DNA from: a bacterium
GTDB taxonomy: Bacteria > Patescibacteriota > Dojkabacteria > JAKAPS01
Direction: 5' to 3'
DNA length: 64,000 bases
Assembly: GCA_021806925.1 (NCBI GenBank)
Contig: JAKAPS010000001.1
Span: 1,237 to 65,236 of the forward strand
This document shows positions 1 to 64,000 of this stretch, piece after piece (positions within the stretch are counted from its first letter, which is position 1; each line of letters opens with the position of its first letter). A model generated the notes under the pieces. It ran no database searches and had not been told where the DNA came from. It saw only the letters and a program-made list of their open reading frames with translations. Both the position numbers and the translations under genes were made by a program.

Positions 1-1102
1 TTGTATGATTATTAAATATTATTTTACTTATTTCTATTTTTTCATCATTTTTTAATGAGTGAATAAATTTTAGTAATGACTGAACATCAAGCGCTGGATA
101 TATAACAAGAATATATTCCATAACTAATATTTCAGCCGCAGAATATTTCTTTGAAATAAGTTTGATATTTTGTTCTATATATTTCCCGTAATTATCAATT
201 TTTCTAACATACTTAAGAATATTTAACCTTTTATTTATATATTCTGATAATACGCTAATATTAGTCTTTACCGTCATATTAGATTCAGTATGGCGTATCA
301 AATCTGGTGCTTCTGGTAGGAATCCAAATTTTGAAATTACTTTGTCATCAGGAACAAAAAGTGACTCGAGCTGATCAGCTATATTTTTAAATGGTAATCC
401 ATTATGTGCATTCAATTCAGAAATTATTCTTGCCCATTCACGTGCAGATGTAATATATGCAAAAGAACCTTTAAACCCTGTTAATAAGAAATATCTAGCA
501 CAATCAAATACTCGTGAACGCAATGCAGATTGATCTTTCAAATCATCTTTTGGTTTGAAAAATTTAGTGAATTCATCAGTCAAGATTGATACATATTTAT
601 TATATGATTTTATAGATAAAGCCTCCAGCTCCCTGTATCTTATATTTGCCTCATCAAAATTTACATTATTCTTATCAATGAACAGTGACAAATCAGATAG
701 TGAGCTTCTATTAAAATCCTGGTATCTTGTTGAACGTGATTGACCTGCTCCTACTGATGTATTATAGAAGAAATAGAATTCAAAAAAAATTGGTATATTT
801 TCTATATATGCAAATAATAAAGCCATATCGCCAACTGATGCATGTCCATAGTTCTTGAATATATCAGCAAGTTTTGTTTGTGCATCCTTTTTAGCATTCT
901 TTATTTCCAATAAAAGTTGATTTATTGATTTGTCAGATCTTGAGTATCTTGCTCCAGCAAAAGCTATAATCGATGGATACTGGTGTTTCAGATATGCTAT
1001 TGTAGTTGATGTTGAATATCCTGTTACTGTGTCCATTACACTAAACAAATTAGTGCCTAATTCTCTCTTTTTATGTAATGAGTACTTAAAATCTTTGTTC
1101 AT
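1..1102 (-). CDS. ThyX-like (flavin-dependent thymidylate synthase family) protein, divergent. The N-terminus lies in the window and the C-terminus runs off the window start.
   Basis: Hand translation of the minus strand from the ATG (complement of 1100-1102) gives an open frame to position 1 (more than 365 aa) with an in-frame stop just upstream. It contains the ThyX-like motif YGHASVGDM (compare GHxSVxEH) followed by IPIFFEF and SRSTRY (compare the S-x-RY motif). The canonical RHR motif is replaced by FYNT. The gene is absent from the ORF track because no stop occurs inside the window. Confidence 0.4.
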   Translation of the reverse strand, partial: MNKDFKYSLHKKRELGTNLFSVMDTVTGYSTSTTIAYLKHQYPSIIAFAGARYSRSDKSINQLLLEIKNAKKDAQTKLADIFKNYGHASVGDMALLFAYIENIPIFFEFYFFYNTSVGAGQSRSTRYQDFNRSSLSDLSLFIDKNNVNFDEANIRYRELEALSIKSYNKYVSILTDEFTKFFKPKDDLKDQSALRSRVFDCARYFLLTGFKGSFAYITSAREWARIISELNAHNGLPFKNIADQLESLFVPDDKVISKFGFLPEAPDLIRHTESNMTVKTNISVLSEYINKRLNILKYVRKIDNYGKYIEQNIKLISKKYSAAEILVMEYILVIYPALDVQSLLKFIHSLKNDEKIEISKIIFNNHT

Positions 1103-1298
1103 AATATATAAATATATTAGTTTGTATTAATATATCACTTTCACATGCATGTATATATCTCTATTGAAAAATAGCAAAGTGGAAACAAGATATATGCTTC
1201 TTTGTAAAAATCACAAATGAAACAGACATGTTTTGTGCACTCTTATAACCTTTTAATGTTGTAATCACAATAAATCTAATGTAAAATCTTAAATAATT

Positions 1299-2417
1299 AT
1301 GGATACAACTAAACTTGAAGCAGTTACACAAGAAATAATTGGATTAGAGGAATTAAAAAAATATTTATCTGAGAACAAACATCTGCAGCACTATATTGGT
1401 TTTGAAATATCAGGTTTGGTACATCTTGGTACTGGATTAACTACAGGTATAGTTATAAGGGAATTACAAAAACTTGGAGTAAATGTATCATTTTATCTAG
1501 CAGATTGGCATACTTGGATAAATAATAAACTAGGAGGCGACATGATATTTATTGATAAAGTTTCAAGAGAATATTTTGAACCAGCTCTTAAAATATCAGC
1601 AAGAATTGCAGGAGCAGATGATACAAAAATTAAAGTAATTCGCGGAAGCGAATTGTATCATAATAATGATGATTACTGGAAAAGTGTTATAGATATATCA
1701 AAATCACTTACTCTATCACGAGTAACAAAGTCAACAACAATACTCGGAAGGGAAGATTCAGCATCAATGCCTTTCGCATTTCTTATGTATCCACCAATGC
1801 AGGTTGCAGATATATATGAAATGAAATGTGACATATGTCATGCAGGAACTGACCAAAGGAAAGTACATGTTATTGCAAGAGAAGTAGCAGAGAAATTGAA
1901 AATATCTCCATTAAAAGATGATGATGGAAAGAATAAAAAGCCGATTGCTATACATCAACCACTTTTACTTGGACTTCAAAAGCCAAAGACATGGCCTATA
2001 CCTAATGATATTGAAAAAGATGTAATAAGAACTGAGATGAAAATGAGTAAATCTATACCTGGAAGTTCAATTTTTGTTCACGATAGTGAGGCAGATATAA
2101 AGGAAAAAATAAATAAAGCATTCTGCCCAGAAGGAGAAGTAGAGATCAACCCAATTCTTGATTGGGCAAAACATATTATTTTCCCTATAGTTAGTCATAT
2201 CGTAATAAAAAGGGATGGAAAATACGGAGGTGATATAGAATTACATTCGTATGAAGAACTAGAAGAAATATATAAATCTGGCGGTCTATTCTCTCTAGAT
2301 CTTAAAAATGCTATCGCAGATATTTTGATTGATATATTAACACCTGCAAGGGAAGCATTTTCAAGTAAAGAAAAGCAATCACTAATAGAATCAATTAAAA
2401 ACAATCAAACAAGATAG
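1299..2417 (+). CDS. tyrS: Tyrosyl-tRNA synthetase, archaeal/eukaryal type (class Ic aaRS)
   Basis: YIGFEISGLVHLGTG (HIGH-region equivalent), YPPMQVADI, KMSKS motif, KAFCPEGEVEINPI, and a C-terminal GGDIELHSYEELEEIY...LDLKNAIADILIDIL that matches archaeal TyrRS closely along its length. Confidence 0.85.
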   Translation: MDTTKLEAVTQEIIGLEELKKYLSENKHLQHYIGFEISGLVHLGTGLTTGIVIRELQKLGVNVSFYLADWHTWINNKLGGDMIFIDKVSREYFEPALKISARIAGADDTKIKVIRGSELYHNNDDYWKSVIDISKSLTLSRVTKSTTILGREDSASMPFAFLMYPPMQVADIYEMKCDICHAGTDQRKVHVIAREVAEKLKISPLKDDDGKNKKPIAIHQPLLLGLQKPKTWPIPNDIEKDVIRTEMKMSKSIPGSSIFVHDSEADIKEKINKAFCPEGEVEINPILDWAKHIIFPIVSHIVIKRDGKYGGDIELHSYEELEEIYKSGGLFSLDLKNAIADILIDILTPAREAFSSKEKQSLIESIKNNQTR

Positions 2418-2426
2418 TTTTATACA

Positions 2427-3101
2427 CTAATTTTTTGGATTTTCTATAATTATACCTTTCTCTGCAAAGAACTTCATAAAGTCATTTATTGAAATTTCCG
2501 CATACTTTTGATTTTTGTTATAGTAACCAGTCGAATCGTGTATATATAATACACCACATTCGTCATTACTCAATGATTTATCTAAATCATATCCTGTTAT
2601 TAACACCAAGTGACCACCACGCGTTGGAGGAATTAATCTTGGATCTCTTATAAGTGGACTAACAGATGCTATAACAAAGTTCTTACGAGAAACTTCTTGT
2701 AATATTTGTTCAAGTGTTAGTGAATTAGCAACTCTTCCATTTAAATTGAAATCACCTTTTAAATAGTCAACAAATGGTTGATAAAACATACCTTCAATAT
2801 CATCACTAGTTGGTATATATCCACCATATTCTGTACAACGTTTTGCAAGAGTCATAATTGGAAACGTAATACATTTAGTATATTGTAATATGCTTCTTAA
2901 GCAAGACATTCCACAAGTGTTTCTACTCCATAATTTATATTCTTCAGGATCTATGGTTCCGTAATCCTTCCAGTTAGGATCAAGCATACCATTTCTATCT
3001 TCAGTTTTTAGTATTACGTCAACAAACTCAGGAGAAGGCCACTGAGAATTGTATGGCATACTATATAAAATATAAGACCTTGGAATGATATCTGATAACA
3101 T
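2427..3101 (-). CDS. Papain-like (peptidase C39-like) cysteine peptidase domain protein
   Basis: Candidate catalytic Cys in NTCGMSCL and His in GGHLVLITGYD, with spacing and context like the Peptidase_C39_2 / BtrH family. Confidence 0.4.
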   Translation of the reverse strand: MLSDIIPRSYILYSMPYNSQWPSPEFVDVILKTEDRNGMLDPNWKDYGTIDPEEYKLWSRNTCGMSCLRSILQYTKCITFPIMTLAKRCTEYGGYIPTSDDIEGMFYQPFVDYLKGDFNLNGRVANSLTLEQILQEVSRKNFVIASVSPLIRDPRLIPPTRGGHLVLITGYDLDKSLSNDECGVLYIHDSTGYYNKNQKYAEISINDFMKFFAEKGIIIENPKN

Positions 3102-3384
3102 ATCAAAATATTAACTTCATTATATCTCAAATACCTAAAAATAAGTATGTATGTCATGAGAATTGTCTTAACAATCGATACCACCTTAACAAAAAACACT
3201 CGAATTCCACAATCATCGATTTTGGTTCCGCCAATACAGAGAGAAACATTTTTTATGAAATTATGGTTTGTTAGATTCAGATATAACTATTTTACTGTTG
3301 TTAAAATAAGTTTTTTAAAATCAGCAAATATTATAAACTCAATGAAATTTTTAATATAAAATTAAAAAATTGAAATTAAAATGA

Positions 3385-3413
3385 TTGCAAAAAATATTGT
3401 TGCATTTTTGCAA
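3385..3413. promoter_or_regulatory. Perfect 9-bp inverted repeat (TTGCAAAAA-N11-TTTTTGCAA) inside an 830-bp ORF-free region
   Basis: Read directly from the sequence. Candidate operator or RNA hairpin, function unknown. Confidence 0.25.
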
Positions 3414-3933
3414 GTCACATATAGATTATGTACGTGTAAATAAATCATATTCATAATAAACAATACTGTCTTTAACTCTACCATTACTCAAAATAACAAT
3501 ATAAGATCTATAAAGTGCAGGTATTCGTTCTAATTATTACTAATATATACTCAACCATCAATGTATTCTTAATGCAATCTGCAGGCGCTGAGTGAGTTAT
3601 TGTAAATGCTATACATACATCAACTGTATTCCAACAAGTTGTATCTTCAATAATGTACACTATAGACGATGTTTTTCCATATATAACATCATTTGATGTA
3701 ACTGTTACAGAAATACGCTTCTCTAAATTATAACATTCAACTATTTTTTTTATTGTATCCTAGCATATACTCTTATAGAATCTCTCTATATTACTATCCC
3801 CCCTTACTTTGTCTACAAATCTCAGATCTCCATTTCTAATAAACATACTAGTCAGGTTGTTCCTCCTAAACTCACATCATGTTTTTATTCAACAAAAATC
3901 GATTCATTAAGTGTATAATCAATTAATATAACT

Positions 3934-4956
3934 ATGGATGCTAACTTATTCGATTTTAATCTACCTGAAGAATTAATAGCTCAGAGAAGAGCAATACCTT
4001 TTGACTCATCAAAACTGCTTATTATAGACAGAAAAGATAATTACTCTTTAAAGCACTATATATTCAGAGATATTATAGACTTTCTTGATGAAAATACAGT
4101 TTTAGTTTTTAATAACACAATGGTTTTTAGAGCAAGACTATTTGTACAAAAAAGAACTGGTGCAAAGGTAGAAATACTGTTTCTGGAAAACCCTAATGAT
4201 TTAAATAGGAATAAATTTAAGGCATTAATTAGAGGGAAAATACATCTTGGGGAAAGTATAAAAATTGATGAAGTGTGCAATATAGAGGTAAAAGAAAAAA
4301 ATGATTACGTATATACAATTGAAATAATTGGTGACAGAGCAGGTATATATAACAAACTACAATACCCAACTCCTCCATATATTCATGGTGATATAACAGA
4401 TGAATATAACACTGTATATGCATCAGCAAAGAGTACTAATAGTGTCGCAGCGCCTACTGCTGGATTTCATTTTACAGATGAATTGCTAGAAAGACTAAGA
4501 AAAAAGAAAGTTATATTTGAAAATATTACTTTAAATATAGGGTTAGGGACATTCTTACCCGTAAAAACTACAAATATATTTGACCATGATATGCATTATG
4601 AAGAATACTTTATTGATAAAGATGTATTGATAAGATTGAATAAATATAAAGAAGAAGGTAAGAAGATAATCGCAGTCGGTACTACTACAACTAGAACACT
4701 TGAAGATAGTTCATTTGGAAGCAAGGGGAAATTAAAAAAAGAATATAATAATACAAATATATTTATATTCCCAGGCTTCAAATTTAATTTTGTTGATGGG
4801 CTAATAACTAATTTTCATCTTCCTAAATCAACATTAATAATGCTTGTGTCAGCATTTATTGGAGACACAAATAAAACGCTAGAAATATATAGAACTGCAA
4901 TAGAAGAAAAATACAGATTTTACTCTTTTGGAGATGCGATGTTTATTCTTCCTTGA
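3934..4956 (+). CDS. queA: S-adenosylmethionine:tRNA ribosyltransferase-isomerase
   Basis: N-terminal FDFNLPEELIAQRR, which is diagnostic of QueA. The 340-aa length is typical, and the gene marks the organism as bacterial. Confidence 0.9.
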   Translation: MDANLFDFNLPEELIAQRRAIPFDSSKLLIIDRKDNYSLKHYIFRDIIDFLDENTVLVFNNTMVFRARLFVQKRTGAKVEILFLENPNDLNRNKFKALIRGKIHLGESIKIDEVCNIEVKEKNDYVYTIEIIGDRAGIYNKLQYPTPPYIHGDITDEYNTVYASAKSTNSVAAPTAGFHFTDELLERLRKKKVIFENITLNIGLGTFLPVKTTNIFDHDMHYEEYFIDKDVLIRLNKYKEEGKKIIAVGTTTTRTLEDSSFGSKGKLKKEYNNTNIFIFPGFKFNFVDGLITNFHLPKSTLIMLVSAFIGDTNKTLEIYRTAIEEKYRFYSFGDAMFILP

Positions 4957-6115
4957 AGAATGCCTTCTCTAAATTTTTAACATAGTTTTTTACAAGAAAA
5001 TGATTTTTTGCGTAAAGAATTGCACTAGTTGATCTATCTGCAATCTCTTTTTTACCCATATTCAATAATGTAATTAATGATTTATTTATGCCTTTTTCAC
5101 TCAAATCGAAATACACACATATCTTTTTAAAATTCTTACTTCTGAAATTATTGATTGAACTTACTAATGCAATTAAACCAAGAGATAGTGCTTCCTTCAA
5201 AACAAGCGGTGAAGTTGAACTCTCATACCTTGATGGAATTATAACAGCATTCATTTTAGAAAGACTTTCAGGAAGTTCAAAGTGATTAACAAAGTGCATG
5301 TTTTTTATATTCCCATATTTCCTTTCAAGAAGATTGACATTTTCTTCATACTCACCTTCTCCAAAGAAGAAAAATTTAATTCTATTATAGTAATTCTTGT
5401 TATATTTATTAATAGCTGAAACTAGAATATCAATACCCTTCTGGTATGAATATCTTCCAACAAAAGCGACCTTGAATATATTTGTTGACTTCCTAGTTGT
5501 ATCTACTCGCAAAAATCTTTGATCAACCGGTGATTGAATTAATTTGCTCTTTTTAACAAGCATTTTTGTATCTCTATTGAATACATGGTATTTTGTAGAT
5601 ACAAGAAAAAGTAGTATTTTAAAAAATATAGAAAGATATGATACATACATTAGGTTATGAATTACAGACCTTACTATTAATTTCCCCTCGCTATCCCTTA
5701 GATTGTTATATCTTAAAGGAGTGTGAAATTGTACTATTATCTTTCTCCTCAGATGCGGAATAAAAGGTAGGAATAAGAAAAACGGAATAAGAGACGGCAT
5801 ATCGCTTCTGGTAAAGATATATGATGCTTTCTTTGACAAATGAAATAGTTCAATTAATGAGACTTTCTCATATTTACTTTTCTTTATTAACCCCTCTTCC
5901 ATTTGTTTGTTGGATAGTTTTATAGAGTCATCATAAAAAAGCTTATTGAAAATTCTTATATTTTTCTTGAATGATAAAATATGTACCTTGTAATTCTTTT
6001 TATTAGAAAATTCCTCTGCAGTTATAATATTCAATATTTCCGCTCCAGCTTGGATCTCATGTGGAAGTGAAGAGAAAAAAAGTATTGTTCTACCTGTAGA
6101 TTTTTTTACCTTCAT
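4943..6115 (-). CDS. Glycosyltransferase, GT-B fold (GT4-like family 1)
   Basis: C-terminal FFGEGEYEE...IIPSRYESSTSPLVLKEALSLGLIALVS resembles the GT4 nucleotide-sugar binding region. Confidence 0.7.
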   Translation of the reverse strand: MKVKKSTGRTILFFSSLPHEIQAGAEILNIITAEEFSNKKNYKVHILSFKKNIRIFNKLFYDDSIKLSNKQMEEGLIKKSKYEKVSLIELFHLSKKASYIFTRSDMPSLIPFFLFLPFIPHLRRKIIVQFHTPLRYNNLRDSEGKLIVRSVIHNLMYVSYLSIFFKILLFLVSTKYHVFNRDTKMLVKKSKLIQSPVDQRFLRVDTTRKSTNIFKVAFVGRYSYQKGIDILVSAINKYNKNYYNRIKFFFFGEGEYEENVNLLERKYGNIKNMHFVNHFELPESLSKMNAVIIPSRYESSTSPLVLKEALSLGLIALVSSINNFRSKNFKKICVYFDLSEKGINKSLITLLNMGKKEIADRSTSAILYAKNHFLVKNYVKNLEKAFFKEE

Positions 6116-6149
6116 ATTATGTATGCTGATTTGTAGTATACTCTAACAA

Positions 6150-7421
6150 GTGAGAATAGTCTATATACAAAACGGTTATTTCCCTTATGAAATGAAGGGG
6201 AGTGAAGTATTAAATAGTATATATACAGATGAAGTTATTAAAAATAATGAAGTATATTGTATTGCATCAAATCTTGTAAAACCAATAGGAAAGTTTATAC
6301 CTTTCATTGGAAGGACAAAGGAAATTTATGAAAAAGTAGATGGAGTTAATGTAATTAGATTAGATTTTTTCTTTTTACCATATGTGTTTTCTCAAATAAT
6401 ATCAAAAATACCAGATGTTCCATATATGCCGTTATTGAAAAAGATAAAGAATAAGGTATTCATTTATTCACAAGGGTTCAAATACATTGGACTTGAAAAG
6501 ACATTAAGAAGAATAAATCCAGACATTGTACACACTACACCCTTGTCATGTATATATTCATACCAAGCTCTTGATGTTGTAAATAGAATAAATAGTGAAA
6601 GAAATAAATGTAATAAAGAAAATAATTCAGAGAAGAAAATAAAGATAGTATTAACTACTGCATTTCATAGTAACATTCTAAAATCATTTGATGAGGAGTA
6701 CATAAAAAAAAGATTAAAAGAGTTTTCGTTAATAATTACATCCACTCTTGCAGAAAAAGAAAAGTTAGCAAAATACTTTGATGTTGATGCTACTGTATAT
6801 ATGCCTGATATTTTAAAAAAGCATGATATACAAAAATTTTATCAACTGCAAAATTCTTCTTATTCAGATAAGATAAAAAAATTGAAGGATGATGGAAATA
6901 AGATAATTCTGTTTTGTGGAACTAAATCCAATGATAAAGGTATATACCTAACAATAGAAGTATTAAAAAAACTCATTTTAAACAATGAGAATTACACACT
7001 TGTTGTTTGTGGAACAAATACATTAGCTTGGAACATATACAAATTTATTAAATTAAGAAAATATATAGTACAGAGTAACATTATAGATGTTAAATATATA
7101 TCCAGAGGAGAATTAAACAAAATATTTTCATTGTCTGATATTTTTTTTCTTCCTTCAAGGGTTGAGACATTAGGTTTTGTATATACTGAGGCAATGTATT
7201 TCAAATTACCAATTATTGCAGATAATTCTATTGAAGAATTAAAAGAAATATATGGAGATAACATATCCTATATTGATAACAACATAAATGATCCTAATAA
7301 CATTGAGCAAATTGCAAATGAATTTTCTACTGTATATTTACAAAAGACAACAAACATCAACAAAATACATAAAAGAGACAGTAAAAACAAATTAGATAAG
7401 ATATATAAATCAATTATCTAA
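6150..7421 (+). CDS. Glycosyltransferase, GT-B fold (family 1-like)
   Basis: ILFCGTKSNDKGIY...FFLPSRVETLGFVYTEAMYFKLPIIADN resembles the GT1/GT4 C-terminal domain. It is transcribed divergently from the neighbouring glycosyltransferase. Confidence 0.6.
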   Translation: MRIVYIQNGYFPYEMKGSEVLNSIYTDEVIKNNEVYCIASNLVKPIGKFIPFIGRTKEIYEKVDGVNVIRLDFFFLPYVFSQIISKIPDVPYMPLLKKIKNKVFIYSQGFKYIGLEKTLRRINPDIVHTTPLSCIYSYQALDVVNRINSERNKCNKENNSEKKIKIVLTTAFHSNILKSFDEEYIKKRLKEFSLIITSTLAEKEKLAKYFDVDATVYMPDILKKHDIQKFYQLQNSSYSDKIKKLKDDGNKIILFCGTKSNDKGIYLTIEVLKKLILNNENYTLVVCGTNTLAWNIYKFIKLRKYIVQSNIIDVKYISRGELNKIFSLSDIFFLPSRVETLGFVYTEAMYFKLPIIADNSIEELKEIYGDNISYIDNNINDPNNIEQIANEFSTVYLQKTTNINKIHKRDSKNKLDKIYKSII

Positions 7422-7932
7422 CAAGTCCTGCAGTTAGTAAGAATAACGCTATTGATCCTCCAAGTAATCCTACGTCACGAACTAAAAGTGCTCCAGTTCC
7501 TTCTTCATACGCAAATAGAATTGCAAATAAGAGAAAGCTTGCAAGCAGACTGCCAATATCAAGATACAATCCAGTCACAAGGAGTATACCTACAATAAAT
7601 TCAATTCCACACTGGAAATATCCCCATGGTTTAAAATTCCTTTTATTCTCCTCTAATCCCATTTTCTTTAACATCAGATTCAACATATTGTTGAAAATAT
7701 CAGGATTGAAGAAATTATCTATAGAATACCATAGAAATACAAATGAAAGACCAACCCTTAAAGGCAACATAGCATCAATGACAAATTGAGACGGTACAGA
7801 ATAACCAAATAGGTTATAGTCTGTAAGTACAATTCCGAAATTAGCAAGCAGGATGTTTACTATTAACCCTATTAATATTATACATATTATTAACAGGTTG
7901 ACTGTGTGTTGTGATAATTTTTTACCTTCCAT
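7414..7932 (-). CDS. Small polytopic membrane protein (DoxX-like?)
   Basis: Four predicted TM helices. Similarity to DoxX is weak. Confidence 0.3.
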   Translation of the reverse strand: MEGKKLSQHTVNLLIICIILIGLIVNILLANFGIVLTDYNLFGYSVPSQFVIDAMLPLRVGLSFVFLWYSIDNFFNPDIFNNMLNLMLKKMGLEENKRNFKPWGYFQCGIEFIVGILLVTGLYLDIGSLLASFLLFAILFAYEEGTGALLVRDVGLLGGSIALFLLTAGLVR

Positions 7933-7940
7933 ATATTTTA

Positions 7941-8687
7941 TTAATTAAATATTATATCGTGAATTTCTTTTGCCCTTGCAAGCGGGTTTGGATCCTGCCA
8001 TATGTTTCTTCCTACAGCTCCACCAGAACAACCTGCTGATATTGCACCTTCGAATTCCTCCTTCAAGGCATCATCATCATTAGTCTTGTTTCCACCAGCA
8101 ATACATACAGGCATTACACCTGAACATGCAACAACCCATTTCATGGAATCAACATCTCCAGTGTATTTTACTTTAACTATATCTGCACCTATTTCAAGAC
8201 CAACCCTTGCAGCGTATGCAGTAATATCTGAAGTTTCCTCTCCAACGGTTGAACCTCTTGGGTACATCCACCCTATTACAGGAATTCCAAGATCATGAGC
8301 CTCATAAATTATTCGTGAAAACTCTTTAAGCATCTTTGCTTCATTCTTACTACCAACATAAACTGTATATCCAACAGCTTTAGCTCTTAATCTTATAGCC
8401 TCCTCGACTGAAGTCAATTGTGGAGAATATGGATCTTCATTCAAGAAATGAGTTTTACCGTTTAACTTTATAATCAATGGCGTTTTGTATTCATCTGCTT
8501 TGTAGTATTTCTCCGCTATTCCTTTTTGCACAATTACACCTGTAAACAATCCTGATTTTGTTAAATCGAAAATGTATTTTGGATTAATATTTTCAAGATT
8601 AAAATCAACTGGACCATGCTCCATGCCTTGATCATATGCTAAAAAGAAAAACTTTTTATTTTTTGATATTTTTGATAAGTCAACCAT
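7941..8687 (-). CDS. Class I aldolase of the DhnA/FbaB (archaeal-type fructose-bisphosphate aldolase) family
   Basis: FLAYDQGMEHGP, GADIVKVKY (Schiff-base Lys region) and IAGGNKTNDDD...GAVGRNIWQ match the DeoC/DhnA TIM-barrel aldolase family. Confidence 0.7.
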   Translation of the reverse strand: MVDLSKISKNKKFFFLAYDQGMEHGPVDFNLENINPKYIFDLTKSGLFTGVIVQKGIAEKYYKADEYKTPLIIKLNGKTHFLNEDPYSPQLTSVEEAIRLRAKAVGYTVYVGSKNEAKMLKEFSRIIYEAHDLGIPVIGWMYPRGSTVGEETSDITAYAARVGLEIGADIVKVKYTGDVDSMKWVVACSGVMPVCIAGGNKTNDDDALKEEFEGAISAGCSGGAVGRNIWQDPNPLARAKEIHDIIFN

Positions 8688-8727
8688 ACATAAATACTAC
8701 ATCAAAAAAATATACAGTTGCAACACT

Positions 8728-9126
8728 TTAAAAAATCACTGCACATCTTTGAGGTAATATTTCACCTTCAATATATACTCTGTTTTCAAATATCTTAATT
8801 TTGTAAATATTTAATTTTGGTAAATTAACAGGTGCAATTTTTTTATTCAAATAACTTAGGTTAGTTATTGTTGGAGGTGTTTTTGTTTCTCCTGTATCTA
8901 TTGATAATACCGCTTTATGCCTGTTACACTGAATTGTGTTATTATTATAGTTCAGTGTTCCATTCAAAAGATCTCCGCCTAAATGCGGACAAATACTACT
9001 AACTACTTTTATATTTCCAGTCAGGTCTCTAAGAACTAATAACTTAACGTTATTAATAGTAAATTGCTTCAAATGTCCATTTTGAGGCAAATCACCAAAT
9101 TCGCATACATATGTTAAATTATCCAT
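8728..9126 (-). CDS. Rieske [2Fe-2S] domain protein
   Basis: CPH-(18 aa)-CNRH matches the Rieske CxH...CxxH ligand pattern. Confidence 0.6.
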   Translation of the reverse strand: MDNLTYVCEFGDLPQNGHLKQFTINNVKLLVLRDLTGNIKVVSSICPHLGGDLLNGTLNYNNNTIQCNRHKAVLSIDTGETKTPPTITNLSYLNKKIAPVNLPKLNIYKIKIFENRVYIEGEILPQRCAVIF

Positions 9127-9221
9127 TTATTAATTGCGTTATATATACATGATATGCTATTTATTTGTCAAATTCATTTTTTGCTTATATACTTGTTTCT
9201 GAAAATTAAATTAAATAATTC

Positions 9222-9668
9222 ATGAAAATATTTATAGGGACGGATCATGCAGGATACAATTTAAAAACAAAAATTGTTGAATATATAAATAAAAAATACG
9301 CAGATGCTTTATCTTTAACTGATTTATCCCCTATATTAAATGATGGTGATGATTACCCAGTAATCGCAAGAGATGTCTGCAATCATATTTTAAGTGAACA
9401 AGAAGATACTAGAGGGATACTAATATGCGATACAGGTATAGGCATGAGCATAGTAGCGAATAGATTTAAAGGTATTCGTGCATCATTATGCCAAAGTGTG
9501 TTTGAGGTTGTTAGAGCTAGAGAACACAACAATGCAAATGTTCTTTGTTTAGGAGAATATATTTTATCTGAAGGTAACGAGTATATGACTCTTGTTGATA
9601 TATTCATTAATACAGAGTTCTCACAGGAAGAACGACATATAAGACGGATAAATGAAATAGATAGTTGA
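9222..9668 (+). CDS. rpiB: Ribose-5-phosphate isomerase B
   Basis: MKIFIGTDHAGYNLK, the 148-aa length and RpiB/LacAB family features. Confidence 0.85.
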   Translation: MKIFIGTDHAGYNLKTKIVEYINKKYADALSLTDLSPILNDGDDYPVIARDVCNHILSEQEDTRGILICDTGIGMSIVANRFKGIRASLCQSVFEVVRAREHNNANVLCLGEYILSEGNEYMTLVDIFINTEFSQEERHIRRINEIDS

Positions 9669-9672
9669 ATAA

Positions 9673-10311
9673 ATGTACATATACCCATCAATTGATACTG
9701 ACGATAAAACGGTTTTTGATATTAGAGTACTTGAACTTATAGGGATTGCACCTATAATTCATGTTGATTTTTGTGATGGTAAATTCTTTGATTTTAAAAG
9801 CACTGACTTTGAATATATAAGAAGCTATTTTAATAAAGTGAATATTAAAATCCAGATTCATTTTATGGCATATAAACCCTCTCAGTTTATATTATTAAAA
9901 GAAATGAATATAGAAAGTATAGTTATTCATTATGAATCGCTTATTGATATAAAAAAGGAGTTAGAAATACTAAGATCTTACCCATTTAATTTTAAAGTAG
10001 GGATTGCATTCAATAATATAGATAATATGAGAAGAATTGATAAGAAGTACTATGATTTTATTCATATTCTTTCTACAAGCACACCAGGAATCAGTGGTGG
10101 TAAAGTAAGAGATGATTTAGAATTAATAGTTGAAAAAATAATATCAAATGGAGTAAAGGATATTGAAATTGATGGAGGACTGTCAATTGAAACAATTGAA
10201 AAAATAAAAGATAAATATGGTATTGAGAAATATGTATTAGGTCATGAAATATGGAACTCACAATATCCAGTAAATAAATTCATCGCTATAAAGGATATGT
10301 TTAAATTTTAA
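9673..10311 (+). CDS. rpe: Ribulose-phosphate 3-epimerase
   Basis: IHVDFCDGKF, IQIHFMAYKP, STSTPGISGGK and IEIDGGL align with the conserved Rpe motifs in order. The gene is adjacent to rpiB. Confidence 0.7.
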   Translation: MYIYPSIDTDDKTVFDIRVLELIGIAPIIHVDFCDGKFFDFKSTDFEYIRSYFNKVNIKIQIHFMAYKPSQFILLKEMNIESIVIHYESLIDIKKELEILRSYPFNFKVGIAFNNIDNMRRIDKKYYDFIHILSTSTPGISGGKVRDDLELIVEKIISNGVKDIEIDGGLSIETIEKIKDKYGIEKYVLGHEIWNSQYPVNKFIAIKDMFKF

Positions 10312-10397
10312 TATTCCTGCATTCAAAAACCATAAGTGACAATAAAAATTAAATTGATAACGCTAATCTATTTTGTTATACTAACGTAAGCTTAATT

Positions 10398-11162
10398 ATG
10401 AATGATATAATTATTTCAGTTAATGATATAACCAAGAAGTACGGCAGTTTTACTGCTGTTAATGGTATATCATTTAACGTTAAAAGGGGAGAAATATTTG
10501 GAATTCTTGGACCAAATGGTGCAGGAAAAACATCCCTTTTAGAAATGATGGAAGGATTAAGGAGTATAACCGCAGGAGATGCATTAATAGATGGATTAAG
10601 TGTAAAACATAGTGTGAATAAAGTCAAAAGAATAATTGGAATACAACTTCAATCAACAGGGTTCTTTGAAGAACTAAATTTAATAGAACTTCTTAATCTT
10701 TACGCTGGACTATATGATGTAAAAATTAACCCAATGGAGTTGCTTCATGAGGTTGAGTTAGAAGATAAGGCTAAATCACAAGTCAGAAAATTATCTGGAG
10801 GACAACAACAAAGATTTGCAATATGCCTTTCTCTGGCAAATACTCCAAAGGTCATATTTCTTGACGAACCAACAACTGGTCTTGATCCACAAGCCAGAAG
10901 ACATGTGTGGGGAATAATAAAGAACATAAGAGAAAAAGGAATGACAATTATATTCACAACTCATTACATGGAAGAAGCTGAAAATCTTTGTGATAGAGTA
11001 ATGATTATGGATCATGGTGATGTAATAAAGACAGGCAAACCAGTAGAATTAATAGAAAATCTTATTAGTTCAGGATTTAAGAAAGAACAACCTGTTCTTT
11101 CTGCTAATTTGGAAGACGTATTCATATCACTTACAGGTCATAATATTAGAGAGGATATATAA
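10398..11162 (+). CDS. ABC transporter ATP-binding protein
   Basis: Walker A GPNGAGKTS, ABC signature LSGGQQQR, Walker B IFLDEPTTGLD and an H-loop. Confidence 0.9.
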   Translation: MNDIIISVNDITKKYGSFTAVNGISFNVKRGEIFGILGPNGAGKTSLLEMMEGLRSITAGDALIDGLSVKHSVNKVKRIIGIQLQSTGFFEELNLIELLNLYAGLYDVKINPMELLHEVELEDKAKSQVRKLSGGQQQRFAICLSLANTPKVIFLDEPTTGLDPQARRHVWGIIKNIREKGMTIIFTTHYMEEAENLCDRVMIMDHGDVIKTGKPVELIENLISSGFKKEQPVLSANLEDVFISLTGHNIREDI

Positions 11163-11164
11163 AA

Positions 11165-12265
11165 ATGCAAAGATTATTAATTCAATTCATATCACTTACA
11201 AGTGCATCACTGAAGATGTATTTTAGAAATAAAACAGCAGTGTTTTTCACAATGTTTTTTCCTCTAATATTTATAGGAATATTTGCTTTGATATCCAATA
11301 AACAATCAGCAAAGTTAAATATTGATGTTATTTATAATTCAAAATCACAAATTGAGAGTGAGTTTGTAAATGTACTAAAAAATTCAAACATATTTAATAT
11401 TACAGTATCAAATAATTACAACACATCATATACAAATCTTGTGAATAACAATAATGAAGATATATTACTTAATATAACTCAAAGCAATAATTCAAAAATT
11501 AACGTTCTTGCAATGTATGATCAACTAAATTCTGACTCTCCTCAAACAGGTATATCTATATTAAATAGCTTTGCAAATTCATTTAACAATACAGTATTTG
11601 AAGAAATAAATAGAACAACAATTCCTCAAACAGTAACTGTTAATACACAAAGCATACAGACAAAGAATCTTAAATACATTGATTTTATAATTCCAGGAAT
11701 TATGGGTTTCTCATTAATGCAGTTAGGGTTATTTAGTGTTGCATTTGCATTTACAACAATGAAGAAAACAGGTGCATTAAAAAGACTACATGCAACACCT
11801 GTTAATCTATATTTATTTATTATTGCTCAGTCAATATCAAGAATTATTGTAGGTTTTCTTCAAGAGCTTATTATTGTCTTGCTGGCTCTTGATTTTCTTG
11901 GATTCCATATGTATGGAAATATTTTTCTATATTTTCTTGTATTAATACTCGGTTCTATAGTTTTTATAGGAATTGGACTAGCAGTTGCTGGGTATGCTAA
12001 AGATGAAAATCAAGCAGCACCAATTGCTAACCTTATATCACTTCCTATGATGTTCTTTTCTGGAGTGTTTTTCTCTTCAAGTTTACTTCCTAGCTACATT
12101 AGAAATATAGTACAATTTTTACCTTTGACATTCCTTAACAATGCTCTTAGAGATATAGCAAATAAAGGGGCGACATTGGGTCAAATTAGAACTGATTTGC
12201 TTGGTTTACTTTGCTGGGGTGTTATTGCTATAGTTATAGCAGTAAGATTATTTAAATGGGAGTAA
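11165..12265 (+). CDS. ABC-2 family transporter permease
   Basis: Sits immediately downstream of the ABC ATPase. It has an N-terminal TM, a large external loop and a C-terminal TM bundle. Confidence 0.7.
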   Translation: MQRLLIQFISLTSASLKMYFRNKTAVFFTMFFPLIFIGIFALISNKQSAKLNIDVIYNSKSQIESEFVNVLKNSNIFNITVSNNYNTSYTNLVNNNNEDILLNITQSNNSKINVLAMYDQLNSDSPQTGISILNSFANSFNNTVFEEINRTTIPQTVTVNTQSIQTKNLKYIDFIIPGIMGFSLMQLGLFSVAFAFTTMKKTGALKRLHATPVNLYLFIIAQSISRIIVGFLQELIIVLLALDFLGFHMYGNIFLYFLVLILGSIVFIGIGLAVAGYAKDENQAAPIANLISLPMMFFSGVFFSSSLLPSYIRNIVQFLPLTFLNNALRDIANKGATLGQIRTDLLGLLCWGVIAIVIAVRLFKWE

Positions 12266-13887
12266 GTAAAAGCAAAGTAAAATCAACATTCGTATCTGTA
12301 AGATATGTATTATATATTTCTATTATTCTTGTATCCGCTGCGTTCATTCTCTTCCTTTTATTTTTTTACCTGAATGTAAAATCATTTGAATCTCAAACCA
12401 TACAAGAAGAGTTTCAATATTCAAATAGTTTGAGTAACGAACTAATGAACTACTTGGAGTATGAGTATCAATTACTTGAAATTGACTACGCTAACACCAA
12501 TATATCACCAAGCACATTAAGTAATTTCACATATATAACTAAATCTATTAATGGAAAAACAATATCATCAAATCAAAAGATACAACTATCTAACAACCAC
12601 TCAACTAAATATTTCTTTGACCCTAATACAAATTTACTATATATAACATACATTGCAAATTCTGGATATGAAACTGGAACTATATATGTACCAGGAAACC
12701 AGAAAATTTCATCAATTCTTGCTTCAAATAATTTCTATAACTATTTAATAGATAATAGCAATATCGTATACTCAAATACTGGTGCTACAAATGTATCTAT
12801 ATCGAAATTCAACTTAAACTACAATTCTACTGATATGGAGAGAATTGGAAATATTCATAGAGAAATAATGCTATTTAATCCAATTCAAAATGGATTACCC
12901 CTTGGTATACTAACATTTTCAAAACCATTAACATTCAGTGCTTTGGATTCCGTAAATTTATATTATACATATATAATAGTTATAGTATTCATATTATTCA
13001 TATCATTGATATTGATCTTTAATAATCTTGTTGAAATACCTTTGTCATATATCTTAAATGAGTTAGAGAAATATAAAAGAGGAGAAGAAGTATTTCAGGA
13101 TAAATCAGTAAAATTATCAGGATCGTTTGAAACTCTTTACATTGACATAACTTCATTTATAGATTCAATTACATCAGAAAAAAGAAAGGGTAAATTTGAA
13201 GATAAGGTTCAACAAGACTTTATACTTTTATCTGGTCACATGCTGAGAACTCCACTTGTAAGTATTAGAGGATACATGGATATGATTGAAGCACAATCAT
13301 CAAAAGATGAGCAAACCATTAAATTTATTGTCAAATTAAGAGAGAAAATATCGAATCTTTCTCAATCAATTGAGAATATCCTAACAATATCTAATTTTGA
13401 AAATAGCATAGTAAAAGCAAAGAAAGAAGTTATAACTCTTAAAGATATTATTAATGAGGTTGAGAAAAAATATTCAGAAAAGGCAAAACAGAAGAATATA
13501 AATTTTGTAATTAATACTGATAATATTGATGACATAAATATATTTTCATCAAAAGAAAATTTATTGTTAGCAATTGGAAATGTTGTAGATAATGCATTAA
13601 AATTCACTCCGCCTGAGGGAGTTGTAAAAATATATTTCAAAGTTGATGTTGATAAAGTTACAATATCGGTATCTGATACTGGTTCAGGAATAACAGAAGA
13701 AGAGAAAGATAAGTTATTTAAAAAATTTTCAAGACTTAGTGACTCACTTGAATACAGTGCAGATGGTCTTGGGTTAGGACTATATGCTGTTAAACTAATA
13801 TCTGATGCTGAAGGTGCAACAGTAAAGTTTGACTCAATAAAGGGTAGTGGAAGCACATTTAATATAACACTACCTATATATAGGTAA
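12256..13887 (+). CDS. Sensor histidine kinase (membrane, large extracytoplasmic domain)
   Basis: Two TM helices flank a periplasmic domain of about 200 aa. H-box SGHMLRTPL and a HATPase_c region (DNALKFT...SDTGSGIT...GLGLGLY) are present. Confidence 0.8.
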   Translation: MGVSKSKVKSTFVSVRYVLYISIILVSAAFILFLLFFYLNVKSFESQTIQEEFQYSNSLSNELMNYLEYEYQLLEIDYANTNISPSTLSNFTYITKSINGKTISSNQKIQLSNNHSTKYFFDPNTNLLYITYIANSGYETGTIYVPGNQKISSILASNNFYNYLIDNSNIVYSNTGATNVSISKFNLNYNSTDMERIGNIHREIMLFNPIQNGLPLGILTFSKPLTFSALDSVNLYYTYIIVIVFILFISLILIFNNLVEIPLSYILNELEKYKRGEEVFQDKSVKLSGSFETLYIDITSFIDSITSEKRKGKFEDKVQQDFILLSGHMLRTPLVSIRGYMDMIEAQSSKDEQTIKFIVKLREKISNLSQSIENILTISNFENSIVKAKKEVITLKDIINEVEKKYSEKAKQKNINFVINTDNIDDINIFSSKENLLLAIGNVVDNALKFTPPEGVVKIYFKVDVDKVTISVSDTGSGITEEEKDKLFKKFSRLSDSLEYSADGLGLGLYAVKLISDAEGATVKFDSIKGSGSTFNITLPIYR

Positions 13888-13892
13888 ATGAA

Positions 13893-14177
13893 TTAAAGTG
13901 GCCAAACTACTTTTCCTGTTTCTTCGTCAATGATTTTTATTGCATTAACAGGGCATGCTTTTGCAGCCGATAGAACTGTATCATCACTATCAACAAATTG
14001 TGCTGTTGAATTGGATCCTTGCTTTCTACTTTCATCAATGACTTCAGAAACACCGTTACTATTTAATGCAAAAGTACCTGAAGCAATAGCTACACATGAA
14101 GCTGCTCCAATGCATGCTTGATCATCTACAATAATTTTATATTTACTCACAATAAAAATATATATTGCTTTTGACAT
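13893..14177 (-). CDS. Ferredoxin, single-cluster, likely [3Fe-4S] type
   Basis: The Cys ligand motif C-x5-C...CP has Ala at the second canonical Cys position (ACIGAASC...ACPV). Confidence 0.6.
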   Translation of the reverse strand: MSKAIYIFIVSKYKIIVDDQACIGAASCVAIASGTFALNSNGVSEVIDESRKQGSNSTAQFVDSDDTVLSAAKACPVNAIKIIDEETGKVVWPL

Positions 14178-14213
14178 TTTGTCAAATTAAAATGTATATA
14201 CTAGTTTATATTA

Positions 14214-15056
14214 ATGAATCATATATTTTCAGTTGCAACATATAACATTGAGTTAAGTAAGAGACCTGAAAAATTAGTAAATAACATAAAAACAATTGCA
14301 GATAGAGGTGCAACTGCTATTTGTTTACAAGAACTATTAAAGAGAGATAAATTCATTATCGATATGATAGTTTCAAAACTCGGCAACAATTGGGAATATG
14401 AATACTTCATAGGTGAAGAACAAGATTATTTCGCACATGGTTGTGCAATATTATGGAATAATAGTGTTTTAAATATTACAAATACATATAGAATATTACT
14501 TCCTAAAATGAATAAACTCATAGCAACAGATATGTTATTGGAGCGTATTGCAGGATTTAAAGGATTACCAATGCAGAGGAGATGTATATCCTCCACATTC
14601 TCATTTAATAACAAGGAAATACGCATAACATCATTACATCTTGATTCAATGGGTGGAAGCAAGCAAAGAATAAAGCAGTTATCATATCTGTTAGAGTATC
14701 TTAAAAATAGTATTGATGTAGATTATGAAATCATTGCTGGTGATTTTAATAGCTTTGAATTCCATGAATACAAAAGATTACAAGATATATTTTCAAAATA
14801 TGGATTTAGTGATTCTACTAAAAGTATTGACTATAGTATTGATGTTAATAACATTGATTTCAGTGATAATGGCAATAATAGCAAGATGTATAAATTGGCA
14901 GCTGATATAATAAAAAAAGCAGTAATGCTCATGAATATACATTATCGAAAAAAATTAGATTACATATGGATAAAAGGATTGTTTCCAATCAATTCAGAAA
15001 GATCAAACCTACTTGGTTCTGACCATTATCCATTAATTAGCACAATTACAACTTAG
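14214..15056 (+). CDS. Endonuclease/exonuclease/phosphatase (EEP) family protein
   Basis: N-terminal ATYNIE, GDFNS and C-terminal SDHYPL are EEP hallmarks. Confidence 0.7.
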   Translation: MNHIFSVATYNIELSKRPEKLVNNIKTIADRGATAICLQELLKRDKFIIDMIVSKLGNNWEYEYFIGEEQDYFAHGCAILWNNSVLNITNTYRILLPKMNKLIATDMLLERIAGFKGLPMQRRCISSTFSFNNKEIRITSLHLDSMGGSKQRIKQLSYLLEYLKNSIDVDYEIIAGDFNSFEFHEYKRLQDIFSKYGFSDSTKSIDYSIDVNNIDFSDNGNNSKMYKLAADIIKKAVMLMNIHYRKKLDYIWIKGLFPINSERSNLLGSDHYPLISTITT

Positions 15057-15091
15057 ACATAAAACAGGGTTAGTTGTAGAAAATTAAAATA

Positions 15092-15724
15092 TCATCTCCG
15101 TCGATTATTATTTTTACTATATAAATCAACTATTAGAAGACCAATTCTTCTTCCAATATATGATGCTTCTATATGATCCGCAGTGATTGGTGTATCAGCA
15201 ATAACTTTCCTAAAAAATTTCATTATTTCTGTTCCATGTGCAAATGCAGTTTTGTATAACCGCCTATTACTACGATTCAATCCATAAAAAACAGCAGCAA
15301 ACATATGAGTCCAGAAATAGTAAGTATCACCGGGACTATCACTACAGTGATTGTTAAAAACTTCAAATTGAGCTATTTTCTTACTCCAAATAACCATATC
15401 GCTTTCAGTAACAGTTATGTTTGGATATGCTCTAGTATCAAGACCTCTTGCCATAATTCGTGTGGAAACAAATCCCAAGTGGAGTGCACCTAACAAGTCA
15501 TTATTAGTTATATCCATTAAAATTTCAAATTGTTTTGGAACCGTCACAATATCATCATAATTGCTAATCTTTTCTATGAATCTGTTAACGTCATATTCTG
15601 GAGGCAATACATCTTCAGGTATACTAGCACTATGGTAATCTGCAACTTGAATAATATATCCAAATAAGTTTATTTGGTTGTACGTTATATTTTTATTCCA
15701 GTATGGAATTTGGACACCTTCCAC
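15092..15724 (-). CDS. Hypothetical protein
   Basis: 210-aa ORF with no recognisable motifs. Confidence 0.35.
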   Translation of the reverse strand: MEGVQIPYWNKNITYNQINLFGYIIQVADYHSASIPEDVLPPEYDVNRFIEKISNYDDIVTVPKQFEILMDITNNDLLGALHLGFVSTRIMARGLDTRAYPNITVTESDMVIWSKKIAQFEVFNNHCSDSPGDTYYFWTHMFAAVFYGLNRSNRRLYKTAFAHGTEIMKFFRKVIADTPITADHIEASYIGRRIGLLIVDLYSKNNNRRR

Positions 15725-16009
15725 TAATTTTCAATCTCCCTTGAGTTTATAATATTAAAGAATGATTGAATTATTTCATTCTCTCTATTAAGTATCTCTG
15801 GTTTGCTAAAAAATTGTTCATTCCTGATCTGACTATAGATCCTCCTGTGTGTATCCACAATCTCTTTGTATGAACACAAACTAAAAAATGAATTCAATAA
15901 GAAGTTTATACTTCCCATTAAGTGTGATAATATCACTTTAATATAATAAATGTAATGCTCTTCTTATTAGCATAATATATATATTAATAGACTACAGAAA
16001 CATTAGAAA

Positions 16010-16864
16010 TTGATGAATAGAAATATTAATATTTATGATGATTTTGATCATGGTATAAATCCTACTTGGGTGCAGATTACTACTGGAGGTGGAAAAATAA
16101 GGATTCATAATTCTGTCCTGCGAATGTCTTTTAACTATGCAAATAAAGAAAGCTATACTGATGTACAACTTGATGATTATACATTACAGCTTGGATATGG
16201 ATTACCAATGCAGTCAAAATTTGTTTTTAAGTGGACACCTCCATTAAAAATGACAATACGTTCACGTTTCTCATTACATACTACAAAAGAAGGAGGAGAA
16301 GATAATATATTTCTTGGAACTGCTGGATTCGGGTTTTGGAATAATCCTTTTTCAATTAGCGGGAATGTATTAACACTCCCTGAAGTGATATGGTTCTTTT
16401 ACTCATCACCACCATCAAATATTGATTTAGTCCCTAACTTATATGGATATGGATGGAAAGCTCAAGTTATTCATTCTAATCGTTTAGAAGTACTACCATT
16501 GTCAATACATACATCAATTATTGGATTAATAGAGTTGATAATTGATAAAAAAAATATGAAATGTACAAGATATAATATTCAGAAATTATCTGGGACACAC
16601 GAATCCATACTTAATGTAGATGCCACATTATGGCATACCTACTCTTTAGAATGGAGAAAAAATAAATCTACTTTCTACGTAGACGGTGATATTGTTTTAG
16701 ATGTTAATCAAGCACCTACTCAATCCCTTGGATTTGTTGTTTGGATAGACAACCAATATGCAATATTTACACCAAAAGGACTAAAATTTGAATTTGGGAA
16801 ATTGAATACAAAAAAACAATGGATGGATATAGATTATATAAACATTGAACAAATAAATGATTAA
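16010..16864 (+). CDS. Hypothetical protein (possibly concanavalin-A-like beta-sandwich)
   Basis: 284-aa ORF. W..EWRKNKSTFYVDGDIV is faintly like the GH16/ConA-like fold. Confidence 0.35.
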   Translation: MMNRNINIYDDFDHGINPTWVQITTGGGKIRIHNSVLRMSFNYANKESYTDVQLDDYTLQLGYGLPMQSKFVFKWTPPLKMTIRSRFSLHTTKEGGEDNIFLGTAGFGFWNNPFSISGNVLTLPEVIWFFYSSPPSNIDLVPNLYGYGWKAQVIHSNRLEVLPLSIHTSIIGLIELIIDKKNMKCTRYNIQKLSGTHESILNVDATLWHTYSLEWRKNKSTFYVDGDIVLDVNQAPTQSLGFVVWIDNQYAIFTPKGLKFEFGKLNTKKQWMDIDYINIEQIND

Positions 16865-16912
16865 TGTATTCAACTTCAGTGCCTACAACTCAAACTCAGT
16901 AACTAGTATCTT

Positions 16913-17326
16913 ATGTTTTCTGTCTTTCAAGTGATAGTGTGTCATAAACATCAGTACGATATAACTTGGTGCATTTTTGATAAGGATGATTTTTCATTAA
17001 GAAAAGCCTGTAGTTTAGTGAAAAAGAAAAACATATATGTTGATTATTCAAATAAATCATTTGAACTTTGGTATTTACTACATTTTGAATATAGATCCAA
17101 TGCAATTTCAAATGAACAATATAAAGCAAAATTATCAAAGTATCTGCGTGAGGAATATAACAAAACTTCAACTAAAATGTACGATTTATTAAAGGATAAA
17201 CAACAATACGCAATCTGTAATGCTAAGAAATTGTTTGAATACTACAATAAAAAAGATCCAGATAAGAATGATCCATCAACAATTGTATTTGAACTTGTAG
17301 AAAAATTAAATCAATATATTAAATAG
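16913..17326 (+). CDS. RloB-like domain protein, N-terminally truncated (possible gene remnant)
   Basis: IFDKDDF and SFELWYLLHFE match the conserved core of RloB (PF13707). The typical N-terminal segment of about 60 aa is missing, and an in-frame stop lies 9 nt upstream of the ATG. Confidence 0.5.
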   Translation: MFSVFQVIVCHKHQYDITWCIFDKDDFSLRKACSLVKKKNIYVDYSNKSFELWYLLHFEYRSNAISNEQYKAKLSKYLREEYNKTSTKMYDLLKDKQQYAICNAKKLFEYYNKKDPDKNDPSTIVFELVEKLNQYIK

Positions 17327-17336
17327 TTCAGATAAT

Positions 17337-17410
17337 TGGAGATGATGGGACTCGAACCCACAATCCCTGCAATGCGAATGCAGTGCTTTACCAAATTAAG
17401 CCACATCCCC
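17337..17410 (-). tRNA. tRNA-Ala (anticodon CGC)
   Basis: The reverse complement folds into a 74-nt cloverleaf: acceptor GGGGAUG/CAUCUCC with the G3:U70 Ala identity pair, D-stem GCUU/AAGC, anticodon stem CUGCA/UGCAG with loop UUCGCAU, and T-arm GUGGG-UUCGAGU-CCCAU. No CCA is encoded. Confidence 0.85.
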
Positions 17411-17460
17411 CTATTTTTTATATTATCATCAATATGATATATAATCAAAACAGATATAAA

Positions 17461-17679
17461 ATGATTGGATCATCAAATCTTAAAACAATCACAGATCTAA
17501 GGAAATTCACTCTAAATATTCTTAATACTGTTACAACAAACAGATCTCATATATACATATTATCAAGATCAAAGCCACTTGCAGTAATAATATCAATGGA
17601 GGAATACGGTAAATTATTGAAATATAAAAGAGAAGCTAAGCTATATAAAAAGAAACTCATTGCTCAAAAAGCATATTAA
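17461..17679 (+). CDS. Phd/YefM-family type II antitoxin (orphan)
   Basis: ITDLRKF...RSKPLAVIISMEEYGKLL matches the Phd/YefM fold signature. The ORF-track start (17383) overlaps the tRNA, so the internal Met at 17461 is used instead. No toxin ORF follows. Confidence 0.55.
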   Translation: MIGSSNLKTITDLRKFTLNILNTVTTNRSHIYILSRSKPLAVIISMEEYGKLLKYKREAKLYKKKLIAQKAY

Positions 17680-18709
17680 CTGTTGTTCCGCCAATCTCAT
17701 TAGCTTTAATATCAAGTTTACCATTATGTTCTATTACATATTTCCTTACAATTGAAAGTCCAATACCAAAAGGAATATCAGAAGAAATTCCTATACCAGT
17801 ATCTGAAATAGAAACGCTAAGATATCTATTTTTCCTATTGCAACATTCTATGATTTCTGTTTGTATATCAATCTTTCCATTTACAGTATATTTTATAGAA
17901 TTATACAGAACATTAATAATACATTCCTCAAACTTTGTCTTATCTAATAATACATACTTATCCCCCTTATGAGAAAAACTAATTGTTATATTGTTTTGCC
18001 TGAGCAAAATTTTTGATTCATTTATTATAGATTCAACTGATGAACAAATAGAAAAACTTTCTAATTCAATTAATCCGTTTTTACCAATGTTCTTAAATAT
18101 CCTTATAGCCCGATTAACAGCATTTCTAGCATATCCAATATATTCGTTCTCTTGAGTTTGAAGTGATATTGAGTCCTTTATTATTGATAACTGTGTATTT
18201 ATATCATGTGCAAACATTTTGTACTCCATATTTTCAGCACTTAATGAAATATATTTTGAGAAGTTATAGGCAATAATAGACAAGAAGTCTATATTAATAT
18301 TTTCTTTTTCAAGAGCAATTAACAATACACATTGATTGTCTCCATAAACCTTAACAGGAATACTAACAACAGATGCAACATTAAATACTTTTTGTATAAT
18401 CTTTGCACTATTCTTCATTTGACTAACAGTGAAATCTTCACATTTTCTACTTTGGAATATCTTATTACTTAAATATGATTTGCTTATATTATTGTCATCA
18501 TTCATCATATATTTTATATCCTTCAATTTAACTGGCAAATATTCAAGCGATGATTCTACAATTTTTTTCTTACTTGCACATAGTGGTGATAAGTAATTCG
18601 AGTTGTTAATAATATTGTTTAGTACTGGACAAAACAACAAAACACCTTTAATAAATGGTATATCATCGAACAAATCAACATACATCTGGTAAATATCCTC
18701 TATGTTCAT
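17657..18709 (-). CDS. Cytoplasmic sensor histidine kinase
   Basis: H-box FAHDINTQL and HATPase_c motifs (LYNSIKYT, SDTGIGIS, GIGLSIV). No TM helices. Confidence 0.7.
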   Translation of the reverse strand: MNIEDIYQMYVDLFDDIPFIKGVLLFCPVLNNIINNSNYLSPLCASKKKIVESSLEYLPVKLKDIKYMMNDDNNISKSYLSNKIFQSRKCEDFTVSQMKNSAKIIQKVFNVASVVSIPVKVYGDNQCVLLIALEKENINIDFLSIIAYNFSKYISLSAENMEYKMFAHDINTQLSIIKDSISLQTQENEYIGYARNAVNRAIRIFKNIGKNGLIELESFSICSSVESIINESKILLRQNNITISFSHKGDKYVLLDKTKFEECIINVLYNSIKYTVNGKIDIQTEIIECCNRKNRYLSVSISDTGIGISSDIPFGIGLSIVRKYVIEHNGKLDIKANEIGGTTVNMLFEQ

Positions 18710-18732
18710 TTTACAAGATAAGAGTAGATGTT

Positions 18733-19155
18733 TTATTTAAGAATTTCCAATATTTTTGATAATATTTGAACTGGAGTATAGTCACTTTTCTCAAGATAAT
18801 AGTCAGATTCTAAAACACCAGCATTATACTCTCCATTTTCAAAAACATTAGTAAGTACAACAGTTATTATTTTTATTGAATTAGTGTTTATATATGTAAG
18901 TAATTCGACTCCTGATGACACTGGCAATAGAAGGTCAATAATTGCTAAATCGATCTTCTGATTTTGCAATTTATTAATTGCACTTTTAACATCATGAGCA
19001 TTAAAGACATTAAATCCAGCGGACGTCAATACATTATAGTACATCCTAGATACAGGAATCTCATCTTCAAGAAGCAAGATACTTTTTAAATGATTTTTTC
19101 TAAATTCTAAAATATCCATAGCTAATACTAAATACTTTTTTAGCATGTAAATCAA
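18733..19155 (-). CDS. Response regulator receiver (single-domain, CheY-like)
   Basis: LLLEDE acidic pocket, a phospho-acceptor Asp in LAIIDLLLP, and the 140-aa length. Confidence 0.75.
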   Translation of the reverse strand: MIYMLKKYLVLAMDILEFRKNHLKSILLLEDEIPVSRMYYNVLTSAGFNVFNAHDVKSAINKLQNQKIDLAIIDLLLPVSSGVELLTYINTNSIKIITVVLTNVFENGEYNAGVLESDYYLEKSDYTPVQILSKILEILK

Positions 19156-19270
19156 TACCTTTAGATAGTATTTGATTACCCCTATTATTCCTCATATATA
19201 AACATATATGTATATATATTTCATATTTTCATACATGCTGTGCTAATATCCTAAGTGGGGAAAGGCATAG

Positions 19271-19297
19271 CAGGAGAGAAAGGGGAAATCTCTCCTG
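19271..19297. promoter_or_regulatory. Perfect 9-bp stem hairpin (CAGGAGAGA-N9-TCTCTCCTG) between converging/diverging genes
   Basis: Read directly from the sequence. No adjacent U-run, so it is not a canonical intrinsic terminator. Confidence 0.3.
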
Positions 19298-19320
19298 CAA
19301 CAATCACTTAACCTATACAA

Positions 19321-20382
19321 CTAAAACAGCATCTTGAATCCAACATCACCAGCCTTTATATATGTATCTAGCACAAAATCCTTGTCAAAATCATTATTTG
19401 GCTTAGAAAATGAATATACATAGAGATTATCTATACTGGACATATACTTTTGATTTGTTATTACACTGTTATTATCTGATTTTTCTAATCCGTTAATCTC
19501 CTGGAAATCTCCTTTATACATTATATTTATATAGGCTAGGTTATATTTTCTTATTCTACCTTCTGTTGTTCCTACACTAATTCCACCAGTATCATTAATT
19601 TTAATGTTTTTTATATCATTTACTTCAATGAAATCAACATAAGGATCCAAATTCTCATCTCTTATAATCTTCTTTATATACCCATAATCGGATATTGCAC
19701 AGAATTGTTTGCCAGCAATATTAATATTGTTTTTCTCTAGTATGTTCTCGTTTAAATTATTCAAGTTGTGCTTATCAATAATTCCATTTACCTTGTCTAT
19801 ATATTTTGTAATTTCGTTATATATATACTCAGATTTCATACAGTTATAGATCTGTATCTTTCTGTTTTGGGATATGAATAGTTTTTTAGAAAAAAAATTA
19901 TTAAATTTGAATATATGTGCAGAATCTAAATATGAGAAATTGTTATTGTACTCCCCTTCCTTTATATCAAAGTATTTTTTATCCTTATTCACTAATATAT
20001 TTGATAATTCTCTAAAATATATATTAGCTCTTTCAAGTTCATTATCAAAATCTGTTCCTAAAATAATACAGCGATTGTTATGTCTTAAAGCAAAATCCAA
20101 TAGAAATATTGAGAATAAATCAATTCCAATAATTGCAATATCATATACAGTTCTTTCAATGTTCTTTCCATTTAGATTTAGTACTTTCTGTATATCGTCA
20201 AATATATTGTCGTCAGATTTTCCATAGAAATGAACTATCTTATTATCAATAGAAATATATGGATACAAGTTATTAATCTCAATTCTATCTACAATATTAA
20301 TCTCATATCTTAACAGGTACTGATCAAGGAATTTTGTGATAGCAGAAATGTCATGCTCTTTATATTTAAAGATTTTTATCAT
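19321..20382 (-). CDS. Hypothetical protein (possible degenerate Rossmann/E1-like motif)
   Basis: 353-aa ORF downstream of the HK-RR pair. IAIIGIDLFS...ILGTDFDNELERAN weakly resembles the ThiF/E1 nucleotide-binding region. Confidence 0.4.
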   Translation of the reverse strand: MIKIFKYKEHDISAITKFLDQYLLRYEINIVDRIEINNLYPYISIDNKIVHFYGKSDDNIFDDIQKVLNLNGKNIERTVYDIAIIGIDLFSIFLLDFALRHNNRCIILGTDFDNELERANIYFRELSNILVNKDKKYFDIKEGEYNNNFSYLDSAHIFKFNNFFSKKLFISQNRKIQIYNCMKSEYIYNEITKYIDKVNGIIDKHNLNNLNENILEKNNINIAGKQFCAISDYGYIKKIIRDENLDPYVDFIEVNDIKNIKINDTGGISVGTTEGRIRKYNLAYINIMYKGDFQEINGLEKSDNNSVITNQKYMSSIDNLYVYSFSKPNNDFDKDFVLDTYIKAGDVGFKMLF

Positions 20383-20435
20383 TACCTTTTACATTCAAAT
20401 AAAATAATACTAAAATAATAGTAAATCATAAAATA

Positions 20436-21413
20436 TTGAAAAACACAAAAACACTAATTATAAAAATTATATCAGTCACTTTGTTGTTGATTTTAGTATA
20501 TTTTATATCGAACCCACATATATTTAACAATAATAATATAGTTTCAAGAAAAACAAATAATGTTACAGTAGAAGCATATACTCCATTACAAAATTTTGAT
20601 ATTCAAACATGGAATAAAGAAGCATTTCTAACAAGCACTGGGTCCTTTACAATTGAAATACCCTACGATACTACAGTTACATTAAATAATGGAATATATA
20701 CATTAAGTGCTAAAGAGTATGGAACTGTAACAATATCTTCTACTATTGCAGTTGATGGTACAAATTCATTGCCATATGACGGATATATAAACAATATATT
20801 CAGAGCAAAGACAACCTATCTTAAGAACTCTAATGAAAGTATACAGATATATACAAAGAACAGTGTTATTTCATTTAACTTTTCTTCAAATGTTGAAAAC
20901 TTCGTGAAGGAATTTCTTACCACATTTATATATACAGAAGATTCAACTACAAATCCAATAGAAACGATTCTCTTTAAACATAATTTTGAGTCCAACAATA
21001 CATATACAATATTTTACCCTAGTAACTATTTCTTAGACCAGAAATATACAACTGGATATAGCCAATCCTGCCCAAACGAATCACTTGTAAAGCTCATAAA
21101 TTCAAACATGCAGAATATAATCACAATTGACTTTAATCCATGTGCAACCACACAATATGTAGTTACAGATTCAGTTATAAAGTATAACTCCATTGATATT
21201 TTTAAAGTGAGTAATAATGAATATTGTGCAATGAGCATGTCATCTCCACAAATGTCATATATTTCTTTAATTCCAGCAAGAAATTTGAACTTTGGATTTA
21301 ACTATACAGAATTCTTTGGTATTACACCAATCAAATTATGTCTATCATCACAAAATCCGTCGCAATATATACATGACTTAGAATACATTGGAACAAACAT
21401 GGATATATACTAA
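20436..21413 (+). CDS. Secreted or membrane-anchored hypothetical protein
   Basis: N-terminal signal/anchor helix followed by a hydrophilic Asn/Ser/Thr-rich body. Confidence 0.45.
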   Translation: MKNTKTLIIKIISVTLLLILVYFISNPHIFNNNNIVSRKTNNVTVEAYTPLQNFDIQTWNKEAFLTSTGSFTIEIPYDTTVTLNNGIYTLSAKEYGTVTISSTIAVDGTNSLPYDGYINNIFRAKTTYLKNSNESIQIYTKNSVISFNFSSNVENFVKEFLTTFIYTEDSTTNPIETILFKHNFESNNTYTIFYPSNYFLDQKYTTGYSQSCPNESLVKLINSNMQNIITIDFNPCATTQYVVTDSVIKYNSIDIFKVSNNEYCAMSMSSPQMSYISLIPARNLNFGFNYTEFFGITPIKLCLSSQNPSQYIHDLEYIGTNMDIY

Positions 21414-21458
21414 AAAATATTGACCTAAGAAATAATTTAATCAATAATTAATAATGAT

Positions 21459-23480
21459 ATGAAAGGGAAAATCTTGCTATTGTTTTTTATTCCCTTACTG
21501 TCTATTCTCTATTTTTTTAGACCATTTACAAATGTATACGGTGCTACAGTTTGCTCTAATACACCAAATGAATTAAATATAAGCAACCAATTTTTACAAA
21601 ATAACGTTTATGCAGGAGTTCCATTTCCTCTTGTTATTTATGCATGTAATTCAAGTGGTCAAATAGATTCTACATTTAATGGAAATGTTCAATTGACAGA
21701 TAGTACAACTACTCTCTACCCATCTAGTACAACTAATTTTGTCGATGGTGTATGGTCTGGGCAAGTTACAATAACTAGAGCAATTAATTCTGATCAAATA
21801 ACTGCATACAGTTCTCTTTATGGAAACGGTATATCATCATCATTTAATGTATTACCTTCAGAAAATGGAATAATTGAAACAATAATACAGGGTTCAAATC
21901 AATCTGGGGTAGTAGGAAGCAATCTTCCACAGGCATTAAGTGTTACAACAACTGACCAATTCGGGAATATAGTCTCAGGCGTTGGCGTCACATTTACAAT
22001 TGCTCCTCCACCTAGTGGTGCTACAGGACAAAGCCTTTCAAACTATAGTGCAATTACTAATTCCAGTGGTTCTGCATCAACAGTGATGACATTAGGTACG
22101 AAAGAAGGAATATACATTGTTACCGTTCAAGTCTCAACTGGATCTTCAAAAACAAGCTCACAATATTATGAGTATGCTAGTAGCGGATCACTTGCAGTGT
22201 TAAATATATCTCCAGCAAGTGCTATTGTTCCTCAAGGAGGAGTTATTAATTTTCAAGCAAGCGGACTTGATAAATATGGTAATCCAGTAACAATATCTTC
22301 ACCTGTTTGGTCAATATCTAATGGTGGAGGTACAATCGATCAAAATGGAAATTTTACTGCAGGACAAACAACTGGCATGTACTATAACACAGTTTCTGCT
22401 GCAATCGGAGGTATAGGAACTACAGCAACAGTTAATATAATTTCAGCACAAAATGGTTCAGGGAGTGGAACAGGAGCTACATCAACACCAACTCCATCTC
22501 CAACTCCTACTCCAGACTATGTAACTGTTACACCAACTCCAACACCAACTCCTGATTATGTCACATTAACACCTACTCCATCACCAGATCCTATCGATCA
22601 TGTGCTTATAAATCCAAATCCTGTAACCGTTTCTCAAGGTGAATCAGTGTCTATTACTGCAACTGCGTATGATGCAAATAATAATCCATTGAATGGAACA
22701 TTTAATTGGGTTATATCAACTGGACTTGGAACACTTAGTTCAAATTATGGATCAAGTGTTACTTTGAATGCTGGTAATACACCTGGAAATGGTACAATAT
22801 CAGTTTCTGCTCTTAATTCAACAGGATCAAAAAGTGATACTGTAAATGTAACAATAATTCCTAGCCCGCTCGCACAAAAATTACTTAATGATAATATTGG
22901 AGGAGGACACTTCTATATAAAAAACATAGGGAATCAGACTACAAACACTCCATTTCTTGTAATAGTTATGGCAGAAGATAACAACAATAATATAATTAAG
23001 AATTTTAATAGTCCTATTGTAATTGATGATACTACGCATACAATAACACCTGGTAGCGGAACTAATTTCATAAACGGAATATGGTCTGGAAACGAAGTTA
23101 TCACAACTCCACAGAATAATGATGTTGTATCTGTTTCTGGCGGTGGTATAACTGGAACAAGTAATGAGTTCAATGTTACTGGTAAATCACCTCCAAATAT
23201 ATTTTCAACACTATCAAGCAAAATATCAAGTGTTATTGTACAAGCAAATAGTGGAACAAATTCTAAATTTGATTCAAGAATAATTAGTGCTGGATTAATA
23301 TCTGGTCTTGGACTTCTAGGTAGCGCACTAAGTATTGGACTAATGTCTTCAAAGGGCTTAGAGGCAATTGGAAGAAACCCCTATGCAAGAGGGAAGATAC
23401 AAATCTCAATGTTAATATCAACAGTGGTATGTATCGGAATATCTATTGCAGGGATTGTACTGTCTATAGTAATAAAGTGA
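21459..23480 (+). CDS. Large secreted Ig-like (Big) domain protein with a Thr/Pro linker and a C-terminal ATP synthase c-subunit-like transmembrane hairpin
   Basis: Signal peptide, then repeated beta-rich segments resembling bacterial Ig-like domains. A TPTPSPTPTPDYVTVTPTPTPTPDYVTLTPTPSPDP linker follows. The C-terminal 65 aa (GLISGLGLLGSALSIGLMSSKGLEAIGRNPYARGKIQISMLISTVVCIGISIAGIVLSIV) align with F-type AtpE (GxGxGxG helix, ARQP-like loop, second helix). Confidence 0.55.
   Translation: MKGKILLLFFIPLLSILYFFRPFTNVYGATVCSNTPNELNISNQFLQNNVYAGVPFPLVIYACNSSGQIDSTFNGNVQLTDSTTTLYPSSTTNFVDGVWSGQVTITRAINSDQITAYSSLYGNGISSSFNVLPSENGIIETIIQGSNQSGVVGSNLPQALSVTTTDQFGNIVSGVGVTFTIAPPPSGATGQSLSNYSAITNSSGSASTVMTLGTKEGIYIVTVQVSTGSSKTSSQYYEYASSGSLAVLNISPASAIVPQGGVINFQASGLDKYGNPVTISSPVWSISNGGGTIDQNGNFTAGQTTGMYYNTVSAAIGGIGTTATVNIISAQNGSGSGTGATSTPTPSPTPTPDYVTVTPTPTPTPDYVTLTPTPSPDPIDHVLINPNPVTVSQGESVSITATAYDANNNPLNGTFNWVISTGLGTLSSNYGSSVTLNAGNTPGNGTISVSALNSTGSKSDTVNVTIIPSPLAQKLLNDNIGGGHFYIKNIGNQTTNTPFLVIVMAEDNNNNIIKNFNSPIVIDDTTHTITPGSGTNFINGIWSGNEVITTPQNNDVVSVSGGGITGTSNEFNVTGKSPPNIFSTLSSKISSVIVQANSGTNSKFDSRIISAGLISGLGLLGSALSIGLMSSKGLEAIGRNPYARGKIQISMLISTVVCIGISIAGIVLSIVIK
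22486..22590 (+). repeat. Imperfect tandem repeat DNA encoding the TPTPTPDYVT(V/L)TPTP linker
   Basis: ACTCCAACTCC...GACTATGTAACTGTTACACC units are visible in the sequence. Confidence 0.5.
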
Positions 23481-23672
23481 CTCTTTTTCTTAATAAATTA
23501 AAAAATTAATTTTATCTATAATCTTCTATATATGTCACAATTCAAGTAAAACACTTTATTGATTAATCACATTGATTGTAATTATAGAAATATATAAATA
23601 CAAGAGCAATATTCATATTTAATTTCCGTTACTTTAATATACTAGAATAGTAAGTATTACATCATATTGGGC

Positions 23673-23715
23673 GATTCGTCTACCCCAAATCTCCGATTTT
23701 GACAATTATCGGAGA
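23673..23715. repeat. 43-bp direct repeat, copy 1, containing an 8-bp palindrome (TCTCCGAT-N10-ATCGGAGA)
   Basis: GATTCGTCTACCCCAAATCTCCGATTTTGACAATTATCGGAGA. It matches copy 2 at 41 of 43 positions. Confidence 0.8.
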
Positions 23716-23734
23716 TCTGTGTTAATATTTACAT

Positions 23735-24982
23735 ATGGATGAAACTTTAGCTATACAAAATCCATGGTGGGAAGGAAGGCCATTGAAAAAATCAGTAGAA
23801 AGGAAAGAAGCACTATATGCCCTTAAACAAAGAGTAAAAAATAATAGAGTTTGTATGCTACTCGGTGGAAGGAGAGTTGGTAAAACGACCCTTATACATC
23901 AATACATTGGCGAATTATTGAATACTGGTGTTGAACCAAAAAATATATGCTATATTCTTCTTGATTCTAATGCATTCGAGAAGATATCAATATTTGAACT
24001 AATAAGAAAATACCGACAAATACACAACTTAAAAAGAGATGAGAATGTTTATTTATTTCTTGATGAAATTCAATATAAGGATAATTGGGAGCAATATATC
24101 AAAAATATTTATGATACTGAACCAAATATAAATGTTATGTTATCTGGATCAGCAAGTTTTAAAATTCATACTAAAACCTCATTTTTAACTGGACGATTTT
24201 CAATTCTTTATCTTTATCCCTTGTCATTTAAAGAATTTCTTCAATTTAAAAACATACAAATCTCCCTATCTGAAAAGTATATATATGAAAATGAGTTAAA
24301 TGAATATCTTCTAAAAGGAGGTTATCCTGAATATCTTTTGACTGAAGATTATCAATACTTTCCAAATCTGGTTGACAGTATAATCTATAAGGATTTTGTC
24401 GAATATTTCAATATAAAGAATCTAAACATAGTAAAAGATTTACTTAAGCTTATTGCTGATAGAACTGGATCTCATACGAGTCTTTCAAAATTAGGAAAAA
24501 TATTATCAATAGCCAAGGAAACAGTAAGAGATTATGTCTTTGCACTAAAGGAAACATTTACTATTTATGAATTACAAAGATATGCTACATCAAGAAATGA
24601 AAGGATTTACTTTCCCAAAAAATATTATATAAATGATAATGGTTTATTATTTAACTTGAGCGGTAAGTTTAATAAAGGGCAAGTTGCAGAGCAAACACTT
24701 TTTGATTTCTTATATAAAAAGTATAATGAATCATTGTACTTTTATTATTACGATGGTATAGAGATAGATTTTCTTATTAAGGACGCTGATGGAATTCAGT
24801 TAATTGAATCTAAATATATTAATGATGTAGAAGAATTCGATTCGAAATTACTTGTTAAAGCTATGGAGACATTGAAAGTTAGTAAGGCTGTTGTAATAAC
24901 AGAATCTCTTGAAAATACAATAGAATTTAGTAATAAGTCTATAGAATATATTCCCCTATGGAAATATATTCTTTCTCTGTAA
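23735..24982 (+). CDS. AAA+ ATPase of the AAA_14/DUF4143 family
   Basis: Walker A GGRRVGKTTL, Walker B LFLDEIQ and the characteristic C-terminal DUF4143-like region. Confidence 0.8.
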   Translation: MDETLAIQNPWWEGRPLKKSVERKEALYALKQRVKNNRVCMLLGGRRVGKTTLIHQYIGELLNTGVEPKNICYILLDSNAFEKISIFELIRKYRQIHNLKRDENVYLFLDEIQYKDNWEQYIKNIYDTEPNINVMLSGSASFKIHTKTSFLTGRFSILYLYPLSFKEFLQFKNIQISLSEKYIYENELNEYLLKGGYPEYLLTEDYQYFPNLVDSIIYKDFVEYFNIKNLNIVKDLLKLIADRTGSHTSLSKLGKILSIAKETVRDYVFALKETFTIYELQRYATSRNERIYFPKKYYINDNGLLFNLSGKFNKGQVAEQTLFDFLYKKYNESLYFYYYDGIEIDFLIKDADGIQLIESKYINDVEEFDSKLLVKAMETLKVSKAVVITESLENTIEFSNKSIEYIPLWKYILSL

Positions 24983-25008
24983 ACTATACAGAAACGTATC
25001 TGACAAAA

Positions 25009-25051
25009 GATTCGTCTACCCTCAATCTCCGATTTTGACAATTATCGGAGA
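25009..25051. repeat. 43-bp direct repeat, copy 2, with the same internal palindrome
   Basis: GATTCGTCTACCCTCAATCTCCGATTTTGACAATTATCGGAGA. With copy 1 it brackets the AAA ATPase gene. Confidence 0.8.
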
Positions 25052-25155
25052 CTCTTAAAGCAGTTATCATAAATTGACAGAACATATAAAAATCACAATA
25101 TGTTTTATATATTTTTTACAAAACATAAAATATATATTATATTATTTATAGATTT

Positions 25156-25659
25156 ATGTTATATATTCTTATTGCTTTAAATGTATTTCTTCTTCTTTTA
25201 ATTGGCTTAATTATATTTTTTGTTTTAAAAGATAGAGATGTAGAGAAAAAATTACGTGAAGAACTTGAAACAATAAAAAAAGTATATGATGAAAAGACAA
25301 ATCTTTTCAAAGAAGAAGCTGATAAAGCTAAAGATTTAGCAAATATATCAGAACAAAATTATGATGCAATACAAAAAGAAATTGACTCAATAAAAATTGA
25401 ATACGAAAATAAGGAGAAAACATTAAATGATAATATTGAAGCGAAGATTAAAGAGTTATCTGAATTAGAGGAGACTGCTGTAAAAAGAGCAGAAGACAGG
25501 GTTAGAGAATATGAAAAGAGTCAGAAGACTGAAATAGAAAAGAATATGGTTGACCTAGTTATAAACGTAACAAAGAAAGTATTTGAAAAATCACTTACTT
25601 ATGAGGATCATAAAAGAATAATAGAAAAATCAATATCAGATTTAAAAATGGATGATTAA
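25156..25659 (+). CDS. atpF: F0F1 ATP synthase subunit b
   Basis: N-terminal TM helix followed by a long charged coiled coil, positioned upstream of delta. Confidence 0.75.
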   Translation: MLYILIALNVFLLLLIGLIIFFVLKDRDVEKKLREELETIKKVYDEKTNLFKEEADKAKDLANISEQNYDAIQKEIDSIKIEYENKEKTLNDNIEAKIKELSELEETAVKRAEDRVREYEKSQKTEIEKNMVDLVINVTKKVFEKSLTYEDHKRIIEKSISDLKMDD

Positions 25660-25664
25660 AAGAA

Positions 25665-26165
25665 ATGAACAGTATATACGATAAATTAAATGAAAAGATA
25701 TTCACAAAAAATGAGCTTGAAAATCTTGTCATTGATATTGAAAAATTAATAAAAAAATTAGATCAAAAATATACTGAAGAAGAGTTAAAGACAATCATAA
25801 ATGAAACAATAAGACAAAAGAAATTTGCTAATATATTTCTTGCAAGTATAAAGGTCAAATCTGGAATGACACCTGAAAAGATGCAGGATCTTGATAAGAA
25901 GCTTCATGATTTACCAAATACGAGAAAATCAGTCTCAATAATGACTGCAATTCCTATTTTAAATGAAGATATGGAATTTTTTGCTCAAATGATTCAAGAG
26001 AAAGATAGTTCTCCAATACTAATTAATTATAGTGTAGATTCATCATTAATAGGAGGTATTAAAGTAAAAGCACAGAAATACATATATGATTTATCTTTGA
26101 AAACGCATTTGGAGAAATATAAAGTGGAATGGTTGAAATTAATAAAACGACATAATGAATCATGA
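25665..26165 (+). CDS. atpH: F0F1 ATP synthase subunit delta (OSCP)
   Basis: 166 aa, C-terminal GGIKVKAQKYIYDLSLK typical of delta, and operon position. Confidence 0.7.
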   Translation: MNSIYDKLNEKIFTKNELENLVIDIEKLIKKLDQKYTEEELKTIINETIRQKKFANIFLASIKVKSGMTPEKMQDLDKKLHDLPNTRKSVSIMTAIPILNEDMEFFAQMIQEKDSSPILINYSVDSSLIGGIKVKAQKYIYDLSLKTHLEKYKVEWLKLIKRHNES

Positions 26166-27785
26166 ACGATCAAGATGATATCACTAGACTCTCTAATAAT
26201 ATTCCATTAGATGATTTTGAGCCTGAAATAACTGAAATAGGCGAAGTAGACTATATTGGTGATGGAATATGCAGAATAACAGGACTTCCCAATGCAAGAA
26301 TGGAAGATATAGTTAGGATTGAGGCAAAGGGCGAAGATGTACTAGGACTGATACTTGGGTTAAATGAAAATTATGTTGAGACAGTAATACTTGGAGATTT
26401 TTCAAAAATATCAAAAGGTGATGTTGTATCATCAGCAAAAAAAAGAATAAAGATACCATCAGGAGAAGAGGTATTTGGTAGAGTAATTGACCCACTTGGT
26501 AAGGCGATTGATGGAAACGGCGAACTAAAATCAAGAAAAATGGTTCAGATTGAAAATCCTGCACCTATGGTTAATGAAAGAGAACAAATTGTTGACCAGA
26601 TACGCACAGGAATACTTGTAGTAGATTCAATCATTCCCGTAGGTAAAGGACAAAGAGAATTAGTAATTGGAGATAGAAAATCTGGAAAAACTACTCTTGT
26701 TCAAAATATAATAATAAATCAAAAAGGTAAAGGTATTTTCTGTATATATGTCTCAGTACTTGGTAAAAAAGCTATGTTAAAGGGAATATATGAGACACTC
26801 TTAAAAGAAGGATGTATGGACTATACCGTAATAATTGCAGCAACATCTGATGACCTTCCATCAATGAGCTACATTGCACCGTACAGTGGATGTGCAATTG
26901 CAGAAAGTTTAATGAAACAAGGAAAAGACGCTTTAGTAATTTATGATGACCTTTCAAAACATGCAAAAGCATACAGACAAATGTCACTTCTGTTAAAAAG
27001 ATCTCCAGGAAGAGATGCATATCCAGGTGATATATTCTACCTTCATTCAAGACTTCTTGAAAGAAGTGCAAAATTATCAAAAGAACTTGGTGGGGGCAGT
27101 TCAACTGCTTTTCCAATGGCAGAAACTCAGTCAGGAGATATTTCAGAGTTTATTACAACAAATTTGATGAGTATAACTGATGGACATATATACCTTGATG
27201 TTAATTTAATGCATGAAGGTATATTGCCAGCTGTAGATAGCGGTTTTTCTGTTTCAAGAATTGGAGGTAGTATACAAACAAAACTGCTTCGAAAACTCGG
27301 AGAAATGGCCAGTAAATCACTTCAAAGATACAATGAGGTGAAATCCTTTGAAAATATAAATACGGAGATTTCTGAAGAAACTGAACGAGAACTAAAAAGA
27401 GGTAAAAGAGTATTGGAAATATTTAATCAACCAAGTAGTTTAAATATGTCACTTGCTGAAGAAGTTCTATCGCTTTTTATTGTATGTGCAGGGTTATATG
27501 ATGATATTGAACTAATTGATGTAAGAAAAATAAAGATTGAAGTAATTAATTTTTTGAGGCATGAAGATAATGTAACACTCCGAGATAAACTCAGCAGTGG
27601 AGACACAAGCTATGATGAACTAGAAGGAGAAATAAAACAGATGTTTTCTAAAGAATTCTTAATGAGCTTACTAAAAAGCGATGAACCTGTAGACTCAACA
27701 AACAACAAAACAGAAGATATACAAAATATTAGTGAAAAAACTAATAACACAGATACAAGTGAACCGATAAAGGAGGAAAACAAGG

Positions 27786-27802
<17 letters not shown>
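26162..27802 (+). CDS. atpA: F0F1 ATP synthase subunit alpha
   Basis: Walker A GDRKSGKTT plus extensive alpha-subunit motifs. It carries an acidic C-terminal extension. Confidence 0.9.
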
Positions 27803-30162
<2,360 letters not shown>

Positions 30163-30420
30163 ATGGATGATAATCAAAAATTAAAGATAAAAATAGTTAC
30201 GCAGGACTCACTTCTTTTTGATGGTGAAGCAAATAGAATCATCGCTCCAGGACAGAAAGGTAGCTCATTTGCAATATTACCATTTCACACACCATTTTTT
30301 TCCAAGATTTATGAAGGATTTATTGAGGTTCATAATGAAAATGATGTTAAAAAATTTGAAAGTAAAAGAGGTATTATACGTGTAATTAATAATGAAGTTC
30401 TCGTTATAACTGGTATATAG
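30163..30420 (+). CDS. atpC: F0F1 ATP synthase subunit epsilon, beta-sandwich domain only
   Basis: 85 aa, the epsilon N-terminal domain motif IVTQDSLLFDGEA. The C-terminal helical hairpin is absent. Confidence 0.65.
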   Translation: MDDNQKLKIKIVTQDSLLFDGEANRIIAPGQKGSSFAILPFHTPFFSKIYEGFIEVHNENDVKKFESKRGIIRVINNEVLVITGI

Positions 30421-30480
30421 CTATATACATACACACAACACATATCATGCGATTAATTTATTTGTAAATATATTTCCTAA

Positions 30481-30879
30481 TTATCTTATTCTCCTCTTTC
30501 TTTCATGTGAGCTATATTTCAAATTCACTGCAATGTAATTAATTATGATTAATAAAAATATACCAGTAGACAGTATAATATATGAGTATCTTGAAAAAAG
30601 TAAAAGAATATCTATATATAGTAGATTGAATAATATGTAATATATTGTTTTCTCTACATTAAAAAATATGTATGCAAATAGAAGAAATAATGCTACATTA
30701 AGAATAAATAACGCTATTGATATATATATGTAGTTATACATTCCAGTATTCGTGATAGGTGAAAACAAGATTATAAATACAATCTCTAAACATAAAAAAA
30801 GTATTGAGAAAGATAAGTAAATATTTCTAAAAGATATATTCCTAATACCTCTTAATTTATTGAATACCATACTTTTCAA
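30481..30879 (-). CDS. Small polytopic membrane protein
   Basis: 132 aa, 3-4 TM helices, last gene of the ATP-grasp operon. Confidence 0.35.
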   Translation of the reverse strand: MKSMVFNKLRGIRNISFRNIYLSFSILFLCLEIVFIILFSPITNTGMYNYIYISIALFILNVALFLLFAYIFFNVEKTIYYILFNLLYIDILLLFSRYSYIILSTGIFLLIIINYIAVNLKYSSHERKRRIR

Positions 30880-31750
30880 TTAATGATGAGACAAATATCT
30901 TTGCAACATTAACATTAGTTACTCTTTCAAATCTTTTAAACATTGGAATTGTATTACACTCCAGCATATATGGCTTTCCATCCTTCATTATCATATCAAT
31001 TCCTGCAAAGAATACATTGAGACTGCTGGCAATATTAATTGCCATATTTATCATATTATCATCTGGAAAATATTGATTAACAATTGAAGAAGATCTTCTT
31101 GTGTGAAAATCATCACTATCTTTAGATTCATTCTTTATTGCACCAATAAATCTATTATTTATAACAAGTAGTCTGTAATCAACACCACCTGGTACATACT
31201 CTTCTACCTGGAACACCTTATTTTTTCTTATATCCTGTTTAAGATACATAAATATTTCCTCTAGGTCATTCAACTTATATACTTCCTTAGCCCTTGATGA
31301 AGGCGATCCTTTTAATATATTAGGAAATTCTATACCTGCATTCTCTAACCTTTGTAATGAAACATTACTGCCCATACCTAAAAACGTTGTATCAAGCAAA
31401 TTTATATTCTTATTAGAGCTGCAACATAACATATAGTCACTGAATTTTGTACCAGAATTGAGAAGACTCACATCTGATATAACAATTCTATTTCCTAGTA
31501 ATTTCAAAGCTTCTACAATATATTTTGCATTCTCTCCACCAACCCTAACTAAATACACATCGAAACTAAGAATATCCCTACTTTCAATACATGTATCATC
31601 TTTAAATATTCCAATTTCCCCATTGATTATCTTTATAAACAGTGAGGATACATTGAGTCTTTCTATAGTAATATTGTTGTAAAAAGAGAATTCATCAACT
31701 ATTTTATCTGTTTCATAACTATATTTGTTTGTTATTATTGCTATCTTCAT
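30857..31750 (-). CDS. RimK-like ATP-grasp ligase (alpha-L-glutamate ligase family)
   Basis: N-terminal MKIAIITNKYS (compare RimK MKIAILS), QVEEYVPGGVDYRLLVINNRFIGAIKNESKDSDDFHTRRSS and MLECNTIPMF, all collinear with RimK. Confidence 0.7.
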   Translation of the reverse strand: MKIAIITNKYSYETDKIVDEFSFYNNITIERLNVSSLFIKIINGEIGIFKDDTCIESRDILSFDVYLVRVGGENAKYIVEALKLLGNRIVISDVSLLNSGTKFSDYMLCCSSNKNINLLDTTFLGMGSNVSLQRLENAGIEFPNILKGSPSSRAKEVYKLNDLEEIFMYLKQDIRKNKVFQVEEYVPGGVDYRLLVINNRFIGAIKNESKDSDDFHTRRSSSIVNQYFPDDNMINMAINIASSLNVFFAGIDMIMKDGKPYMLECNTIPMFKRFERVTNVNVAKIFVSSLIEKYGIQ

Positions 31751-31795
31751 TTATATAAATTCTATCACTTCTATTGTTTATATGACTTCCATTCC

Positions 31796-33211
31796 TTATA
31801 TTTTCTTTTCAACATCAACTAGAAAATCATTTAAATCACGCTCCCCTATAATACATTGGAATTTCAATTCTTCTCTACCTATAACATTTACAATTGTCTT
31901 CTTTTTTACATTACCGATCTTTATTGTTACCTCGAATCTTGGTCTGATACTAGTTCCGTTTCCATTATTAACCCTTGCAATTCCTCTATAATTAGCAAAA
32001 TCAAGTATAGATTCCAAGTGATATGACTCAATATTCTTAGATTCATGTTTTTGAGTTTTATAGTACTCCATGAATTCATCAAAGGAGTTTAATAATCCAA
32101 ACTCTCTTGCTAATGAAGAATCTATTGAGGTCGAATCTGCGCCTGTATCAACCTTTGCTAGTACAGTCAAATTCTTCTTCCTTACTTCAACATTCATATT
32201 AACATATCTTCCTATTACTGTCTTTCCAGTTATCTCTTCTATCTCTTCCTCAATCTCACCACCAAATAAGTCTTTTGCCAGTTTAATAGAATGCTTTATA
32301 GATTTAAATTTTAATTTTCTAACTCTTTCTAGCCTTTCTTTCAAACTATCATTATTTGCTATTTGAATTCCAAGTCCTGGTCTGGCATTAATTTCAAGAA
32401 TAGTAGGGCCATGGTCTCTGCAAAGAGCAATATCAACACCAGCAAGACCTAATCCAGATGCTATTTGAGCTTTTGTGCTTATCTCCAGAATCTGATCCCA
32501 GTATGGCACTCTGAATCCTACAATTTTAGACTTTGTATCTGGATGAATTTCTATTGGCTTGTTAAAATAAACACCACCAGTTGTTACACCAGATCCAATA
32601 TCAATGCCCACACCTATAGCTCCAATTGTAATATTAGCTTTTCCGCTTGATGCTACTGTTGGGAGTCTCATCATTGCCATTACAGGTATTTTATTAAATA
32701 CAATTACCCTTACATCGGGAATGCCTTTATATGTTAATAATTTAAATTCTTTTAGCAACTTCAGCCTCTCCTCAAAAAATGCCTTATCCTTTGTTCCACC
32801 CAATGAATATTTGTTATCCAGTATGTCAATGATATGCTTTTCTAAATCACTTTGATATATTTTTACACCATTTTGCTTAACCCATACTCTGTTTCCCTCT
32901 TTACTATGAAGTTTATCCTCACCATACACTACAATTATACCCCCTCCTGCATATCCTTTATTTGGTTTTAATACAAACGACTCTGGTAATTTACTCCAGT
33001 CAAAGCTTTCAATATCTTCCTTCTTTCTTATAACTCCTAAGGTTTTAGCTATTGGTAGTTTATTTTTCTTAAAAATTCTTTTTGCAAATAATTTATTGTC
33101 AGCTATTGCTCTTGAGTCTTTCAAGTTATACTTAAGAGTATACATTAAGTTTCTCTCATTTCTTCCTAGCATCCTATCCTGATTAACAAAGAATTTTAGA
33201 ATTTCATTCAT
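31796..33211 (-). CDS. Fusion of an ATP-grasp (RimK-related) domain with a C-terminal retropepsin-like (RimB / PF05618-type) aspartic protease domain
   Basis: ATP-grasp region with FVLKPNKGYAGGGIIVV, VMAMMRLPTVASSGKAN and ILEINARPGLGIQ. The C-terminus carries VLAKVDTGADSTSI (D-T-G-A aspartyl protease signature). Confidence 0.6.
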   Translation of the reverse strand: MNEILKFFVNQDRMLGRNERNLMYTLKYNLKDSRAIADNKLFAKRIFKKNKLPIAKTLGVIRKKEDIESFDWSKLPESFVLKPNKGYAGGGIIVVYGEDKLHSKEGNRVWVKQNGVKIYQSDLEKHIIDILDNKYSLGGTKDKAFFEERLKLLKEFKLLTYKGIPDVRVIVFNKIPVMAMMRLPTVASSGKANITIGAIGVGIDIGSGVTTGGVYFNKPIEIHPDTKSKIVGFRVPYWDQILEISTKAQIASGLGLAGVDIALCRDHGPTILEINARPGLGIQIANNDSLKERLERVRKLKFKSIKHSIKLAKDLFGGEIEEEIEEITGKTVIGRYVNMNVEVRKKNLTVLAKVDTGADSTSIDSSLAREFGLLNSFDEFMEYYKTQKHESKNIESYHLESILDFANYRGIARVNNGNGTSIRPRFEVTIKIGNVKKKTIVNVIGREELKFQCIIGERDLNDFLVDVEKKI

Positions 33212-33858
33212 TCTTTATCCATATCATTAATTACAGATCTGAATCTGATCATTTCATTAAATCGCAGATGCTTCCATCTTGAAAAAGCAATTGTTATGAA
33301 AATAAATAAAATATCTATTTCAGGATATCTCAGTAGGAACCATTGAGGTATAAAAAGAACAACTATATATGCAAGTATTGAAAGGATTAATGTATTAAAA
33401 AACATCAAAAAAGCAACTTTATTACCAGTTGATTTAAACATTGAAGTTATAAATATCTCAGAAATGGATATATATATAACCATTTCTATTGGTGAAATTG
33501 ATGATATATTAACCAATTTGAAAAAGAACATGAAATATATAAGAAAAATGACACTAATCAAACTTACTATTACAGCTATTCTTGGTAGATAATGTAAATT
33601 GAATGATTTTGTATATGTTTTAAGAAAGAATGAAATTAAATACACAAAAATTAAAAACAAGCTACCCTCAATTCCTCCACTCCCGTTTAAAAATGCAAAT
33701 ACAATAAGCATAGGTGTCTGAAAACCATAGGATTTGACTCCAACAACATTTCTTCCCATTGCAATAATTGAAGAAATAACAGGTATTAGTAGTAGATAAT
33801 AAAAAAGAGTTGGATTGGACACAAAAGCAGTTTGTATAAAACTTTCCATTTTTATCAA
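33208..33858 (-). CDS. Polytopic (about 6-7 TM) membrane protein, candidate partner of the ATP-grasp/protease pair
   Basis: 216 aa. It overlaps the downstream gene by 4 nt, which indicates translational coupling. Confidence 0.45.
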   Translation of the reverse strand: MIKMESFIQTAFVSNPTLFYYLLLIPVISSIIAMGRNVVGVKSYGFQTPMLIVFAFLNGSGGIEGSLFLIFVYLISFFLKTYTKSFNLHYLPRIAVIVSLISVIFLIYFMFFFKLVNISSISPIEMVIYISISEIFITSMFKSTGNKVAFLMFFNTLILSILAYIVVLFIPQWFLLRYPEIDILFIFITIAFSRWKHLRFNEMIRFRSVINDMDKE

Positions 33859-33899
33859 GTCATATATAACAGATTAAGATAATTTATGCAATTGATAAA

Positions 33900-35093
33900 T
33901 CATTTAATATAGTCTTTGAAAATGCCTGCAATCTCCTTTGTTGTTTTCAATCTCCTTATTGCTTTTGATTCTATTTGCCTTATTCTTTCCCTCGTAACAT
34001 TGAATTCATGACCAACCTCCTCAAGTGTTCTACCAATACCATCTTTAAGTCCAAATCTAAGTTCTAGGACTTTCCTTTCTCTATCAGTAAGCGTTGAAAG
34101 AACATCCTCAATCTGCTCTTTAAGATATGCATAATCAGATATTTCAACTGGTGACATTGATTCTTCATCAGCAATAATATCACTCATATTTGAGGTTCTA
34201 TCTTCCCCTATCTTCGTTTCCAAAGATGTAGGAATTTGCATTATCTTAATTATTTCCTGAACTCTACTCTCATCAATACCCATTGTCTTCGCAATCTCTA
34301 ATGATGTCGGTTTTCTTTCTAATTTGATGGTAAGTTCATTAACAACCCTGGAAAGTTGATTTATCGTTTCTATCATATGAACTGGAACTCTTATAGTTCT
34401 AGCCTGATCGGCTATTGCTCTAGTTACAGCCTGTCTTATCCACCATGTAGCATATGTAGAGAATTTAAATCCTTTTTTGTAATCAAACTTTTCTACAGCT
34501 CTCATCAACCCCATATTCCCCTCCTGAATAAGATCAAGCAGGTCAAGCCCTCTTCTTTGATACTTTTTTGCTATACTCACAACAAGTCTTAAGTTTGCAG
34601 TAGTTAAGTAGCTTACAGCATCTTTATCACCCTTTTCAATACGCTTAGCTAAAATTACCTCCTCTTCACTTGTTAATAATGGAATTCTGCCAATCTCATG
34701 CAAGTATGCTCTCATAGGCTCATTTGCAACCGTGCTTTGAATCGATTTCAATATTTTTATCTTATCTTGCAGAGATTCTTTTGCATCAATGCTACTATCT
34801 GAATTTGAATCGCTTTTTCCTATAGCCTTTAGGTCAACAGCATTCTTGCCACTACTCTTTGATACTGGTTCATCATCACCTACACCAACTATTTCAAGGC
34901 CAATATCAAGAAGATTTGTTATCAACAAATCTATTTCAGGTACGAAATTTTCAACCTCTGGAAAAACACCCAACACATCGGATTGGGTTAAGAATCCCTT
35001 TTTCTTCGCTAAATTTAATAAGGAATCTAACCTAACTGAACTCTTTTTACTTATTTTTAGAGGTTGCATGTAAATACTTGTATTTGCTTTCAC
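33900..35093 (-). CDS. rpoD: RNA polymerase primary sigma factor (sigma-70)
   Basis: Region 2 ([53 protein letters not shown]), region 3, and the region 4 helix-turn-helix ([27 protein letters not shown]). Confidence 0.9.
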
Positions 35094-35126
35094 TGCATTA
35101 TATATTATATACGGAAAGTTGTCTAT

Positions 35127-35987
35127 ATGTTTTTTTATGATTCATTCCTTACACTAAAAGAAAGCTTAAAACTATTAAAAAAGAGAAAAAAGCTCGTTTT
35201 TCTCTCATTTATACTATCTCTAGCTGGATTTAGCCTTCAAAGCCAACCACTCCTTTTCATTGAATTTTCAAATAGAATATATACAGATAATTATTCTTTT
35301 TTAAAGGCTTTTATTGTATTTGCAATCGCTTCATGGTTTATTTCCCTTATATTATCAAGCTTTTTACTACCAAAAATGATATATATATTAAAAGCTAAGG
35401 ATAAAAATATTAGAAATACTAAAAACAGATATATTAGTAAGTTTACAAAGGCATTCCCTATTGTTTTTTCTTATTATATAGCCCTTATAGTTATTTCTGG
35501 AGGCGGAATAATATATCTAATTAATTTATTAATAAAATTAACGGTATCATCAGGAAATATATCCAGCTCATTCTTATTAAGCACAGATAGTAGACCTATA
35601 CTTGCTATATTCTTCACATTTGGCGTACTGTTGCAGGCATATATCTTTATACTATTTCTGTTTACACTGTTCTTTAGATTTGCAGACAGGAAAAAGTTCA
35701 CAGTATCTGTACTTTACGCAATTAACTTCATATCAAAAAGATTTTTTGATGTGCTAACAGGTTGGATATTACAGACATTAGTATTTATTGTTCCTACAAT
35801 TGCAATTATATTGTTCTTTGTAGATTTGCAGAATCTATATTCTGATATTCCATCACTATTAATTCCATTTTTCCTGTTAATGATTATAACGATGGTACTT
35901 TATTCAATGTTTGCTATAATAGTATCAATTTCCTATTGGTGGATATTGTTTAAGAAGTACAATAAGAAAAAAGTCTTTGTAAGATAA
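35127..35987 (+). CDS. Polytopic membrane protein, hypothetical
   Basis: Multiple TM helices. The start is moved to an internal Met to avoid overlapping the divergent rpoD start. Confidence 0.4.
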
Positions 35988-36030
35988 AAGATAATAAGTT
36001 AGATAATTACTTATTATTATTAAATATTTT

Positions 36031-36558
36031 TTACAACATATATGGATATGGATTAACAATAACCCAATTGTTATCCTCATTTTTATATATTTGATAATGG
36101 ACGTGAACTCCAGTTACACATACTCCAAACATTCCAGTTTCTCCTATTTGTGCTACTTTTTCACCGTAATGTATCTCATCACCTGAATGTATGTAGCTTA
36201 CTTTAATATGTCCAAGATAAATTATGTAGTTTAGATTTTTAATAATAACAGAATTTCCACCACAAACATCATAGTTATTATATCCTATGCCATTTATTGT
36301 TGAATATAGAAATGTATTTGATGCGTTTTTTGGGACCAGATCAATTCCCTCATGCTGATGATGAAATATCTTAAAGTATCTCGGATCATGAAAATATGCT
36401 GTTACAATATAGCTTCCATGTATCGGAGAACCATTAGGTCTACCGTTAGGCAAAAATATATATGATATGTTTTTAAAATAACCCAAGGAATATAGCAATA
36501 TCATTGTCACAATAACAATTACAAAGTATACTGCTATAATATATTTTATATTACCCAT
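36031..36558 (-). CDS. M23 (LytM-type) metallopeptidase with N-terminal anchor
   Basis: HEGIDL, GETG and HVHYQ match the HxxxD...HxH M23 zinc ligands. Confidence 0.7.
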   Translation of the reverse strand: MGNIKYIIAVYFVIVIVTMILLYSLGYFKNISYIFLPNGRPNGSPIHGSYIVTAYFHDPRYFKIFHHQHEGIDLVPKNASNTFLYSTINGIGYNNYDVCGGNSVIIKNLNYIIYLGHIKVSYIHSGDEIHYGEKVAQIGETGMFGVCVTGVHVHYQIYKNEDNNWVIVNPYPYML

Positions 36559-37163
36559 GATTCGTTTTTAACTAAATTCTGATCATCAACAGTCTCATAA
36601 ACTGTAAATGAGTTTATATTTGATACATAGTTTATTGTTATATCGGATTCTCCACTACCGTTGCTTGGAGAAGTGAACATTGTGTTACTACCATATATTA
36701 TTTTTGATATAACGCCAGAAACTGGGACGGAATTTGCAGTAGTTATTAATTGTACATTTATACTTCCTTTTTCAATTGTTATATTAATATTTAATTCTAA
36801 ATCTATTACTTCATTTGAATTTATATTCACTGAATAAACGTGGGCAGTTGGGTCAAGTCGGGGTGTCAAAGTCAACATATTCTTTGACAGTGAATGAAGC
36901 TGTGCTTGAACAATTGGAATCAGATTTTTTAAATCTGTTATATATTTTTCAGAAAAATAAACCTTTCCTATATCTAAAGTGTTTGCACTTGTATCTATCT
37001 TGTAACTTCTTTTTTCATTAATGACATATGTAATATTCTTTATTGAAAAATACAAAATTATATATAACACAATTAATATAAGAAGAATCCATGCAAATCC
37101 CTTTAATGGACTAGCCTGATATTCCTTTTTCCATGAGTTTGTACGCATATTGTACATATTCAT
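36546..37163 (-). CDS. Membrane-anchored hypothetical protein
   Basis: N-terminal TM followed by an extracytoplasmic beta-rich region. Confidence 0.35.
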   Translation of the reverse strand: MNMYNMRTNSWKKEYQASPLKGFAWILLILIVLYIILYFSIKNITYVINEKRSYKIDTSANTLDIGKVYFSEKYITDLKNLIPIVQAQLHSLSKNMLTLTPRLDPTAHVYSVNINSNEVIDLELNINITIEKGSINVQLITTANSVPVSGVISKIIYGSNTMFTSPSNGSGESDITINYVSNINSFTVYETVDDQNLVKNESWVI

Positions 37164-38151
37164 ATAGATTTGACACTATCCTGTTAATAACCGAGTTGAG
37201 AAGTACAGATATTGAGTTATATTTATCCATTAATACCATGTTAATTGACATTCCAAAATTCCTTTTATTACTAATATCTCTGCTGTATTTGTAAGAGGAT
37301 ATATTGTTCTTAGAATTATTATTAACTCTAATATTTACTGCGTTATTATTTACTATACTTGGAGTATTTGAAATACTCGTATAATTTGTTTTTGTTGATT
37401 CTGTTGTTTTCTGCAGTGCTTGTGCGGGTGTTGGAACTACTCTACCAACTTGAATGACATTTTTTGAATTTGTAAAATTATCAATTTCAAGTAGAGTTGC
37501 TAGCCCATTAGTTATCAATAAATTAGAAGATATATCAGTATCAAGACCATATATTTGTATTGAGTTACAATTCAAATCATTACAGTTCAACGTGTATTTT
37601 AGGGGTATATACACAGGATTATTCTTTGATACGCTTGATGTTGGAATTTGATATACCTCTAAAAATTTATATACATCAAAATTCAATGTATAGCTTGAAT
37701 CAGTTAATACAAAAGAGTTACCAGTGTTGCCTGTAACCTTCTGAATATCTATAGATGAATAATTCGAAAATCTATATTCTATTGCACCAGTAAAAACATT
37801 TTCTGTTCTATCATAAGCTAAGAATCCTTGCGGGTCACTAGATGAATACTGCCCATTACTGCTCTGGAAGAATAAAATGTAATAGTTATACGCATTATTC
37901 AATTCAGTTTGATCTACACTCAATAAATATCTATTTTCTTCTTTATTAAATGTCATTTCATATTTATATATACACGGACTTTGCACCTCTATACTGTCTG
38001 TAAAACATACATATGTTGGTAAATCAGAATACTGTGAATATACCTCAATAATTGTAGTATTTTGTAAAGCAAATACTATATTGCGTGAATAAAAGTTAGC
38101 AATTAAGATAAATATGAACACGAAAAACGATATTAATGTTATTCTAAACAT
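37111..38151 (-). CDS. Secreted hypothetical protein
   Basis: Signal/anchor helix followed by an Asn/Ser/Thr/Tyr-rich body. Confidence 0.35.
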   Translation of the reverse strand: MFRITLISFFVFIFILIANFYSRNIVFALQNTTIIEVYSQYSDLPTYVCFTDSIEVQSPCIYKYEMTFNKEENRYLLSVDQTELNNAYNYYILFFQSSNGQYSSSDPQGFLAYDRTENVFTGAIEYRFSNYSSIDIQKVTGNTGNSFVLTDSSYTLNFDVYKFLEVYQIPTSSVSKNNPVYIPLKYTLNCNDLNCNSIQIYGLDTDISSNLLITNGLATLLEIDNFTNSKNVIQVGRVVPTPAQALQKTTESTKTNYTSISNTPSIVNNNAVNIRVNNNSKNNISSYKYSRDISNKRNFGMSINMVLMDKYNSISVLLNSVINRIVSNLYEYVQYAYKLMEKGISG

Positions 38152-38291
38152 TAGTTTTCTATATATTTTCAGTTATTGGGGAAGGGGAATTTTTCCATTT
38201 CTCTTTTACAGGAATTTTAGAAAATATGCAAGTGCAATAAATTTTATTGCTTTGTTATAGTATTCTTTGATATAATTCTTTACAGTTATTT

Positions 38292-38522
38292 ATGGCAAAT
38301 CTACATGCATCAAAGAAAGATATTAGAAAAACAGTAAGAAGAACTGTAACAAATAAGAAACTTCTTGTAAAGCTGGATAAATCTCTTAAGCTTGCAAAAA
38401 AGAAGACTGAAGGGGCAATTGATAATTTGTACAGCGTTCTTGACAAAATGGTTAAGAAGAATATCATTAATAAGAATAAAGCATCAAGAATAAAATCAAG
38501 AACCGTAAAGAAAACCAAATAA
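38292..38522 (+). CDS. rpsT: 30S ribosomal protein bS20
   Basis: MANLHASKKDIRK...NKNKASRIKSRTVKK parallels E. coli S20 (MANIKSAKKR...HKNKAARHKA). Confidence 0.75.
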   Translation: MANLHASKKDIRKTVRRTVTNKKLLVKLDKSLKLAKKKTEGAIDNLYSVLDKMVKKNIINKNKASRIKSRTVKKTK

Positions 38523-38535
38523 GTAAAGAAAGACT

Positions 38536-39045
38536 ATGGTTTCAAAAACATTATTAAAATTGGTTGATGAAGCTGTTCTTCCATCTTTCCTTATTATTGG
38601 AGTAAAAGTTATATCAATAGCATTAATTACAGGACTTTTAAACATATCATTTTACTACCAAAACATTGGTGTAATTTATCTTGAGAAGTTTAGTAATGTA
38701 ATTTATGTTAACTCATATTCTGATTTGATAACATATTTTGTCATTCTATCTGGTGTGGTATTTATTCTTATAAAACTGTTATTTTTCACGCATAATAAAG
38801 TGAATCCTGAAGTGTATATGAGGCTAGCAAAGCATAATAGATTATCATTCATTCAATCCTTAAGCGAACTTTATCATATATTCTTTATTTGGTTAGGATT
38901 CCTGTTCCTAATGACAATATTTATGCTTGTTCGCTCATTACTACTAATTGACTATATACAATTAGGTATAATTGCAACAAGTGTTTTTGTCTTTCTTATG
39001 TTTATTACAGTAAAAGAAGTCGAGAAGGATTTAAGCAGAAGGTAA
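38536..39045 (+). CDS. Membrane protein, hypothetical
   Basis: Four TM helices. Confidence 0.35.
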   Translation: MVSKTLLKLVDEAVLPSFLIIGVKVISIALITGLLNISFYYQNIGVIYLEKFSNVIYVNSYSDLITYFVILSGVVFILIKLLFFTHNKVNPEVYMRLAKHNRLSFIQSLSELYHIFFIWLGFLFLMTIFMLVRSLLLIDYIQLGIIATSVFVFLMFITVKEVEKDLSRR

Positions 39046-39058
39046 AACACTTCACCTA

Positions 39059-39613
39059 TCACTCTTTTTCTACTTTATTTAAATGTATAAATGTTTTTCT
39101 ATGTAATTTGGATAATCCATATTTTCTAAGCATTTCAAAGTGATACTTACTTCCATACCCCTTGTTATTTCCAAAGTTATACACACTAAACTCATTCCTT
39201 TTTCCTACACTTGTCATAAAATTATCCCTAACAACTTTCGCAACAATTGATGCAGCAGATATTTCATATATCTTCTGATCACCTTTAATTATTGTTTCAC
39301 ATTTATCAGGTATATTTCTAAAATATCCATCAATTAAACATTTTGTCTCTCCGAAATATCTGTAAATTTGTTCAATGCCATCTTCTAAAACTACCTGAAT
39401 ACCTAATTCATCAATTTTTTTGTTATTAACCATTACAACAAATACTTCATGTGTCTTTAATATTTCTTTGTAAAGTATTTCACGTTTCTTTTGAGTTATT
39501 TGTTTAGAATCTCTAACCCCATAAATATTTATTCCGTTATATTTTACACCGCATATAGTAACTGGACCTGCTAATGGTCCCCTGCCTGCTTCATCAATTC
39601 CAACGTAATTCAT
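39059..39613 (-). CDS. rnhB: Ribonuclease HII
   Basis: MNYVGIDEAGRGPLAGPV active-site motif. The start is set at the internal Met that carries this motif. Confidence 0.85.
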   Translation of the reverse strand: MNYVGIDEAGRGPLAGPVTICGVKYNGINIYGVRDSKQITQKKREILYKEILKTHEVFVVMVNNKKIDELGIQVVLEDGIEQIYRYFGETKCLIDGYFRNIPDKCETIIKGDQKIYEISAASIVAKVVRDNFMTSVGKRNEFSVYNFGNNKGYGSKYHFEMLRKYGLSKLHRKTFIHLNKVEKE

Positions 39614-39800
39614 TGTTATTACTCTATTTAATATGTATAATAATATCAATGAAATCAATTGTAAATACATTGCTTGAATTAGTTTTAATTCTCGCTCTTA
39701 CTGCTCTTTTTACAATTCCTTTTATTGCTATGAATCATTTAACAGTTCATACAATAAATCCAATTGCCCAACTGCCATAAAGAGAGAATAAAAATTAATA

Positions 39801-41594
39801 ATGGAGAATGAATTAAAGATACGTAATTTTTGTATTATTGCACACATTGATCACGGTAAGTCAACACTTGCAGATAGATTTTTAGAATATACTCACGCTG
39901 TTGATGCTAGAAAAATGCATAGCCAATACCTAGATAATATGTCTATTGAACAGGAAAGAGGAATTACTATAAAATTACAGACTGCAAGGATGAAATATAA
40001 CGGGTATGTATTGAATTTAATTGATACGCCTGGTCACATTGATTTTAAATATGAGGTATCAAGAAGTATTGCAGCGAGTGAAGGAGCAATTCTTCTTATT
40101 GATGCAACTCAAGGTATACAGGCTCAAACTCTCACAACAGTTCTTCAGGCAATGGATGAGGGTCTAACAATAATACCTGTACTAAACAAAGTCGATGTTG
40201 CAAAAGCGGAAATAGGATTTAGATTAGAAGAAATAAAATCGATATTAGGATTTAATGAGAGTGAAGTAATTCTAGCTTCTGGAAGAACTGGTGAAGGTAT
40301 TGAAGAAATATTAAATAGAATAATAGAGAAAATACCTGCACCAAATAATATTATAAATGAATCAAAAGCACTTATATTTGATTCATTTTATGATGATTTT
40401 AAAGGAATAATATGTGTTGTAAGGAATTTTGGTAAAACAATACAATCCAACGAAAAATTATTTTTGTTAGCTACTGAAACAGAATTCCACCCAATTGAAA
40501 TTGGATATCTGTACCCAGAACTTGTTGAATCAACTTCTATCCTGCCTGGTGAAGTCGGATATATAGCTACTGGATTAAAAGATATTAGACTAGGGTTAGT
40601 AGGAGATACTATATCAAACAAGAAAAATACAGAACCATTACAAGGATATAAGAAGATAAAGCCGTTGGTTTTTTCAGGTATATTTCCTACAAAAAGAAAT
40701 GAATTAAAAGAATTTCGTGATGCTATAACAAAATTAAGTTTAAATGACAGTTCATTTAGTTTTCAAGCTGAAACACATCCAATTCTTGGATTTGGCTACA
40801 AGTGTGGATTCTTAGGCATGCTACATCTTGATATTTTTAAAGAAAGGTTGAAACGAGAGTGGGGAGTTGAAGTAATTTCCACGTTTCCAAATTGTGAATA
40901 TATTGTTAAATTTAAAGATTCAAAAGAAGAAAAAATACTATACTCTGCTGAAGAATTTGATATGGGAAATATTGAATACGTCAAGGAACCGATGGCAAAC
41001 CTTCACATATATACCAGAGATGAATATATTGGAAAAATAATGGAATATGTTATGTCTATAAGAGGAACATATATAAACACAAATTTTCAAGAATATAAAT
41101 TCTCAACTGGTAGTTTTAAAAGAGCTGAACTGGAATTTGAAGTACCATTAAATGAAATTCTTACAGTTTTCTATGATAATATAAGGAGCATATCTAAAGG
41201 GTATGCCTCTATTGATTACACTGTTAGTGAATATAAAGCATCTGATATAGTAAAACTTGATATTCTTGCAAATGGTGAACCTATAAATGCACTTTCACAA
41301 ATAGTACATAGGAATTTTGCAGTAGAAAGAGGAAAGAAAATTCTTGAATTAATAAAGCCGCTAATACCTAGACAACAATTTAAAATTATTCTGCAAGCAA
41401 GTGTAGGTAATAAAATCATTGCAAGAGAAACTTTAAGCGCATTTAGTAAAGATGTAGATGCTAAATTACATGGAGGAGATAGAACAAGGAGAATGAAACT
41501 ATGGGAGAAGCAAAAGAAAGGTAAGGAAAGATTAAAGAAATATGGTAAAGTTGAAATACCTCCAAGTATATATATAATAACAAGTAGAGTTTAG
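39801..41594 (+). CDS. lepA: Elongation factor 4 (LepA)
   Basis: IRNFCIIAHIDHGKSTL G1 motif, DTPGHIDF, NKVD, and the 597-aa length with the LepA-specific C-terminal domain. Confidence 0.9.
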   Translation: MENELKIRNFCIIAHIDHGKSTLADRFLEYTHAVDARKMHSQYLDNMSIEQERGITIKLQTARMKYNGYVLNLIDTPGHIDFKYEVSRSIAASEGAILLIDATQGIQAQTLTTVLQAMDEGLTIIPVLNKVDVAKAEIGFRLEEIKSILGFNESEVILASGRTGEGIEEILNRIIEKIPAPNNIINESKALIFDSFYDDFKGIICVVRNFGKTIQSNEKLFLLATETEFHPIEIGYLYPELVESTSILPGEVGYIATGLKDIRLGLVGDTISNKKNTEPLQGYKKIKPLVFSGIFPTKRNELKEFRDAITKLSLNDSSFSFQAETHPILGFGYKCGFLGMLHLDIFKERLKREWGVEVISTFPNCEYIVKFKDSKEEKILYSAEEFDMGNIEYVKEPMANLHIYTRDEYIGKIMEYVMSIRGTYINTNFQEYKFSTGSFKRAELEFEVPLNEILTVFYDNIRSISKGYASIDYTVSEYKASDIVKLDILANGEPINALSQIVHRNFAVERGKKILELIKPLIPRQQFKIILQASVGNKIIARETLSAFSKDVDAKLHGGDRTRRMKLWEKQKKGKERLKKYGKVEIPPSIYIITSRV

Positions 41595-41606
41595 TATTTT
41601 ATTTAT

Positions 41607-42542
41607 ATGAAGGAAAAGCTAAAATTAATATTAATAGAAATAAGACCGCTTCAATGGGTGAAGAACCTATTTTTATTTACATTCCTAATATTTTCAAGGC
41701 AGTTGTTTGTAGTTCACCAAGATTTAGTATTGATAATTGCTTTTATATCATTTACATTCCTTACATCTGGAATATATATTTTCAATGACATCTTTGATTA
41801 CCCCTTTGACAGAATAAATGAACAAAAGAAGAACAGACCTATTGCAAGCGATAGGATATCAAGATCAGAAGGTTGGAAGCTTTTCATATTATTTACATCT
41901 CTTGCATTTATAACAAATTTAGTATTTAGACTTGGTGAATATTTTCTTCTAATCGAATTAATGTATTTTGTATTAATGGTAAGCTACAGTGTGTATTTCA
42001 GAAATATAGCAATCATTGATTCTTTAATAATTGCTATGGGCTTTGTAATTAGAATAATAGGTGGAGCTTTTGTGATTGGAGAAACTCAATTGTATTCATG
42101 GATAATAGTTGTTGTAATCTCATTATCTTTATTAATTTCAATTGGAAAAAGAAAGTCAGAAATGACTATGTTTGAAAACACTGCTCATCTTCAAAGGAAG
42201 GTTCTTGGAAAATATTCAGAAGATTTCCTTAATTCTCTTCTTTCAGGTCTATTTGCAACTACATTTTTAGCATATGTTCTTCTAACTTTTCAAATGGATA
42301 TATCTAAGAATATATTTAGTACTACACTATTTTTATTACCAAAGAACATAGCAAGAAGCCCACACTTACTAAAATTAACTATTCCTATTGCATTCTATGG
42401 CCTTGCAAGATATATGTATATAATCTACCAAAAGAAAACAGGAGGAACTCCTGAAAAAGCTTTATTTACAGACATTCCTCTTGTAGTAACTGCTATTATC
42501 TTTGTTTTGAGTGTAATATATCTTCTTTATGCAGGGAAATAA
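41607..42542 (+). CDS. UbiA-superfamily prenyltransferase (decaprenyl-phosphate phosphoribosyltransferase-like)
   Basis: NDIFDYPFDRINEQK (NDxxDxxxD Asp-rich motif) and about eight TM helices. Confidence 0.65.
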   Translation: MKEKLKLILIEIRPLQWVKNLFLFTFLIFSRQLFVVHQDLVLIIAFISFTFLTSGIYIFNDIFDYPFDRINEQKKNRPIASDRISRSEGWKLFILFTSLAFITNLVFRLGEYFLLIELMYFVLMVSYSVYFRNIAIIDSLIIAMGFVIRIIGGAFVIGETQLYSWIIVVVISLSLLISIGKRKSEMTMFENTAHLQRKVLGKYSEDFLNSLLSGLFATTFLAYVLLTFQMDISKNIFSTTLFLLPKNIARSPHLLKLTIPIAFYGLARYMYIIYQKKTGGTPEKALFTDIPLVVTAIIFVLSVIYLLYAGK

Positions 42543-43464
42543 GATCTTGTATAAGTATTATATAAATAAATATTCAATATTTTTATTTATTTCCTTTCTA
42601 ATATTCATAACCATATATTTAATATACAATATTACTTACTTAAATAAAGTTGAAGCACAAACTACATCTACATCATCAAATAGCCTTCAAGTATATGTAT
42701 ATATTTTTAATGTTGATTATACAAATACACAAACTGAATCTGATGAACTAGAAAAATTTTTAACAGCAGAAAACATATCCCTTCCATGCTATTATTCAAT
42801 GTATTGGAATGGAAATATACTTAATGGAACATATACTAACAATGACAATATACTAGATGGAAATAGCGTTGGCATTTGTGTATTTAAACCAACTGATAGT
42901 ATGTTCAGCGGGTTAACACAGAATAATATTATTAAATATTTGAATAATATTAATTATTTAACTGGAGTAGGCTTATCAGATATCCACATAGAAAATGCAA
43001 ATTATACTCTAAACAATGATAATACAATATCAATGTTCTACACTGACTCTATAAATTACAAGAATATGATATTTATGAGATTGAGTGGAAATATTAAAAA
43101 TGAAAGCAATCCTATTCCACCTAAAATCAATATAAATAAATTGAGTGTTTCATATAATGAAAATAATAGTGTTGTTTTAGATGTTGCATTTAAATCTATA
43201 GATAACACATTTTTATATAACAATGTTTATTTACATACAACAAACTGTTCAATCAACTCAAATACATGGATAAGTAAATATGTGTCTAATAACGTTATCC
43301 CCGCAAACAATAGTGCTGAAATATCAACATCATTCTCACCCCCTAAACATGTTAATGAATGCAAATTCTATATTAGTGGAGAAGGAGGTGACGTTAAAAA
43401 TACCTATTTCGAAATATTATTTAACAACAATACAAATAGCATATCATCAAAGATAATTAATTAA
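42529..43464 (+). CDS. Secreted Asn-rich hypothetical protein
   Basis: N-terminal TM/signal followed by an Asn/Thr/Ser-rich body. Confidence 0.4.
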   Translation: MQGNKILYKYYINKYSIFLFISFLIFITIYLIYNITYLNKVEAQTTSTSSNSLQVYVYIFNVDYTNTQTESDELEKFLTAENISLPCYYSMYWNGNILNGTYTNNDNILDGNSVGICVFKPTDSMFSGLTQNNIIKYLNNINYLTGVGLSDIHIENANYTLNNDNTISMFYTDSINYKNMIFMRLSGNIKNESNPIPPKININKLSVSYNENNSVVLDVAFKSIDNTFLYNNVYLHTTNCSINSNTWISKYVSNNVIPANNSAEISTSFSPPKHVNECKFYISGEGGDVKNTYFEILFNNNTNSISSKIIN

Positions 43465-43628
43465 ATTTACCAAATACTATCTTTGATAGTTCCTTTCATA
43501 GGGTATTATAGATTTTTCAATAATTGAAAATTCTATTCTGACAACAAAAAAATAATAAATTTATTGCAATAGAAAGATAATAATTCTCTGAAATTTATTT
43601 CTTCAATTACAAATGCAATTAATTTAGG

Positions 43629-44768
43629 TTACAAAAGTATTTTATCAAGTGTTAGTAATGCTTCTTTAAACGGAATAATATCAATACCATCTATATACTG
43701 CATTACACTACCCCCATATATAACATGACATATAGCTGACGGATAATCCTTCCTGAATATCTTAAGATTTCTAATATCATTTGATGATATATTTCTTTTA
43801 CTCTTAATTTCGAAAGCATGAAGCTTATTATCATTGTATGCAATAAAATCCACCTCTACACCGCTTTTTGTCCTGTAATAATACAACTTATACCCTAGCT
43901 GCAAGTAATCATTGATTGCAAGTAAATTTTGAAAAAAAAGACTTTCTAATGCAATACCGCCTATTTCCTCAGGTTTATCAAATACACCATTTGGTCTTAT
44001 TGCTCTATATATTCCTACATCAAAAAAATAAAATTTACTATGGTTTATTAACCGTCTCTTCGCCTTTTTTGAAAAAAAAGGCAATCTTAAACCAACTAAC
44101 AGATCCTCAAGTATATTAAAATAAATTTCTACAACTTTCCTACCAACTGATGATTCTCTTCCAACCTCAGAAATATTTAACACTGAACCTTGTGAGAAGC
44201 TTGCAGCTTCTAAAAATCTTGAGAAAGATCCAATATTACGAGTGATCCCCTCTTGAATTATCTCTTGTTGCAGATATGTTTTAACATAATCTGATATATA
44301 CTTTTTCATATCTTCCTCATAAAATACTGATGGTAATCCACCAAATTCCAAGTAATTTTTCAGAGATAATCTCTCCCCCAATTCAATAGCAGTAAGTGGA
44401 TACATAAAGTATGTTAATGCCCTTCCACCTAGTAGGTTCTGTCCGCTTTTTCTTAGTTTCCTTGCACTAGAACCAGTTAATATAAATTTGTATTTCTCTA
44501 CCTCTATTAGACGATGCACCTCATTTAGTAATTCTGGGACCATTTGGATTTCGTCAATTATTATCCAATCTTTAAAATCTTGTTTAATAAAATCTGATAA
44601 TCTTGAAGGATTAGCAACAAGCCTTGTATATGTTTCTGAGTACAATAGGTCTATGTATATTGCGTTAGGAAATGTATTTTTAACCCATGTTGTTTTACCA
44701 GTCCCCCTTGCTCCAAATAAAAAGAAACTCTTGTTGGAAGGGAATTTTTTAAGTAGTCTTGTATACAT
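43629..44768 (-). CDS. AAA+ ATPase of the AAA_14/DUF4143 family (second copy)
   Basis: Walker A FGARGTGKTT, Walker B IIIDEIQ and a DUF4143-like C-terminus. The start is uncertain; the ORF track extends it to 44897. Confidence 0.75.
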   Translation of the reverse strand: MYTRLLKKFPSNKSFFLFGARGTGKTTWVKNTFPNAIYIDLLYSETYTRLVANPSRLSDFIKQDFKDWIIIDEIQMVPELLNEVHRLIEVEKYKFILTGSSARKLRKSGQNLLGGRALTYFMYPLTAIELGERLSLKNYLEFGGLPSVFYEEDMKKYISDYVKTYLQQEIIQEGITRNIGSFSRFLEAASFSQGSVLNISEVGRESSVGRKVVEIYFNILEDLLVGLRLPFFSKKAKRRLINHSKFYFFDVGIYRAIRPNGVFDKPEEIGGIALESLFFQNLLAINDYLQLGYKLYYYRTKSGVEVDFIAYNDNKLHAFEIKSKRNISSNDIRNLKIFRKDYPSAICHVIYGGSVMQYIDGIDIIPFKEALLTLDKILL

Positions 44769-44934
44769 ACTAGCATAGTATAACACACAAATACGGAGAA
44801 ATGGAATGGAAAATTCCAAAATGCCTGCCAAAATGGAGTTAGCGATTCCATTTTGACATAATTTTACATCTATAAAAAACTGCAATAAATCCACCAATTA
44901 CATGGTAAAGTCGATTATTATACGCATTATACCC

Positions 44935-45204
44935 CTATTTTATAGTGTTTGATCTATTTATAACTTCTAGTGGTTGTTTTCTTCCACCAGCAATATTTAA
45001 TATATCAAAAGGGTCCTGAATGTATGTAAATACTATCGTGTATAGAATAATAAAAACAGGAACATAAATTGTTATTGCTACAATAAAATGATATATGGAA
45101 ATAAAGCCAAAATAATTAAATATTTTACCACCAAATACATAAAATACGACTAGAAATAAAATAACAATTAATGCTTCTATTATACAACCAATTTGATTTT
45201 TCAT
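44935..45204 (-). CDS. Small membrane protein, hypothetical
   Basis: 89 aa, two TM helices. Confidence 0.25.
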   Translation of the reverse strand: MKNQIGCIIEALIVILFLVVFYVFGGKIFNYFGFISIYHFIVAITIYVPVFIILYTIVFTYIQDPFDILNIAGGRKQPLEVINRSNTIK

Positions 45205-47303
45205 TCTTCTATATTCCAGTTTATATTATCACCAGATTTTATATCCCCTTGTATTATTTTTTCAACAATAGGGTCTTCAATTTTCTCCTCAACCATTCTC
45301 TTTAATGGTCTTGCACCATATTTATCAGAAATGCCATTCTTTGCAATAAATTCAATTGATTCATCTGGTACTGTCAATGTTATATTCTTATCTTTTAATC
45401 TACTAGCTAAATCTTTAATAAATATCTCAACTATTTTCTTTCCAGCATCAACATTTAGTTTGTTGAATTTAATTATCTTATCAATTCTATTTAAAAATTC
45501 AACTCTAAAGAATGTATTAAGCTTATACTCATCAACAATATTTGACGTCATAATAATAATTGTGTTCTTAAAATCAACAGTTTTACCCTGTCCATCAGTA
45601 AGTCTACCATCATCAAGAACTTGCAAAAATATATCAAATATTTTTGGATTTGCTTTTTCGACCTCATCAAGAAGAATTAAAGAATATGGTTTCTGCAACA
45701 CTTTATTTGTTAATTGGCCGCCTTCCTCATATCCTACATAACCTGGAGGAGCTCCAACCAATCTATCAACAGTATGCGTCTCTGAGTATTCACTCATATC
45801 AATTCTAATCATTGCACTTTCATCCTTGTATATTACATTGGCAAGTGCTTTTGCTAATTGAGTTTTTCCAGTACCAGACGGACCAAGAAATAGGAATGAT
45901 CCAATGGGTCTCTTTGGATCTCTTAATCCAGCACGTGACCTCTTTATAGTCTTTGATACTGCCTCAACTGCTTCATCCTGACCAATAACACTCTTTTCAA
46001 GTATATTTTCTAGATTCTGCAAATCCTGTATTTCCTGTAAAGAAATATCCTCAATAGGTATATTTGTTTTTTGAGCAAGAACAAATTTCATAGTACTTAT
46101 AGATATCTCGTCTTCATTCTTTATTTTTGATTGAGAAATTGAATCATCAATAAGAGAAATTGCACTCGCAGGTAAAAAAGTATCATGTATGTACCTTTTT
46201 GCAAGTGAAATAGCTAAATCTGAAAATCCATTTTCAAATTTCACACCTTTTTCTCTCTCAATGTATGAAACAACAATTTTTTTCACTAAGTCAGCCTCAG
46301 GTTCATCCATAAAAACAATTTCACTATTCTTTATCAAATTCTTGTTATTCTTCATCATCAATTGATATAGAGAGAAATCAATTGGAATTACTGCGTAAAA
46401 TGGAGATAATAGGATATCATTTATTAAGTCTTCATAATCCTCTTTAAGTGTCCTGTTATCAGATCCGTTTGATTCAAGATTTTCTAAATATATAACTACC
46501 TTATTCTTGTTATTTAGTACACTTGATATTTTCTTTATATTATATATTCTTTCTAAATAATCTGGTTTTGATAAATCAACATCATATATTATCGATCCCT
46601 TGAATATGGAATCATTACCATCTGAAATATTTGCAAGCAGGTATTTTGTTGATTTCTTACCTATTCCGTCATTTCCAACTAATAGTACATTTCTTTTTGT
46701 GTTTTTGTAGAATATCCTTATAATCTGTTCTGTTATATTATCCCTTGGAATATACGATTCATCAGCTTGTAAATTAATTAATGGATTATCCTCATCACTT
46801 TCTTTGTTATTAAGAAATTCTGATGAATATATATCAGTAGATTTTTCATTTGGTATATTTAGAGATTTTGCAATGAAATTAGAATCAATATCAATATATT
46901 TTTTTCTTGCTAGTGCATATAGAAGAGTACAAGGCGTAACAAATTTGTAATTTAAAGTTATTGATATATTGGTAGCATCAATTAAGCATTCATTAACCGA
47001 CTGTTTCATCGTTATTTTATCTATATTCTTCAATCCATTCTTCCCAGATGACTTTGATTCGTCATTTATCTTGTTACTACAATTACTTATGAATGAATTT
47101 TGGAATCCCATCTTCCTTACTATATCAATAGATTCTGTATCTATATTAAGTATTGCATATGCAATTACATCCTCATTTATCTCTTTAATTTTCTTCCTAT
47201 AGCAAATAGAACCAGACATAGATAATACGTCAAGCAATGTTTCAGATAAGAATGCTGTTAAATCTATAATATTAAAACTTTTAACTCCATCTCTATTATC
47301 CAT
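45201..47303 (-). CDS. ClpC/ClpB-family AAA+ chaperone with Clp_N domain, degenerate D1 and intact D2
   Basis: D2 region VIGQDEAVEAVSKTIKRSRAGLRDPKRPIGSFLFLGPSGTGKTQLAKALA...LLDEVEKANPKIFDIFLQVLDDGRLTD...IIMTSN. The D1 Walker A reads GNDGIGKKS, which is non-canonical. Confidence 0.8.
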   Translation of the reverse strand: MDNRDGVKSFNIIDLTAFLSETLLDVLSMSGSICYRKKIKEINEDVIAYAILNIDTESIDIVRKMGFQNSFISNCSNKINDESKSSGKNGLKNIDKITMKQSVNECLIDATNISITLNYKFVTPCTLLYALARKKYIDIDSNFIAKSLNIPNEKSTDIYSSEFLNNKESDEDNPLINLQADESYIPRDNITEQIIRIFYKNTKRNVLLVGNDGIGKKSTKYLLANISDGNDSIFKGSIIYDVDLSKPDYLERIYNIKKISSVLNNKNKVVIYLENLESNGSDNRTLKEDYEDLINDILLSPFYAVIPIDFSLYQLMMKNNKNLIKNSEIVFMDEPEADLVKKIVVSYIEREKGVKFENGFSDLAISLAKRYIHDTFLPASAISLIDDSISQSKIKNEDEISISTMKFVLAQKTNIPIEDISLQEIQDLQNLENILEKSVIGQDEAVEAVSKTIKRSRAGLRDPKRPIGSFLFLGPSGTGKTQLAKALANVIYKDESAMIRIDMSEYSETHTVDRLVGAPPGYVGYEEGGQLTNKVLQKPYSLILLDEVEKANPKIFDIFLQVLDDGRLTDGQGKTVDFKNTIIIMTSNIVDEYKLNTFFRVEFLNRIDKIIKFNKLNVDAGKKIVEIFIKDLASRLKDKNITLTVPDESIEFIAKNGISDKYGARPLKRMVEEKIEDPIVEKIIQGDIKSGDNINWNIEE

Positions 47304-47305
47304 AA

Positions 47306-47578
47306 TTAGAATGTAATAAATATAACATAGTAAGTAATTGCTAATGTGATTAGAAATACAAGTGACGTAGCTGAAAGCACTATAATTCTATATACTTTAT
47401 TCTTTTCCCTTATCTTAACATTTACAAATAACGGGTATTTATATGTAAATTTGAAACCATGTTCAGAAACCAGAAAAGATCCAAAATTAAAACAGTTATC
47501 GCACCCTTTCCCATGGCATACATGACACCTCTCAACCTTAAATGTTCCATATACACTTTTAATTTGATTTAAATCCAT
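47306..47578 (-). CDS. Zinc-ribbon (CxxC...CxxC) protein with C-terminal TM helix
   Basis: CHVCHGKGCDNC followed by a hydrophobic tail. Confidence 0.35.
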   Translation of the reverse strand: MDLNQIKSVYGTFKVERCHVCHGKGCDNCFNFGSFLVSEHGFKFTYKYPLFVNVKIREKNKVYRIIVLSATSLVFLITLAITYYVIFITF

Positions 47579-47815
47579 TACCCTAATGTATATTATACAT
47601 AATTATTGATCTGATTCAAGAATTATGTAGATTCTAATATTCAATTGTTAATCTTCTTCCCAACTTGATTAGTTTATGTGATGAAATGAATGATAATATA
47701 TACCACATTCCTTAAGAAACTTTTAACGATTTTTAATTTATTGACAAAATCCATATAAGTGTTTAGTCTAAATATAGTGTTAATAAAAATACAAGAAGGG
47801 GGTGACATATAGATT

Positions 47816-47923
47816 ATGGCAGTAGCAAAAAAGAAACCAGCTGCAAAAAAGGTTGTAAAAAAGACCGTAAAGAAGGCTGCACCTAAAAAGAAAACCGCAA
47901 CTAAAAAATCAACAAAAAGATAA
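47816..47923 (+). CDS. 35-aa Lys/Ala-rich basic protein (histone H1-like or ribosome-associated?)
   Basis: MAVAKKKPAAKKVVKKTVKKAAPKKKTATKKSTKR. A strong SD site (AAGGGGGTGA) lies 7 nt upstream and a terminator follows. The gene is absent from the ORF track because it is shorter than 60 aa. Confidence 0.5.
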   Translation: MAVAKKKPAAKKVVKKTVKKAAPKKKTATKKSTKR

Positions 47924-47946
47924 TAATTTTTCTTTATTGATTTAGA

Positions 47947-47980
47947 TAGCCCTTGATTTTTTGAGGGCTATTTTTATTTC
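47947..47980 (+). terminator. Rho-independent terminator
   Basis: Hairpin TAGCCCT-(10 nt)-AGGGCTA followed by TTTTTATTTCTATTTTTTT. Confidence 0.65.
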
Positions 47981-48027
47981 TATTTTTTTCGCTTATACTG
48001 TTAGAATATATTTCAGTAAATATCTTT

Positions 48028-50163
48028 ATGGATAATTCTCTTAACGATAAACAAAAGGAAGCTGTTGAATATTTTGACTCACCACTTCTTGTAATAGCAG
48101 GAGCAGGTAGCGGAAAAACAAAGACACTTACATATAAAATATATTTTTTAATAAAGGAATTAAAATATAGTCCACAAAATATATTAGCAGTCACTTTCAC
48201 AAATAAAGCTGCTAATGAAATGAAAACCCGTATAAATGAATTATTAAATGAAAATATATCCCTTCCATTTTTAGGGACATTTCACTCAATTTGTGTGAAA
48301 ATACTTAGGAGCCATGGTAATATATTGGAAATACCCAACAATTTCAACATATATGATACATCTGATAGCGAGAAGGCAATACTACAAGCGATGGAAATAT
48401 TAAGAATTTCGCCTAAATCGATATCAGTGAAATCCGCTAAATCATTCATACAAAATTGTAAAAATGAATTAACTGCACCTGAAGACTACCCTGTTTATTC
48501 AAACTCTGCAAGTGGTTTGATATCAATCTATAACACATATACAGAAATCTTAAAACAAAGTAAGGCTCTTGATTTTGACGATCTATTACTTAAGACTGTT
48601 GAATTACTTAAGTATAGAGACGAATTGGAATATTTTAGAAATAAATTTCAATATATTTTAGTTGATGAGTATCAGGATACCAATGTTGCACAATATACAT
48701 TAATAAAGATGCTTGTTGGAGATAGAAATAATATATTTTGTGTAGGTGATCCTGATCAAAATATCTATTCATTTAGAGGAGCAAATATAAATAATATATT
48801 GAATTTTGAAAAAGACTATAAAAATTGTAAAGTAATTACATTAGATCAGAATTATAGATCATCGAAAACCATACTTGAGGCTAGTGAAAACATAATAAAG
48901 AAGAATTCACAGAGAAAGGATAAAAACATGTGGACCACAAATCCAAATGGAAACAAAATAATTCATTACTGTGGACTTGATGAAGAAGATGAAGCAAATT
49001 TTGTTAAAGATATAGTTTTAAAAAATTATGATAAAAATGATATCGCTGTTCTTTATAGGACAAATGCACAATCCCGTGCAATTGAAGAAGTTTTGATAAG
49101 ATACGCAATATCATATAGGCTAATAGGTGGATTAAAGTTTTATGACAGAAAAGAGATAAAAGATTTATTAGCTTTCTTTAAATTAATTCACAACCCATAT
49201 GATACAATATCATTTTCAAGAATAATAAACATACCTCCAAGGGGAATAGGTGCTGTAACAATAAAAAGAATTATTTCAAATGCATTAAATAATCAAACTG
49301 ATTTAGTGTCTGCTTTATTAAATGATAAAAAATTAATGAGTAAAGAGGCTATATACAACTTTTCAAATTCATTAAAAGAATGGATTGAAAATATCAAAAA
49401 CAATAAAACAAATTTAAAGGACTTACTTGTTGATATTTTATACAAAACTAAATATCTGGAATATATTAAAAAATCTGAAGAGGAAGATTTTGAGACAAGA
49501 AAAGAAAATATATCTGAATTGTTTACAGTTATAAACTCATATATATTAGGTGATGACGCAGCTAATTTGCTAAACAAGTTCATTGAAGATACAGCTCTTG
49601 TTGAAAATACTTCTGATAATAACCTTGATGAAGAAAACAATAAACCACAGGTAACTTTAATGAGCATTCATAACGCTAAGGGGCTGGAGTTTCATACAGT
49701 AATATTAACTGGACTTGAGGAAGGTCTTTTTCCTCATTCAAGATCGCTAAATGAGCCTAATGATATGGAAGAAGAAAGGAGACTATGCTATGTTGCAGTT
49801 ACAAGAGCAATTAAGCAATTATACATAACTCATACGTATGTAAGAAATATTTATGGACAGAGTACACAAAATAGAAAGTCAAGATTTATTGATGATATTC
49901 CAAGCAATCTTATTGAAGAATTTAAAGGGAAAAAAGCAAAGAAACGTGAAAGTAAATACAATAATACTAAATCAACTAGCACTGAAGAAGGTTTCAATGA
50001 TATGACATACATGTTAAAGACTGGACAAAGAGTTAATCATGAAATATATGGTGCTGGTAATATTATTGATTTTGATAAAGAAATAGTTTTAATTGATTTT
50101 GATAACTATGGGAAAAAGAAGATACTTATCTCTTTTGCTGATAATTTAGAATTATTGAAGTAA
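48028..50163 (+). CDS. UvrD/PcrA/Rep-family ATP-dependent DNA helicase
   Basis: Motif I AGAGSGKT, Ia TFTNKAANEM, II VDEYQDTN, III GDPDQNIYSFRGA, plus the remaining SF1 motifs in order. Confidence 0.9.
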   Translation: MDNSLNDKQKEAVEYFDSPLLVIAGAGSGKTKTLTYKIYFLIKELKYSPQNILAVTFTNKAANEMKTRINELLNENISLPFLGTFHSICVKILRSHGNILEIPNNFNIYDTSDSEKAILQAMEILRISPKSISVKSAKSFIQNCKNELTAPEDYPVYSNSASGLISIYNTYTEILKQSKALDFDDLLLKTVELLKYRDELEYFRNKFQYILVDEYQDTNVAQYTLIKMLVGDRNNIFCVGDPDQNIYSFRGANINNILNFEKDYKNCKVITLDQNYRSSKTILEASENIIKKNSQRKDKNMWTTNPNGNKIIHYCGLDEEDEANFVKDIVLKNYDKNDIAVLYRTNAQSRAIEEVLIRYAISYRLIGGLKFYDRKEIKDLLAFFKLIHNPYDTISFSRIINIPPRGIGAVTIKRIISNALNNQTDLVSALLNDKKLMSKEAIYNFSNSLKEWIENIKNNKTNLKDLLVDILYKTKYLEYIKKSEEEDFETRKENISELFTVINSYILGDDAANLLNKFIEDTALVENTSDNNLDEENNKPQVTLMSIHNAKGLEFHTVILTGLEEGLFPHSRSLNEPNDMEEERRLCYVAVTRAIKQLYITHTYVRNIYGQSTQNRKSRFIDDIPSNLIEEFKGKKAKKRESKYNNTKSTSTEEGFNDMTYMLKTGQRVNHEIYGAGNIIDFDKEIVLIDFDNYGKKKILISFADNLELLK

Positions 50164-50179
50164 AGATTAAATTAAGAAA

Positions 50180-51025
50180 ATGGGAAATACAAGAATAGAA
50201 AATATAAATGCACTGATTAAGGCCTGCCAAAACAAGATGGTAAGAACAGAATTCATTAGTAATAATGCAGTAATTGTTGATAATAGATTCTTATTCATAA
50301 ACTTTAAAACACCGCTTAATTCATCTTCATTTGAAAAATTATGCAACGATAAAGATTTCTCATTTATTGCATTTGGTAAACATGTAAAAATACCGAGATA
50401 TATATCTTTTCTTGACCCTAACATTGATAAAAAGTACAAGGACATGGGATTTACTGTATATGATTCAATTGAGGACATAGCGTGTGAAATATATAGGCAA
50501 TTTGAAAACAATATGCCATGCATTATAAAAAAGAACTCAGGTAGTCTTGGAGTTAACGTGTTCAAGACAGGAAACTATGATGACATTCTATCTGCTGTTA
50601 ATAAGATATTTAATAATGACAAGAATTATGACTATCTTCTAATTGCGTCTGAATATATTTATATAAAGACAGAGTATAGAGTTGTTGTTTTAAATAATAA
50701 GATTGAACTTGTTTACCTTAAAGACAATTCAGGTGCAAAATTTGTAGGAAATCTATCCCCTCTTCATTTTGATAATTCAAAAGCAGTAAAGATTATGGAC
50801 AGTAAAGTTATAAAACGTATAGAGATGTTTTTGAAACCTTTGTTTGATAATTTTGCGATTAATTTTGCAGGATTTGATATTGCAATAGATAATAATAATG
50901 AAATGTATTTCATTGAAATAAACTCTTCACCTGGATTTGAGATATATATAAGGGATAATGGATATAATGATATAGTAATCCTTTATGAAAAAATGATTGA
51001 ATATTTAAATAAGTTGCCTAAATAA
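50180..51025 (+). CDS. ATP-grasp domain protein (RimK/GshB-like)
   Basis: CIIKKNSGSLGVNVF, KTEYRVVVLNNKIELVY and MYFIEINSSPGFEI. Confidence 0.5.
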   Translation: MGNTRIENINALIKACQNKMVRTEFISNNAVIVDNRFLFINFKTPLNSSSFEKLCNDKDFSFIAFGKHVKIPRYISFLDPNIDKKYKDMGFTVYDSIEDIACEIYRQFENNMPCIIKKNSGSLGVNVFKTGNYDDILSAVNKIFNNDKNYDYLLIASEYIYIKTEYRVVVLNNKIELVYLKDNSGAKFVGNLSPLHFDNSKAVKIMDSKVIKRIEMFLKPLFDNFAINFAGFDIAIDNNNEMYFIEINSSPGFEIYIRDNGYNDIVILYEKMIEYLNKLPK

Positions 51026-51050
51026 ATATTTCTAATCTAAAATAAATGTA

Positions 51051-52778
51051 ATGTATATAAAGGATGTTATAAAAGATGCTAAGCAATATGCCAGGCATCT
51101 TGGAAAAATGCGAGTTAGCCCAAATATTCTTCTTTTTGCAATGTTGAAAGATAAAAAAATAGAAGCTGATTTCGTAATTAACAATTCAAATATAAATTTT
51201 TTAAAATATATACTTAATCCGAATGTTCTAAAAACAACAAATTCTCCTAGAAACATTCAGCTTTCAACTTCTCTTCAGCGTATTGTATCAGGATATAAGA
51301 GGAGTGACTCGGCATATGATCTGTTTATACGTCTACACAATGAGAAATACATACGGGATATATTAAGTATTGCTGATTATTCATATAAACAGAATGAGGA
51401 TTTGTATGGTTTTTTCATAAAAAAATATTGTAACAAATTACAGACAGGTAAAGTACTTGATAAGCAAGTTCCTGTATATAGGAAAATGCTTAGGGCATCA
51501 AAGCACCATAATATATCTCTAATAACTTCAAGCGGAAATATGTCGAGCGAAGTCATAAAAAATTTTGCAAAATATGTTGATAAAAAGAGTACAATATTTT
51601 CATTTGATTTATTCAAATTACTTTCTGAGTCTGAGGGCAGTCTATTTTCTATTGTAAGCGGAATATTTAGTGAGATTGATAACAACTATATATATATCCC
51701 TAATTTTCTACAGACAGTGTATTGGATTAAGGCACTCAACTACAAGGACCTATATATGTTGCTTCTTACAAAATCAAAACAATGTAAAATAATAACTAAA
51801 GTATCAAGAAATAGACTTGATAGAGATATTTATGCTGAAGGGAATATAATGAATATGTTCTTTATAAATTCACCACAAGTAACTTTTAATGAATTAAGGG
51901 ATATATTATGCGAAAAGGCAAAAGAGTATGAACTATTCTATGACATCAATATAACATCAAAGGAAATTGATGATGCAATAAAATCAAGTATTGAGTTTTC
52001 AAAATATTTATCCCAACCAGCAAGTTCGATTAAAATGCTTTCAAGAACTGCACTGATTAAATATTCTAATGAGGAAGAAAAGTTTAATATAGATCACAAC
52101 AATGATAATATACAGAACAATGTAAATAAATTATTAAAATTAAAAACAATTCTTCTTGATAATATAATTGGACAAAATCAACAAATAGATAGCTTTGTAG
52201 AATCCTTGGGAAAGGCTAATCTTAACAATGATAATATGATTCTATTGAATTACATATTTGAAGGAGAGTATGGCGTTGGTAAATTCACTTTAGCCAGATT
52301 AACTGCTAACTTCCTTTTTGGTCAGGACTCTATATGTTTTATTGATTTAAGTAATTATGCTAAGACACCATACAAATATAAGTTTGAATATGATTTAAAG
52401 AGAACATTAGAGAGTTTTTATGGTGGAATAATATATTTAGAAAACTTTGATCAAATTGATATGGATGAGATAAATCCGTTAGAATTAATAAAGAAATTAT
52501 TAAAAGAAATACCTCAAAGTTCATATATTCTTGGATGTATTGTTATTGCATCGATTCATAATAATCTACAGAATTTAAAGAATAGTATAAGTATAATCAA
52601 CAACTTCGATAAAATAATAATATTCAATAAATTATCAATTCGAGATCTAGAGAAAATATCTGTAATGGAAACTGTTAAATCAAAGAAATATATAAAAACA
52701 GTTCGTAACCCTCTATTTCTTTCTGTAAATGCAGAGATTAACAATGCACATGATATAAAGGCAATGACACTTAAATAA
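51051..52778 (+). CDS. ClpB/ClpA-like protein with Clp_N-like N-terminus and a degenerate (probably inactive) AAA+ module
   Basis: Clp_N-like AKQYARHLGKMRVSPNILLFAML. D2-like DNIIGQNQQIDSFVESLGKA with Walker A GEYGVGKFT (Thr changed to Phe), Walker B IIYLENFD (DE changed to EN) and an SRC-like region. Confidence 0.45.
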   Translation: MYIKDVIKDAKQYARHLGKMRVSPNILLFAMLKDKKIEADFVINNSNINFLKYILNPNVLKTTNSPRNIQLSTSLQRIVSGYKRSDSAYDLFIRLHNEKYIRDILSIADYSYKQNEDLYGFFIKKYCNKLQTGKVLDKQVPVYRKMLRASKHHNISLITSSGNMSSEVIKNFAKYVDKKSTIFSFDLFKLLSESEGSLFSIVSGIFSEIDNNYIYIPNFLQTVYWIKALNYKDLYMLLLTKSKQCKIITKVSRNRLDRDIYAEGNIMNMFFINSPQVTFNELRDILCEKAKEYELFYDINITSKEIDDAIKSSIEFSKYLSQPASSIKMLSRTALIKYSNEEEKFNIDHNNDNIQNNVNKLLKLKTILLDNIIGQNQQIDSFVESLGKANLNNDNMILLNYIFEGEYGVGKFTLARLTANFLFGQDSICFIDLSNYAKTPYKYKFEYDLKRTLESFYGGIIYLENFDQIDMDEINPLELIKKLLKEIPQSSYILGCIVIASIHNNLQNLKNSISIINNFDKIIIFNKLSIRDLEKISVMETVKSKKYIKTVRNPLFLSVNAEINNAHDIKAMTLK

Positions 52779-52882
52779 GGAGTTAAGTTAGAATTATAAG
52801 ATTTATAGACACATGAAAATTGTATTTTTACTTTAAAATTCAATTATATTATGTTTTCTGGTATCATCAATAGGGAAATTAA

Positions 52883-54457
52883 ATGAAACAGCATGTTGTT
52901 CCACAGAATATTATGAGTGTGGAATTTAAAATCATTGGGGATTTGACTATTCATCAGTTTGTATATATTGCAATCGCTGGTGGTATATGTTTTGTTCTTT
53001 ATGTTGCCTATCTGCCAGGAATAATAAAATGGATGTTAATTATCATTGTAGGATTCATAGGAATACTTGTTGCATTAGCGAAGGTTAACGAAAGACCATT
53101 TGATGTTTGGATAAGCAATTTTATAGTTGCTATTCTATTACCTACAGAACGTGTATGGAAGAAGGAATATACTATCCCAGATTTTCTAGTATCACAAAAA
53201 AAACTCGATTCATTGAAGCCAATTAAAATTGATCAAAGGAATTCATACAAAAAACTTAATAATTATCTCCATTCAATCAACATGCAAACTGATGCAATTA
53301 GTAGATACAATACTAAAATGGATATTGAAGAGATAAAATTTCTTAACTCTATAAAAGATACAATTGACGGATTAAATAAAAAAGAAACTATTGCTGAAAA
53401 AAACAATTCAGCAATACTACCTATCAGTGCAAATATATATACAAATCCTGCTGGTGCTAAAATAAATGATAGCAATGTGCTGAGTAATAATCCAATCAAT
53501 GATACGAATACAGAATCTAGCAATGAAGAGAAAATAAAAAATATTGTACCAACGGAATCGGCATCTACATTACAAGAGGAATCTAACGAAAATGATACTA
53601 CAAACAATATAGCGTTAGATGAAGACAAGCATAATGCTGTTGGAATAGATAAACATGATATTAATTCTGTTGGTTCAGACAATTTTGATATTAATGCTGT
53701 TGGTTCATACAATATTGATATTAAAGACATTATTACTAATTTAACACAGAAAGATGATACAAATTCAGATAGAAATAACATAGCAGTGGATAATTCTATT
53801 GGAGATGATTCTAATAAATTAGCAGATTTACCTCCAATAGATATTAATACCTTGCTGACTGAAAGAAAGGATTATGATACCAAAAGCGATAAAAATGATA
53901 GGTTATTAAAAGTTGAAGAAGAAAAGATTGAGAATTTAGAGATTGAAAATAAGATTCTTAAAGAGGAAATTGAAAATATAAAGAAAACAATTGGTAATAA
54001 GACAGAAAGTATAGCTAAACAAAATGAACAAGTCCAACCTAGTAAACAAGAGGATACTGATATAAAGACTCTAGATAAAGTAAATACACCTGAGAATGAA
54101 GGTGAAAGTTTAGTTGCATCAAGTGAAGAGCTAAATAAAGCAATAGGATATATGCCTGATTATACAAAGCTACCTAATATAATTTATGGAGTTGTTCTTG
54201 ATACACAACTGAAGCCAATTACAGATGTTGTAGTAATAATAAAAAATAATAAAAACGGTAATATAATTAGAGCATTAAAAACAAACTTTCTTGGACAATT
54301 TTATTCACGTACACCTTTGCAAAATGGAGAATATATAATTGAAGCAAACAAGGAAGGAATTGTTTTTATTCCTACAAGTATTATAATTGATTCAGATAGA
54401 ATAAAACCTATCATTATAAAACCACAATCAGTGAATGAAGATATTAAATTAATATAA
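52883..54457 (+). CDS. PrgI-like (VirB3-analog) membrane domain fused to a long Asn/Asp-rich and coiled-coil region with a C-terminal beta-sandwich (CarboxypepD_reg-like) domain
   Basis: The N-terminus (SVEFKIIGDLTIHQFVYIAIAGG...ALAKVNERPFDVWISNFIVAIL) matches the PrgI family pattern (two TM helices plus the NGRPF-like motif). Heptad-like EEKIENLEIENKILKEEIENIKK and VVLDTQLKPITDVVVIIKNNKNGNIIRALKTNFLGQFY also occur. Confidence 0.5.
   Translation: MKQHVVPQNIMSVEFKIIGDLTIHQFVYIAIAGGICFVLYVAYLPGIIKWMLIIIVGFIGILVALAKVNERPFDVWISNFIVAILLPTERVWKKEYTIPDFLVSQKKLDSLKPIKIDQRNSYKKLNNYLHSINMQTDAISRYNTKMDIEEIKFLNSIKDTIDGLNKKETIAEKNNSAILPISANIYTNPAGAKINDSNVLSNNPINDTNTESSNEEKIKNIVPTESASTLQEESNENDTTNNIALDEDKHNAVGIDKHDINSVGSDNFDINAVGSYNIDIKDIITNLTQKDDTNSDRNNIAVDNSIGDDSNKLADLPPIDINTLLTERKDYDTKSDKNDRLLKVEEEKIENLEIENKILKEEIENIKKTIGNKTESIAKQNEQVQPSKQEDTDIKTLDKVNTPENEGESLVASSEELNKAIGYMPDYTKLPNIIYGVVLDTQLKPITDVVVIIKNNKNGNIIRALKTNFLGQFYSRTPLQNGEYIIEANKEGIVFIPTSIIIDSDRIKPIIIKPQSVNEDIKLI
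53633..53722 (+). repeat. 3 x 30-bp in-frame tandem repeat (encodes NAVGIDKHDI / NSVGSDNFDI / NAVGSYNIDI)
   Basis: AATGCTGTTGG(A/T)..GATATT units, read directly. Confidence 0.75.
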
Positions 54458-54485
54458 AATTATAGAGAAAAAAATAAATTAAAAT

Positions 54486-55190
54486 ATGAAGAACCAAACA
54501 CATGCTTCAACACAAAGTCATCTTGATATAGAGGATATAAGGGATGATTTAGTTATTTTGAAAAATGGGAAAGTTGATCTTGTGCTTGAAACTACAGCAA
54601 TCAATTTCTCTCTTCTTTCAGAGATGGAACAGGATGCAAGAATAAATGGATTTGCTGGATTACTCAATTCATTGAATTTCCCATTACAAGTGTTTATACA
54701 CACTGAAAGTGTTGACATAACAAAGTACATTGCGAAAATTAAAGAATATAAGAAAAATGCAAAAAATGAAAAAATTGCATTACAAATTGATTATTATCTT
54801 GATTTTATTAAAGGATTAATTGAGAAAAATGAGGTGTTAGATAAAAGGTTTTTCTTAATAATTCCCTATTATCCAGAAACTTTAAAGAAAACAAACCCGA
54901 TAAAAACAGCCATGGGTAAAGAAGAGAGAATATTAAATATTGATGGATTGATTGAGAAAGCAAAAATTGAATTAATACAAAGGAAGGATACATTAATCAA
55001 ATTATTGCTTAGAATGGGGTTAAGAACAAAGCAACTAACAACCGAAGACCTTATAAATCTTTTCTATAAGCTATATAACAGTGACTCAATATCACTTAAT
55101 ACAATAAAATCACCAAAGGAGGATTTTCTTGCACCAATAGTATCTTCAGAGGTTGACTTTATATCTACAAATCCAAATGAAATAAATTAA
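54486..55190 (+). CDS. Protein resembling the N-terminal domain of VirB4/TraC-family ATPases (stand-alone)
   Basis: IEDIRDDLVILKNGKVDLVLETTAINFSLLSEMEQDARINGF follows the VirB4 N-terminal consensus (dG.l..v.e..g.nf.L.seeeq). There is no ATPase motif. Confidence 0.4.
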   Translation: MKNQTHASTQSHLDIEDIRDDLVILKNGKVDLVLETTAINFSLLSEMEQDARINGFAGLLNSLNFPLQVFIHTESVDITKYIAKIKEYKKNAKNEKIALQIDYYLDFIKGLIEKNEVLDKRFFLIIPYYPETLKKTNPIKTAMGKEERILNIDGLIEKAKIELIQRKDTLIKLLLRMGLRTKQLTTEDLINLFYKLYNSDSISLNTIKSPKEDFLAPIVSSEVDFISTNPNEIN

Positions 55191-55193
55191 AAT

Positions 55194-57188
55194 ATGAGCC
55201 AAGATGATACTAAAAACATTACATCACCTATAGTTAATAGTCCTGTAAAACCTACAACTAATAATAAAAAAAGTAATAAAGTACCTTTTATTGGAGCTAT
55301 CTCAGACATTATTGACATTGCAAGATTCTTCTTTTTTTCGCAAGGAAAATCAGATAACTCAGAGGTAATGATATCAAAAGAAGTATCTGAATTTAGTGAC
55401 GGAATTGTTACAGTTAGAGATATATTAGCTCCATCTTCTATTGAAGTAGATTTTGACTACATAAAAATTAATCAGAAATATTATAGAACATATTTTGCGG
55501 CGCTATTTCCTAGGTTTGTAAATGCAAATTGGCTTGCTCCATTAATAAACTTTGAAAGAACTATTGATATATCGATGTACTACTTTACTGTAGATTCAAG
55601 AGAAGTTATGCTCAAATTAAGGAGAAAAATTGCTGAAATGGAAGCAACATTGAATACACTTAATGAGCAAGGGAAAGTTCTTGATCCTAATGTAAAAGTT
55701 GCCTTAGAGGACGCAAACCTATTACAGGAGCAACTTGCGAAAGGTGAAGAGAAATTTTTTCACTTCTCTGTTTATATAACAATTCAAACTGACACTGAAG
55801 ATGAATTAAATAAATTTGGGAAGGAACTTGAAACTGTATTAAGTGCAAGCGGATTAATTATAAAATCTGCATACTTACAACAAGAATTTGCATTTCAATC
55901 AGTAATCCCTACAAATAATGATAAACTTATGGTTGTCAGAAATATGGATACTACATCAATAGCAACCACATTTCCTTTTATTTCATCAGATCTTTCCTCT
56001 GATTCAGGAATTTTATATGGAATAAATAAATATAACAAAGGATTAGTAATTTATGATAGGTTTTCAAATGAAAACTATAATACTGTAATTTTTGCTCGTT
56101 CTGGGGCAGGTAAAAGTTATTTAGCAAAACTTGAGGCACTACGCTCTTTAATGCTTGGTGTTGAGGTCATTATAATAGACCCTGAAAGAGAATATGAAAA
56201 GCTATGTACTGTTGTAGGAGGAAGTTACCTGTCATTTTCCCAGGATGGTGCAAGTAAAATAAATCCGTTTGACCTATCAGGAATATATGATACAGATGAA
56301 GATGAACTGAGATTTAAAATACTATCTCTTCATGGACTATTCCGTATCATTCTCGGGAATGGTAATAATGAGCAGTTAACTGCTATTGAAAGTGCTGTAC
56401 TAGATAAAGCAATAATAAACACGTATAGAGAAAAAGGAATTACAACTGATCCATTAACACAGAAGAAGGAGCCCCCTGTTCTTCAAGACTTATATAAGGT
56501 TCTTCTATCTATGGAAGAAAATGAATCTCAATCCCTTGCGAAAAGACTTGAGAAATTTATTACAGGTAGTGCTTCAGGTATTTTTGATAAAAAAACAAAT
56601 ATAGAAATAAACAATGAGTTCACAGTATTCTCAATTAGAGACCTTTCTGAAGAATTAAGACCTGCAGCAATGTATCTTATGCTTGATTACATTTGGACAA
56701 AAGTAAAAAAGAAAAAAAAGAAAAGGATACTTATGATTGATGAAGCATGGATATTGATGAAATATCCAGATAGCGCCCAATTTATAAATGGATTAGCCAA
56801 GAGGGCAAGAAAGTACTACCTTGGAGTAACAACCATAACTCAAGATGTAGAAGATTTCTTTGCTACAGATTATGGAAAGGCTGTTGTTAATAACGCTGCA
56901 ATGCAGATACTTCTAAAACAAAGCCCAAGTGCAATAAACAATATTCAAAAAGTATTCTTTCTTTCTGATGGTGAAAAAGATCTACTACTCAATTCAGCTC
57001 CAGGTGAGGGTTTGTTTTTTGCAGGAGCAAATCATGTTGCAATAACTATTAAGGCTAGTGAATATGAGCACAACTTAATAACAAGCAACCCACAGGATAT
57101 AATAAATCAAGAAAAAGAAGCTTTGAAAAATGAATATAAGAATTCGCAACAGCTGAATAATGGAACAATATCAAGAAGAGCAAACTAA
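55194..57188 (+). CDS. VirB4/TrbE/PrgJ-family ATPase (T4SS or Ced-type translocation ATPase)
   Basis: N-terminal domain with SDGIVTVRDILAPSSIEVDFDYIKIN...FHFSVYITIQ. Walker A FARSGAGKSYLAKL, Walker B ILMIDEAW and ITQDVEDFF. Confidence 0.8.
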   Translation: MSQDDTKNITSPIVNSPVKPTTNNKKSNKVPFIGAISDIIDIARFFFFSQGKSDNSEVMISKEVSEFSDGIVTVRDILAPSSIEVDFDYIKINQKYYRTYFAALFPRFVNANWLAPLINFERTIDISMYYFTVDSREVMLKLRRKIAEMEATLNTLNEQGKVLDPNVKVALEDANLLQEQLAKGEEKFFHFSVYITIQTDTEDELNKFGKELETVLSASGLIIKSAYLQQEFAFQSVIPTNNDKLMVVRNMDTTSIATTFPFISSDLSSDSGILYGINKYNKGLVIYDRFSNENYNTVIFARSGAGKSYLAKLEALRSLMLGVEVIIIDPEREYEKLCTVVGGSYLSFSQDGASKINPFDLSGIYDTDEDELRFKILSLHGLFRIILGNGNNEQLTAIESAVLDKAIINTYREKGITTDPLTQKKEPPVLQDLYKVLLSMEENESQSLAKRLEKFITGSASGIFDKKTNIEINNEFTVFSIRDLSEELRPAAMYLMLDYIWTKVKKKKKKRILMIDEAWILMKYPDSAQFINGLAKRARKYYLGVTTITQDVEDFFATDYGKAVVNNAAMQILLKQSPSAINNIQKVFFLSDGEKDLLLNSAPGEGLFFAGANHVAITIKASEYEHNLITSNPQDIINQEKEALKNEYKNSQQLNNGTISRRAN

Positions 57189-57416
57189 TATATATTCAAT
57201 TCTAAATTACTCTTTACAATGGATTTATTGATTCTGTCAAGCAATTAACTATTAATTCCATGAATAATAGATTCAGTACAAGCTTTTTATTCAAAAAAAG
57301 TAATCCTAGAAAAATATAATTAAAATTATCCTTATATACCCTGGTAAAATGAAATAGATTGCAAAAATAAATTTATTAATATAAACTTCCGCTAGAACAA
57401 AATAGAAAGGAAAAAA

Positions 57417-57698
57417 ATGAAAAATATATTTTTCCTTTCCCCAATAGTAGTGTATGCATCTGTATACACAATTCCCCAGCTGCAAAGTACTGTGAACAAC
57501 ATTACAGATACACTTTCATGGATTATTGGAAGTTGTATCGTGTTATTGATAACAAATTTTGGAATTCAATTTATTCTATCATCTGATAATCCGCAAGAAA
57601 GGGCTAAACTAAAGACTAAAATTGTTTGGTCAATAATCGGCCTATTCATAGTTATTTTTGCAAAAGATATATCTATATGGATACAAAATATTATATAA
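57417..57698 (+). CDS. VirB2/TrbC-like pilin candidate (small two-helix membrane protein)
   Basis: 93 aa: signal-like N-terminus, a hydrophobic helix, a short polar loop (SSDNPQERAKLKTK) and a second helix. It sits immediately after the VirB4-like gene. Confidence 0.35.
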   Translation: MKNIFFLSPIVVYASVYTIPQLQSTVNNITDTLSWIIGSCIVLLITNFGIQFILSSDNPQERAKLKTKIVWSIIGLFIVIFAKDISIWIQNII

Positions 57699-58756
57699 CA
57701 ACACAATTAAAGCAATTTGGAATTCTTATAAAGCTTATAGAAATAATAATTGTAATAATTATAACTACTGTTTACTACAACAATTCAAATATATTAAAGA
57801 ATAACTCATCAATAGCTTCTACACATATAAATAAGGCGACTAGTGCCACGTTAGTGGGTACTGGTCGTATTGGATCTGGAGCAATTTCAAGCACATGCTA
57901 TACAAGTTACTCAATTAATGTCTTAAGTGATGCTCTGGAGTTTTTAACATGTCAATTTAACAATATATTTGGAGAGTATGTGTTTTCCACTGAGAATTTA
58001 TTTAATAATAGTGAATTCACTATATTTGAATCAAATATACAGAATATGGCTCTATATTTAATTCCACTTGCAATAATTATTGTTACCTCAATTGAATTGC
58101 TAAAATATGTTGAAGGAAAAGGAGATAGCATTGTAAGCATCCTTTACGAATTTATATTAAATGTAATTTTAATAATAATCTTACCTAAAATATTTTCTTT
58201 GCTTATAGATTTCACAAATTCAATATCAAATTACTTCTCAAGTATTTCATTTAACAAAAGCACATCACTTGCTTCAAGTATTAATTCTGTATTTTTCGAG
58301 CAGAATTCATCAATACCAGGAATTGCACTTGATATACTTTGGATTTTCTTATTCTCTGCCATATTATTCATAACTGTATTCTTTCTATTCAGATTCATAT
58401 TTATATACTTGTCATATTCAGTTATCCTACTATTAATACCTTTTATAAATATAAAAATTGTTAAGAATTTGTTACTTTCAATTAGCGAAAAAACTATTCA
58501 ATTTATTCTAATTCAACCGATATTTATATTAAGCGTTAACTTCTTCCTGTTTATAGTAAAAACAAGCTCACTAAATGTTAACAGTATAATATTTACTTTA
58601 GCCCTTGTTTTATCTCTGTCATTTATACCAGTATATTTTACAGGATTAACAGTTTCAAGGTTCTCAAGCATATCAAATTCTAAAATTAGAGGTGCAGTAA
58701 GAGGCAGTATTGTTAGATTGGATATGATTGCTAACGATATAATTAAATCTCTATGA
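57677..58756 (+). CDS. VirB6/TrbL/CedA-like polytopic membrane protein
   Basis: One N-terminal TM, an external loop of about 100 aa, then at least five TM helices. The start is set at the internal Met (track start 57626). Confidence 0.45.
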   Translation: MDTKYYITTQLKQFGILIKLIEIIIVIIITTVYYNNSNILKNNSSIASTHINKATSATLVGTGRIGSGAISSTCYTSYSINVLSDALEFLTCQFNNIFGEYVFSTENLFNNSEFTIFESNIQNMALYLIPLAIIIVTSIELLKYVEGKGDSIVSILYEFILNVILIIILPKIFSLLIDFTNSISNYFSSISFNKSTSLASSINSVFFEQNSSIPGIALDILWIFLFSAILFITVFFLFRFIFIYLSYSVILLLIPFINIKIVKNLLLSISEKTIQFILIQPIFILSVNFFLFIVKTSSLNVNSIIFTLALVLSLSFIPVYFTGLTVSRFSSISNSKIRGAVRGSIVRLDMIANDIIKSL

Positions 58757-58968
58757 ATTATAGAATTCAAATTCTTATTGCAATAATTATTTTAGGATTA
58801 CTTGCACAAGATATTTTTATTAGGATTTTAGTATTAATATCATGCATGTTTTATTTAACAACTGTTATTCGTTATAGAGCCAAATTACTTATATCCTATA
58901 TACCAGTCATTCTTATGTTTTTATTTAGAAGAAAAATATATGTTAAAAAATATAGAAGAGATATTTAA
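58753..58968 (+). CDS. Small two-TM membrane protein
   Basis: 71 aa, overlaps the upstream gene by 4 nt. Confidence 0.3.
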   Translation: MNYRIQILIAIIILGLLAQDIFIRILVLISCMFYLTTVIRYRAKLLISYIPVILMFLFRRKIYVKKYRRDI

Positions 58969-59368
58969 TATAAAACAGATTAATGCAAATGATGTACTTT
59001 TCAAGGATAATTCTCATTGCTATATATATAAAATAAGGAATGTTGAAAACGAGATGCTACTAAAGTTTCTTAAAATGACAACTAAAGAGGCTACAATATA
59101 TTTTTTTAAGGAAAACTATATATTCGACACATACATTGAAAAATTGCTTGATAACAATCTAAATGAAAGGCATCTTGGATTTCTTCTTCAATATATTTCA
59201 TACTTGAATAAGACGAATATACAGGGACTTGAGATCTTTTTACTTGTTAAGCAGGATAATGGTTCAGTCAACTCAATTGATGAATATATATATAAATTGA
59301 GAATAGATATACAGAAGACAGATACAAAAACAACACACGACTTCTTTGTAAAATTGTTATGCAATTAA
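58940..59368 (+). CDS. Hypothetical protein immediately upstream of the second VirB4-family ATPase
   Basis: 142 aa, soluble. Confidence 0.3.
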   Translation: MLKNIEEIFNIKQINANDVLFKDNSHCYIYKIRNVENEMLLKFLKMTTKEATIYFFKENYIFDTYIEKLLDNNLNERHLGFLLQYISYLNKTNIQGLEIFLLVKQDNGSVNSIDEYIYKLRIDIQKTDTKTTHDFFVKLLCN

Positions 59369-60606
59369 CATATAAAATATATAAAGACATATCATCATTT
59401 TTCAAATTTATAGGAATAGTTAGAAGAGAAAAGAGAACAAGCGTTGAATTATATAAAATTGATACACCTACTTTGATATTAAAAGAATATTTTGACAGGA
59501 TAGTTATAAATTCGCAGAGCTATTATCAATTCTTAATAATTCCACGGGATGAATCTATTGATAATATTATTAATGATTTAATTAATTATTCATTTAAAAA
59601 TATCAAGTTGAACATCACATTGTATAATTCGTCAGAAATTAATAGAAAGATCATAAAAAATATAAATAAAATAAGAGAAGATGTTATTACTGGAAATGAG
59701 GAGCTTGAGGTAGCTAAATTCAACATTGAAGACAAATTTAATCAAGTAAAGGAATATAGAAAAAATGATATTGTATTTTCAGTAAACATTGTATTAACAA
59801 AAAATGAAAAAACTTCATCCTTTGCAAATCTAATAAAATCTAAATATGGTGCAAATTCATACCAAATATATTTTACAAACATACAAAACTTTAGAAAAGT
59901 TATTGAAAGTAATCATAATGACTCACTAACACAATACCCAATTCTTTTAAATAAATCATACTTCTATAAATCAGGAATATATCTTGGTAATAATATTAAA
60001 GTTAATACCCCTATATTTCTAGATATATTCTCAATGCAGAATTACAACATGATTGTATTAGCTCGTTCTGGTGCTGGAAAGACTACTCTTGCAAAAGAAA
60101 TTATTATCAGAGAAATTTTCAACGGTGTGAAAATATTTTGTATTGACCCAGAAAATGAATATACAAAATTGAAAGATATATTTGATGAAAAATTCTTTGA
60201 AATTATTGAAGACGTTTCATACTTCTTAGATAATATAGAAAAGGAATCTAAAGGTAAGACACTTATATTTATTGATGAAGCACATAAGTATTTAGATGAT
60301 AAAAACATATCAAAGAAGATTAGACACGTTATAAAGACTGGAAGGAAATATAACATTGGAGTAGTGTTAATTACCCAAGATGTAATTGATTTTTTACAGA
60401 ATAGAAATACTAAAACTGCAATTCTAAATTCTGGATGTATATTCCTTCTAAAACAACATGAGTATATCGCCACACTCCTTGGAAAGGTTTTTGGACTAAG
60501 TAGCGATGACTTAAATTTTCTTATTCATTCAAATCTTTCTGAGGTCCTTATAAAATCTGACTATACTAACGAGTACATGTCATTTAGTAAACTATTTGAT
60601 GTATAA
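59359..60606 (+). CDS. Second VirB4-family ATPase paralog (short form)
   Basis: Walker A VLARSGAGKTTLAKEI, IFCIDPENEY, Walker B LIFIDEAHKY and LITQDVIDFL, all parallel to the ORF at 55194. Confidence 0.7.
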   Translation: MQLTYKIYKDISSFFKFIGIVRREKRTSVELYKIDTPTLILKEYFDRIVINSQSYYQFLIIPRDESIDNIINDLINYSFKNIKLNITLYNSSEINRKIIKNINKIREDVITGNEELEVAKFNIEDKFNQVKEYRKNDIVFSVNIVLTKNEKTSSFANLIKSKYGANSYQIYFTNIQNFRKVIESNHNDSLTQYPILLNKSYFYKSGIYLGNNIKVNTPIFLDIFSMQNYNMIVLARSGAGKTTLAKEIIIREIFNGVKIFCIDPENEYTKLKDIFDEKFFEIIEDVSYFLDNIEKESKGKTLIFIDEAHKYLDDKNISKKIRHVIKTGRKYNIGVVLITQDVIDFLQNRNTKTAILNSGCIFLLKQHEYIATLLGKVFGLSSDDLNFLIHSNLSEVLIKSDYTNEYMSFSKLFDV

Positions 60607-60620
60607 TTATTAATGTTATT

Positions 60621-61097
60621 ATGGATTCAATAGAAAACAACAATTCAAAAAATATATCAATTACAGAAACAAATAAAGAAGGAATCTTTAATCTGTATAC
60701 AGATGGTGCTTCAAAAGGTAATCCTGGAAATTCAGGTTGTTTTGCAGTAATCTATGATGAAAGTCAGAAGAATATAATATATAAAGACGGCAAATTGCTT
60801 GGTATAAATACAAACAATTTTGCTGAGTATGAAGGATTAATTACTGGGTTAGAATTAGCTTTGAAACATAGTATAAGGAAACTTCATATTTTTATGGATA
60901 GTCAACTAGTTGTCAAGCAAATACAAGGGAAATATAAAATTAAAGACATAAAATTGAAAATGAAGTATAATACAGTTGTAAACATTCTGAAGCAATTTGA
61001 CTTTTGGGATATAACGGATGTACCAAGAGCAATGAACAAAGAAGCAGATAAGAATGTAAATATATTAATAAAAAATGGATATAATACTATTAAGTGA
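60621..61097 (+). CDS. rnhA: Ribonuclease HI
   Basis: YTDGASKGNPGNSGCFAVIY and DSQLVVKQIQGKYKIKD match the RNase H fold catalytic motifs. Confidence 0.75.
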   Translation: MDSIENNNSKNISITETNKEGIFNLYTDGASKGNPGNSGCFAVIYDESQKNIIYKDGKLLGINTNNFAEYEGLITGLELALKHSIRKLHIFMDSQLVVKQIQGKYKIKDIKLKMKYNTVVNILKQFDFWDITDVPRAMNKEADKNVNILIKNGYNTIK

Positions 61098-61731
61098 TTA
61101 TTTGCGAGTAATAAAAAAGAATATAGCTCTTTTTATTCTACTAACTTTAATTGGAGTTGTAATTGGATATGCTCTTCCAAAGATTATTCCTGTTACATAC
61201 ACATCATCTCTTGATTTTTATGTTAGACATAAGACTCAAACTTCACCGCTTTTTTATACATATGATGGATATTATTCAACTCAATCAAGTGTTGATTTTA
61301 CCCAAACTGTAGCTGGATTTTTAGAATCTCTTTCAACAGTTGCAAATGCATCTCAGTTAGTAATAGCAGACCCATCATTAAAGCAATTGAATGTTAACAC
61401 ATCTAATTACGCAAATGCTGATTATTTACAAAAATTTCAAAAGAATATTTCTGTTAAAATAACTGCACCTCAGATAGTACATCTTTCAATTACTGACCCA
61501 AACAAGCAGGTATCTATAGTATGGACAAATGCCATAGAAAATGAATTATTACAAAATCTAAAGATATTAAATGAACAAGGTGATAGTAACTTCTCTGTAG
61601 ATGCTATATCCTCACCAATAACGACAGAGAATATAATTAATAAATATATATTAATGGCAGTTGGAGGATTGCTAGGTATATTCTTATCTTTCATTATTGG
61701 ATTTGCTAGAGATGATAAGAAAAACCACTAA
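61075..61731 (+). CDS. Bitopic membrane protein (Wzz/chain-length-determinant-like topology?)
   Basis: N-terminal TM, an extracytoplasmic domain of about 150 aa, and a C-terminal TM plus basic tail. Confidence 0.3.
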   Translation: MDIILLSDYLRVIKKNIALFILLTLIGVVIGYALPKIIPVTYTSSLDFYVRHKTQTSPLFYTYDGYYSTQSSVDFTQTVAGFLESLSTVANASQLVIADPSLKQLNVNTSNYANADYLQKFQKNISVKITAPQIVHLSITDPNKQVSIVWTNAIENELLQNLKILNEQGDSNFSVDAISSPITTENIINKYILMAVGGLLGIFLSFIIGFARDDKKNH

Positions 61732-61740
61732 TCTTCTCTA

Positions 61741-62619
61741 TTGATTGTATACATTCATATGATATATAACTATTACGGTAGTAATAAATTCAAAATAAAT
61801 GTTGAAACTGGAAAATTAAAGAAAGATAAAACAGTAAGATATTTTTCATCTGATTATTCTGACTACTATACATTTCTTCTGTCTAATTCTCTATTTGAAG
61901 ATGATGATTCAAGTGAAAAACTTGCAGTTATATATTCTGATGATTTTGTAGAAGATGAATTATCCCTAAATAATATTGTCAAATCTAGGAATTCTCATAT
62001 TTTAATCGTTTCAGAAAAGAAAATTAATATAAAATCAATTAAGAAAAGTAAATCTGATATTATATATATGAAGTGTGAGCCATATACAAAGGAAGAATTT
62101 TCATCACTTGCTAATTCTATATTAAGAATAAAGAAGAAGGATATAAAGCAATCAGATTTAAAAAAAATAATTGATGAATGTGATTTAGATGGATTTAAAT
62201 TATATAACTCAATAGTCCTTTATATAGCATCTGAAAATACCGTTCTTCCTTCATACAAGCATCCAACATATATATGGAATTTCATAAACGGCTTCACAAG
62301 TAGAAATAAAAACTTATATAAAACAGAATTAAAAACACTTATAGAAAAGAATGGAGAAGATTTTTTCTACATAAGTACAATGCTTGTATGGGCAATAAGG
62401 CTATTGATATTATTAAAGTCAAATCATGGAAATACATCAATAATATCAAAATCATTTGGTGTCAGCCCATATGCTTTAAGCAACCTACAAAGGAACATTA
62501 ATTCTTACTCATTAGATGAACTTATACTATTTCTAAACAAAATAAATACTATTGAATACAAAATCAAGACTGGAGTTATAAGAGAGGAAACTGCACTATG
62601 TTTATTGAAAATACTTTGA
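61741..62619 (+). CDS. Possible DNA polymerase III delta subunit (HolA-like)
   Basis: Length and helical C-terminal pattern only. Weak. Confidence 0.35.
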   Translation: MIVYIHMIYNYYGSNKFKINVETGKLKKDKTVRYFSSDYSDYYTFLLSNSLFEDDDSSEKLAVIYSDDFVEDELSLNNIVKSRNSHILIVSEKKINIKSIKKSKSDIIYMKCEPYTKEEFSSLANSILRIKKKDIKQSDLKKIIDECDLDGFKLYNSIVLYIASENTVLPSYKHPTYIWNFINGFTSRNKNLYKTELKTLIEKNGEDFFYISTMLVWAIRLLILLKSNHGNTSIISKSFGVSPYALSNLQRNINSYSLDELILFLNKINTIEYKIKTGVIREETALCLLKIL

Positions 62620-62665
62620 AAATACCTGTTGGAATTGAATTTGCCACTATATATATTCCATATAA

Positions 62666-62687
62666 AAAAGATTTTTAAACATCTTTT
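62666..62687. terminator. AT-rich hairpin between convergent genes (weak bidirectional terminator candidate)
   Basis: AAAAGAT-TTTTAAAC-ATCTTTT. Confidence 0.2.
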
Positions 62688-62695
62688 AAGTATCC

Positions 62696-63688
62696 TTAGA
62701 ATACTAACAATGATATTCCTACTCCAAATGCAATTGTTGCCCCACCTACTAAAATATAGTATGGTAGACTGAAACCAGTATTTGGCAATGTTCCACCAAC
62801 TGATATTGAAATAGTACAAGGTGAAGATAATGTATCACCATTAGCATCGGTTACACCTGCTAGTGAAATTGTGTATGTTTGACCTGACGATGGTGTGAAC
62901 GTTACTGAAGAATTAGATGTACCGCTAGGAACAAGTGTTGTAGATGTTGGACTAACACTCCATACTGCATTTGTATAACTTATAGGAGAGGATGAGCTTG
63001 ATGTGATTCCTGATTCAATAGTTAACTGAGAATTTGCCGCAACGCTAGACGCTGAAGTTAACGTATTCCCATTTTGTGATAATGTAAATTGGTTACAAGC
63101 AAGGGATGATACACTACCAGTTACCGATGGTGTAGGTGTGCCTGACGTTGTATTTGTAGGAGTAGCACTTATTGTTTGAGTTGTGGTTGGTGTTGTACTG
63201 GTAGTTGATGTTGCTACTGGTCCTGCGGTAGGCAAAAGACCTGATGTACACTGAGATGAATTCAAACTGCTTGTTACAACTATATTCCCCTTATTTCCTG
63301 ATTTATCTACTACATATATTGATGCGTTATATTCATCAGTTCCATTTGCACTACTAAATACGTATTGCCCCTGATTAGCAGGAACAGGTCCAAATGGAAT
63401 TGGCTGAGAACTTGAAGAACTCAAATCATTAATATCGCCCATCACACTGTATGAACTGGATGTTTGTGATGGAACAGACCATTCAACAGTTAGTGAATTA
63501 TTAGATGTAGATGATGAACAAACAATACTGTAAGAAGTCAGCTGAGGAATATTTGATGTATTCGCAGATTGAGAACTTTGGTTCTTTTTATTTAAATTTA
63601 AAATGTATACTGCTGATAATATACTTCCTAGTACAATAACAACAGCTACTACAGCAATAACTACAAAAAGAACTTTCTGATTTTTCAT
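62696..63688 (-). CDS. Ser/Thr-rich surface protein with C-terminal LPNTG-like motif and hydrophobic tail
   Basis: N-terminal signal/anchor, a TSTTSTTPTTTQTISATPT low-complexity region, and a C-terminal ...GGTLPNTGFSLPYYILVGGATIAFGVGISLLVF. Confidence 0.5.
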   Translation of the reverse strand: MKNQKVLFVVIAVVAVVIVLGSILSAVYILNLNKKNQSSQSANTSNIPQLTSYSIVCSSSTSNNSLTVEWSVPSQTSSSYSVMGDINDLSSSSSQPIPFGPVPANQGQYVFSSANGTDEYNASIYVVDKSGNKGNIVVTSSLNSSQCTSGLLPTAGPVATSTTSTTPTTTQTISATPTNTTSGTPTPSVTGSVSSLACNQFTLSQNGNTLTSASSVAANSQLTIESGITSSSSSPISYTNAVWSVSPTSTTLVPSGTSNSSVTFTPSSGQTYTISLAGVTDANGDTLSSPCTISISVGGTLPNTGFSLPYYILVGGATIAFGVGISLLVF

Positions 63689-63751
63689 AAAAACAAATAC
63701 TCTGCAATCATATTATTGCAAAAAGATGCAAATAGTCAACTTTTATATTTT

Positions 63752-64000
63752 CTAGTTATTACTCGACGCATATTTCTGAATATTTAATAAATGTCCTTGA
63801 AGAGATGTCGCAAAGTGTAAAACTCCGTTCGAATCAGAAACAAAGTAAAGGTAATTACTTTTGGGACTATTTAAACAATCATAAAAATCAGTAGCAGATA
63901 TTGAAGATATTGGTGTTGGAGGAAGTCCTGTGTTTATTCTTAAGTTATATGGTTCATCCTGCAATAATTCACTTTGAGAAATATTAGGACTCCACCATGT
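63752..64000 (-). CDS. mltG: MltG/YceG-family endolytic transglycosylase, C-terminal part. The gene continues beyond the window end.
   Basis: YNLRINTGLPPTPISS...LYFVSDSNGVLHFATSLQGHLLNIQKY matches the conserved YceG C-terminus. The frame is open to position 64000. Confidence 0.65.
   Translation of the reverse strand, partial: TWWSPNISQSELLQDEPYNLRINTGLPPTPISSISATDFYDCLNSPKSNYLYFVSDSNGVLHFATSLQGHLLNIQKYASSNN

Follow-up and report, generated by a model that had tools for sequence, protein, structure and literature searches.

The basic chlamydial protein Hc2 (HctB) is described as consecutive Lys-rich pentamers, each with two basic residues accompanied by Ala, Val, Thr or Pro, which give an evenly spaced charge and the number of which varies by strain (PMC2848022). 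Hc2-like proteins have been described in Bordetella (BpH1), Burkholderia and Herminiimonas; the affinity of Hc2 for RNA exceeds that of Hc1, and Hc2 represses translation (PMC2848022). The C-terminal tail of H1, AlgP and PhaF are polycations whose binding to DNA, RNA or polyphosphate is non-specific or semi-specific (PMC12818456, PMC9239181). Specifically, the KPAA-repeat tail of PhaF binds mRNAs near the Shine-Dalgarno (SD) sequence (PMC12818456), and the H1-like AlgP associates with polyphosphate granules (PMC9239181). [quoted passage not shown] A different kind of small basic product is encoded by rpsU (bS21), the one gene with a strong SD in Flavobacteriia, which is autoregulated via the availability of the anti-SD (PMC9976891, PMC13000453).

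Here, we analyze a small ORF in a bacterial DNA stretch of 64 kb, the whole of which is referred to below as the window. A preliminary description of this DNA had noted a Lys/Ala-rich gene of 35 codons with a strong SD and its own terminator, likened its product to DNA-compacting tails of the H1/Hc1 type and suggested that, in a minimal genome, it could be a nucleoid protein. We compare the ORF and its surroundings with those of the closest relatives, and the encoded peptide with the systems outlined above.

Results

Small ORF and its genomic setting

The small ORF occupies positions 47816..47923 on the forward strand and comprises 35 codons that begin with ATG and encode exactly MAVAKKKPAAKKVVKKTVKKAAPKKKTATKKSTKR, as originally read; the stop codon is TAA, directly followed by a second in-frame TAA (the end reads ...AGA TAA TAA). 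The encoded peptide, of 3.7 kDa, has a net charge of about +16 and lacks acidic, aromatic and large hydrophobic residues. The ORF is indeed unannotated: the source assembly (L081) contains no gene call at this place, nor anywhere between the upstream 90-aa ORF and the PcrA gene, and no exact match of the 35-aa peptide was found in a collection of 15 billion proteins.

The small gene is flanked on one side by a ClpB-like AAA+ gene (45201-47303, reverse strand) and an ORF of 90 aa with a zinc-knuckle and a transmembrane segment (47306-47578, reverse strand), and on the other, downstream, by the gene for a PcrA/UvrD helicase (48028-50163, forward strand). The 90-aa ORF is itself a member of a conserved family of 90-92 aa, with counterparts at 3839-4111 in L082, 5250-5522 in L085 and 16393-16671 in L212, whose members have a DnaJ-like CxxCxGxGC zinc-knuckle and, after it, a hydrophobic helix at the C-terminus. 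This ORF is in each case directly next to, or overlapping with, the start of the ClpB-like AAA+ gene; it has no Pfam match on record and, for the window copy, no exact match in the protein collection. Directly 3' of PcrA, at 50180-51025 on the forward strand, genes of the RimK/ATP-grasp type, which may encode peptide or poly-Glu ligases, were observed; such genes are also present at 1-1877 (reverse strand) in L212, and their position near the locus is not kept in L082 or L085.

The window has a G+C content of about 29%, and its further genes include those for an F-type ATP synthase, for a histidine kinase and for proteins resembling type IV secretion components. Its PcrA and LepA each have a 100% identical entry that stems from the same genome (contigs up to 207 kb). 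The nearest named matches of its PcrA and LepA belong to Dojkabacteria, Magasanikbacteria, Doudnabacteria and the "Patescibacteria group", at about 50% identity, and the next-closest relatives of the window show 45-48% identity in PcrA and 54-57% in LepA. Genetic code 25 (UGA=Gly) was ruled out, as TGA terminates 11 of the 45 long ORFs. Judging from these sequence comparisons, the host is assigned to a deep-branching, ultra-small lineage of CPR/Patescibacteria that employs the standard genetic code. The suggestion of a minimal genome fits this assignment, since the nearest named relatives are Patescibacteria.

Two further features of the window were recorded. A 673-aa ORF (21459-23480, forward strand) matches ATP synthase subunit c (PF00137) in its last 64 residues, which are preceded by a Big_1 Ig-like domain; this is either an over-extended ORF reaching into atpE or an unusual fusion heading the F-ATPase operon. 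Two AAA_14/DUF4143 ATPase genes lie less than 20 kb apart (23735-24982, forward strand, and 43629-44897, reverse strand, the second identified through its counterpart among the L081 gene calls) and may be mobile or defence-related paralogues.

Orthologues in the lineage

The orthologue set comprises seven members, namely the window and the six contigs on which the closest relatives of its PcrA and LepA are encoded (L082, L084, L085, L086, L211 and L212, the last from GCA_025450075.1). In all seven, an ORF of 31-43 aa that is rich in Lys, Arg, Ala and Thr is located directly upstream of PcrA: MAAAKRKTAAKKPAKKTAKKTTARKTTRKATKKR (34 aa; L082, 5753-5857), MATKATRKTAKKPAAKRTVKKVAKKPARKTAARKTTTSRTRR (42 aa; L084, 1303-1431), MATTTKKKTAAKKAPVRKTTKSGAKKTAAKKPAAKKKTAAKKR (43 aa; L085, 5757-5888), MAATKKKTVAKKPAAKKTAKKTTARKSTAKKSTARKTTARRK (42 aa; L086, 180-308), MAAKKKTARKTARKAPARKTARKTTRKAKRK (31 aa; L211, 58-153) and MATAKRKTAKKTVKKAAKKTARKTTKKAAKKR (32 aa; L212, 16864-16962), in addition to the window copy. 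The linkage with PcrA is retained in L082 and L084 although other genes are inserted further upstream, and the distance from the stop of the small ORF to the start of PcrA is 104-143 nt in each of the seven genomes. None of the seven sequences has an exact match in the 15-billion-protein collection. The two gene callers that picked up an ORF of this kind both extended its start wrongly, in the case of L212 and in that of the protein P0125 from L213, a look-alike discussed below.

All seven orthologues share an ATG-GCA start, and each contains 16-18 Lys and Arg residues and no Asp or Glu. Because these counts hold steady over lengths of 31 to 43 aa, selection acts on total positive charge and not on a fold or an exact sequence. 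At conserved residues, the orthologues differ in their synonymous codons. The preliminary description had proposed conservation in related genomes as a check; the ORF, its ATG-GCA start, SD and terminator are kept in 7/7 genomes despite a PcrA identity of 45-48%, the reverse of a situation in which only the nucleotide sequence is conserved. Nucleotide identity of the ORF compared with that of its flanks is uninformative in this case because the AT-rich sequence inflates the background.

Outside this lineage, the arrangement was not recovered. There is no such ORF within 4 kb of 80 more distant PcrA loci (37-46% identity) obtained by a contig search with PcrA, and the small ORF is absent from two other PcrA clades (P0010 and P0029). 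A composition scan of both strands of the 1.55 Mb of fetched DNA returned only the seven-member family and one look-alike (L213), which had been fetched by similarity, via a profile of five orthologues (P0125). The pattern GCCCCRAGGAGGTGAA proved unspecific in a metagenome scan, and none of the loci returned contains a K-rich small ORF.

The look-alike (L213, 4425-4517, forward strand) is a 30-aa ORF, MAVAKKKTAAKKPAAKKTVKKAVKKVAKKK, with an AGGAGG SD and hairpins downstream, which the gene caller extended to 73 aa. It was rejected as an orthologue, its neighbors being unrelated and PcrA not adjacent; the contig has a GC content of 52% and carries proteobacterium-like genes (SdhE, DjlA, ArgG and RecA). 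This ORF suggests that stand-alone polycation micro-genes are present in other phyla, too. In a scan of viral contigs, a 66-aa ORF that consists almost entirely of AAKK/RPAAKK repeats and has a GAAGGAG SD was observed in an IMG/VR contig (L236, 4571-4771, forward strand).

As the sequence is of low complexity, and all seven orthologues keep an antisense frame open along with the sense frame, the possibility was considered that the ORF is a chance reading frame in an A-rich small RNA, or that the true product is encoded in antisense. The open antisense frame is explained by the lack of Leu and, mostly, of TCA Ser codons in the sense protein, and it has neither a conserved start nor a conserved SD, whereas the promoter, SD, ATG-GCA start and terminator described here all point in the sense direction and are all conserved. 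The count of charged residues is kept as the length changes, and no chance ORF of this kind occurs in the approximately 1.5 Mb of fetched DNA. Synonymous codon choice is biased against runs of A as well. AAG accounts for 38 of the 78 Lys codons overall, or 40-57% in the small gene vs 21-31% in neighboring genes, and 5 of the 6 orthologues tested have a longest A-run below that of their synonymous shuffles (individual P values of 0.02-0.12), a combination that fits selection against slippage in real translation or transcription. With respect to known RNAs, the search of Rfam 15 over the window matched only a tRNA-Ala located elsewhere; the locus yielded two chance-level matches, of 23 bits (cut-off 54) and 19 bits (cut-off 50), and L212 yielded no match. 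A non-coding origin is thus extremely improbable in our assessment, and the comparative sequence evidence identifies the small ORF as a real protein-coding gene that was missed by annotation and is conserved in its lineage.

Promoter, terminator and transcription unit

Upstream of the small ORF, a -35 hexamer, TTGACA, contained in ATTGACAAA, is predicted from the sequence at 47741..47746 on the forward strand, and a -10 hexamer, TAGTCT, at 47764..47769, with a spacer of 17 nt. Both elements are rare, ATTGACAAA occurring once in the 64-kb window and the combination TTGACA-17-TAnnnT twice. The same motif, (T)ATTGACAAA, is found at the same distance from the ORF in all six lineage members with available upstream DNA, and a -10 element lies exactly 17 nt from TTGACA (TAATCT in four loci, TACTCT in L212 and TAGTCT in the window). 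The leader between the predicted promoter and the SD is about 40-55 nt long in the six loci, each of which displays the same order, that is, a promoter of the TTGACA-17-TAATCT type, the SD, the ORF and a strong terminator.

The intrinsic terminator spans 47944..47989 on the forward strand and consists of a 13-pair hairpin (47944-47973) with a TTTT loop and a T-rich tract that extends to about position 47989. The claim that the gene has its own terminator is borne out: this is the sole terminator-like site in the region 47000-48600, for which shuffled sequences give 0.3, and the hairpin is present when the whole predicted transcript (z-score -2.6) is folded, in the minimum free energy (MFE) structure as well as in the centroid. 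Orthologues carry AATGATCC...GGATCATTTT hairpins at the same position, and the folding energies of the 75 nt downstream of the ORF are -18.7 to -24.0 kcal/mol, compared to -17.7 kcal/mol in the window.

PcrA has a -10 element of its own 3' of the terminator in the window (an extended TGtTAGAAT at 47999-48007) and in the four other loci examined (TATAAT, TATACT or TAAGAT in the relatives); therefore, the small gene and PcrA are separate transcription units. This bears on an alternative in which the ORF would be a leader peptide rich in Lys codons that, together with an attenuator hairpin, controls the downstream pcrA/uvrD gene. Such a role would account for the position of the ORF directly 5' of PcrA in 7/7 genomes, even where genes are inserted further upstream, and for the terminator between the two. 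We regard it as very improbable, however, considering not only the separate -10 element of PcrA but also the formation of the terminator in the MFE and centroid folds with no competing antiterminator, the conservation of the N-terminus and of the total charge, which leader peptides do not need, the lack of a logical link between lysine supply and a repair helicase, and the look-alike ORF of L213, which is not adjacent to PcrA.

Shine-Dalgarno sequence and leader

The SD of the small gene, AAGGGGGTGA, is located at 47796..47805 on the forward strand, and its predicted duplex with the 16S tail, at -16.5 kcal/mol, is the strongest among the gene starts in the window, in agreement with the strong SD noted originally; the next best value is -11.6, and the median over 45 long ORFs is -1.3 kcal/mol. 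The SD variants are GGGGGTGA in the window, AGGAGGTGA in orthologues and GGGAGGTGA in L212. For the three orthologous loci that were computed (L082, L085 and L212), the duplexes of the small gene reach -17.0 to -17.7 kcal/mol, against locus medians of -1.1 to -1.5 kcal/mol. In every locus computed, the small gene has the strongest SD, a near-perfect one of 9 nt. The spacing, which had been called optimal, is slightly overstated: in the window, the ATG is 10 nt from the last base of the SD and 13 nt from its GGGGG core, which is long, whereas the orthologues have 6-8 nt after GGTGA. As a whole, the lineage is SD-poor in the loci surveyed (the 45 long ORFs of the window, L082, L085 and L212), and even rpsT has no SD. 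A moderate SD was observed at the ATP synthase gamma gene (27786, AAAGGAGGAAAA, -11.6 kcal/mol). By these predictions, the small gene carries the strongest expression signals of its neighborhood.

An anti-SD-like stretch, TCACGGCCTT (CCTTCT in L211), that could pair with the SD AGGAGGTGA is present in the leaders of the six relatives. The element is found at 5718-5747 in L082, 1266-1297 in L084, 5721-5751 in L085, 143-174 in L086, 24-53 in L211 and 16832-16858 in L212, and is absent from the window copy. Compensatory covariation in the leader hairpin was tested for and none was found, so that the hairpin is a candidate structure only. A small GGCC hairpin in the leader of the six relatives is a possible alternative pairing.

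These observations are most relevant to a second reading of the peptide, as an RNA- or ribosome-associated factor, that is, a lineage-specific small basic ribosomal protein, a chaperone of rRNA or mRNA, or a modulator of translation, possibly autoregulated via its SD. The sole strong extended SD in an SD-poor lineage in which even rpsT lacks one recalls rpsU of Flavobacteriia, and the anti-SD-like stretch in the leaders of six orthologues is a layout typical of translational feedback. Against it, the leader hairpin shows no compensatory covariation and is missing in the window genome, and moderate SDs exist elsewhere (ATP synthase gamma, -11.6), so that the ribosome need not be SD-blind. The properties of the peptide itself, described below, weigh on both sides of this reading, which overall we consider the main and a serious rival of a role on DNA, though less probable than the latter.

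Composition of the peptide and family searches

Lys and Arg make up 42-52% of the residues, and the spacers are Ala, Thr, Val, Pro and Ser. The basic residues are paired and the pairs recur every 4-5 residues, with autocorrelation peaks at lags 1, 4 and 5; the L086 and L085 peptides are mostly pentameric, whereas the window protein and that of L082 mix tetramers with pentamers. A peptide of this kind is incapable of folding alone. AlphaFold2 without an alignment predicted one short helix (residues 9-21), with a pTM of 0.30 and no fold.

Searches of Pfam, NCBIfam and PDB with the window peptide produced no match, nor did an exhaustive phmmer search against 1.84 billion representatives. The profile of five orthologues matched only at E>2, and the profile of all seven matched in PDB only the SigA chain of an RNA polymerase, through a Lys-repeat (E 0.029), and, by chance, a eukaryotic L27 (E 4.5). 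The Pfam model HC2 (PF07382) gave sub-threshold scores for 2 of the 7 orthologues (19.2 and 14.2 bits, the gathering threshold being 40); the window protein matches none of the HC2, Hc1 and linker-histone models, HC2 even at E<=10. Neither a winged-helix H1 domain nor the N-terminal dimerisation domain of Hc1 was detected with Pfam, NCBIfam or AlphaFold2. The N-terminal motif MAxAKKKxAAKK was not accepted as a sign of homology beyond the syntenic lineage, as it recurs on unrelated phage proteins in the viral-contig scan.

The resemblance to H1 and Hc noted in the preliminary description therefore stands at the level of composition, in the lack of acidic and aromatic residues, the Lys and Arg content, the dibasic periodicity and the two weak HC2 matches, and fails at the level of family membership: by the model searches, the small peptide does not belong to the Hc1, Hc2 or H1 families. 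With Hc2 and BpH1 it shares short Lys-rich repeats with two basic residues and Ala, Val, Thr or Pro, an even spacing of positive charge, the absence of acidic residues in the repeats, and a repeat number that varies between relatives, and it can be described as approximately 6-8 repeat units of the Hc2 type with no other part. Unlike the small peptide, with its 31-43 aa (about one-fifth of the length) and mixed periodicity of 4 and 5, the Hc2-type proteins are 149-237 aa long and built of strict pentamers, and Hc2 has, in a total of 165-237 aa, a conserved N-terminus of 24 aa and a C-terminal region of 69 aa (PMC2848022), both of which are missing here. Hc2 is found in a different phylum, which makes convergence likely, MAxAKKKxAAKK heads many unrelated phage proteins, and the look-alike ORF of L213 lies in an unrelated contig; accordingly, the resemblance to H1 and Hc2 is probably of a low-complexity, convergent nature.

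The C-terminal tail of H1, AlgP and PhaF (the KPAA repeats of Pseudomonas) have in common with the peptide the character of disordered polycations of low complexity composed of Lys, Ala, Pro and Thr (PMC12818456, PMC9239181). They differ from it in having one Lys per 4 residues instead of dibasic pairs, and the repeats of H1 and PhaF are tails attached to folded domains (a winged-helix and an N-terminal domain, respectively), whereas here the tail is the entire protein. Coxiella burnetii ScvA and Hq1, compared by description, are likewise small and basic. As reported by Heinzen et al. in 1996, ScvA stands alone as a peptide of about 30 aa; it is rich in Arg and Gln rather than in Lys and Ala and is stage-specific.

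With regard to an association with RNA or the ribosome, Hc2 binds RNA and represses translation (PMC2848022), and KPAA tails are found on mRNA near SDs (PMC12818456). The rpsU (bS21) gene of Flavobacteriia resembles the small gene in that its product is small and basic and in that its strong SD stands out against an otherwise SD-poor organism (PMC13000453, PMC9976891). The bS21 protein, however, folds onto the ribosome and lacks sequence similarity to the small peptide. It is conserved and has about 60-70 aa; bS22, bL37 and Thx are very small ribosomal proteins, and the size of the peptide is within their range. Yet no similarity to ribosomal proteins (bS21, bS22, bL37, Thx and similar) was found in Pfam, NCBIfam or PDB, the rapid change of length and turnover of repeats (31-43 aa) are unlike those of proteins that fit a fixed rRNA pocket, and the Lys/Ala/Thr composition is not the usual mix of rRNA-embedded peptides, which contains Arg and aromatic residues. 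A narrower proposal is that the peptide would be a lineage-specific factor associated with the ribosome or the 16S tail, with its mRNA, unique in its full 9-nt SD and, in most relatives, in an anti-SD-mimic hairpin of the leader, translated according to free anti-SD, so that the rpsU (bS21) circuit of Flavobacteriia would have been reinvented independently on the basis of a 35-aa polycation; by analogy this is conceivable, and quite unlikely. A more modest version would be that tiny stand-alone peptides of the H1-tail type form a widespread class of bacterial nucleic-acid counter-ions missed by annotation.

Binding to another polyanion, such as polyphosphate, teichoic acids, the envelope or a host surface, or export as a cationic effector, was considered as well. 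The H1-like AlgP on polyphosphate granules (PMC9239181) offers a precedent for the former; CPR bacteria are episymbionts and cationic peptides are able to act on membranes, which could speak for the latter. The small protein, however, lacks a signal peptide and, with only Ala and Val to contribute, an amphipathic or hydrophobic face, and no export gene is in conserved linkage with it. We judge this group of functions improbable.

Discussion

The reading that we place first, at a probability of about 0.45, is that the small gene encodes an abundant disordered polycation that coats and compacts nucleic acid, most likely DNA. The gene is a monocistronic micro-gene whose signals are those of high output, with a predicted consensus promoter of the sigma-70 type, a leader of roughly 40 nt, an extended SD, 35 codons and a strong terminator. 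Its product would bind polyanions electrostatically, without sequence specificity, and would coat and neutralise the AT-rich chromosomal DNA in the manner of the H1 C-terminal tail or of the Hc2/BpH1 pentamers, thus serving as a minimal nucleoid-compacting or charge-shielding protein of an ultra-small cell. The sequence comparisons show the architecture of the gene, its conservation and that of its charge, its exceptional translation signal and selection at the codon level; abundance, DNA rather than RNA as the target, and compaction are the three parts of this scheme that we infer by analogy.

The DNA role is ranked first because the peptide has the composition and the periodicity known from H1 tails and from Hc2 repeats, because length and sequence drift freely, unlike in peptides that fit a fixed rRNA pocket, and because the genome is AT-rich and Coxiella Hq1 and ScvA provide a precedent (PMC4766238). 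Adjacency to PcrA is weak support for it, as the two genes are separate transcription units. Analogy can also be turned against DNA as the target, since Lys/Ala tails bind RNA (PhaF, PMC12818456) and polyphosphate granules (AlgP, PMC9239181), too.

What is new here, then, is a putative stand-alone, minimal polycation resembling an H1 tail, the function of which is proposed by analogy. Annotation has missed a gene that is real and conserved and that, in a poorly understood lineage, is apparently designed to be highly expressed. The function of an H1 tail or of Hc2 repeats may be possible in the form of a free protein of 31-43 aa. Should its abundance match what the expression signals indicate, ultra-small CPR cells would have in this peptide a major nucleic-acid counter-ion that gene calls and databases have missed. 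The gene is also a striking exception to the SD-poor initiation of its lineage and could show how mRNAs are selected by these ribosomes.

Follow-up and report, generated by a model that had tools for sequence, protein, structure and literature searches.

The window, a stretch of 64,000 nt, carries eight consecutive open reading frames (g1 to g8) on the plus strand between positions 52883 and 60606. All eight are real genes, as proposed in the sequence-only reading made before this analysis. The block is co-oriented throughout, and it is kept as one unit in two relatives (L001 and L002). A gap of 228 bp lies between g3 and g4, and from g4 to g8 neighbouring genes are packed tightly or overlap. 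Start and stop codons overlap at the g5/g6, g6/g7 and g7/g8 junctions, which suggests that these genes may be translationally coupled.

The first gene, g1 (52883-54457; 524 aa), encodes a PrgI/VirB3-like membrane protein that passes the PF12666 PrgI model (E 2.6e-8; 34.7 bits against a cutoff of 27). A TM scan places two transmembrane helices at residues 26-65. After them come a low-complexity linker of hypervariable sequence, a short stretch resembling a coiled coil and, at the C-terminus, a conserved domain that is beta-sandwich-like (approximately residues 420-515), with weak CarboxypepD_reg and NOMO1-like profile matches at residues 434-498. Conservation with the L001 and L002 orthologs is limited to the N- and C-terminal parts. 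The product of g2 (54486-55190; 234 aa) is TrsD/TraC-like, homologous to the N-terminal domain of VirB4 but encoded as a separate protein, with profile matches to NF045975 (positions 98-285, E 1.2e-7) and to NF041427 TrsD (E 2.8e-7); an identical protein has a precomputed PF26593 TraC-like match. The third gene, g3 (55194-57188; 664 aa), encodes a canonical Patescibacteria-clade VirB4 ATPase, scoring 375 bits against NF045971 (CD1110-family VirB4; cutoff 325) and E 1.2e-53 against the VirB4 structure PDB 4AG5. Thousands of CPR homologs of g3 exist; the best 120 are 58-75 % identical, several being named Candidatus Dojkabacteria or WS6, and a neighbour-joining tree places g3 inside the canonical VirB4 clade with 87 % bootstrap support. 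The order PrgI-TrsD-VirB4 is common to most of the approximately 140 CPR loci compared, and in nearly all of them a g2-type gene sits between PrgI and VirB4. Thus the earlier calls of a PrgI-like protein, a separate protein resembling the VirB4 N-domain and a VirB4 ATPase are all borne out.

Downstream of the gap, g4 (57417-57698; 93 aa) encodes a VirB2/TrbC-like T4SS pilin, whose N-terminus is signal-like and in which the TM scan shows two hydrophobic helices. It passes PF18895 T4SS_pilin (E 8e-14; 51.9 bits against a cutoff of 26.6) and further matches PF04956 TrbC (E 3e-4) and NF045849 (E 6e-8). The next gene, g5 (57677-58756), encodes a VirB6/TrbL-like polytopic membrane protein of 359 aa with approximately 6-7 TM segments. 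Its reading frame opens at a TTG at 57626, but public annotation begins the protein at the ATG at 57677, giving the 359-aa form. No Pfam match to g5 itself was found in the profile search; the assignment comes through its family. Together with its two orthologs, g5 aligns by hhalign (97.5 %, E 8.8e-12, 248 columns) with positional homologs from stand-alone gene modules on other contigs, and five of the eight members of that family match PF04610 TrbL (best E 2.4e-8). Additionally, the L001 ortholog has a weak precomputed TrbL_3 match. Both the VirB2-like pilin and the VirB6-like protein of the earlier reading are therefore retained.

The last gene, g8 (59359-60606; 415 aa), is a second, shortened VirB4-family ATPase, scoring 98 bits with NF045975 and 48.5 bits with P-loop_TraG. 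Walker A, Walker B (IDEAHK), an RK pair and ITQD are intact in its sequence. BLASTP aligns g8 with g3 in two blocks (E 6e-15 and 6e-11), one covering the N-domain and Walker A and the other running from Walker B through ITQD; the interval between the Walker motifs is approximately 160 aa shorter in g8 than in g3. By sequence its best solved-structure relative is again VirB4 4AG5 (E 2.5e-12), with HerA at E 1e-4. The presence of a second VirB4 paralog, proposed beforehand, is thereby upheld. The L001 and L002 orthologs are longer (522 and 479 aa) and only 31-33 % identical to g8, and in the tree the three are monophyletic (99 %) and fall outside the clade of canonical VirB4.

Between g5 and g8 lie two short genes, which had been described simply as a small 2-TM protein and a small soluble protein. 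Both are indeed genes, yet they are probably not miscellaneous extras. The product of g6 (58753-58968; 71 aa) is a small membrane protein with a basic RRKxYVK tail at its C-terminus, and orthologs of 68 and 73 aa occupy the equivalent position in L001 and L002. Comparison of the three lineage sequences alone with the PrgI family by hhalign gave 46 % (E 2e-4), which rose to 87 % (E 4e-6) when positional homologs were added (controls at most 1.1 %). Position and hhalign lend moderate support to g6 being, probably, a truncated PrgI/VirB3-like protein. The product of g7 (58940-59368; 142 aa) appears to be a shortened TrsD-like (VirB4 N-domain-like) soluble protein. Here hhalign against the TrsD family gave 86 % (E 5e-6) for the lineage alone, rising to 96 % once the L089 homolog was included and to 99.4 % (E 6e-22) with the full set of positional homologs, while controls stayed at or below 0.3 %. 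The positional homologs in L089 and L090 have weak precomputed PF26593 TraC-like matches. The identification of g6 and g7 as shrunken PrgI-like and TrsD-like proteins is therefore well supported but not proven. If it is correct, the locus contains a conserved motor triad and a second, small one that evolves rapidly. Structure prediction gave low-confidence models for g7 (pLDDT 46) and g8 (pLDDT 48).

Shrinkage and rapid divergence could also mean that g6-g8 are decaying and without function, left over from a triad that was duplicated or acquired. Besides the shortening of g8, g7 is shorter than TrsD and g6 shorter than PrgI, ortholog identity across g6-g8 is 20-33 % as against approximately 70 % for g3, and the g8 protein cluster has a single member in a collection of 15 billion proteins. 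However, the three ORFs are intact in three genomes whose g8 proteins have diverged to 30-43 % identity, and the catalytic residues of g8 are invariant across its orthologs at an overall identity of 31-43 %: GAGK[ST] in Walker A, DEAH in Walker B, the RK pair and [IV][TS]QD are all kept. The overlapping start and stop codons likewise point away from decay, and a remnant is considered improbable.

The cluster had been called Ced-like, and it had been proposed that the reading would fail if the ATPases scored better as FtsK, HerA or another P-loop family with no T4SS partners. Weak matches in these directions exist: g8 scores 30.9 bits with CedB, 25.9 bits with FtsK_SpoIIIE and 34.8 bits with DUF87/HerA, and g3 scores 32.4 bits with CedD. 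The cutoffs of the CedB and CedD models are 700 and 600 bits, respectively, far above these values, whereas VirB4 models score far higher on the same proteins (375 bits for g3, 98 bits for g8) and both ATPases have VirB4 4AG5 as their closest PDB relative. In addition, the partner genes (PrgI, TrsD, a VirB2-like pilin) are not components of Ced systems. Neither ATPase is thus a HerA or FtsK protein, 'Ced-like' fails as a statement of family membership, and the probability of an archaeal Ced-type DNA import system, or of HerA/FtsK ATPases, is close to nil. An import role for Patescibacteria T4SSs is discussed in the literature (PMC11665869), and import as a function may apply independently of Ced family membership.

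Two VirB4 genes at one locus had been described as atypical, and the comparison agrees. Among 139 fetched loci with a canonical VirB4, a second VirB4-family gene beside it was seen in only 3, all from two close relatives. Genes g4-g8 match, gene for gene, stand-alone modules on other CPR-like contigs, comprising a pilin, a VirB6, a small TM protein, a TrsD-like protein and a VirB4-like protein (L005, L089, L090, L099, L111, L118, L132 and L141). In a non-exhaustive search of the Patescibacteria T4SS literature no description of these five-gene modules as a class was found. The gene order of L089 (GCA_021810605.1), L005, L132 and L141, and of L006-L008, L099, L111 and L118, in which the PrgI-like and TrsD-like parts are fused, is identical to that of g4-g8. 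Outside the lineage, the closest relatives of g4 (77 bits), g5 (86 bits, E 1e-24) and the L001 ortholog of g8 are all in L089. The ATPases of these second-type modules have the IDEAHK Walker B of g8, but at 540-730 aa they contain a helical insert, and g6-g8 are smaller and more diverged. The second-type modules also have no canonical triad within their flanks, whereas here one adjoins.

These modules raise the possibility of two machines side by side, in which g1-g3 would belong to a T4SS that shares its pilin and VirB6 or has them encoded elsewhere, and g4-g8 would form an independent, complete second-type mini-T4SS that came to lie beside it. The five-gene unit does stand alone in L005, L089, L099, L111, L118, L132 and L141, the L090 module is accompanied by a coupling-protein-like gene and ParA, and the Dojkabacteria locus L004 has a canonical triad alone with no pilin or VirB6 nearby. 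Besides sharing the IDEAHK Walker B of second-type ATPases, g8 scores slightly higher with their HMM (143 versus 118 bits). However, its grouping with second-type ATPases in the tree has 18 % bootstrap support at saturated distances, and the window shows no other pilin or VirB6 gene that could serve g1-g3. The co-orientation and conservation of the whole block, despite the gap after g3, also speak for a single unit, and sharing of components is at least as plausible in a genome of approximately 1 Mb under reductive pressure. Two machines are thus a serious but rather unlikely alternative to one locus with a shared platform.

The surroundings of the cluster are chromosomal. Its flanks hold housekeeping genes (UvrD, ATP-grasp, RNase H, Wzz, holA), L001 and L002 have RNase H, Wzz and holA in the same flanking order, and the GC content across the region (approximately 24-31 %) matches the rest of the window. 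Directly upstream of g1, g0 (51051-52778, plus strand), whose membership of the cluster is uncertain, encodes a 575-aa degenerate Clp-D2-like AAA+ protein with no Pfam match. It is 24 % identical (E 2e-8) to a ClpB-like protein at 45201-47303 on the minus strand, and its Walker A is altered (GVGKF). Orthologs of g0 lie upstream of PrgI in L001 and L002; the position lacks g0 in L004, and more distant CPR loci show no synteny for it.

Since the homologs are conjugation proteins, the best NCBIfam models are titled 'conjugal transfer', and some second-type modules adjoin restriction-modification genes or a coupling protein, the cluster might belong to a mobile element, conjugative or integrative, such as an ICE or what is left of one. 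The housekeeping flanks and unremarkable GC argue otherwise. As had been noted before, no coupling protein, relaxase or integrase was found, here among the 29 flanking ORFs scanned within the 64 kb of the window, a set that includes all those of at least 300 aa; no tRNA is adjacent, and the suggested check for att sites yielded no convincing direct repeats at the flanks. Additionally, the close relatives of g3 include Dojkabacteria, and according to a published survey VirB4 has for the most part been passed down within the classes of Patescibacteria. The mobile-element reading is largely refuted and is given a very slim chance; the earlier view of a T4SS-derived translocation apparatus rather than a conjugative element stands.

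The reading of the whole as a chromosomal, vertically inherited Patescibacteria-type T4SS locus of a Dojkabacteria-like CPR bacterium, derived from monoderm MPF-FATA conjugation machinery, is very probably correct. The cluster is the known chromosomal Patescibacteria-clade T4SS and neither a new type of system nor an unrecognised minimal one: published systems have the same component set, are chromosomal, lack a relaxase and coupling protein, and are essential in Southlakia (PMC12102498, PMC10633639, PMC12857230). Their derivation from monoderm MPF-FATA systems has likewise been described (PMC10633639, PMC12102498). The novelty lies in g6-g8, an apparent miniaturised second copy of the PrgI-TrsD-VirB4 triad, which makes the locus a rare, lineage-specific variant with a second, shrunken and fast-evolving three-gene motor module.

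By analogy with known T4SSs, hexamers of VirB4 would sit on VirB3 and VirB6 at the cytoplasmic membrane. Powered by ATP, they would extract pilin from the membrane and so build a tube or pilus that spans the monoderm envelope. Given that relaxase and coupling protein are absent from the flanks scanned, the machine would not conjugate; contact-dependent transfer of macromolecules between epibiont and host cell, in one direction or the other, is more likely. The second triad may, as a best guess, serve the same pilin and VirB6 platform as an accessory or specialised motor, the choice between one machine and two being pure inference.

Patescibacteria-clade T4SSs (Quinonero-Coronel et al. 2025, Microb Genom, PMC12102498; Southlakia epibionticum SEML1_0006-0019, Wang et al. 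2023, Cell, PMC10633639) have in common with this locus the PrgI/VirB3-TrsD-VirB4 order, a VirB2-like pilin and VirB6 homolog adjoining virB4, and a chromosomal housekeeping context with no relaxase or coupling protein nearby. In contrast to them, there is here a single pilin instead of a pilin array, no adjacent peptidoglycan hydrolase, a PrgI with an extension of approximately 430 aa ending in the beta-sandwich-like domain, and the miniaturised PrgI-like, TrsD-like and VirB4-like triad downstream of VirB6. The part of the Southlakia gene table consulted shows no such arrangement, nor do 136 of the 139 canonical loci examined. The monoderm MPF-FATA systems (pCF10 Prg/Pcf, pGO1 Trs and CTn2/CD1110-type ICEs) also have PrgI, TrsD (in the pGO1 subclass) and CD1110-family VirB4. 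However, they possess a coupling protein, relaxase, oriT, VirB8-like protein, hydrolase and adhesins, of which the DNA-processing parts are absent here, and they are without the VirB2-like pilin that is present here. R388 (Trw) is diderm, with an outer-membrane core, VirB11, VirD4 and one VirB4 gene. Its inner-membrane complex (PDB 7O41, 8RTB), in which VirB3, VirB4 and VirB6 come together, nevertheless offers the template for the assembly proposed here, and TrwK/VirB4 chains are among the top Foldseek matches of the low-confidence g8 model.

Eight consecutive plus-strand ORFs occupy positions 52883–60606 of the window, as the sequence-only reading had described. The first three are g1 (52883–54457, 524 aa), g2 (54486–55190, 234 aa) and g3 (55194–57188, 664 aa). 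A gap of 228 bp, the only sizeable one, separates g3 from g4 (57417–57698, 93 aa), after which g4, g5 (57626/57677–58756, 376 or 359 aa by the start used), g6 (58753–58968, 71 aa), g7 (58940–59368, 142 aa) and g8 (59359–60606, 415 aa) overlap or abut their neighbours. An exact 18 nt repeat, AAATAAATTAAAATATGA, lies at 54472–54489 and 55180–55197 over the translation-start regions of g2 and g3, so that both genes share an identical upstream context and first codon; the cause may be matched initiation of translation, or chance in AT-rich DNA. The window is AT-rich (GC about 0.24–0.34), with no compositional break at the cluster apart from a modest dip to 0.24 at 58–60 kb. A promoter/terminator scan was uninformative in such DNA (72 promoter-like sites versus 77 expected), and Rfam and tRNA scans returned nothing inside or adjoining the cluster.

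Profile searches of g1–g4 agree with their earlier assignment as PrgI-like, VirB4-N-domain-like, VirB4 and VirB2-like genes. Residues 6–91 of g1 match PrgI (PF12666) above the cutoff, and residues 434–498 give weak beta-sandwich matches in Pfam/NCBIfam. Orthologs of g1 conserve the PrgI part at the N-terminus and the beta-sandwich-like domain at the C-terminus, and the hypervariable linker is wholly different in length and composition among them. Three tandem 30 nt repeats encoding NAVGIDKHDI-like decapeptides are found in this linker at 53632–53724. The g2 protein matches TrsD (NF041427) and the N-terminal region of VirB4 models, NF045975 among them, while g4 matches T4SS_pilin (PF18895) at 51.9 bits (cutoff 26.6); precomputed public gene calls for identical proteins place the TraC-like PF26593 on g2 and T4SS_pilin on g4. 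The g3 ATPase scores 375 bits against the CD1110-family VirB4 model NF045971 (cutoff 325) and falls inside the canonical CPR VirB4 clade with 87 % bootstrap support in a neighbour-joining (NJ) tree. Its relatives number in the thousands, the best 120 at 58–75 % identity and several named Candidatus Dojkabacteria or WS6.

The g5 protein has 6–7 hydrophobic segments and, on its own, no Pfam match. Together with two orthologs it aligns with the positional homologs of other loci (hhalign 97.5 %, E 9e-12, 248 columns), and five of the eight members of this combined family match TrbL/VirB6 (PF04610, best E 2.4e-8); a search of PDB sequences with the family profile found no VirB6. Through this transitive link to TrbL-matching homologs, g5 is accepted as a putative VirB6.

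Genes for UvrD/PcrA, an ATP-grasp enzyme, a 575 aa degenerate Clp-like AAA+ protein, RNase H, Wzz and holA flank the cluster. Other scanned ORFs in the window encode an aminoacyl-tRNA synthetase, QueA, glycosyltransferases, histidine kinases, F-ATPase subunits, sigma-70, LepA and similar proteins. Neither the cluster nor the 29 flanking ORFs scanned in the 64 kb window yielded a relaxase, a coupling protein or an integrase, in line with the proposed absence of VirD4, relaxase and integrase. No tRNA adjoins the cluster, and the search for flanking att sites that had been suggested yielded only short, imperfect AT-rich matches, none convincing. Given the housekeeping flanks, the synteny with relatives and the lack of integrase, tRNA and repeats, the cluster behaves as a resident chromosomal locus and not as a mobile element.

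The 575 aa protein directly upstream of g1 (51051–52778, plus strand) has no Pfam match. Its degenerate sequence is paralogous to the D2 AAA+ module encoded by the ClpB-like gene at 45201–47303 on the minus strand (24 % identity, E 2e-8), and its Walker A motif has become GVGKF. Homologs lie directly upstream of PrgI in both close relatives and are absent from that position in more distant CPR loci. A 673 aa ORF at 21459–23480 (plus strand) precedes the genes for F-type ATPase alpha, gamma and beta (26162–30162). It combines a Big_1 Ig-like match with a C-terminal match to ATP-synthase subunit c; an uncommon gene fusion or an ORF called too long may explain this. Additionally, two paralogous AAA_14 plus DUF4143 ATPases are encoded ~20 kb apart, at 23735–24982 (plus) and 43629–44897 (minus).

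The second ATPase of the cluster, g8, is also best assigned to the VirB4 family. Its top matches in Pfam/NCBIfam are VirB4-family models (98, 80.6 and 74.5 bits), versus a mere 15–35 bits for FtsK, HerA and Ced models. The sequence-only reading had allowed for the ATPases scoring better as FtsK or HerA; the best VirB4 score of g8 instead compares with 25.9 bits for FtsK_SpoIIIE and 34.8 bits for DUF87. In PDB sequence searches the closest solved structure for g3 and g8 alike is the Thermoanaerobacter VirB4 (4AG5), matched by g8 at E 2.5e-12, versus E 1e-4 for HerA. An AlphaFold2 model of g8 from a five-sequence alignment (mean pLDDT 48) was too poor for fold assignment; Foldseek on this low-confidence model ranked VirB4 first with TM-scores of just 0.35–0.41, which is thus weak corroboration. 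A HerA/FtsK translocase was rejected because VirB4 outranks both in profile, PDB and Foldseek searches. Likewise, a VirD4-type coupling protein was ruled out, as g8 has no TM segment and no match to the coupling-protein families PF10412, PF02534 and PF12696 at E up to 1.

Alignment of g8 with g3 falls into two blocks (g8 45–285 with g3 87–351, and g8 302–397 with g3 512–607), and g8 therefore lacks ~160 residues between Walker A and Walker B. Across the g8 clade, Walker A, Walker B (DEAH), an RK pair and [IV][TS]QD stay invariant, and g8 apparently is still capable of ATP hydrolysis. Word-indexed searches with g8 as a single sequence and as a family alignment gave 8 and 17 matches and missed known orthologs; homologs were hence taken from an exhaustive profile search and from locus scans.

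Together with g8, the small membrane protein g6 and the small soluble protein g7 most likely constitute a second, miniaturised triad of PrgI-like, TrsD-like and VirB4-like proteins, with the assignment of g6 as the weakest link. In hhalign comparisons the g7 family matched TrsD at 86 % with the three lineage sequences, 96 % after addition of a further CPR-like locus (L089) and 99.4 % (E 6e-22) with all positional homologs; for the g6 family against PrgI the same three sets gave 46, 48 and 87 %. Controls against unrelated families of the same loci stayed at or below 1.1 % for the extended g6 and g7 families, and in an earlier control the comparison of g5 with the pilin family gave 2.2 %. Weak precomputed TraC-like matches are present on the g7 positional homologs of loci L089 and L090. 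A single-sequence AlphaFold2 model of g7 (pLDDT 46) was too poor for fold assignment.

The order PrgI-TrsD-VirB4 is near-universal among the ~140 CPR loci fetched from genomes and metagenomes. A second VirB4-family ORF occurs in only three (L001–L003) of the 139 canonical-VirB4 loci, 90 of which extend 4 kb or more downstream, and the view that two VirB4 paralogs in one locus are atypical is thereby upheld. These close-relative loci, L001 (GCA_025450075.1) and L002/L003, have the eight genes in the order of the window, with RNase H, Wzz and holA likewise downstream. Between the window and the two relatives, ortholog identity is about 70 % for g3, 55–57 % for g4, 51–55 % for g2 and 45–49 % for the flanking RNase H and Wzz; it is 28–33 % for g5, 24–31 % for g6, 20–21 % for g7 and 31–33 % for g8. 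The ORFs of g6, g7 and g8 are intact in all three genomes, which, with the invariant g8 motifs, argues against pseudogenes. The same two observations speak against the second triad being a unit on its way to loss, which is considered very unlikely.

A compact five-gene module recurs alone in other CPR-like contigs (L005, L006–L008, L089, L090, L099, L111, L118, L132 and L141). Its order is pilin, VirB6-like protein, small TM protein, a protein of ~150–180 aa and a VirB4-like ATPase of 540–730 aa, the two middle proteins of small size (TM and ~150–180 aa) being fused in several cases. Exactly this order is seen in g4–g8. Additionally, the best outside match of HMMs from the window lineage is the L089 module (pilin 77 bits; VirB6 86 bits, E 1e-24), and the L001 ortholog of g8 has the L089 ATPase cluster as its best outside BLAST match. 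By sequence and gene order, then, the g4–g8 block is judged homologous to the stand-alone modules. Second-type ATPases, those of the stand-alone modules, and the g8 variant are both rare: a second-type profile run against 1.84 billion representatives recovered about 20 proteins above about 300 bits, 18 besides the two queries, and the g8 protein cluster has a single member.

The stand-alone modules vary in content. That of L089 (7003–10629; GCA_021810605.1, JAJZIL010000010.1; GC 24.7 %) is very compact, with proteins of 83, 327, 98, 173 and 542 aa, and is a candidate minimal pilus-bearing monoderm T4SS. In L090 (5339–15789 of ERZ25039498 contig_31243) a 108 aa pilin-like, a 700 aa VirB6-like, a 273 aa PrgI/TrsD-like protein and a 613 aa ATPase are followed by a C39-like peptidase, an 813 aa coupling-protein-like gene (weak matches to TrwB_AAD_bind and TraG-D_C) and ParA, and an HTH gene lies upstream; the CPR-like contig may here carry a genuine conjugative element. 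Modules of L006–L008, L011 and L015 comprise a 94 aa pilin, a VirB6-like protein of ~590 aa (426 aa in L006), a 269 aa PrgI/TrsD-like fusion, a 707–732 aa ATPase and two further membrane proteins; those of L007 and L008 adjoin restriction-modification genes. The records behind L011 and L015 bear the title 'uncultured Gammaproteobacteria', yet in size, order and HMM scores their module proteins match those of the Roizmanbacteria locus L008; these records may be taxonomically mislabelled.

In the custom NJ tree (200 bootstraps) the g8 clade is monophyletic (99 %) and branches outside the canonical CPR clade (87 %). Its grouping with the second-type clade (76 % for that clade) has just 18 % support, with distances saturated at this deep placement (about 2 substitutions per site). 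The g8 clade and the second type share the Walker B signature IDEAHK; canonical and DPANN VirB4s have DEAW. The g8 clade also scores slightly higher against the second-type HMM (143 versus 118 bits). Because of the placement, the shared signature and the HMM scores, acquisition of a five-gene module is favoured, though not proven, as the origin of the second triad. Recent in-place duplication of g3 to give g8 was rejected, since the Walker B signature of g8 differs and its position in the tree is not within the canonical clade, although extreme rate acceleration might still account for g8.

A parts list, chromosomal residence and intact catalytic motifs in g3 and g8 were obtained directly, and DNA-processing genes were absent among the ORFs scanned. 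The inner-membrane complex of the R388 system, composed of VirB3, VirB4 and VirB6, serves as the template for the assembly proposed here. By analogy, VirB4 hexamers would dock on VirB3 and VirB6 and would power the extraction of pilin and the assembly of a tube that spans the monoderm envelope, and the machine may serve contact-dependent transfer of macromolecules with a host cell. Chances are about even that the second triad is an accessory motor on a shared platform. That it is the motor of a separate mini-machine is possible, if doubtful. An unlikely further reading joins both triads in a single composite machine whose VirB4 function is divided between two specialised motors. One step, e.g. 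substrate transfer, would then fall to the conserved g1–g3, and another, such as pilus biogenesis or host-specific docking, to the small, fast-evolving g6–g8, which are tied to pilin and VirB6; the second motor could replace the missing coupling protein or VirB11. Were this so, VirB4 would have given rise in nature to a new T4SS energiser.

In the sole species tested, epibiotic growth requires the Patescibacteria T4SS. Within one Dojkabacteria-like lineage the core motor triad of this system most likely occurs twice in a single operon-like block, one copy highly conserved and the other shrunken and fast-evolving. Small modules of pilin, VirB6, VirB3-like, TrsD-like and VirB4-like proteins could help to establish which parts a monoderm T4SS with a pilus minimally needs and may suit structure prediction or reconstitution. 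Practical impact is modest because the variant is limited to a few uncultivated genomes.

The archaeal Ced DNA-import system consists of a CedB-type ATPase and the membrane proteins CedA, CedA1 and CedA2; to our knowledge, none of PrgI, TrsD and a VirB2-like pilin is a Ced component. Against CedB (NF041017, cutoff 700) g8 scores 30.9 bits, and against CedD (NF053655, cutoff 600) g3 scores 32.4 bits; PrgI, TrsD and the VirB2-like pilin are the partners encoded here instead. Of the earlier proposal of a Ced-like translocation apparatus, the cluster itself is real and the interpretation is supported in part: the 'Ced-like' label does not hold and the system is already known. The cluster also differs from conjugative MPF-FATA T4SSs in that the ORFs scanned include no VirD4/TcpA-type coupling protein and no relaxase.

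VirB4 is present in 2,417 of 3,035 Patescibacteria genomes, mostly as one monophyletic clade nested in MPF-FATA; TrsD, PrgI/VirB3, VirB6 and VirB2-like pilins are encoded nearby in a chromosomal context, relaxases are almost absent and coupling-protein genes are rarely near virB4 (Quinonero-Coronel et al. 2025, PMC12102498). Wang et al. 2023 (PMC10633639) showed a Southlakia cluster of PrgI (SEML1_0010), SEML1_0009, VirB4 (SEML1_0008), pilins and hydrolases to be essential for epibiotic growth and without recognisable coupling or relaxase proteins. Effector export and uptake of host material are among the roles suggested in reviews (PMC11665869, PMC12857230). The window resembles these systems in having a VirB4 of the canonical clade by NJ placement and NF045971 score, PrgI and TrsD homologs immediately upstream of virB4, the VirB2-like pilin g4 near it and, within the 64 kb seen, a chromosomal location with no adjacent relaxase or coupling protein. 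The kinship of g3 and the match to published descriptions therefore make g1–g5 a member of the known Patescibacteria system, of which the doubled, miniaturised triad is a lineage-specific variant and not a new kind.

Follow-up and report, generated by a model that had tools for sequence, protein, structure and literature searches.

A second, divergent TrsD-like and VirB4-like gene pair in a Patescibacteria-type type IV secretion cluster

Gene content of the cluster

The 64,000-nt stretch of DNA analyzed here (the window) contains a chromosomal type IV secretion system (T4SS) cluster of the Patescibacteria type (MPF-FATA-derived), in a host with a tiny genome. All of its genes lie on the forward (+) strand, in the order PrgI/VirB3-like, TrsD/TraC-like, VirB4, VirB2-like pilin, polytopic (VirB6-like) protein, 71-aa membrane protein, divergent TrsD-like protein, and compact VirB4 paralogue. 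An earlier note had drawn attention to two small ORFs, each followed by a VirB4-family ATPase, and all four are present at its coordinates. The first pair consists of sm1, a TrsD/TraC-like protein (234 aa, 54486..55190), and B4a, a VirB4 ATPase (664 aa, 55194..57188). The second pair consists of sm2, a probably divergent, shortened TrsD/TraC-like protein (142 aa, 58940..59368), and B4b, a compact VirB4 paralogue that combines a VirB4-type N-terminal domain with a P-loop domain (415 aa, 59359..60606). Both ATPases belong to the family proposed for them, with Pfam P-loop_TraG scores of 94.7 bits for B4a and 48.5 bits for B4b (cut-off 25.8).

Upstream of the first pair is a PrgI-family (VirB3-like) membrane protein (524 aa, 52883..54457) that matches Pfam PrgI over residues 6-91 (E = 2.6e-8, 34.7 bits; cut-off 27). 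It has a C-terminal beta-sandwich extension, and residues 434-498 gave weak CarboxypepD_reg and NOMO-like matches. Immediately 5' of PrgI, a 575-aa protein (51051..52778) shows weak AAA-lid and AAA similarity (Pfam AAA_lid_9, E = 0.0016; AAA, E = 0.02; both under the cut-off). Its orthologues (E ~1e-96) occupy the matching position only in L004 and L084, the nearest relatives and the carriers of the second module. The protein is clade-specific, and it is uncertain whether it is part of the secretion system.

Three genes separate the two pairs, and each has orthologues in L004 and L084. The first encodes a VirB2-like T4SS pilin (93 aa, 57417..57698), identified by Pfam T4SS_pilin PF18895 (E = 8.2e-14, 51.9 bits; cut-off 26.6), with a weak TrbC match and an NCBIfam Mbov_0395 pilin-like match (E = 6.1e-8); its position is unchanged in both relatives. 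The second encodes a polytopic membrane protein (359 aa, 57677..58756, with the start taken from the public gene call; 376 aa if counted from the first TTG). This protein had no match in Pfam or NCBIfam, but several long hydrophobic stretches are evident in its translation and its orthologues (400 aa in L004 and 354 aa in L084) each follow the pilin gene; it is VirB6-like by position and topology only. The third encodes a small membrane protein with hydrophobic stretches (71 aa, 58753..58968; orthologues of 68 and 73 aa). Its start overlaps the upstream stop (ATGA), and its last 29 nt are shared with the beginning of sm2. Compared with a profile of the PrgI N-domain, it gave an hhalign E value of 0.17, and it is possibly a VirB3/PrgI-like partner of B4b.

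The first pair and its known counterparts

The first pair is the standard Patescibacteria arrangement, in which a PrgI/VirB3-like gene is followed by a TrsD/TraC-like gene and then by VirB4. The earlier note had regarded a small ORF in front of a VirB4 gene as undescribed. However, TrsD located 5' of a VirB4 homologue is already known from the pGO1 subclass of MPF-FATA systems, and the Patescibacteria TraC-like and VirB4 arrangement was published in 2025 in a survey that counted 2,474 VirB4 homologues in 2,417 assemblies (Quinonero-Coronel et al., PMC12102498). The Patescibacteria T4SSs in that study are likewise chromosomal, with a VirB2-like pilin and no relaxase nearby. The TrsD/TraD and TrsE/TraE proteins of pGO1, pSK41, and pIP501 share the same order: a VirB3-like protein (PrgI/TrsC), a TrsD-like protein of ~220 aa, and a short VirB4 of ~660 aa.

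The suggestion that the first small ORF resembles the N-terminal part of VirB4 was borne out. sm1 matches Pfam PF26593 ("TraC-like") and the TrsD model, and profile matches of the TraC-like family include Staphylococcus aureus TrsD and a 304-aa protein of pXO1. On NCBIfam VirB4_plasma, a Mycoplasma model of 894 positions, sm1 corresponds to positions 98-285 and B4a to positions 273-893. Coverage of long VirB4 proteins is complementary in general, with sm1 accounting for approximately the N-terminal 200 residues and B4a for the remainder (residues 72-612 of B4a align to 222-773 of a 796-aa Enterococcus long VirB4); the long VirB4 proteins CD1110/PrgJ and Mbov_0397 of the Mycoplasma ICE are covered end to end by sm1 and B4a together. 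sm1 is the equivalent, as a separate polypeptide, of the N-terminal subdomain that is covalently attached in the long VirB4 of monoderm systems. Among solved structures, the predicted structure of sm1 resembles only VirB4 (TrwK) from the inner-membrane complex of R388 (PDB 7o42 and 8rtd), at 10-15% identity and with no sequence-level PDB match; we assign this likeness to the TrwK N-terminal domain based on sequence-model coordinates.

B4a is a short-form VirB4, without the TrsD-like N-terminal subdomain. It exceeds the cut-off of NCBIfam conju_CD1110 (375.1 bits; cut-off 325) in an alignment of residues 63-617 to positions 176-734 of 752, and it also matches Pfam P-loop_TraG, AAA_10, and DUF87. 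Its top PDB sequence match is the C-terminal domain of Thermoanaerobacter VirB4 (4ag5, E = 1.2e-53).

In related Patescibacteria, VirB4 lies directly 3' of the TraC-like ORF in 78 of 80 genome loci, with varied junction geometry, and most of these loci have a PrgI-family homologue (phmmer) directly 5' of the TraC-like gene. Because of this recurrence, and because synteny of the second pair extends to two further genomes, the pairing of a small ORF with VirB4 is not chance. Split TraC-like and VirB4 genes also occur on plasmids (S. aureus pSK41-like, Loigolactobacillus backii, and pXO1). Natural TraC-like and VirB4 fusions exist as single ORFs of 786-804 aa in two Patescibacteria contigs (L117 and L138), and PrgI is fused with the TraC-like protein in Embleya. 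Both the split form and the fused form of VirB4 are known. The second pair is no recent tandem duplication: in a rough NJ tree, B4b never clusters with the first copy.

Conservation and identity of the second pair

The order pilin, VirB6-like protein, small membrane protein, second TrsD-like protein, and second VirB4-like protein was found in three genomes only (this one, L004, and L084/L085); neither the other 79 genome loci nor 80 metagenome VirB4 loci contain the second module. In all three genomes, the overlaps of the sm2 start and stop with neighboring genes are repeated, and every orthologue of the three second-module genes is an intact ORF.

Pairwise alignment gave different outcomes for the two halves of the module. 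B4a and B4b are similar (E = 6e-15 and 4e-12), with both the N-terminal and ATPase domains covered, whereas sm1 and sm2 show no significant similarity by BLASTP. Since database searches recovered no homologues of sm2, it has no direct Pfam or NCBIfam match, and its single-sequence AF2 model is of low confidence (pLDDT 45.8), we considered whether only the ATPase is present twice, with sm2 being either a small lineage-specific protein of unrelated origin or an ORF without function. However, sm2 has kept its position, its length (142 aa here and 151 aa in both L004 and L084), and its overlap with the ATPase start, despite only 18-23% identity among the syntenic orthologues. A profile of these three orthologues (A3) aligned with the TraC-like profile (A1) collinearly from the N-terminus over ~105 residues. 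The hhalign probability was 25% (E = 7.5e-4, score 30.9), for a profile built from three sequences only. None of 400 shuffled controls reached this score (maximum 27.4), and the reversed-sequence control reached 24.4. When A3 was compared with 58 real families, the two best were both families of small proteins encoded 5' of VirB4, and the 56 unrelated families scored lower.

Profile searches with A3 returned almost exclusively TraC-like proteins in two independent ORF sets. With hmmsearch, the best 8 non-self matches among 4,349 ORFs were all TraC-like, as were 10 of 11 matches among an independent 3,165 ORFs (best E = 2e-4), where the matching genes lie directly or shortly 5' of a VirB4 gene. 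Short TraC-like versions do exist, because locus L003 encodes a shortened, 152-aa TraC-like protein 5' of VirB4. At the profile level, these data suggest that sm2 is probably a divergent member of the TrsD/TraC-like family of sm1, and an unrelated origin for it is unlikely. The claim that the module is present twice is upheld to the same degree.

B4b is related to VirB4. In addition to P-loop_TraG, it matches Pfam AAA_10 (42.1 bits) and DUF87 (34.8 bits). Its match to NCBIfam VirB4_plasma (E = 3e-28) is under the cut-off of that model, and B4b likewise fails to reach the cut-off of any other curated NCBIfam VirB4 model. By BLASTP, B4b residues 45-285 correspond to B4a 87-351 and residues 295-397 to B4a 505-607. 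Residues 352-504 of B4a have no counterpart, so that in this genome B4b has lost ~150 residues from the interval between the Walker A and B motifs; this may point to reduced function. In the tree, B4b forms a long basal branch outside the Patescibacteria VirB4 clade. Given this placement, a true duplication is a candidate only, and the second pair may stem from an old duplication or from acquisition.

This long branch, the very fast evolution and shortening of B4b, and the rarity of the module would also fit a module in decay, left over from a second T4SS or an integrated mobile element and without present function. The B4b orthologues (522 aa in L004 and 479 aa in L084) are 31% identical, compared with roughly 75-85% (estimated by eye) for the first VirB4. 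Decay is nevertheless quite unlikely, as not only are the ORFs intact and their overlaps conserved, but the motifs SGAGK[ST], IDEAHK, GRK, and QD.IDF.QN are invariant in the three B4b orthologues, leaving Walker A and Walker B intact. In addition, no relaxase, integrase, or coupling protein was found near the second module, and the cluster is flanked by core genes (PcrA, RNase H, and holA) that are syntenic in relatives.

A second ATPase that is a distant relative of VirB4 is a normal component of conjugative T4SSs, which raises the question of whether B4b is a coupling protein (VirD4/TcpA-like) or a VirB11 substitute rather than a second VirB4. Coupling-protein homologues of Patescibacteria are rarely encoded near virB4 (PMC12102498), and none was found within the window. 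On the other hand, the top family matches of B4b are VirB4 models, and it matches no coupling-protein family. In its N-terminal half it can be aligned to the corresponding domain of B4a, and it has no N-terminal hydrophobic segment. These features exclude B4b from the coupling-protein family; they bear on membership and not on a coupling-type role. Overall, we consider this alternative very unlikely.

Gene junctions and a proposed role for two VirB4-type ATPases

The junctions of the two pairs differ. At the first, sm1 and B4a are in frame across a 3-nt gap, with one TAA between them (...AAT TAA AAT ATG...). At the second, sm2 and B4b overlap by 10 nt (ATGCAATTAA) in different frames. While the single in-frame stop and the fused ORFs of other Patescibacteria contigs could point to long VirB4 genes broken by a nonsense error (55188-55190) and a frameshift (59359-59368), such artefacts are highly improbable, as the same split recurs with varied geometry in the related loci, the first-pair ORFs of L004 and L084 overlap in different frames, annotated complete plasmids from cultured bacteria carry split forms, the second pair is split in all three genomes that have it, and the records of the NCBI, ENA, and Logan assemblies contain identical proteins.

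The arrangement of the first pair has thus already been described; what is new is a second, highly divergent TrsD-like and VirB4-like pair in the same cluster. Such a pair at the cluster end, seen in this window and its two relatives, is not described in PMC12102498. A parallel is the rvh T4SS of Rickettsiales, which similarly has two VirB4 paralogues, RvhB4-I and RvhB4-II, in one T4SS (Gillespie et al. 2015, PMC4676284). Like B4b, RvhB4-II is a much faster-evolving, lineage-conserved second paralogue, and the hosts are host-dependent, small-genome bacteria. In contrast to B4b, which keeps Walker A and B, RvhB4-II lacks conserved ATPase active-site residues, and its gene is far from the other genes, whereas B4b is encoded within the cluster with its own TrsD-like partner. 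The rvh system is also P-type, while the one described here belongs to the monoderm MPF-FATA type.

Based on homology, gene order, conservation, and motif integrity, we favor as probable a model in which the first pair is canonical and the second is a paralogous copy of the two-gene unit that acts in the same machine. sm1 and the short VirB4 B4a would form a non-covalent assembly, in which sm1 may help dock B4a at the membrane on PrgI, the VirB3-like protein; we infer this role because the sm1 gene lies between the PrgI and VirB4 genes and is fused to either in other lineages. The second pair would be a fast-evolving copy of this unit, preceded by a gene for a small membrane protein, that has been kept in a small clade with its catalytic motifs intact. 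B4b would then be an active second VirB4-type ATPase, which may form mixed VirB4 assemblies with B4a or may power a separate step, for example, pilus assembly as opposed to substrate transfer.

The T4SS cluster and its flanks

As the earlier note had observed, a small ORF followed by a VirB4-family ATPase occurs twice in the window, and all four ORFs were found where it had placed them. They lie in a single compact plus-strand cluster that runs from a PrgI-family gene to the second ATPase gene. The cluster encodes, in order, the PrgI-family protein (52883-54457, +); the small protein sm1 (54486-55190, +; 234 aa) and the ATPase B4a (55194-57188, +; 664 aa), which constitute pair 1; a T4SS pilin (57417-57698, +); a polytopic membrane protein (57677-58756, +); a 71-aa membrane protein (58753-58968, +); and the small ORF sm2 (58940-59368, +; 142 aa) and the ATPase B4b (59359-60606, +; 415 aa), which constitute pair 2. 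We refer to pair 2 together with the 71-aa protein as the second module.

The window is AT-rich, with a G+C content of ~29%. The cluster is flanked on one side by core genes encoding a UvrD/PcrA helicase and an ATP-grasp enzyme, and on the other by the core genes for RNase H, holA, RuvX, and alanyl-tRNA synthetase. Because of these flanks, and because the relatives we recovered were Patescibacteria (CPR) assemblies throughout, we regard the cluster as a chromosomal T4SS cluster of a Patescibacteria genome. A promoter and terminator scan of the region returned a number of sites not above chance. No coupling-protein homolog was found in the window by phmmer using the Embleya coupling protein as the query.

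At 524 aa, the PrgI/VirB3-like protein is longer than usual, with a low-complexity, Asn/Asp/Ser-rich middle and a CarboxypepD_reg/NOMO-like beta-sandwich at its C-terminus (residues 434-498). PrgI-family homologs at the same position in relatives range from 119 to 1,015 aa, and most are 250-650 aa. Directly upstream is a 575-aa protein (51051-52778, +) that weakly resembles the AAA-lid and AAA families and contains GVGKF, a Walker-A-like motif. Its orthologs were detected only in L004 and L084, the genomes that also carry the second module, and it may be a further clade-specific component. A 330-aa Ser/Thr-rich protein (62696-63688, -) has an N-terminal hydrophobic segment and ends with LPNTG and a hydrophobic stretch, which, judged from sequence, matches the pattern of surface proteins anchored by sortase.

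Pair 1 and the TraC-like domain

B4a scored 375.1 bits against the NCBIfam VirB4 model conju_CD1110, passing the curated cut-off of 325, and carries Walker A and B motifs (SGAGKS and MIDEAW), identifying it as a predicted VirB4 ATPase. It also matched the PDB sequence 4ag5 (E = 1.2e-53). The alignment of B4a to the CD1110 model begins only at model position 176, B4a covers positions 273-893 of the 894-position Mycoplasma-ICE VirB4 model (VirB4_plasma), and its alignment to a 796-aa long VirB4 from Enterococcus starts only at residue 222.

The sm1 gene sits between the VirB3-like (PrgI) and VirB4 genes. Pfam family PF26593, "TraC-like," is on record for this exact protein and for nearly all of its 419 homologs in a public protein collection. 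Against the NCBIfam TrsD model NF041427, sm1 aligned over positions 14-200 of 201 (E = 2.8e-7), with a score of 30.5 bits compared with a cut-off of 200. By these profiles, sm1 is a member of the broad PF26593 family and falls outside the narrow NCBIfam TrsD subfamily. It also aligned to positions 98-285 of VirB4_plasma (E = 1.2e-7, below the curated cut-off).

We built a TraC-like profile from 32 of the 419 homologs and compared it with candidate relatives using hhalign. The profile matched S. aureus TrsD (E = 3.1e-5, 171 columns), a 304-aa protein encoded between PrgI and VirB4 on pXO1 (E = 2e-9), and residues 66-207 of the Enterococcus long VirB4 (E = 0.02). When the TraC-like alignment was used as a profile against PDB sequences, there was no match. 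When modeled using AlphaFold, sm1 had a mean pLDDT of 74.9, with residues 13-200 ordered. The best 14 Foldseek matches to this model were TrwK chains, and the next ones had a probability <0.4. These results indicate that the modeled fold of sm1 is related to the N-terminal part of VirB4. We also considered whether the N-terminal domain of the short VirB4 could be a second copy of the TrsD-like fold; this idea was dropped, as hhalign with the TraC-like profile revealed no internal repeat in B4a or B4b.

At the junction of pair 1 (AAT TAA AAT ATG), sm1 and B4a are separated by a 3-nt gap and are in the same frame, with one stop codon between them. A single base change within 55188-55196 would restore a fused long VirB4 of the kind found in L117 and L138. 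The TraC-like profile recovered 80 Patescibacteria genome loci, and a VirB4 gene directly follows the TraC-like gene in 78 of them, usually with a PrgI-family homolog upstream. One of the remaining two loci stops at a contig edge; the only full-length related genome locus without a detected VirB4 ORF downstream of the TraC-like gene is L026 (2655-3395). The same PrgI, TraC-like, VirB4 gene order is also annotated on S. aureus pSK41-like and Loigolactobacillus plasmids. In the nearest relatives, the TraC-like and VirB4 ORFs overlap in different frames, and therefore the split is real even though it rests on one in-frame TAA here.

These findings agree with the description of Patescibacteria by Quinonero-Coronel et al. 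2025 (PMC12102498), and pair 1 is an already known, published feature of the Patescibacteria T4SS. In the one Patescibacteria species tested, Southlakia epibionticum, the T4SS is essential for epibiotic growth (PMC12102498). Of the earlier reading of a small ORF and a split or duplicated VirB4, the homology of sm1 to the VirB4 N-terminus holds, and both split and fused forms exist. Its proposal that the architecture is undescribed is wrong for pair 1, since the Patescibacteria arrangement is published (PMC12102498), and a sequencing frameshift is rejected by the 78 of 80 split loci and by the overlapping frames of the nearest relatives.

Fused forms occur in two Patescibacteria metagenome contigs, where the TraC-like and VirB4 sequences are in one ORF of 804 aa (L117, 6628-9042) or 786 aa (L138, 7783-10143). 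On an Embleya (Actinomycetota) plasmid, a TraC-like segment instead lies within the PrgI ORF, on its C-terminal side (L089, 1380-2432; residues 138-246, E ~1e-11). The Embleya "XF1762 family" protein gave no match to the TraC-like profile with hhalign. The TrsD-like domain can thus be free, joined to VirB4, or joined to PrgI, and this fusion/fission pattern supports its being a detachable N-terminal subdomain of VirB4 that bridges VirB3 and VirB4. In the window, sm1 would be this subdomain in detached form, linking the ATPase to the VirB3-like PrgI protein.

Pair 2 and its orthologs

B4b exceeded the Pfam cut-offs for P-loop_TraG (48.5 bits compared with 25.8), AAA_10 (42.1 compared with 27.5), and DUF87, and has a VirB4/TraG-type P-loop domain that carries both Walker motifs, A and B. 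BLASTP aligned B4b residues 45-285 with B4a residues 87-351 (28% identity, E = 6e-15), such that a VirB4-type N-terminal domain precedes the P-loop, and B4b residues 295-397 with B4a residues 505-607, the ATPase-domain portion that follows Walker B. Approximately 150 residues between Walker A and B (B4a 352-504) are missing from B4b. B4b also scored below the curated NCBIfam VirB4 cut-offs, the best being VirB4_plasma with 98 bits compared with 590. Given this score and the missing residues, B4b is a divergent paralog rather than a typical VirB4 member. In database searches, its nearest relatives were ordinary VirB4 proteins, with E values of 1e-20 or worse. We rejected the possibility that B4b is a type IV coupling protein (VirD4/TcpA), as it has no N-terminal hydrophobic segment and no coupling-family match; the sole coupling-type match in Pfam and NCBIfam was a marginal one to SXT_TraD (E = 0.0045).

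B4b starts 10 nt inside sm2 (ATGCAATTAA), in a different frame. The second module encodes proteins of 71, 142, and 415 aa (small membrane protein, small ORF, and ATPase, respectively) in the window, 68, 151, and 522 aa in L004 (JANWIC010000009), and 73, 151, and 479 aa in L084/L085. The small ORF lies directly upstream of the VirB4-family gene in the window, L004, and L084. In all three genomes, pilin and polytopic membrane protein genes are upstream of the module, and RNase H, a Wzz-like gene, and holA are downstream. The module was absent within 10 kb at the other 79 genome loci and from 80 metagenome VirB4 loci, and a metagenome scan for B4b relatives returned ordinary VirB4 loci only. Pair 2 is a rare, lineage-specific variant.

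The B4b orthologs from the three genomes are only 31% identical. Nevertheless, SGAGK[ST] (SGAGKT), IDEAHK, GRK, and QD.IDF.QN are invariant among them, and they differ in length only between Walker A and Walker B. This pattern of conservation indicates that B4b is probably under selection as an ATPase and is not decaying.

The sm2 protein had no Pfam or NCBIfam match, and word-indexed and exhaustive HMMER database searches returned only sm2 itself. The pairwise comparison of the two small ORFs called for by the earlier note gave no similarity by direct BLASTP, nor did that of the small ORFs with the ATPases. The syntenic orthologs of sm2 are 18-23% identical. As sequences were added to the sm2 profile, its E value against the TraC-like profile in hhalign went from 0.39 (one sequence) to 0.0079 (two) and 7.5e-4 (three), but the three-sequence match had a probability of only 25%. 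The alignments always begin at the N-terminal beta-hairpin motif.

We compared the three-sequence match with several controls. The real score of 30.9 exceeded those of 200 column shuffles (maximum 22.9) and 200 block shuffles (maximum 27.4), and the reversed alignment scored 24.4. In a panel of 58 real protein families from the compared loci, the sm2 profile best matched a 269-aa protein family whose genes immediately precede those of another VirB4 group (E = 0.0048 over 138 columns). The second-best match was the cluster containing TraC-like proteins, and the remaining 56 families scored ≤22.2. Using hmmsearch with the sm2 profile against 4,349 ORFs from the genome loci, the best eight non-self matches were all TraC-like and collinear over ~105 residues. 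Against an independent set of 3,165 ORFs taken from other loci, 10 of 11 matches were TraC-like proteins directly or shortly upstream of VirB4 (best E = 2e-4). Collectively, the shuffle, family-panel, and hmmsearch controls point to a TraC-like identity.

A shortened, 152-aa TraC-like protein upstream of VirB4 was also found in L003 (E = 1.7e-5). It belongs to a minimal cluster on an 844-kb JGI contig (7217-12328), composed of a TrbC pilin, a 558-aa protein with a weak TrbL/VirB6 match, the TraC-like protein, a 568-aa VirB4, and an M23 peptidase; its genes are ordered similarly to those in the second half of the window cluster. The single-sequence AF2 model of sm2 was unreliable (pLDDT 45.8), and a fold search with it gave no meaningful matches; the order of secondary structure elements predicted by this unreliable model is compatible with sm1 minus its long helix (residues 152-176). 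We consider it likely that sm2 is a divergent TrsD/TraC-like protein.

The 71-aa ORF had no Pfam match, and its hhalign comparison with a PrgI N-domain profile was not significant (E = 0.17). Only its size, hydrophobic stretches, and position fit PrgI/VirB3. The protein could be a minimal VirB3/PrgI-like partner, in which case the repeated unit would comprise three genes.

Origin and possible role of the second module

A B4b-family profile matched Patescibacteria VirB4 with E values of 1e-42 to 1e-55, compared with 1e-10 to 1e-31 for VirB4 from Firmicutes, Actinobacteria, and archaea. In a rough neighbor-joining tree, the three B4b sequences grouped together (92 of 100 replicates). Their branch is long and basal, a placement that is probably due to long-branch attraction. 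B4b joined the first VirB4 copy of the same genomes in none of the 100 replicates, so the second module did not arise by recent tandem duplication. It is either an old, fast-evolving paralog or was acquired from a source that has not been sampled.

Two VirB4 paralogs in one T4SS have their closest precedent in the rvh system of Rickettsiales, where RvhB4-II evolves fast, no longer has an ATPase active site, and is encoded at another genomic location (PMC4676284). Unlike RvhB4-II, B4b keeps its motifs and has its own TrsD-like partner. B4b probably serves the same machine as a second, active motor of the VirB4 type, and sm2 would play a role for B4b like that of sm1 for B4a. We think it rather unlikely that the 71-aa protein, the TrsD-like sm2, and B4b form a dedicated second energizing module, with the two VirB4 paralogs sharing labor. 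Were labor shared, the paralogs might take the "central" and "outer" positions of the VirB4 hexamer-of-dimers of R388, or one VirB4 might serve pilus assembly and the other substrate transfer, without a nearby coupling protein. Such a split would mean that VirB4 functions combined in one protein elsewhere are here naturally divided between two genes.

Since only a few uncultured genomes carry the second module, its practical impact is limited, and interest in pair 2 is modest until a role is shown. Pair 2 indicates that the whole two-gene unit, and not the ATPase alone, can exist as a divergent paralog within one cluster, which argues for co-evolution of TrsD and VirB4 as specific partners. 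It also provides a small natural system in which to ask why a T4SS uses two VirB4 populations.
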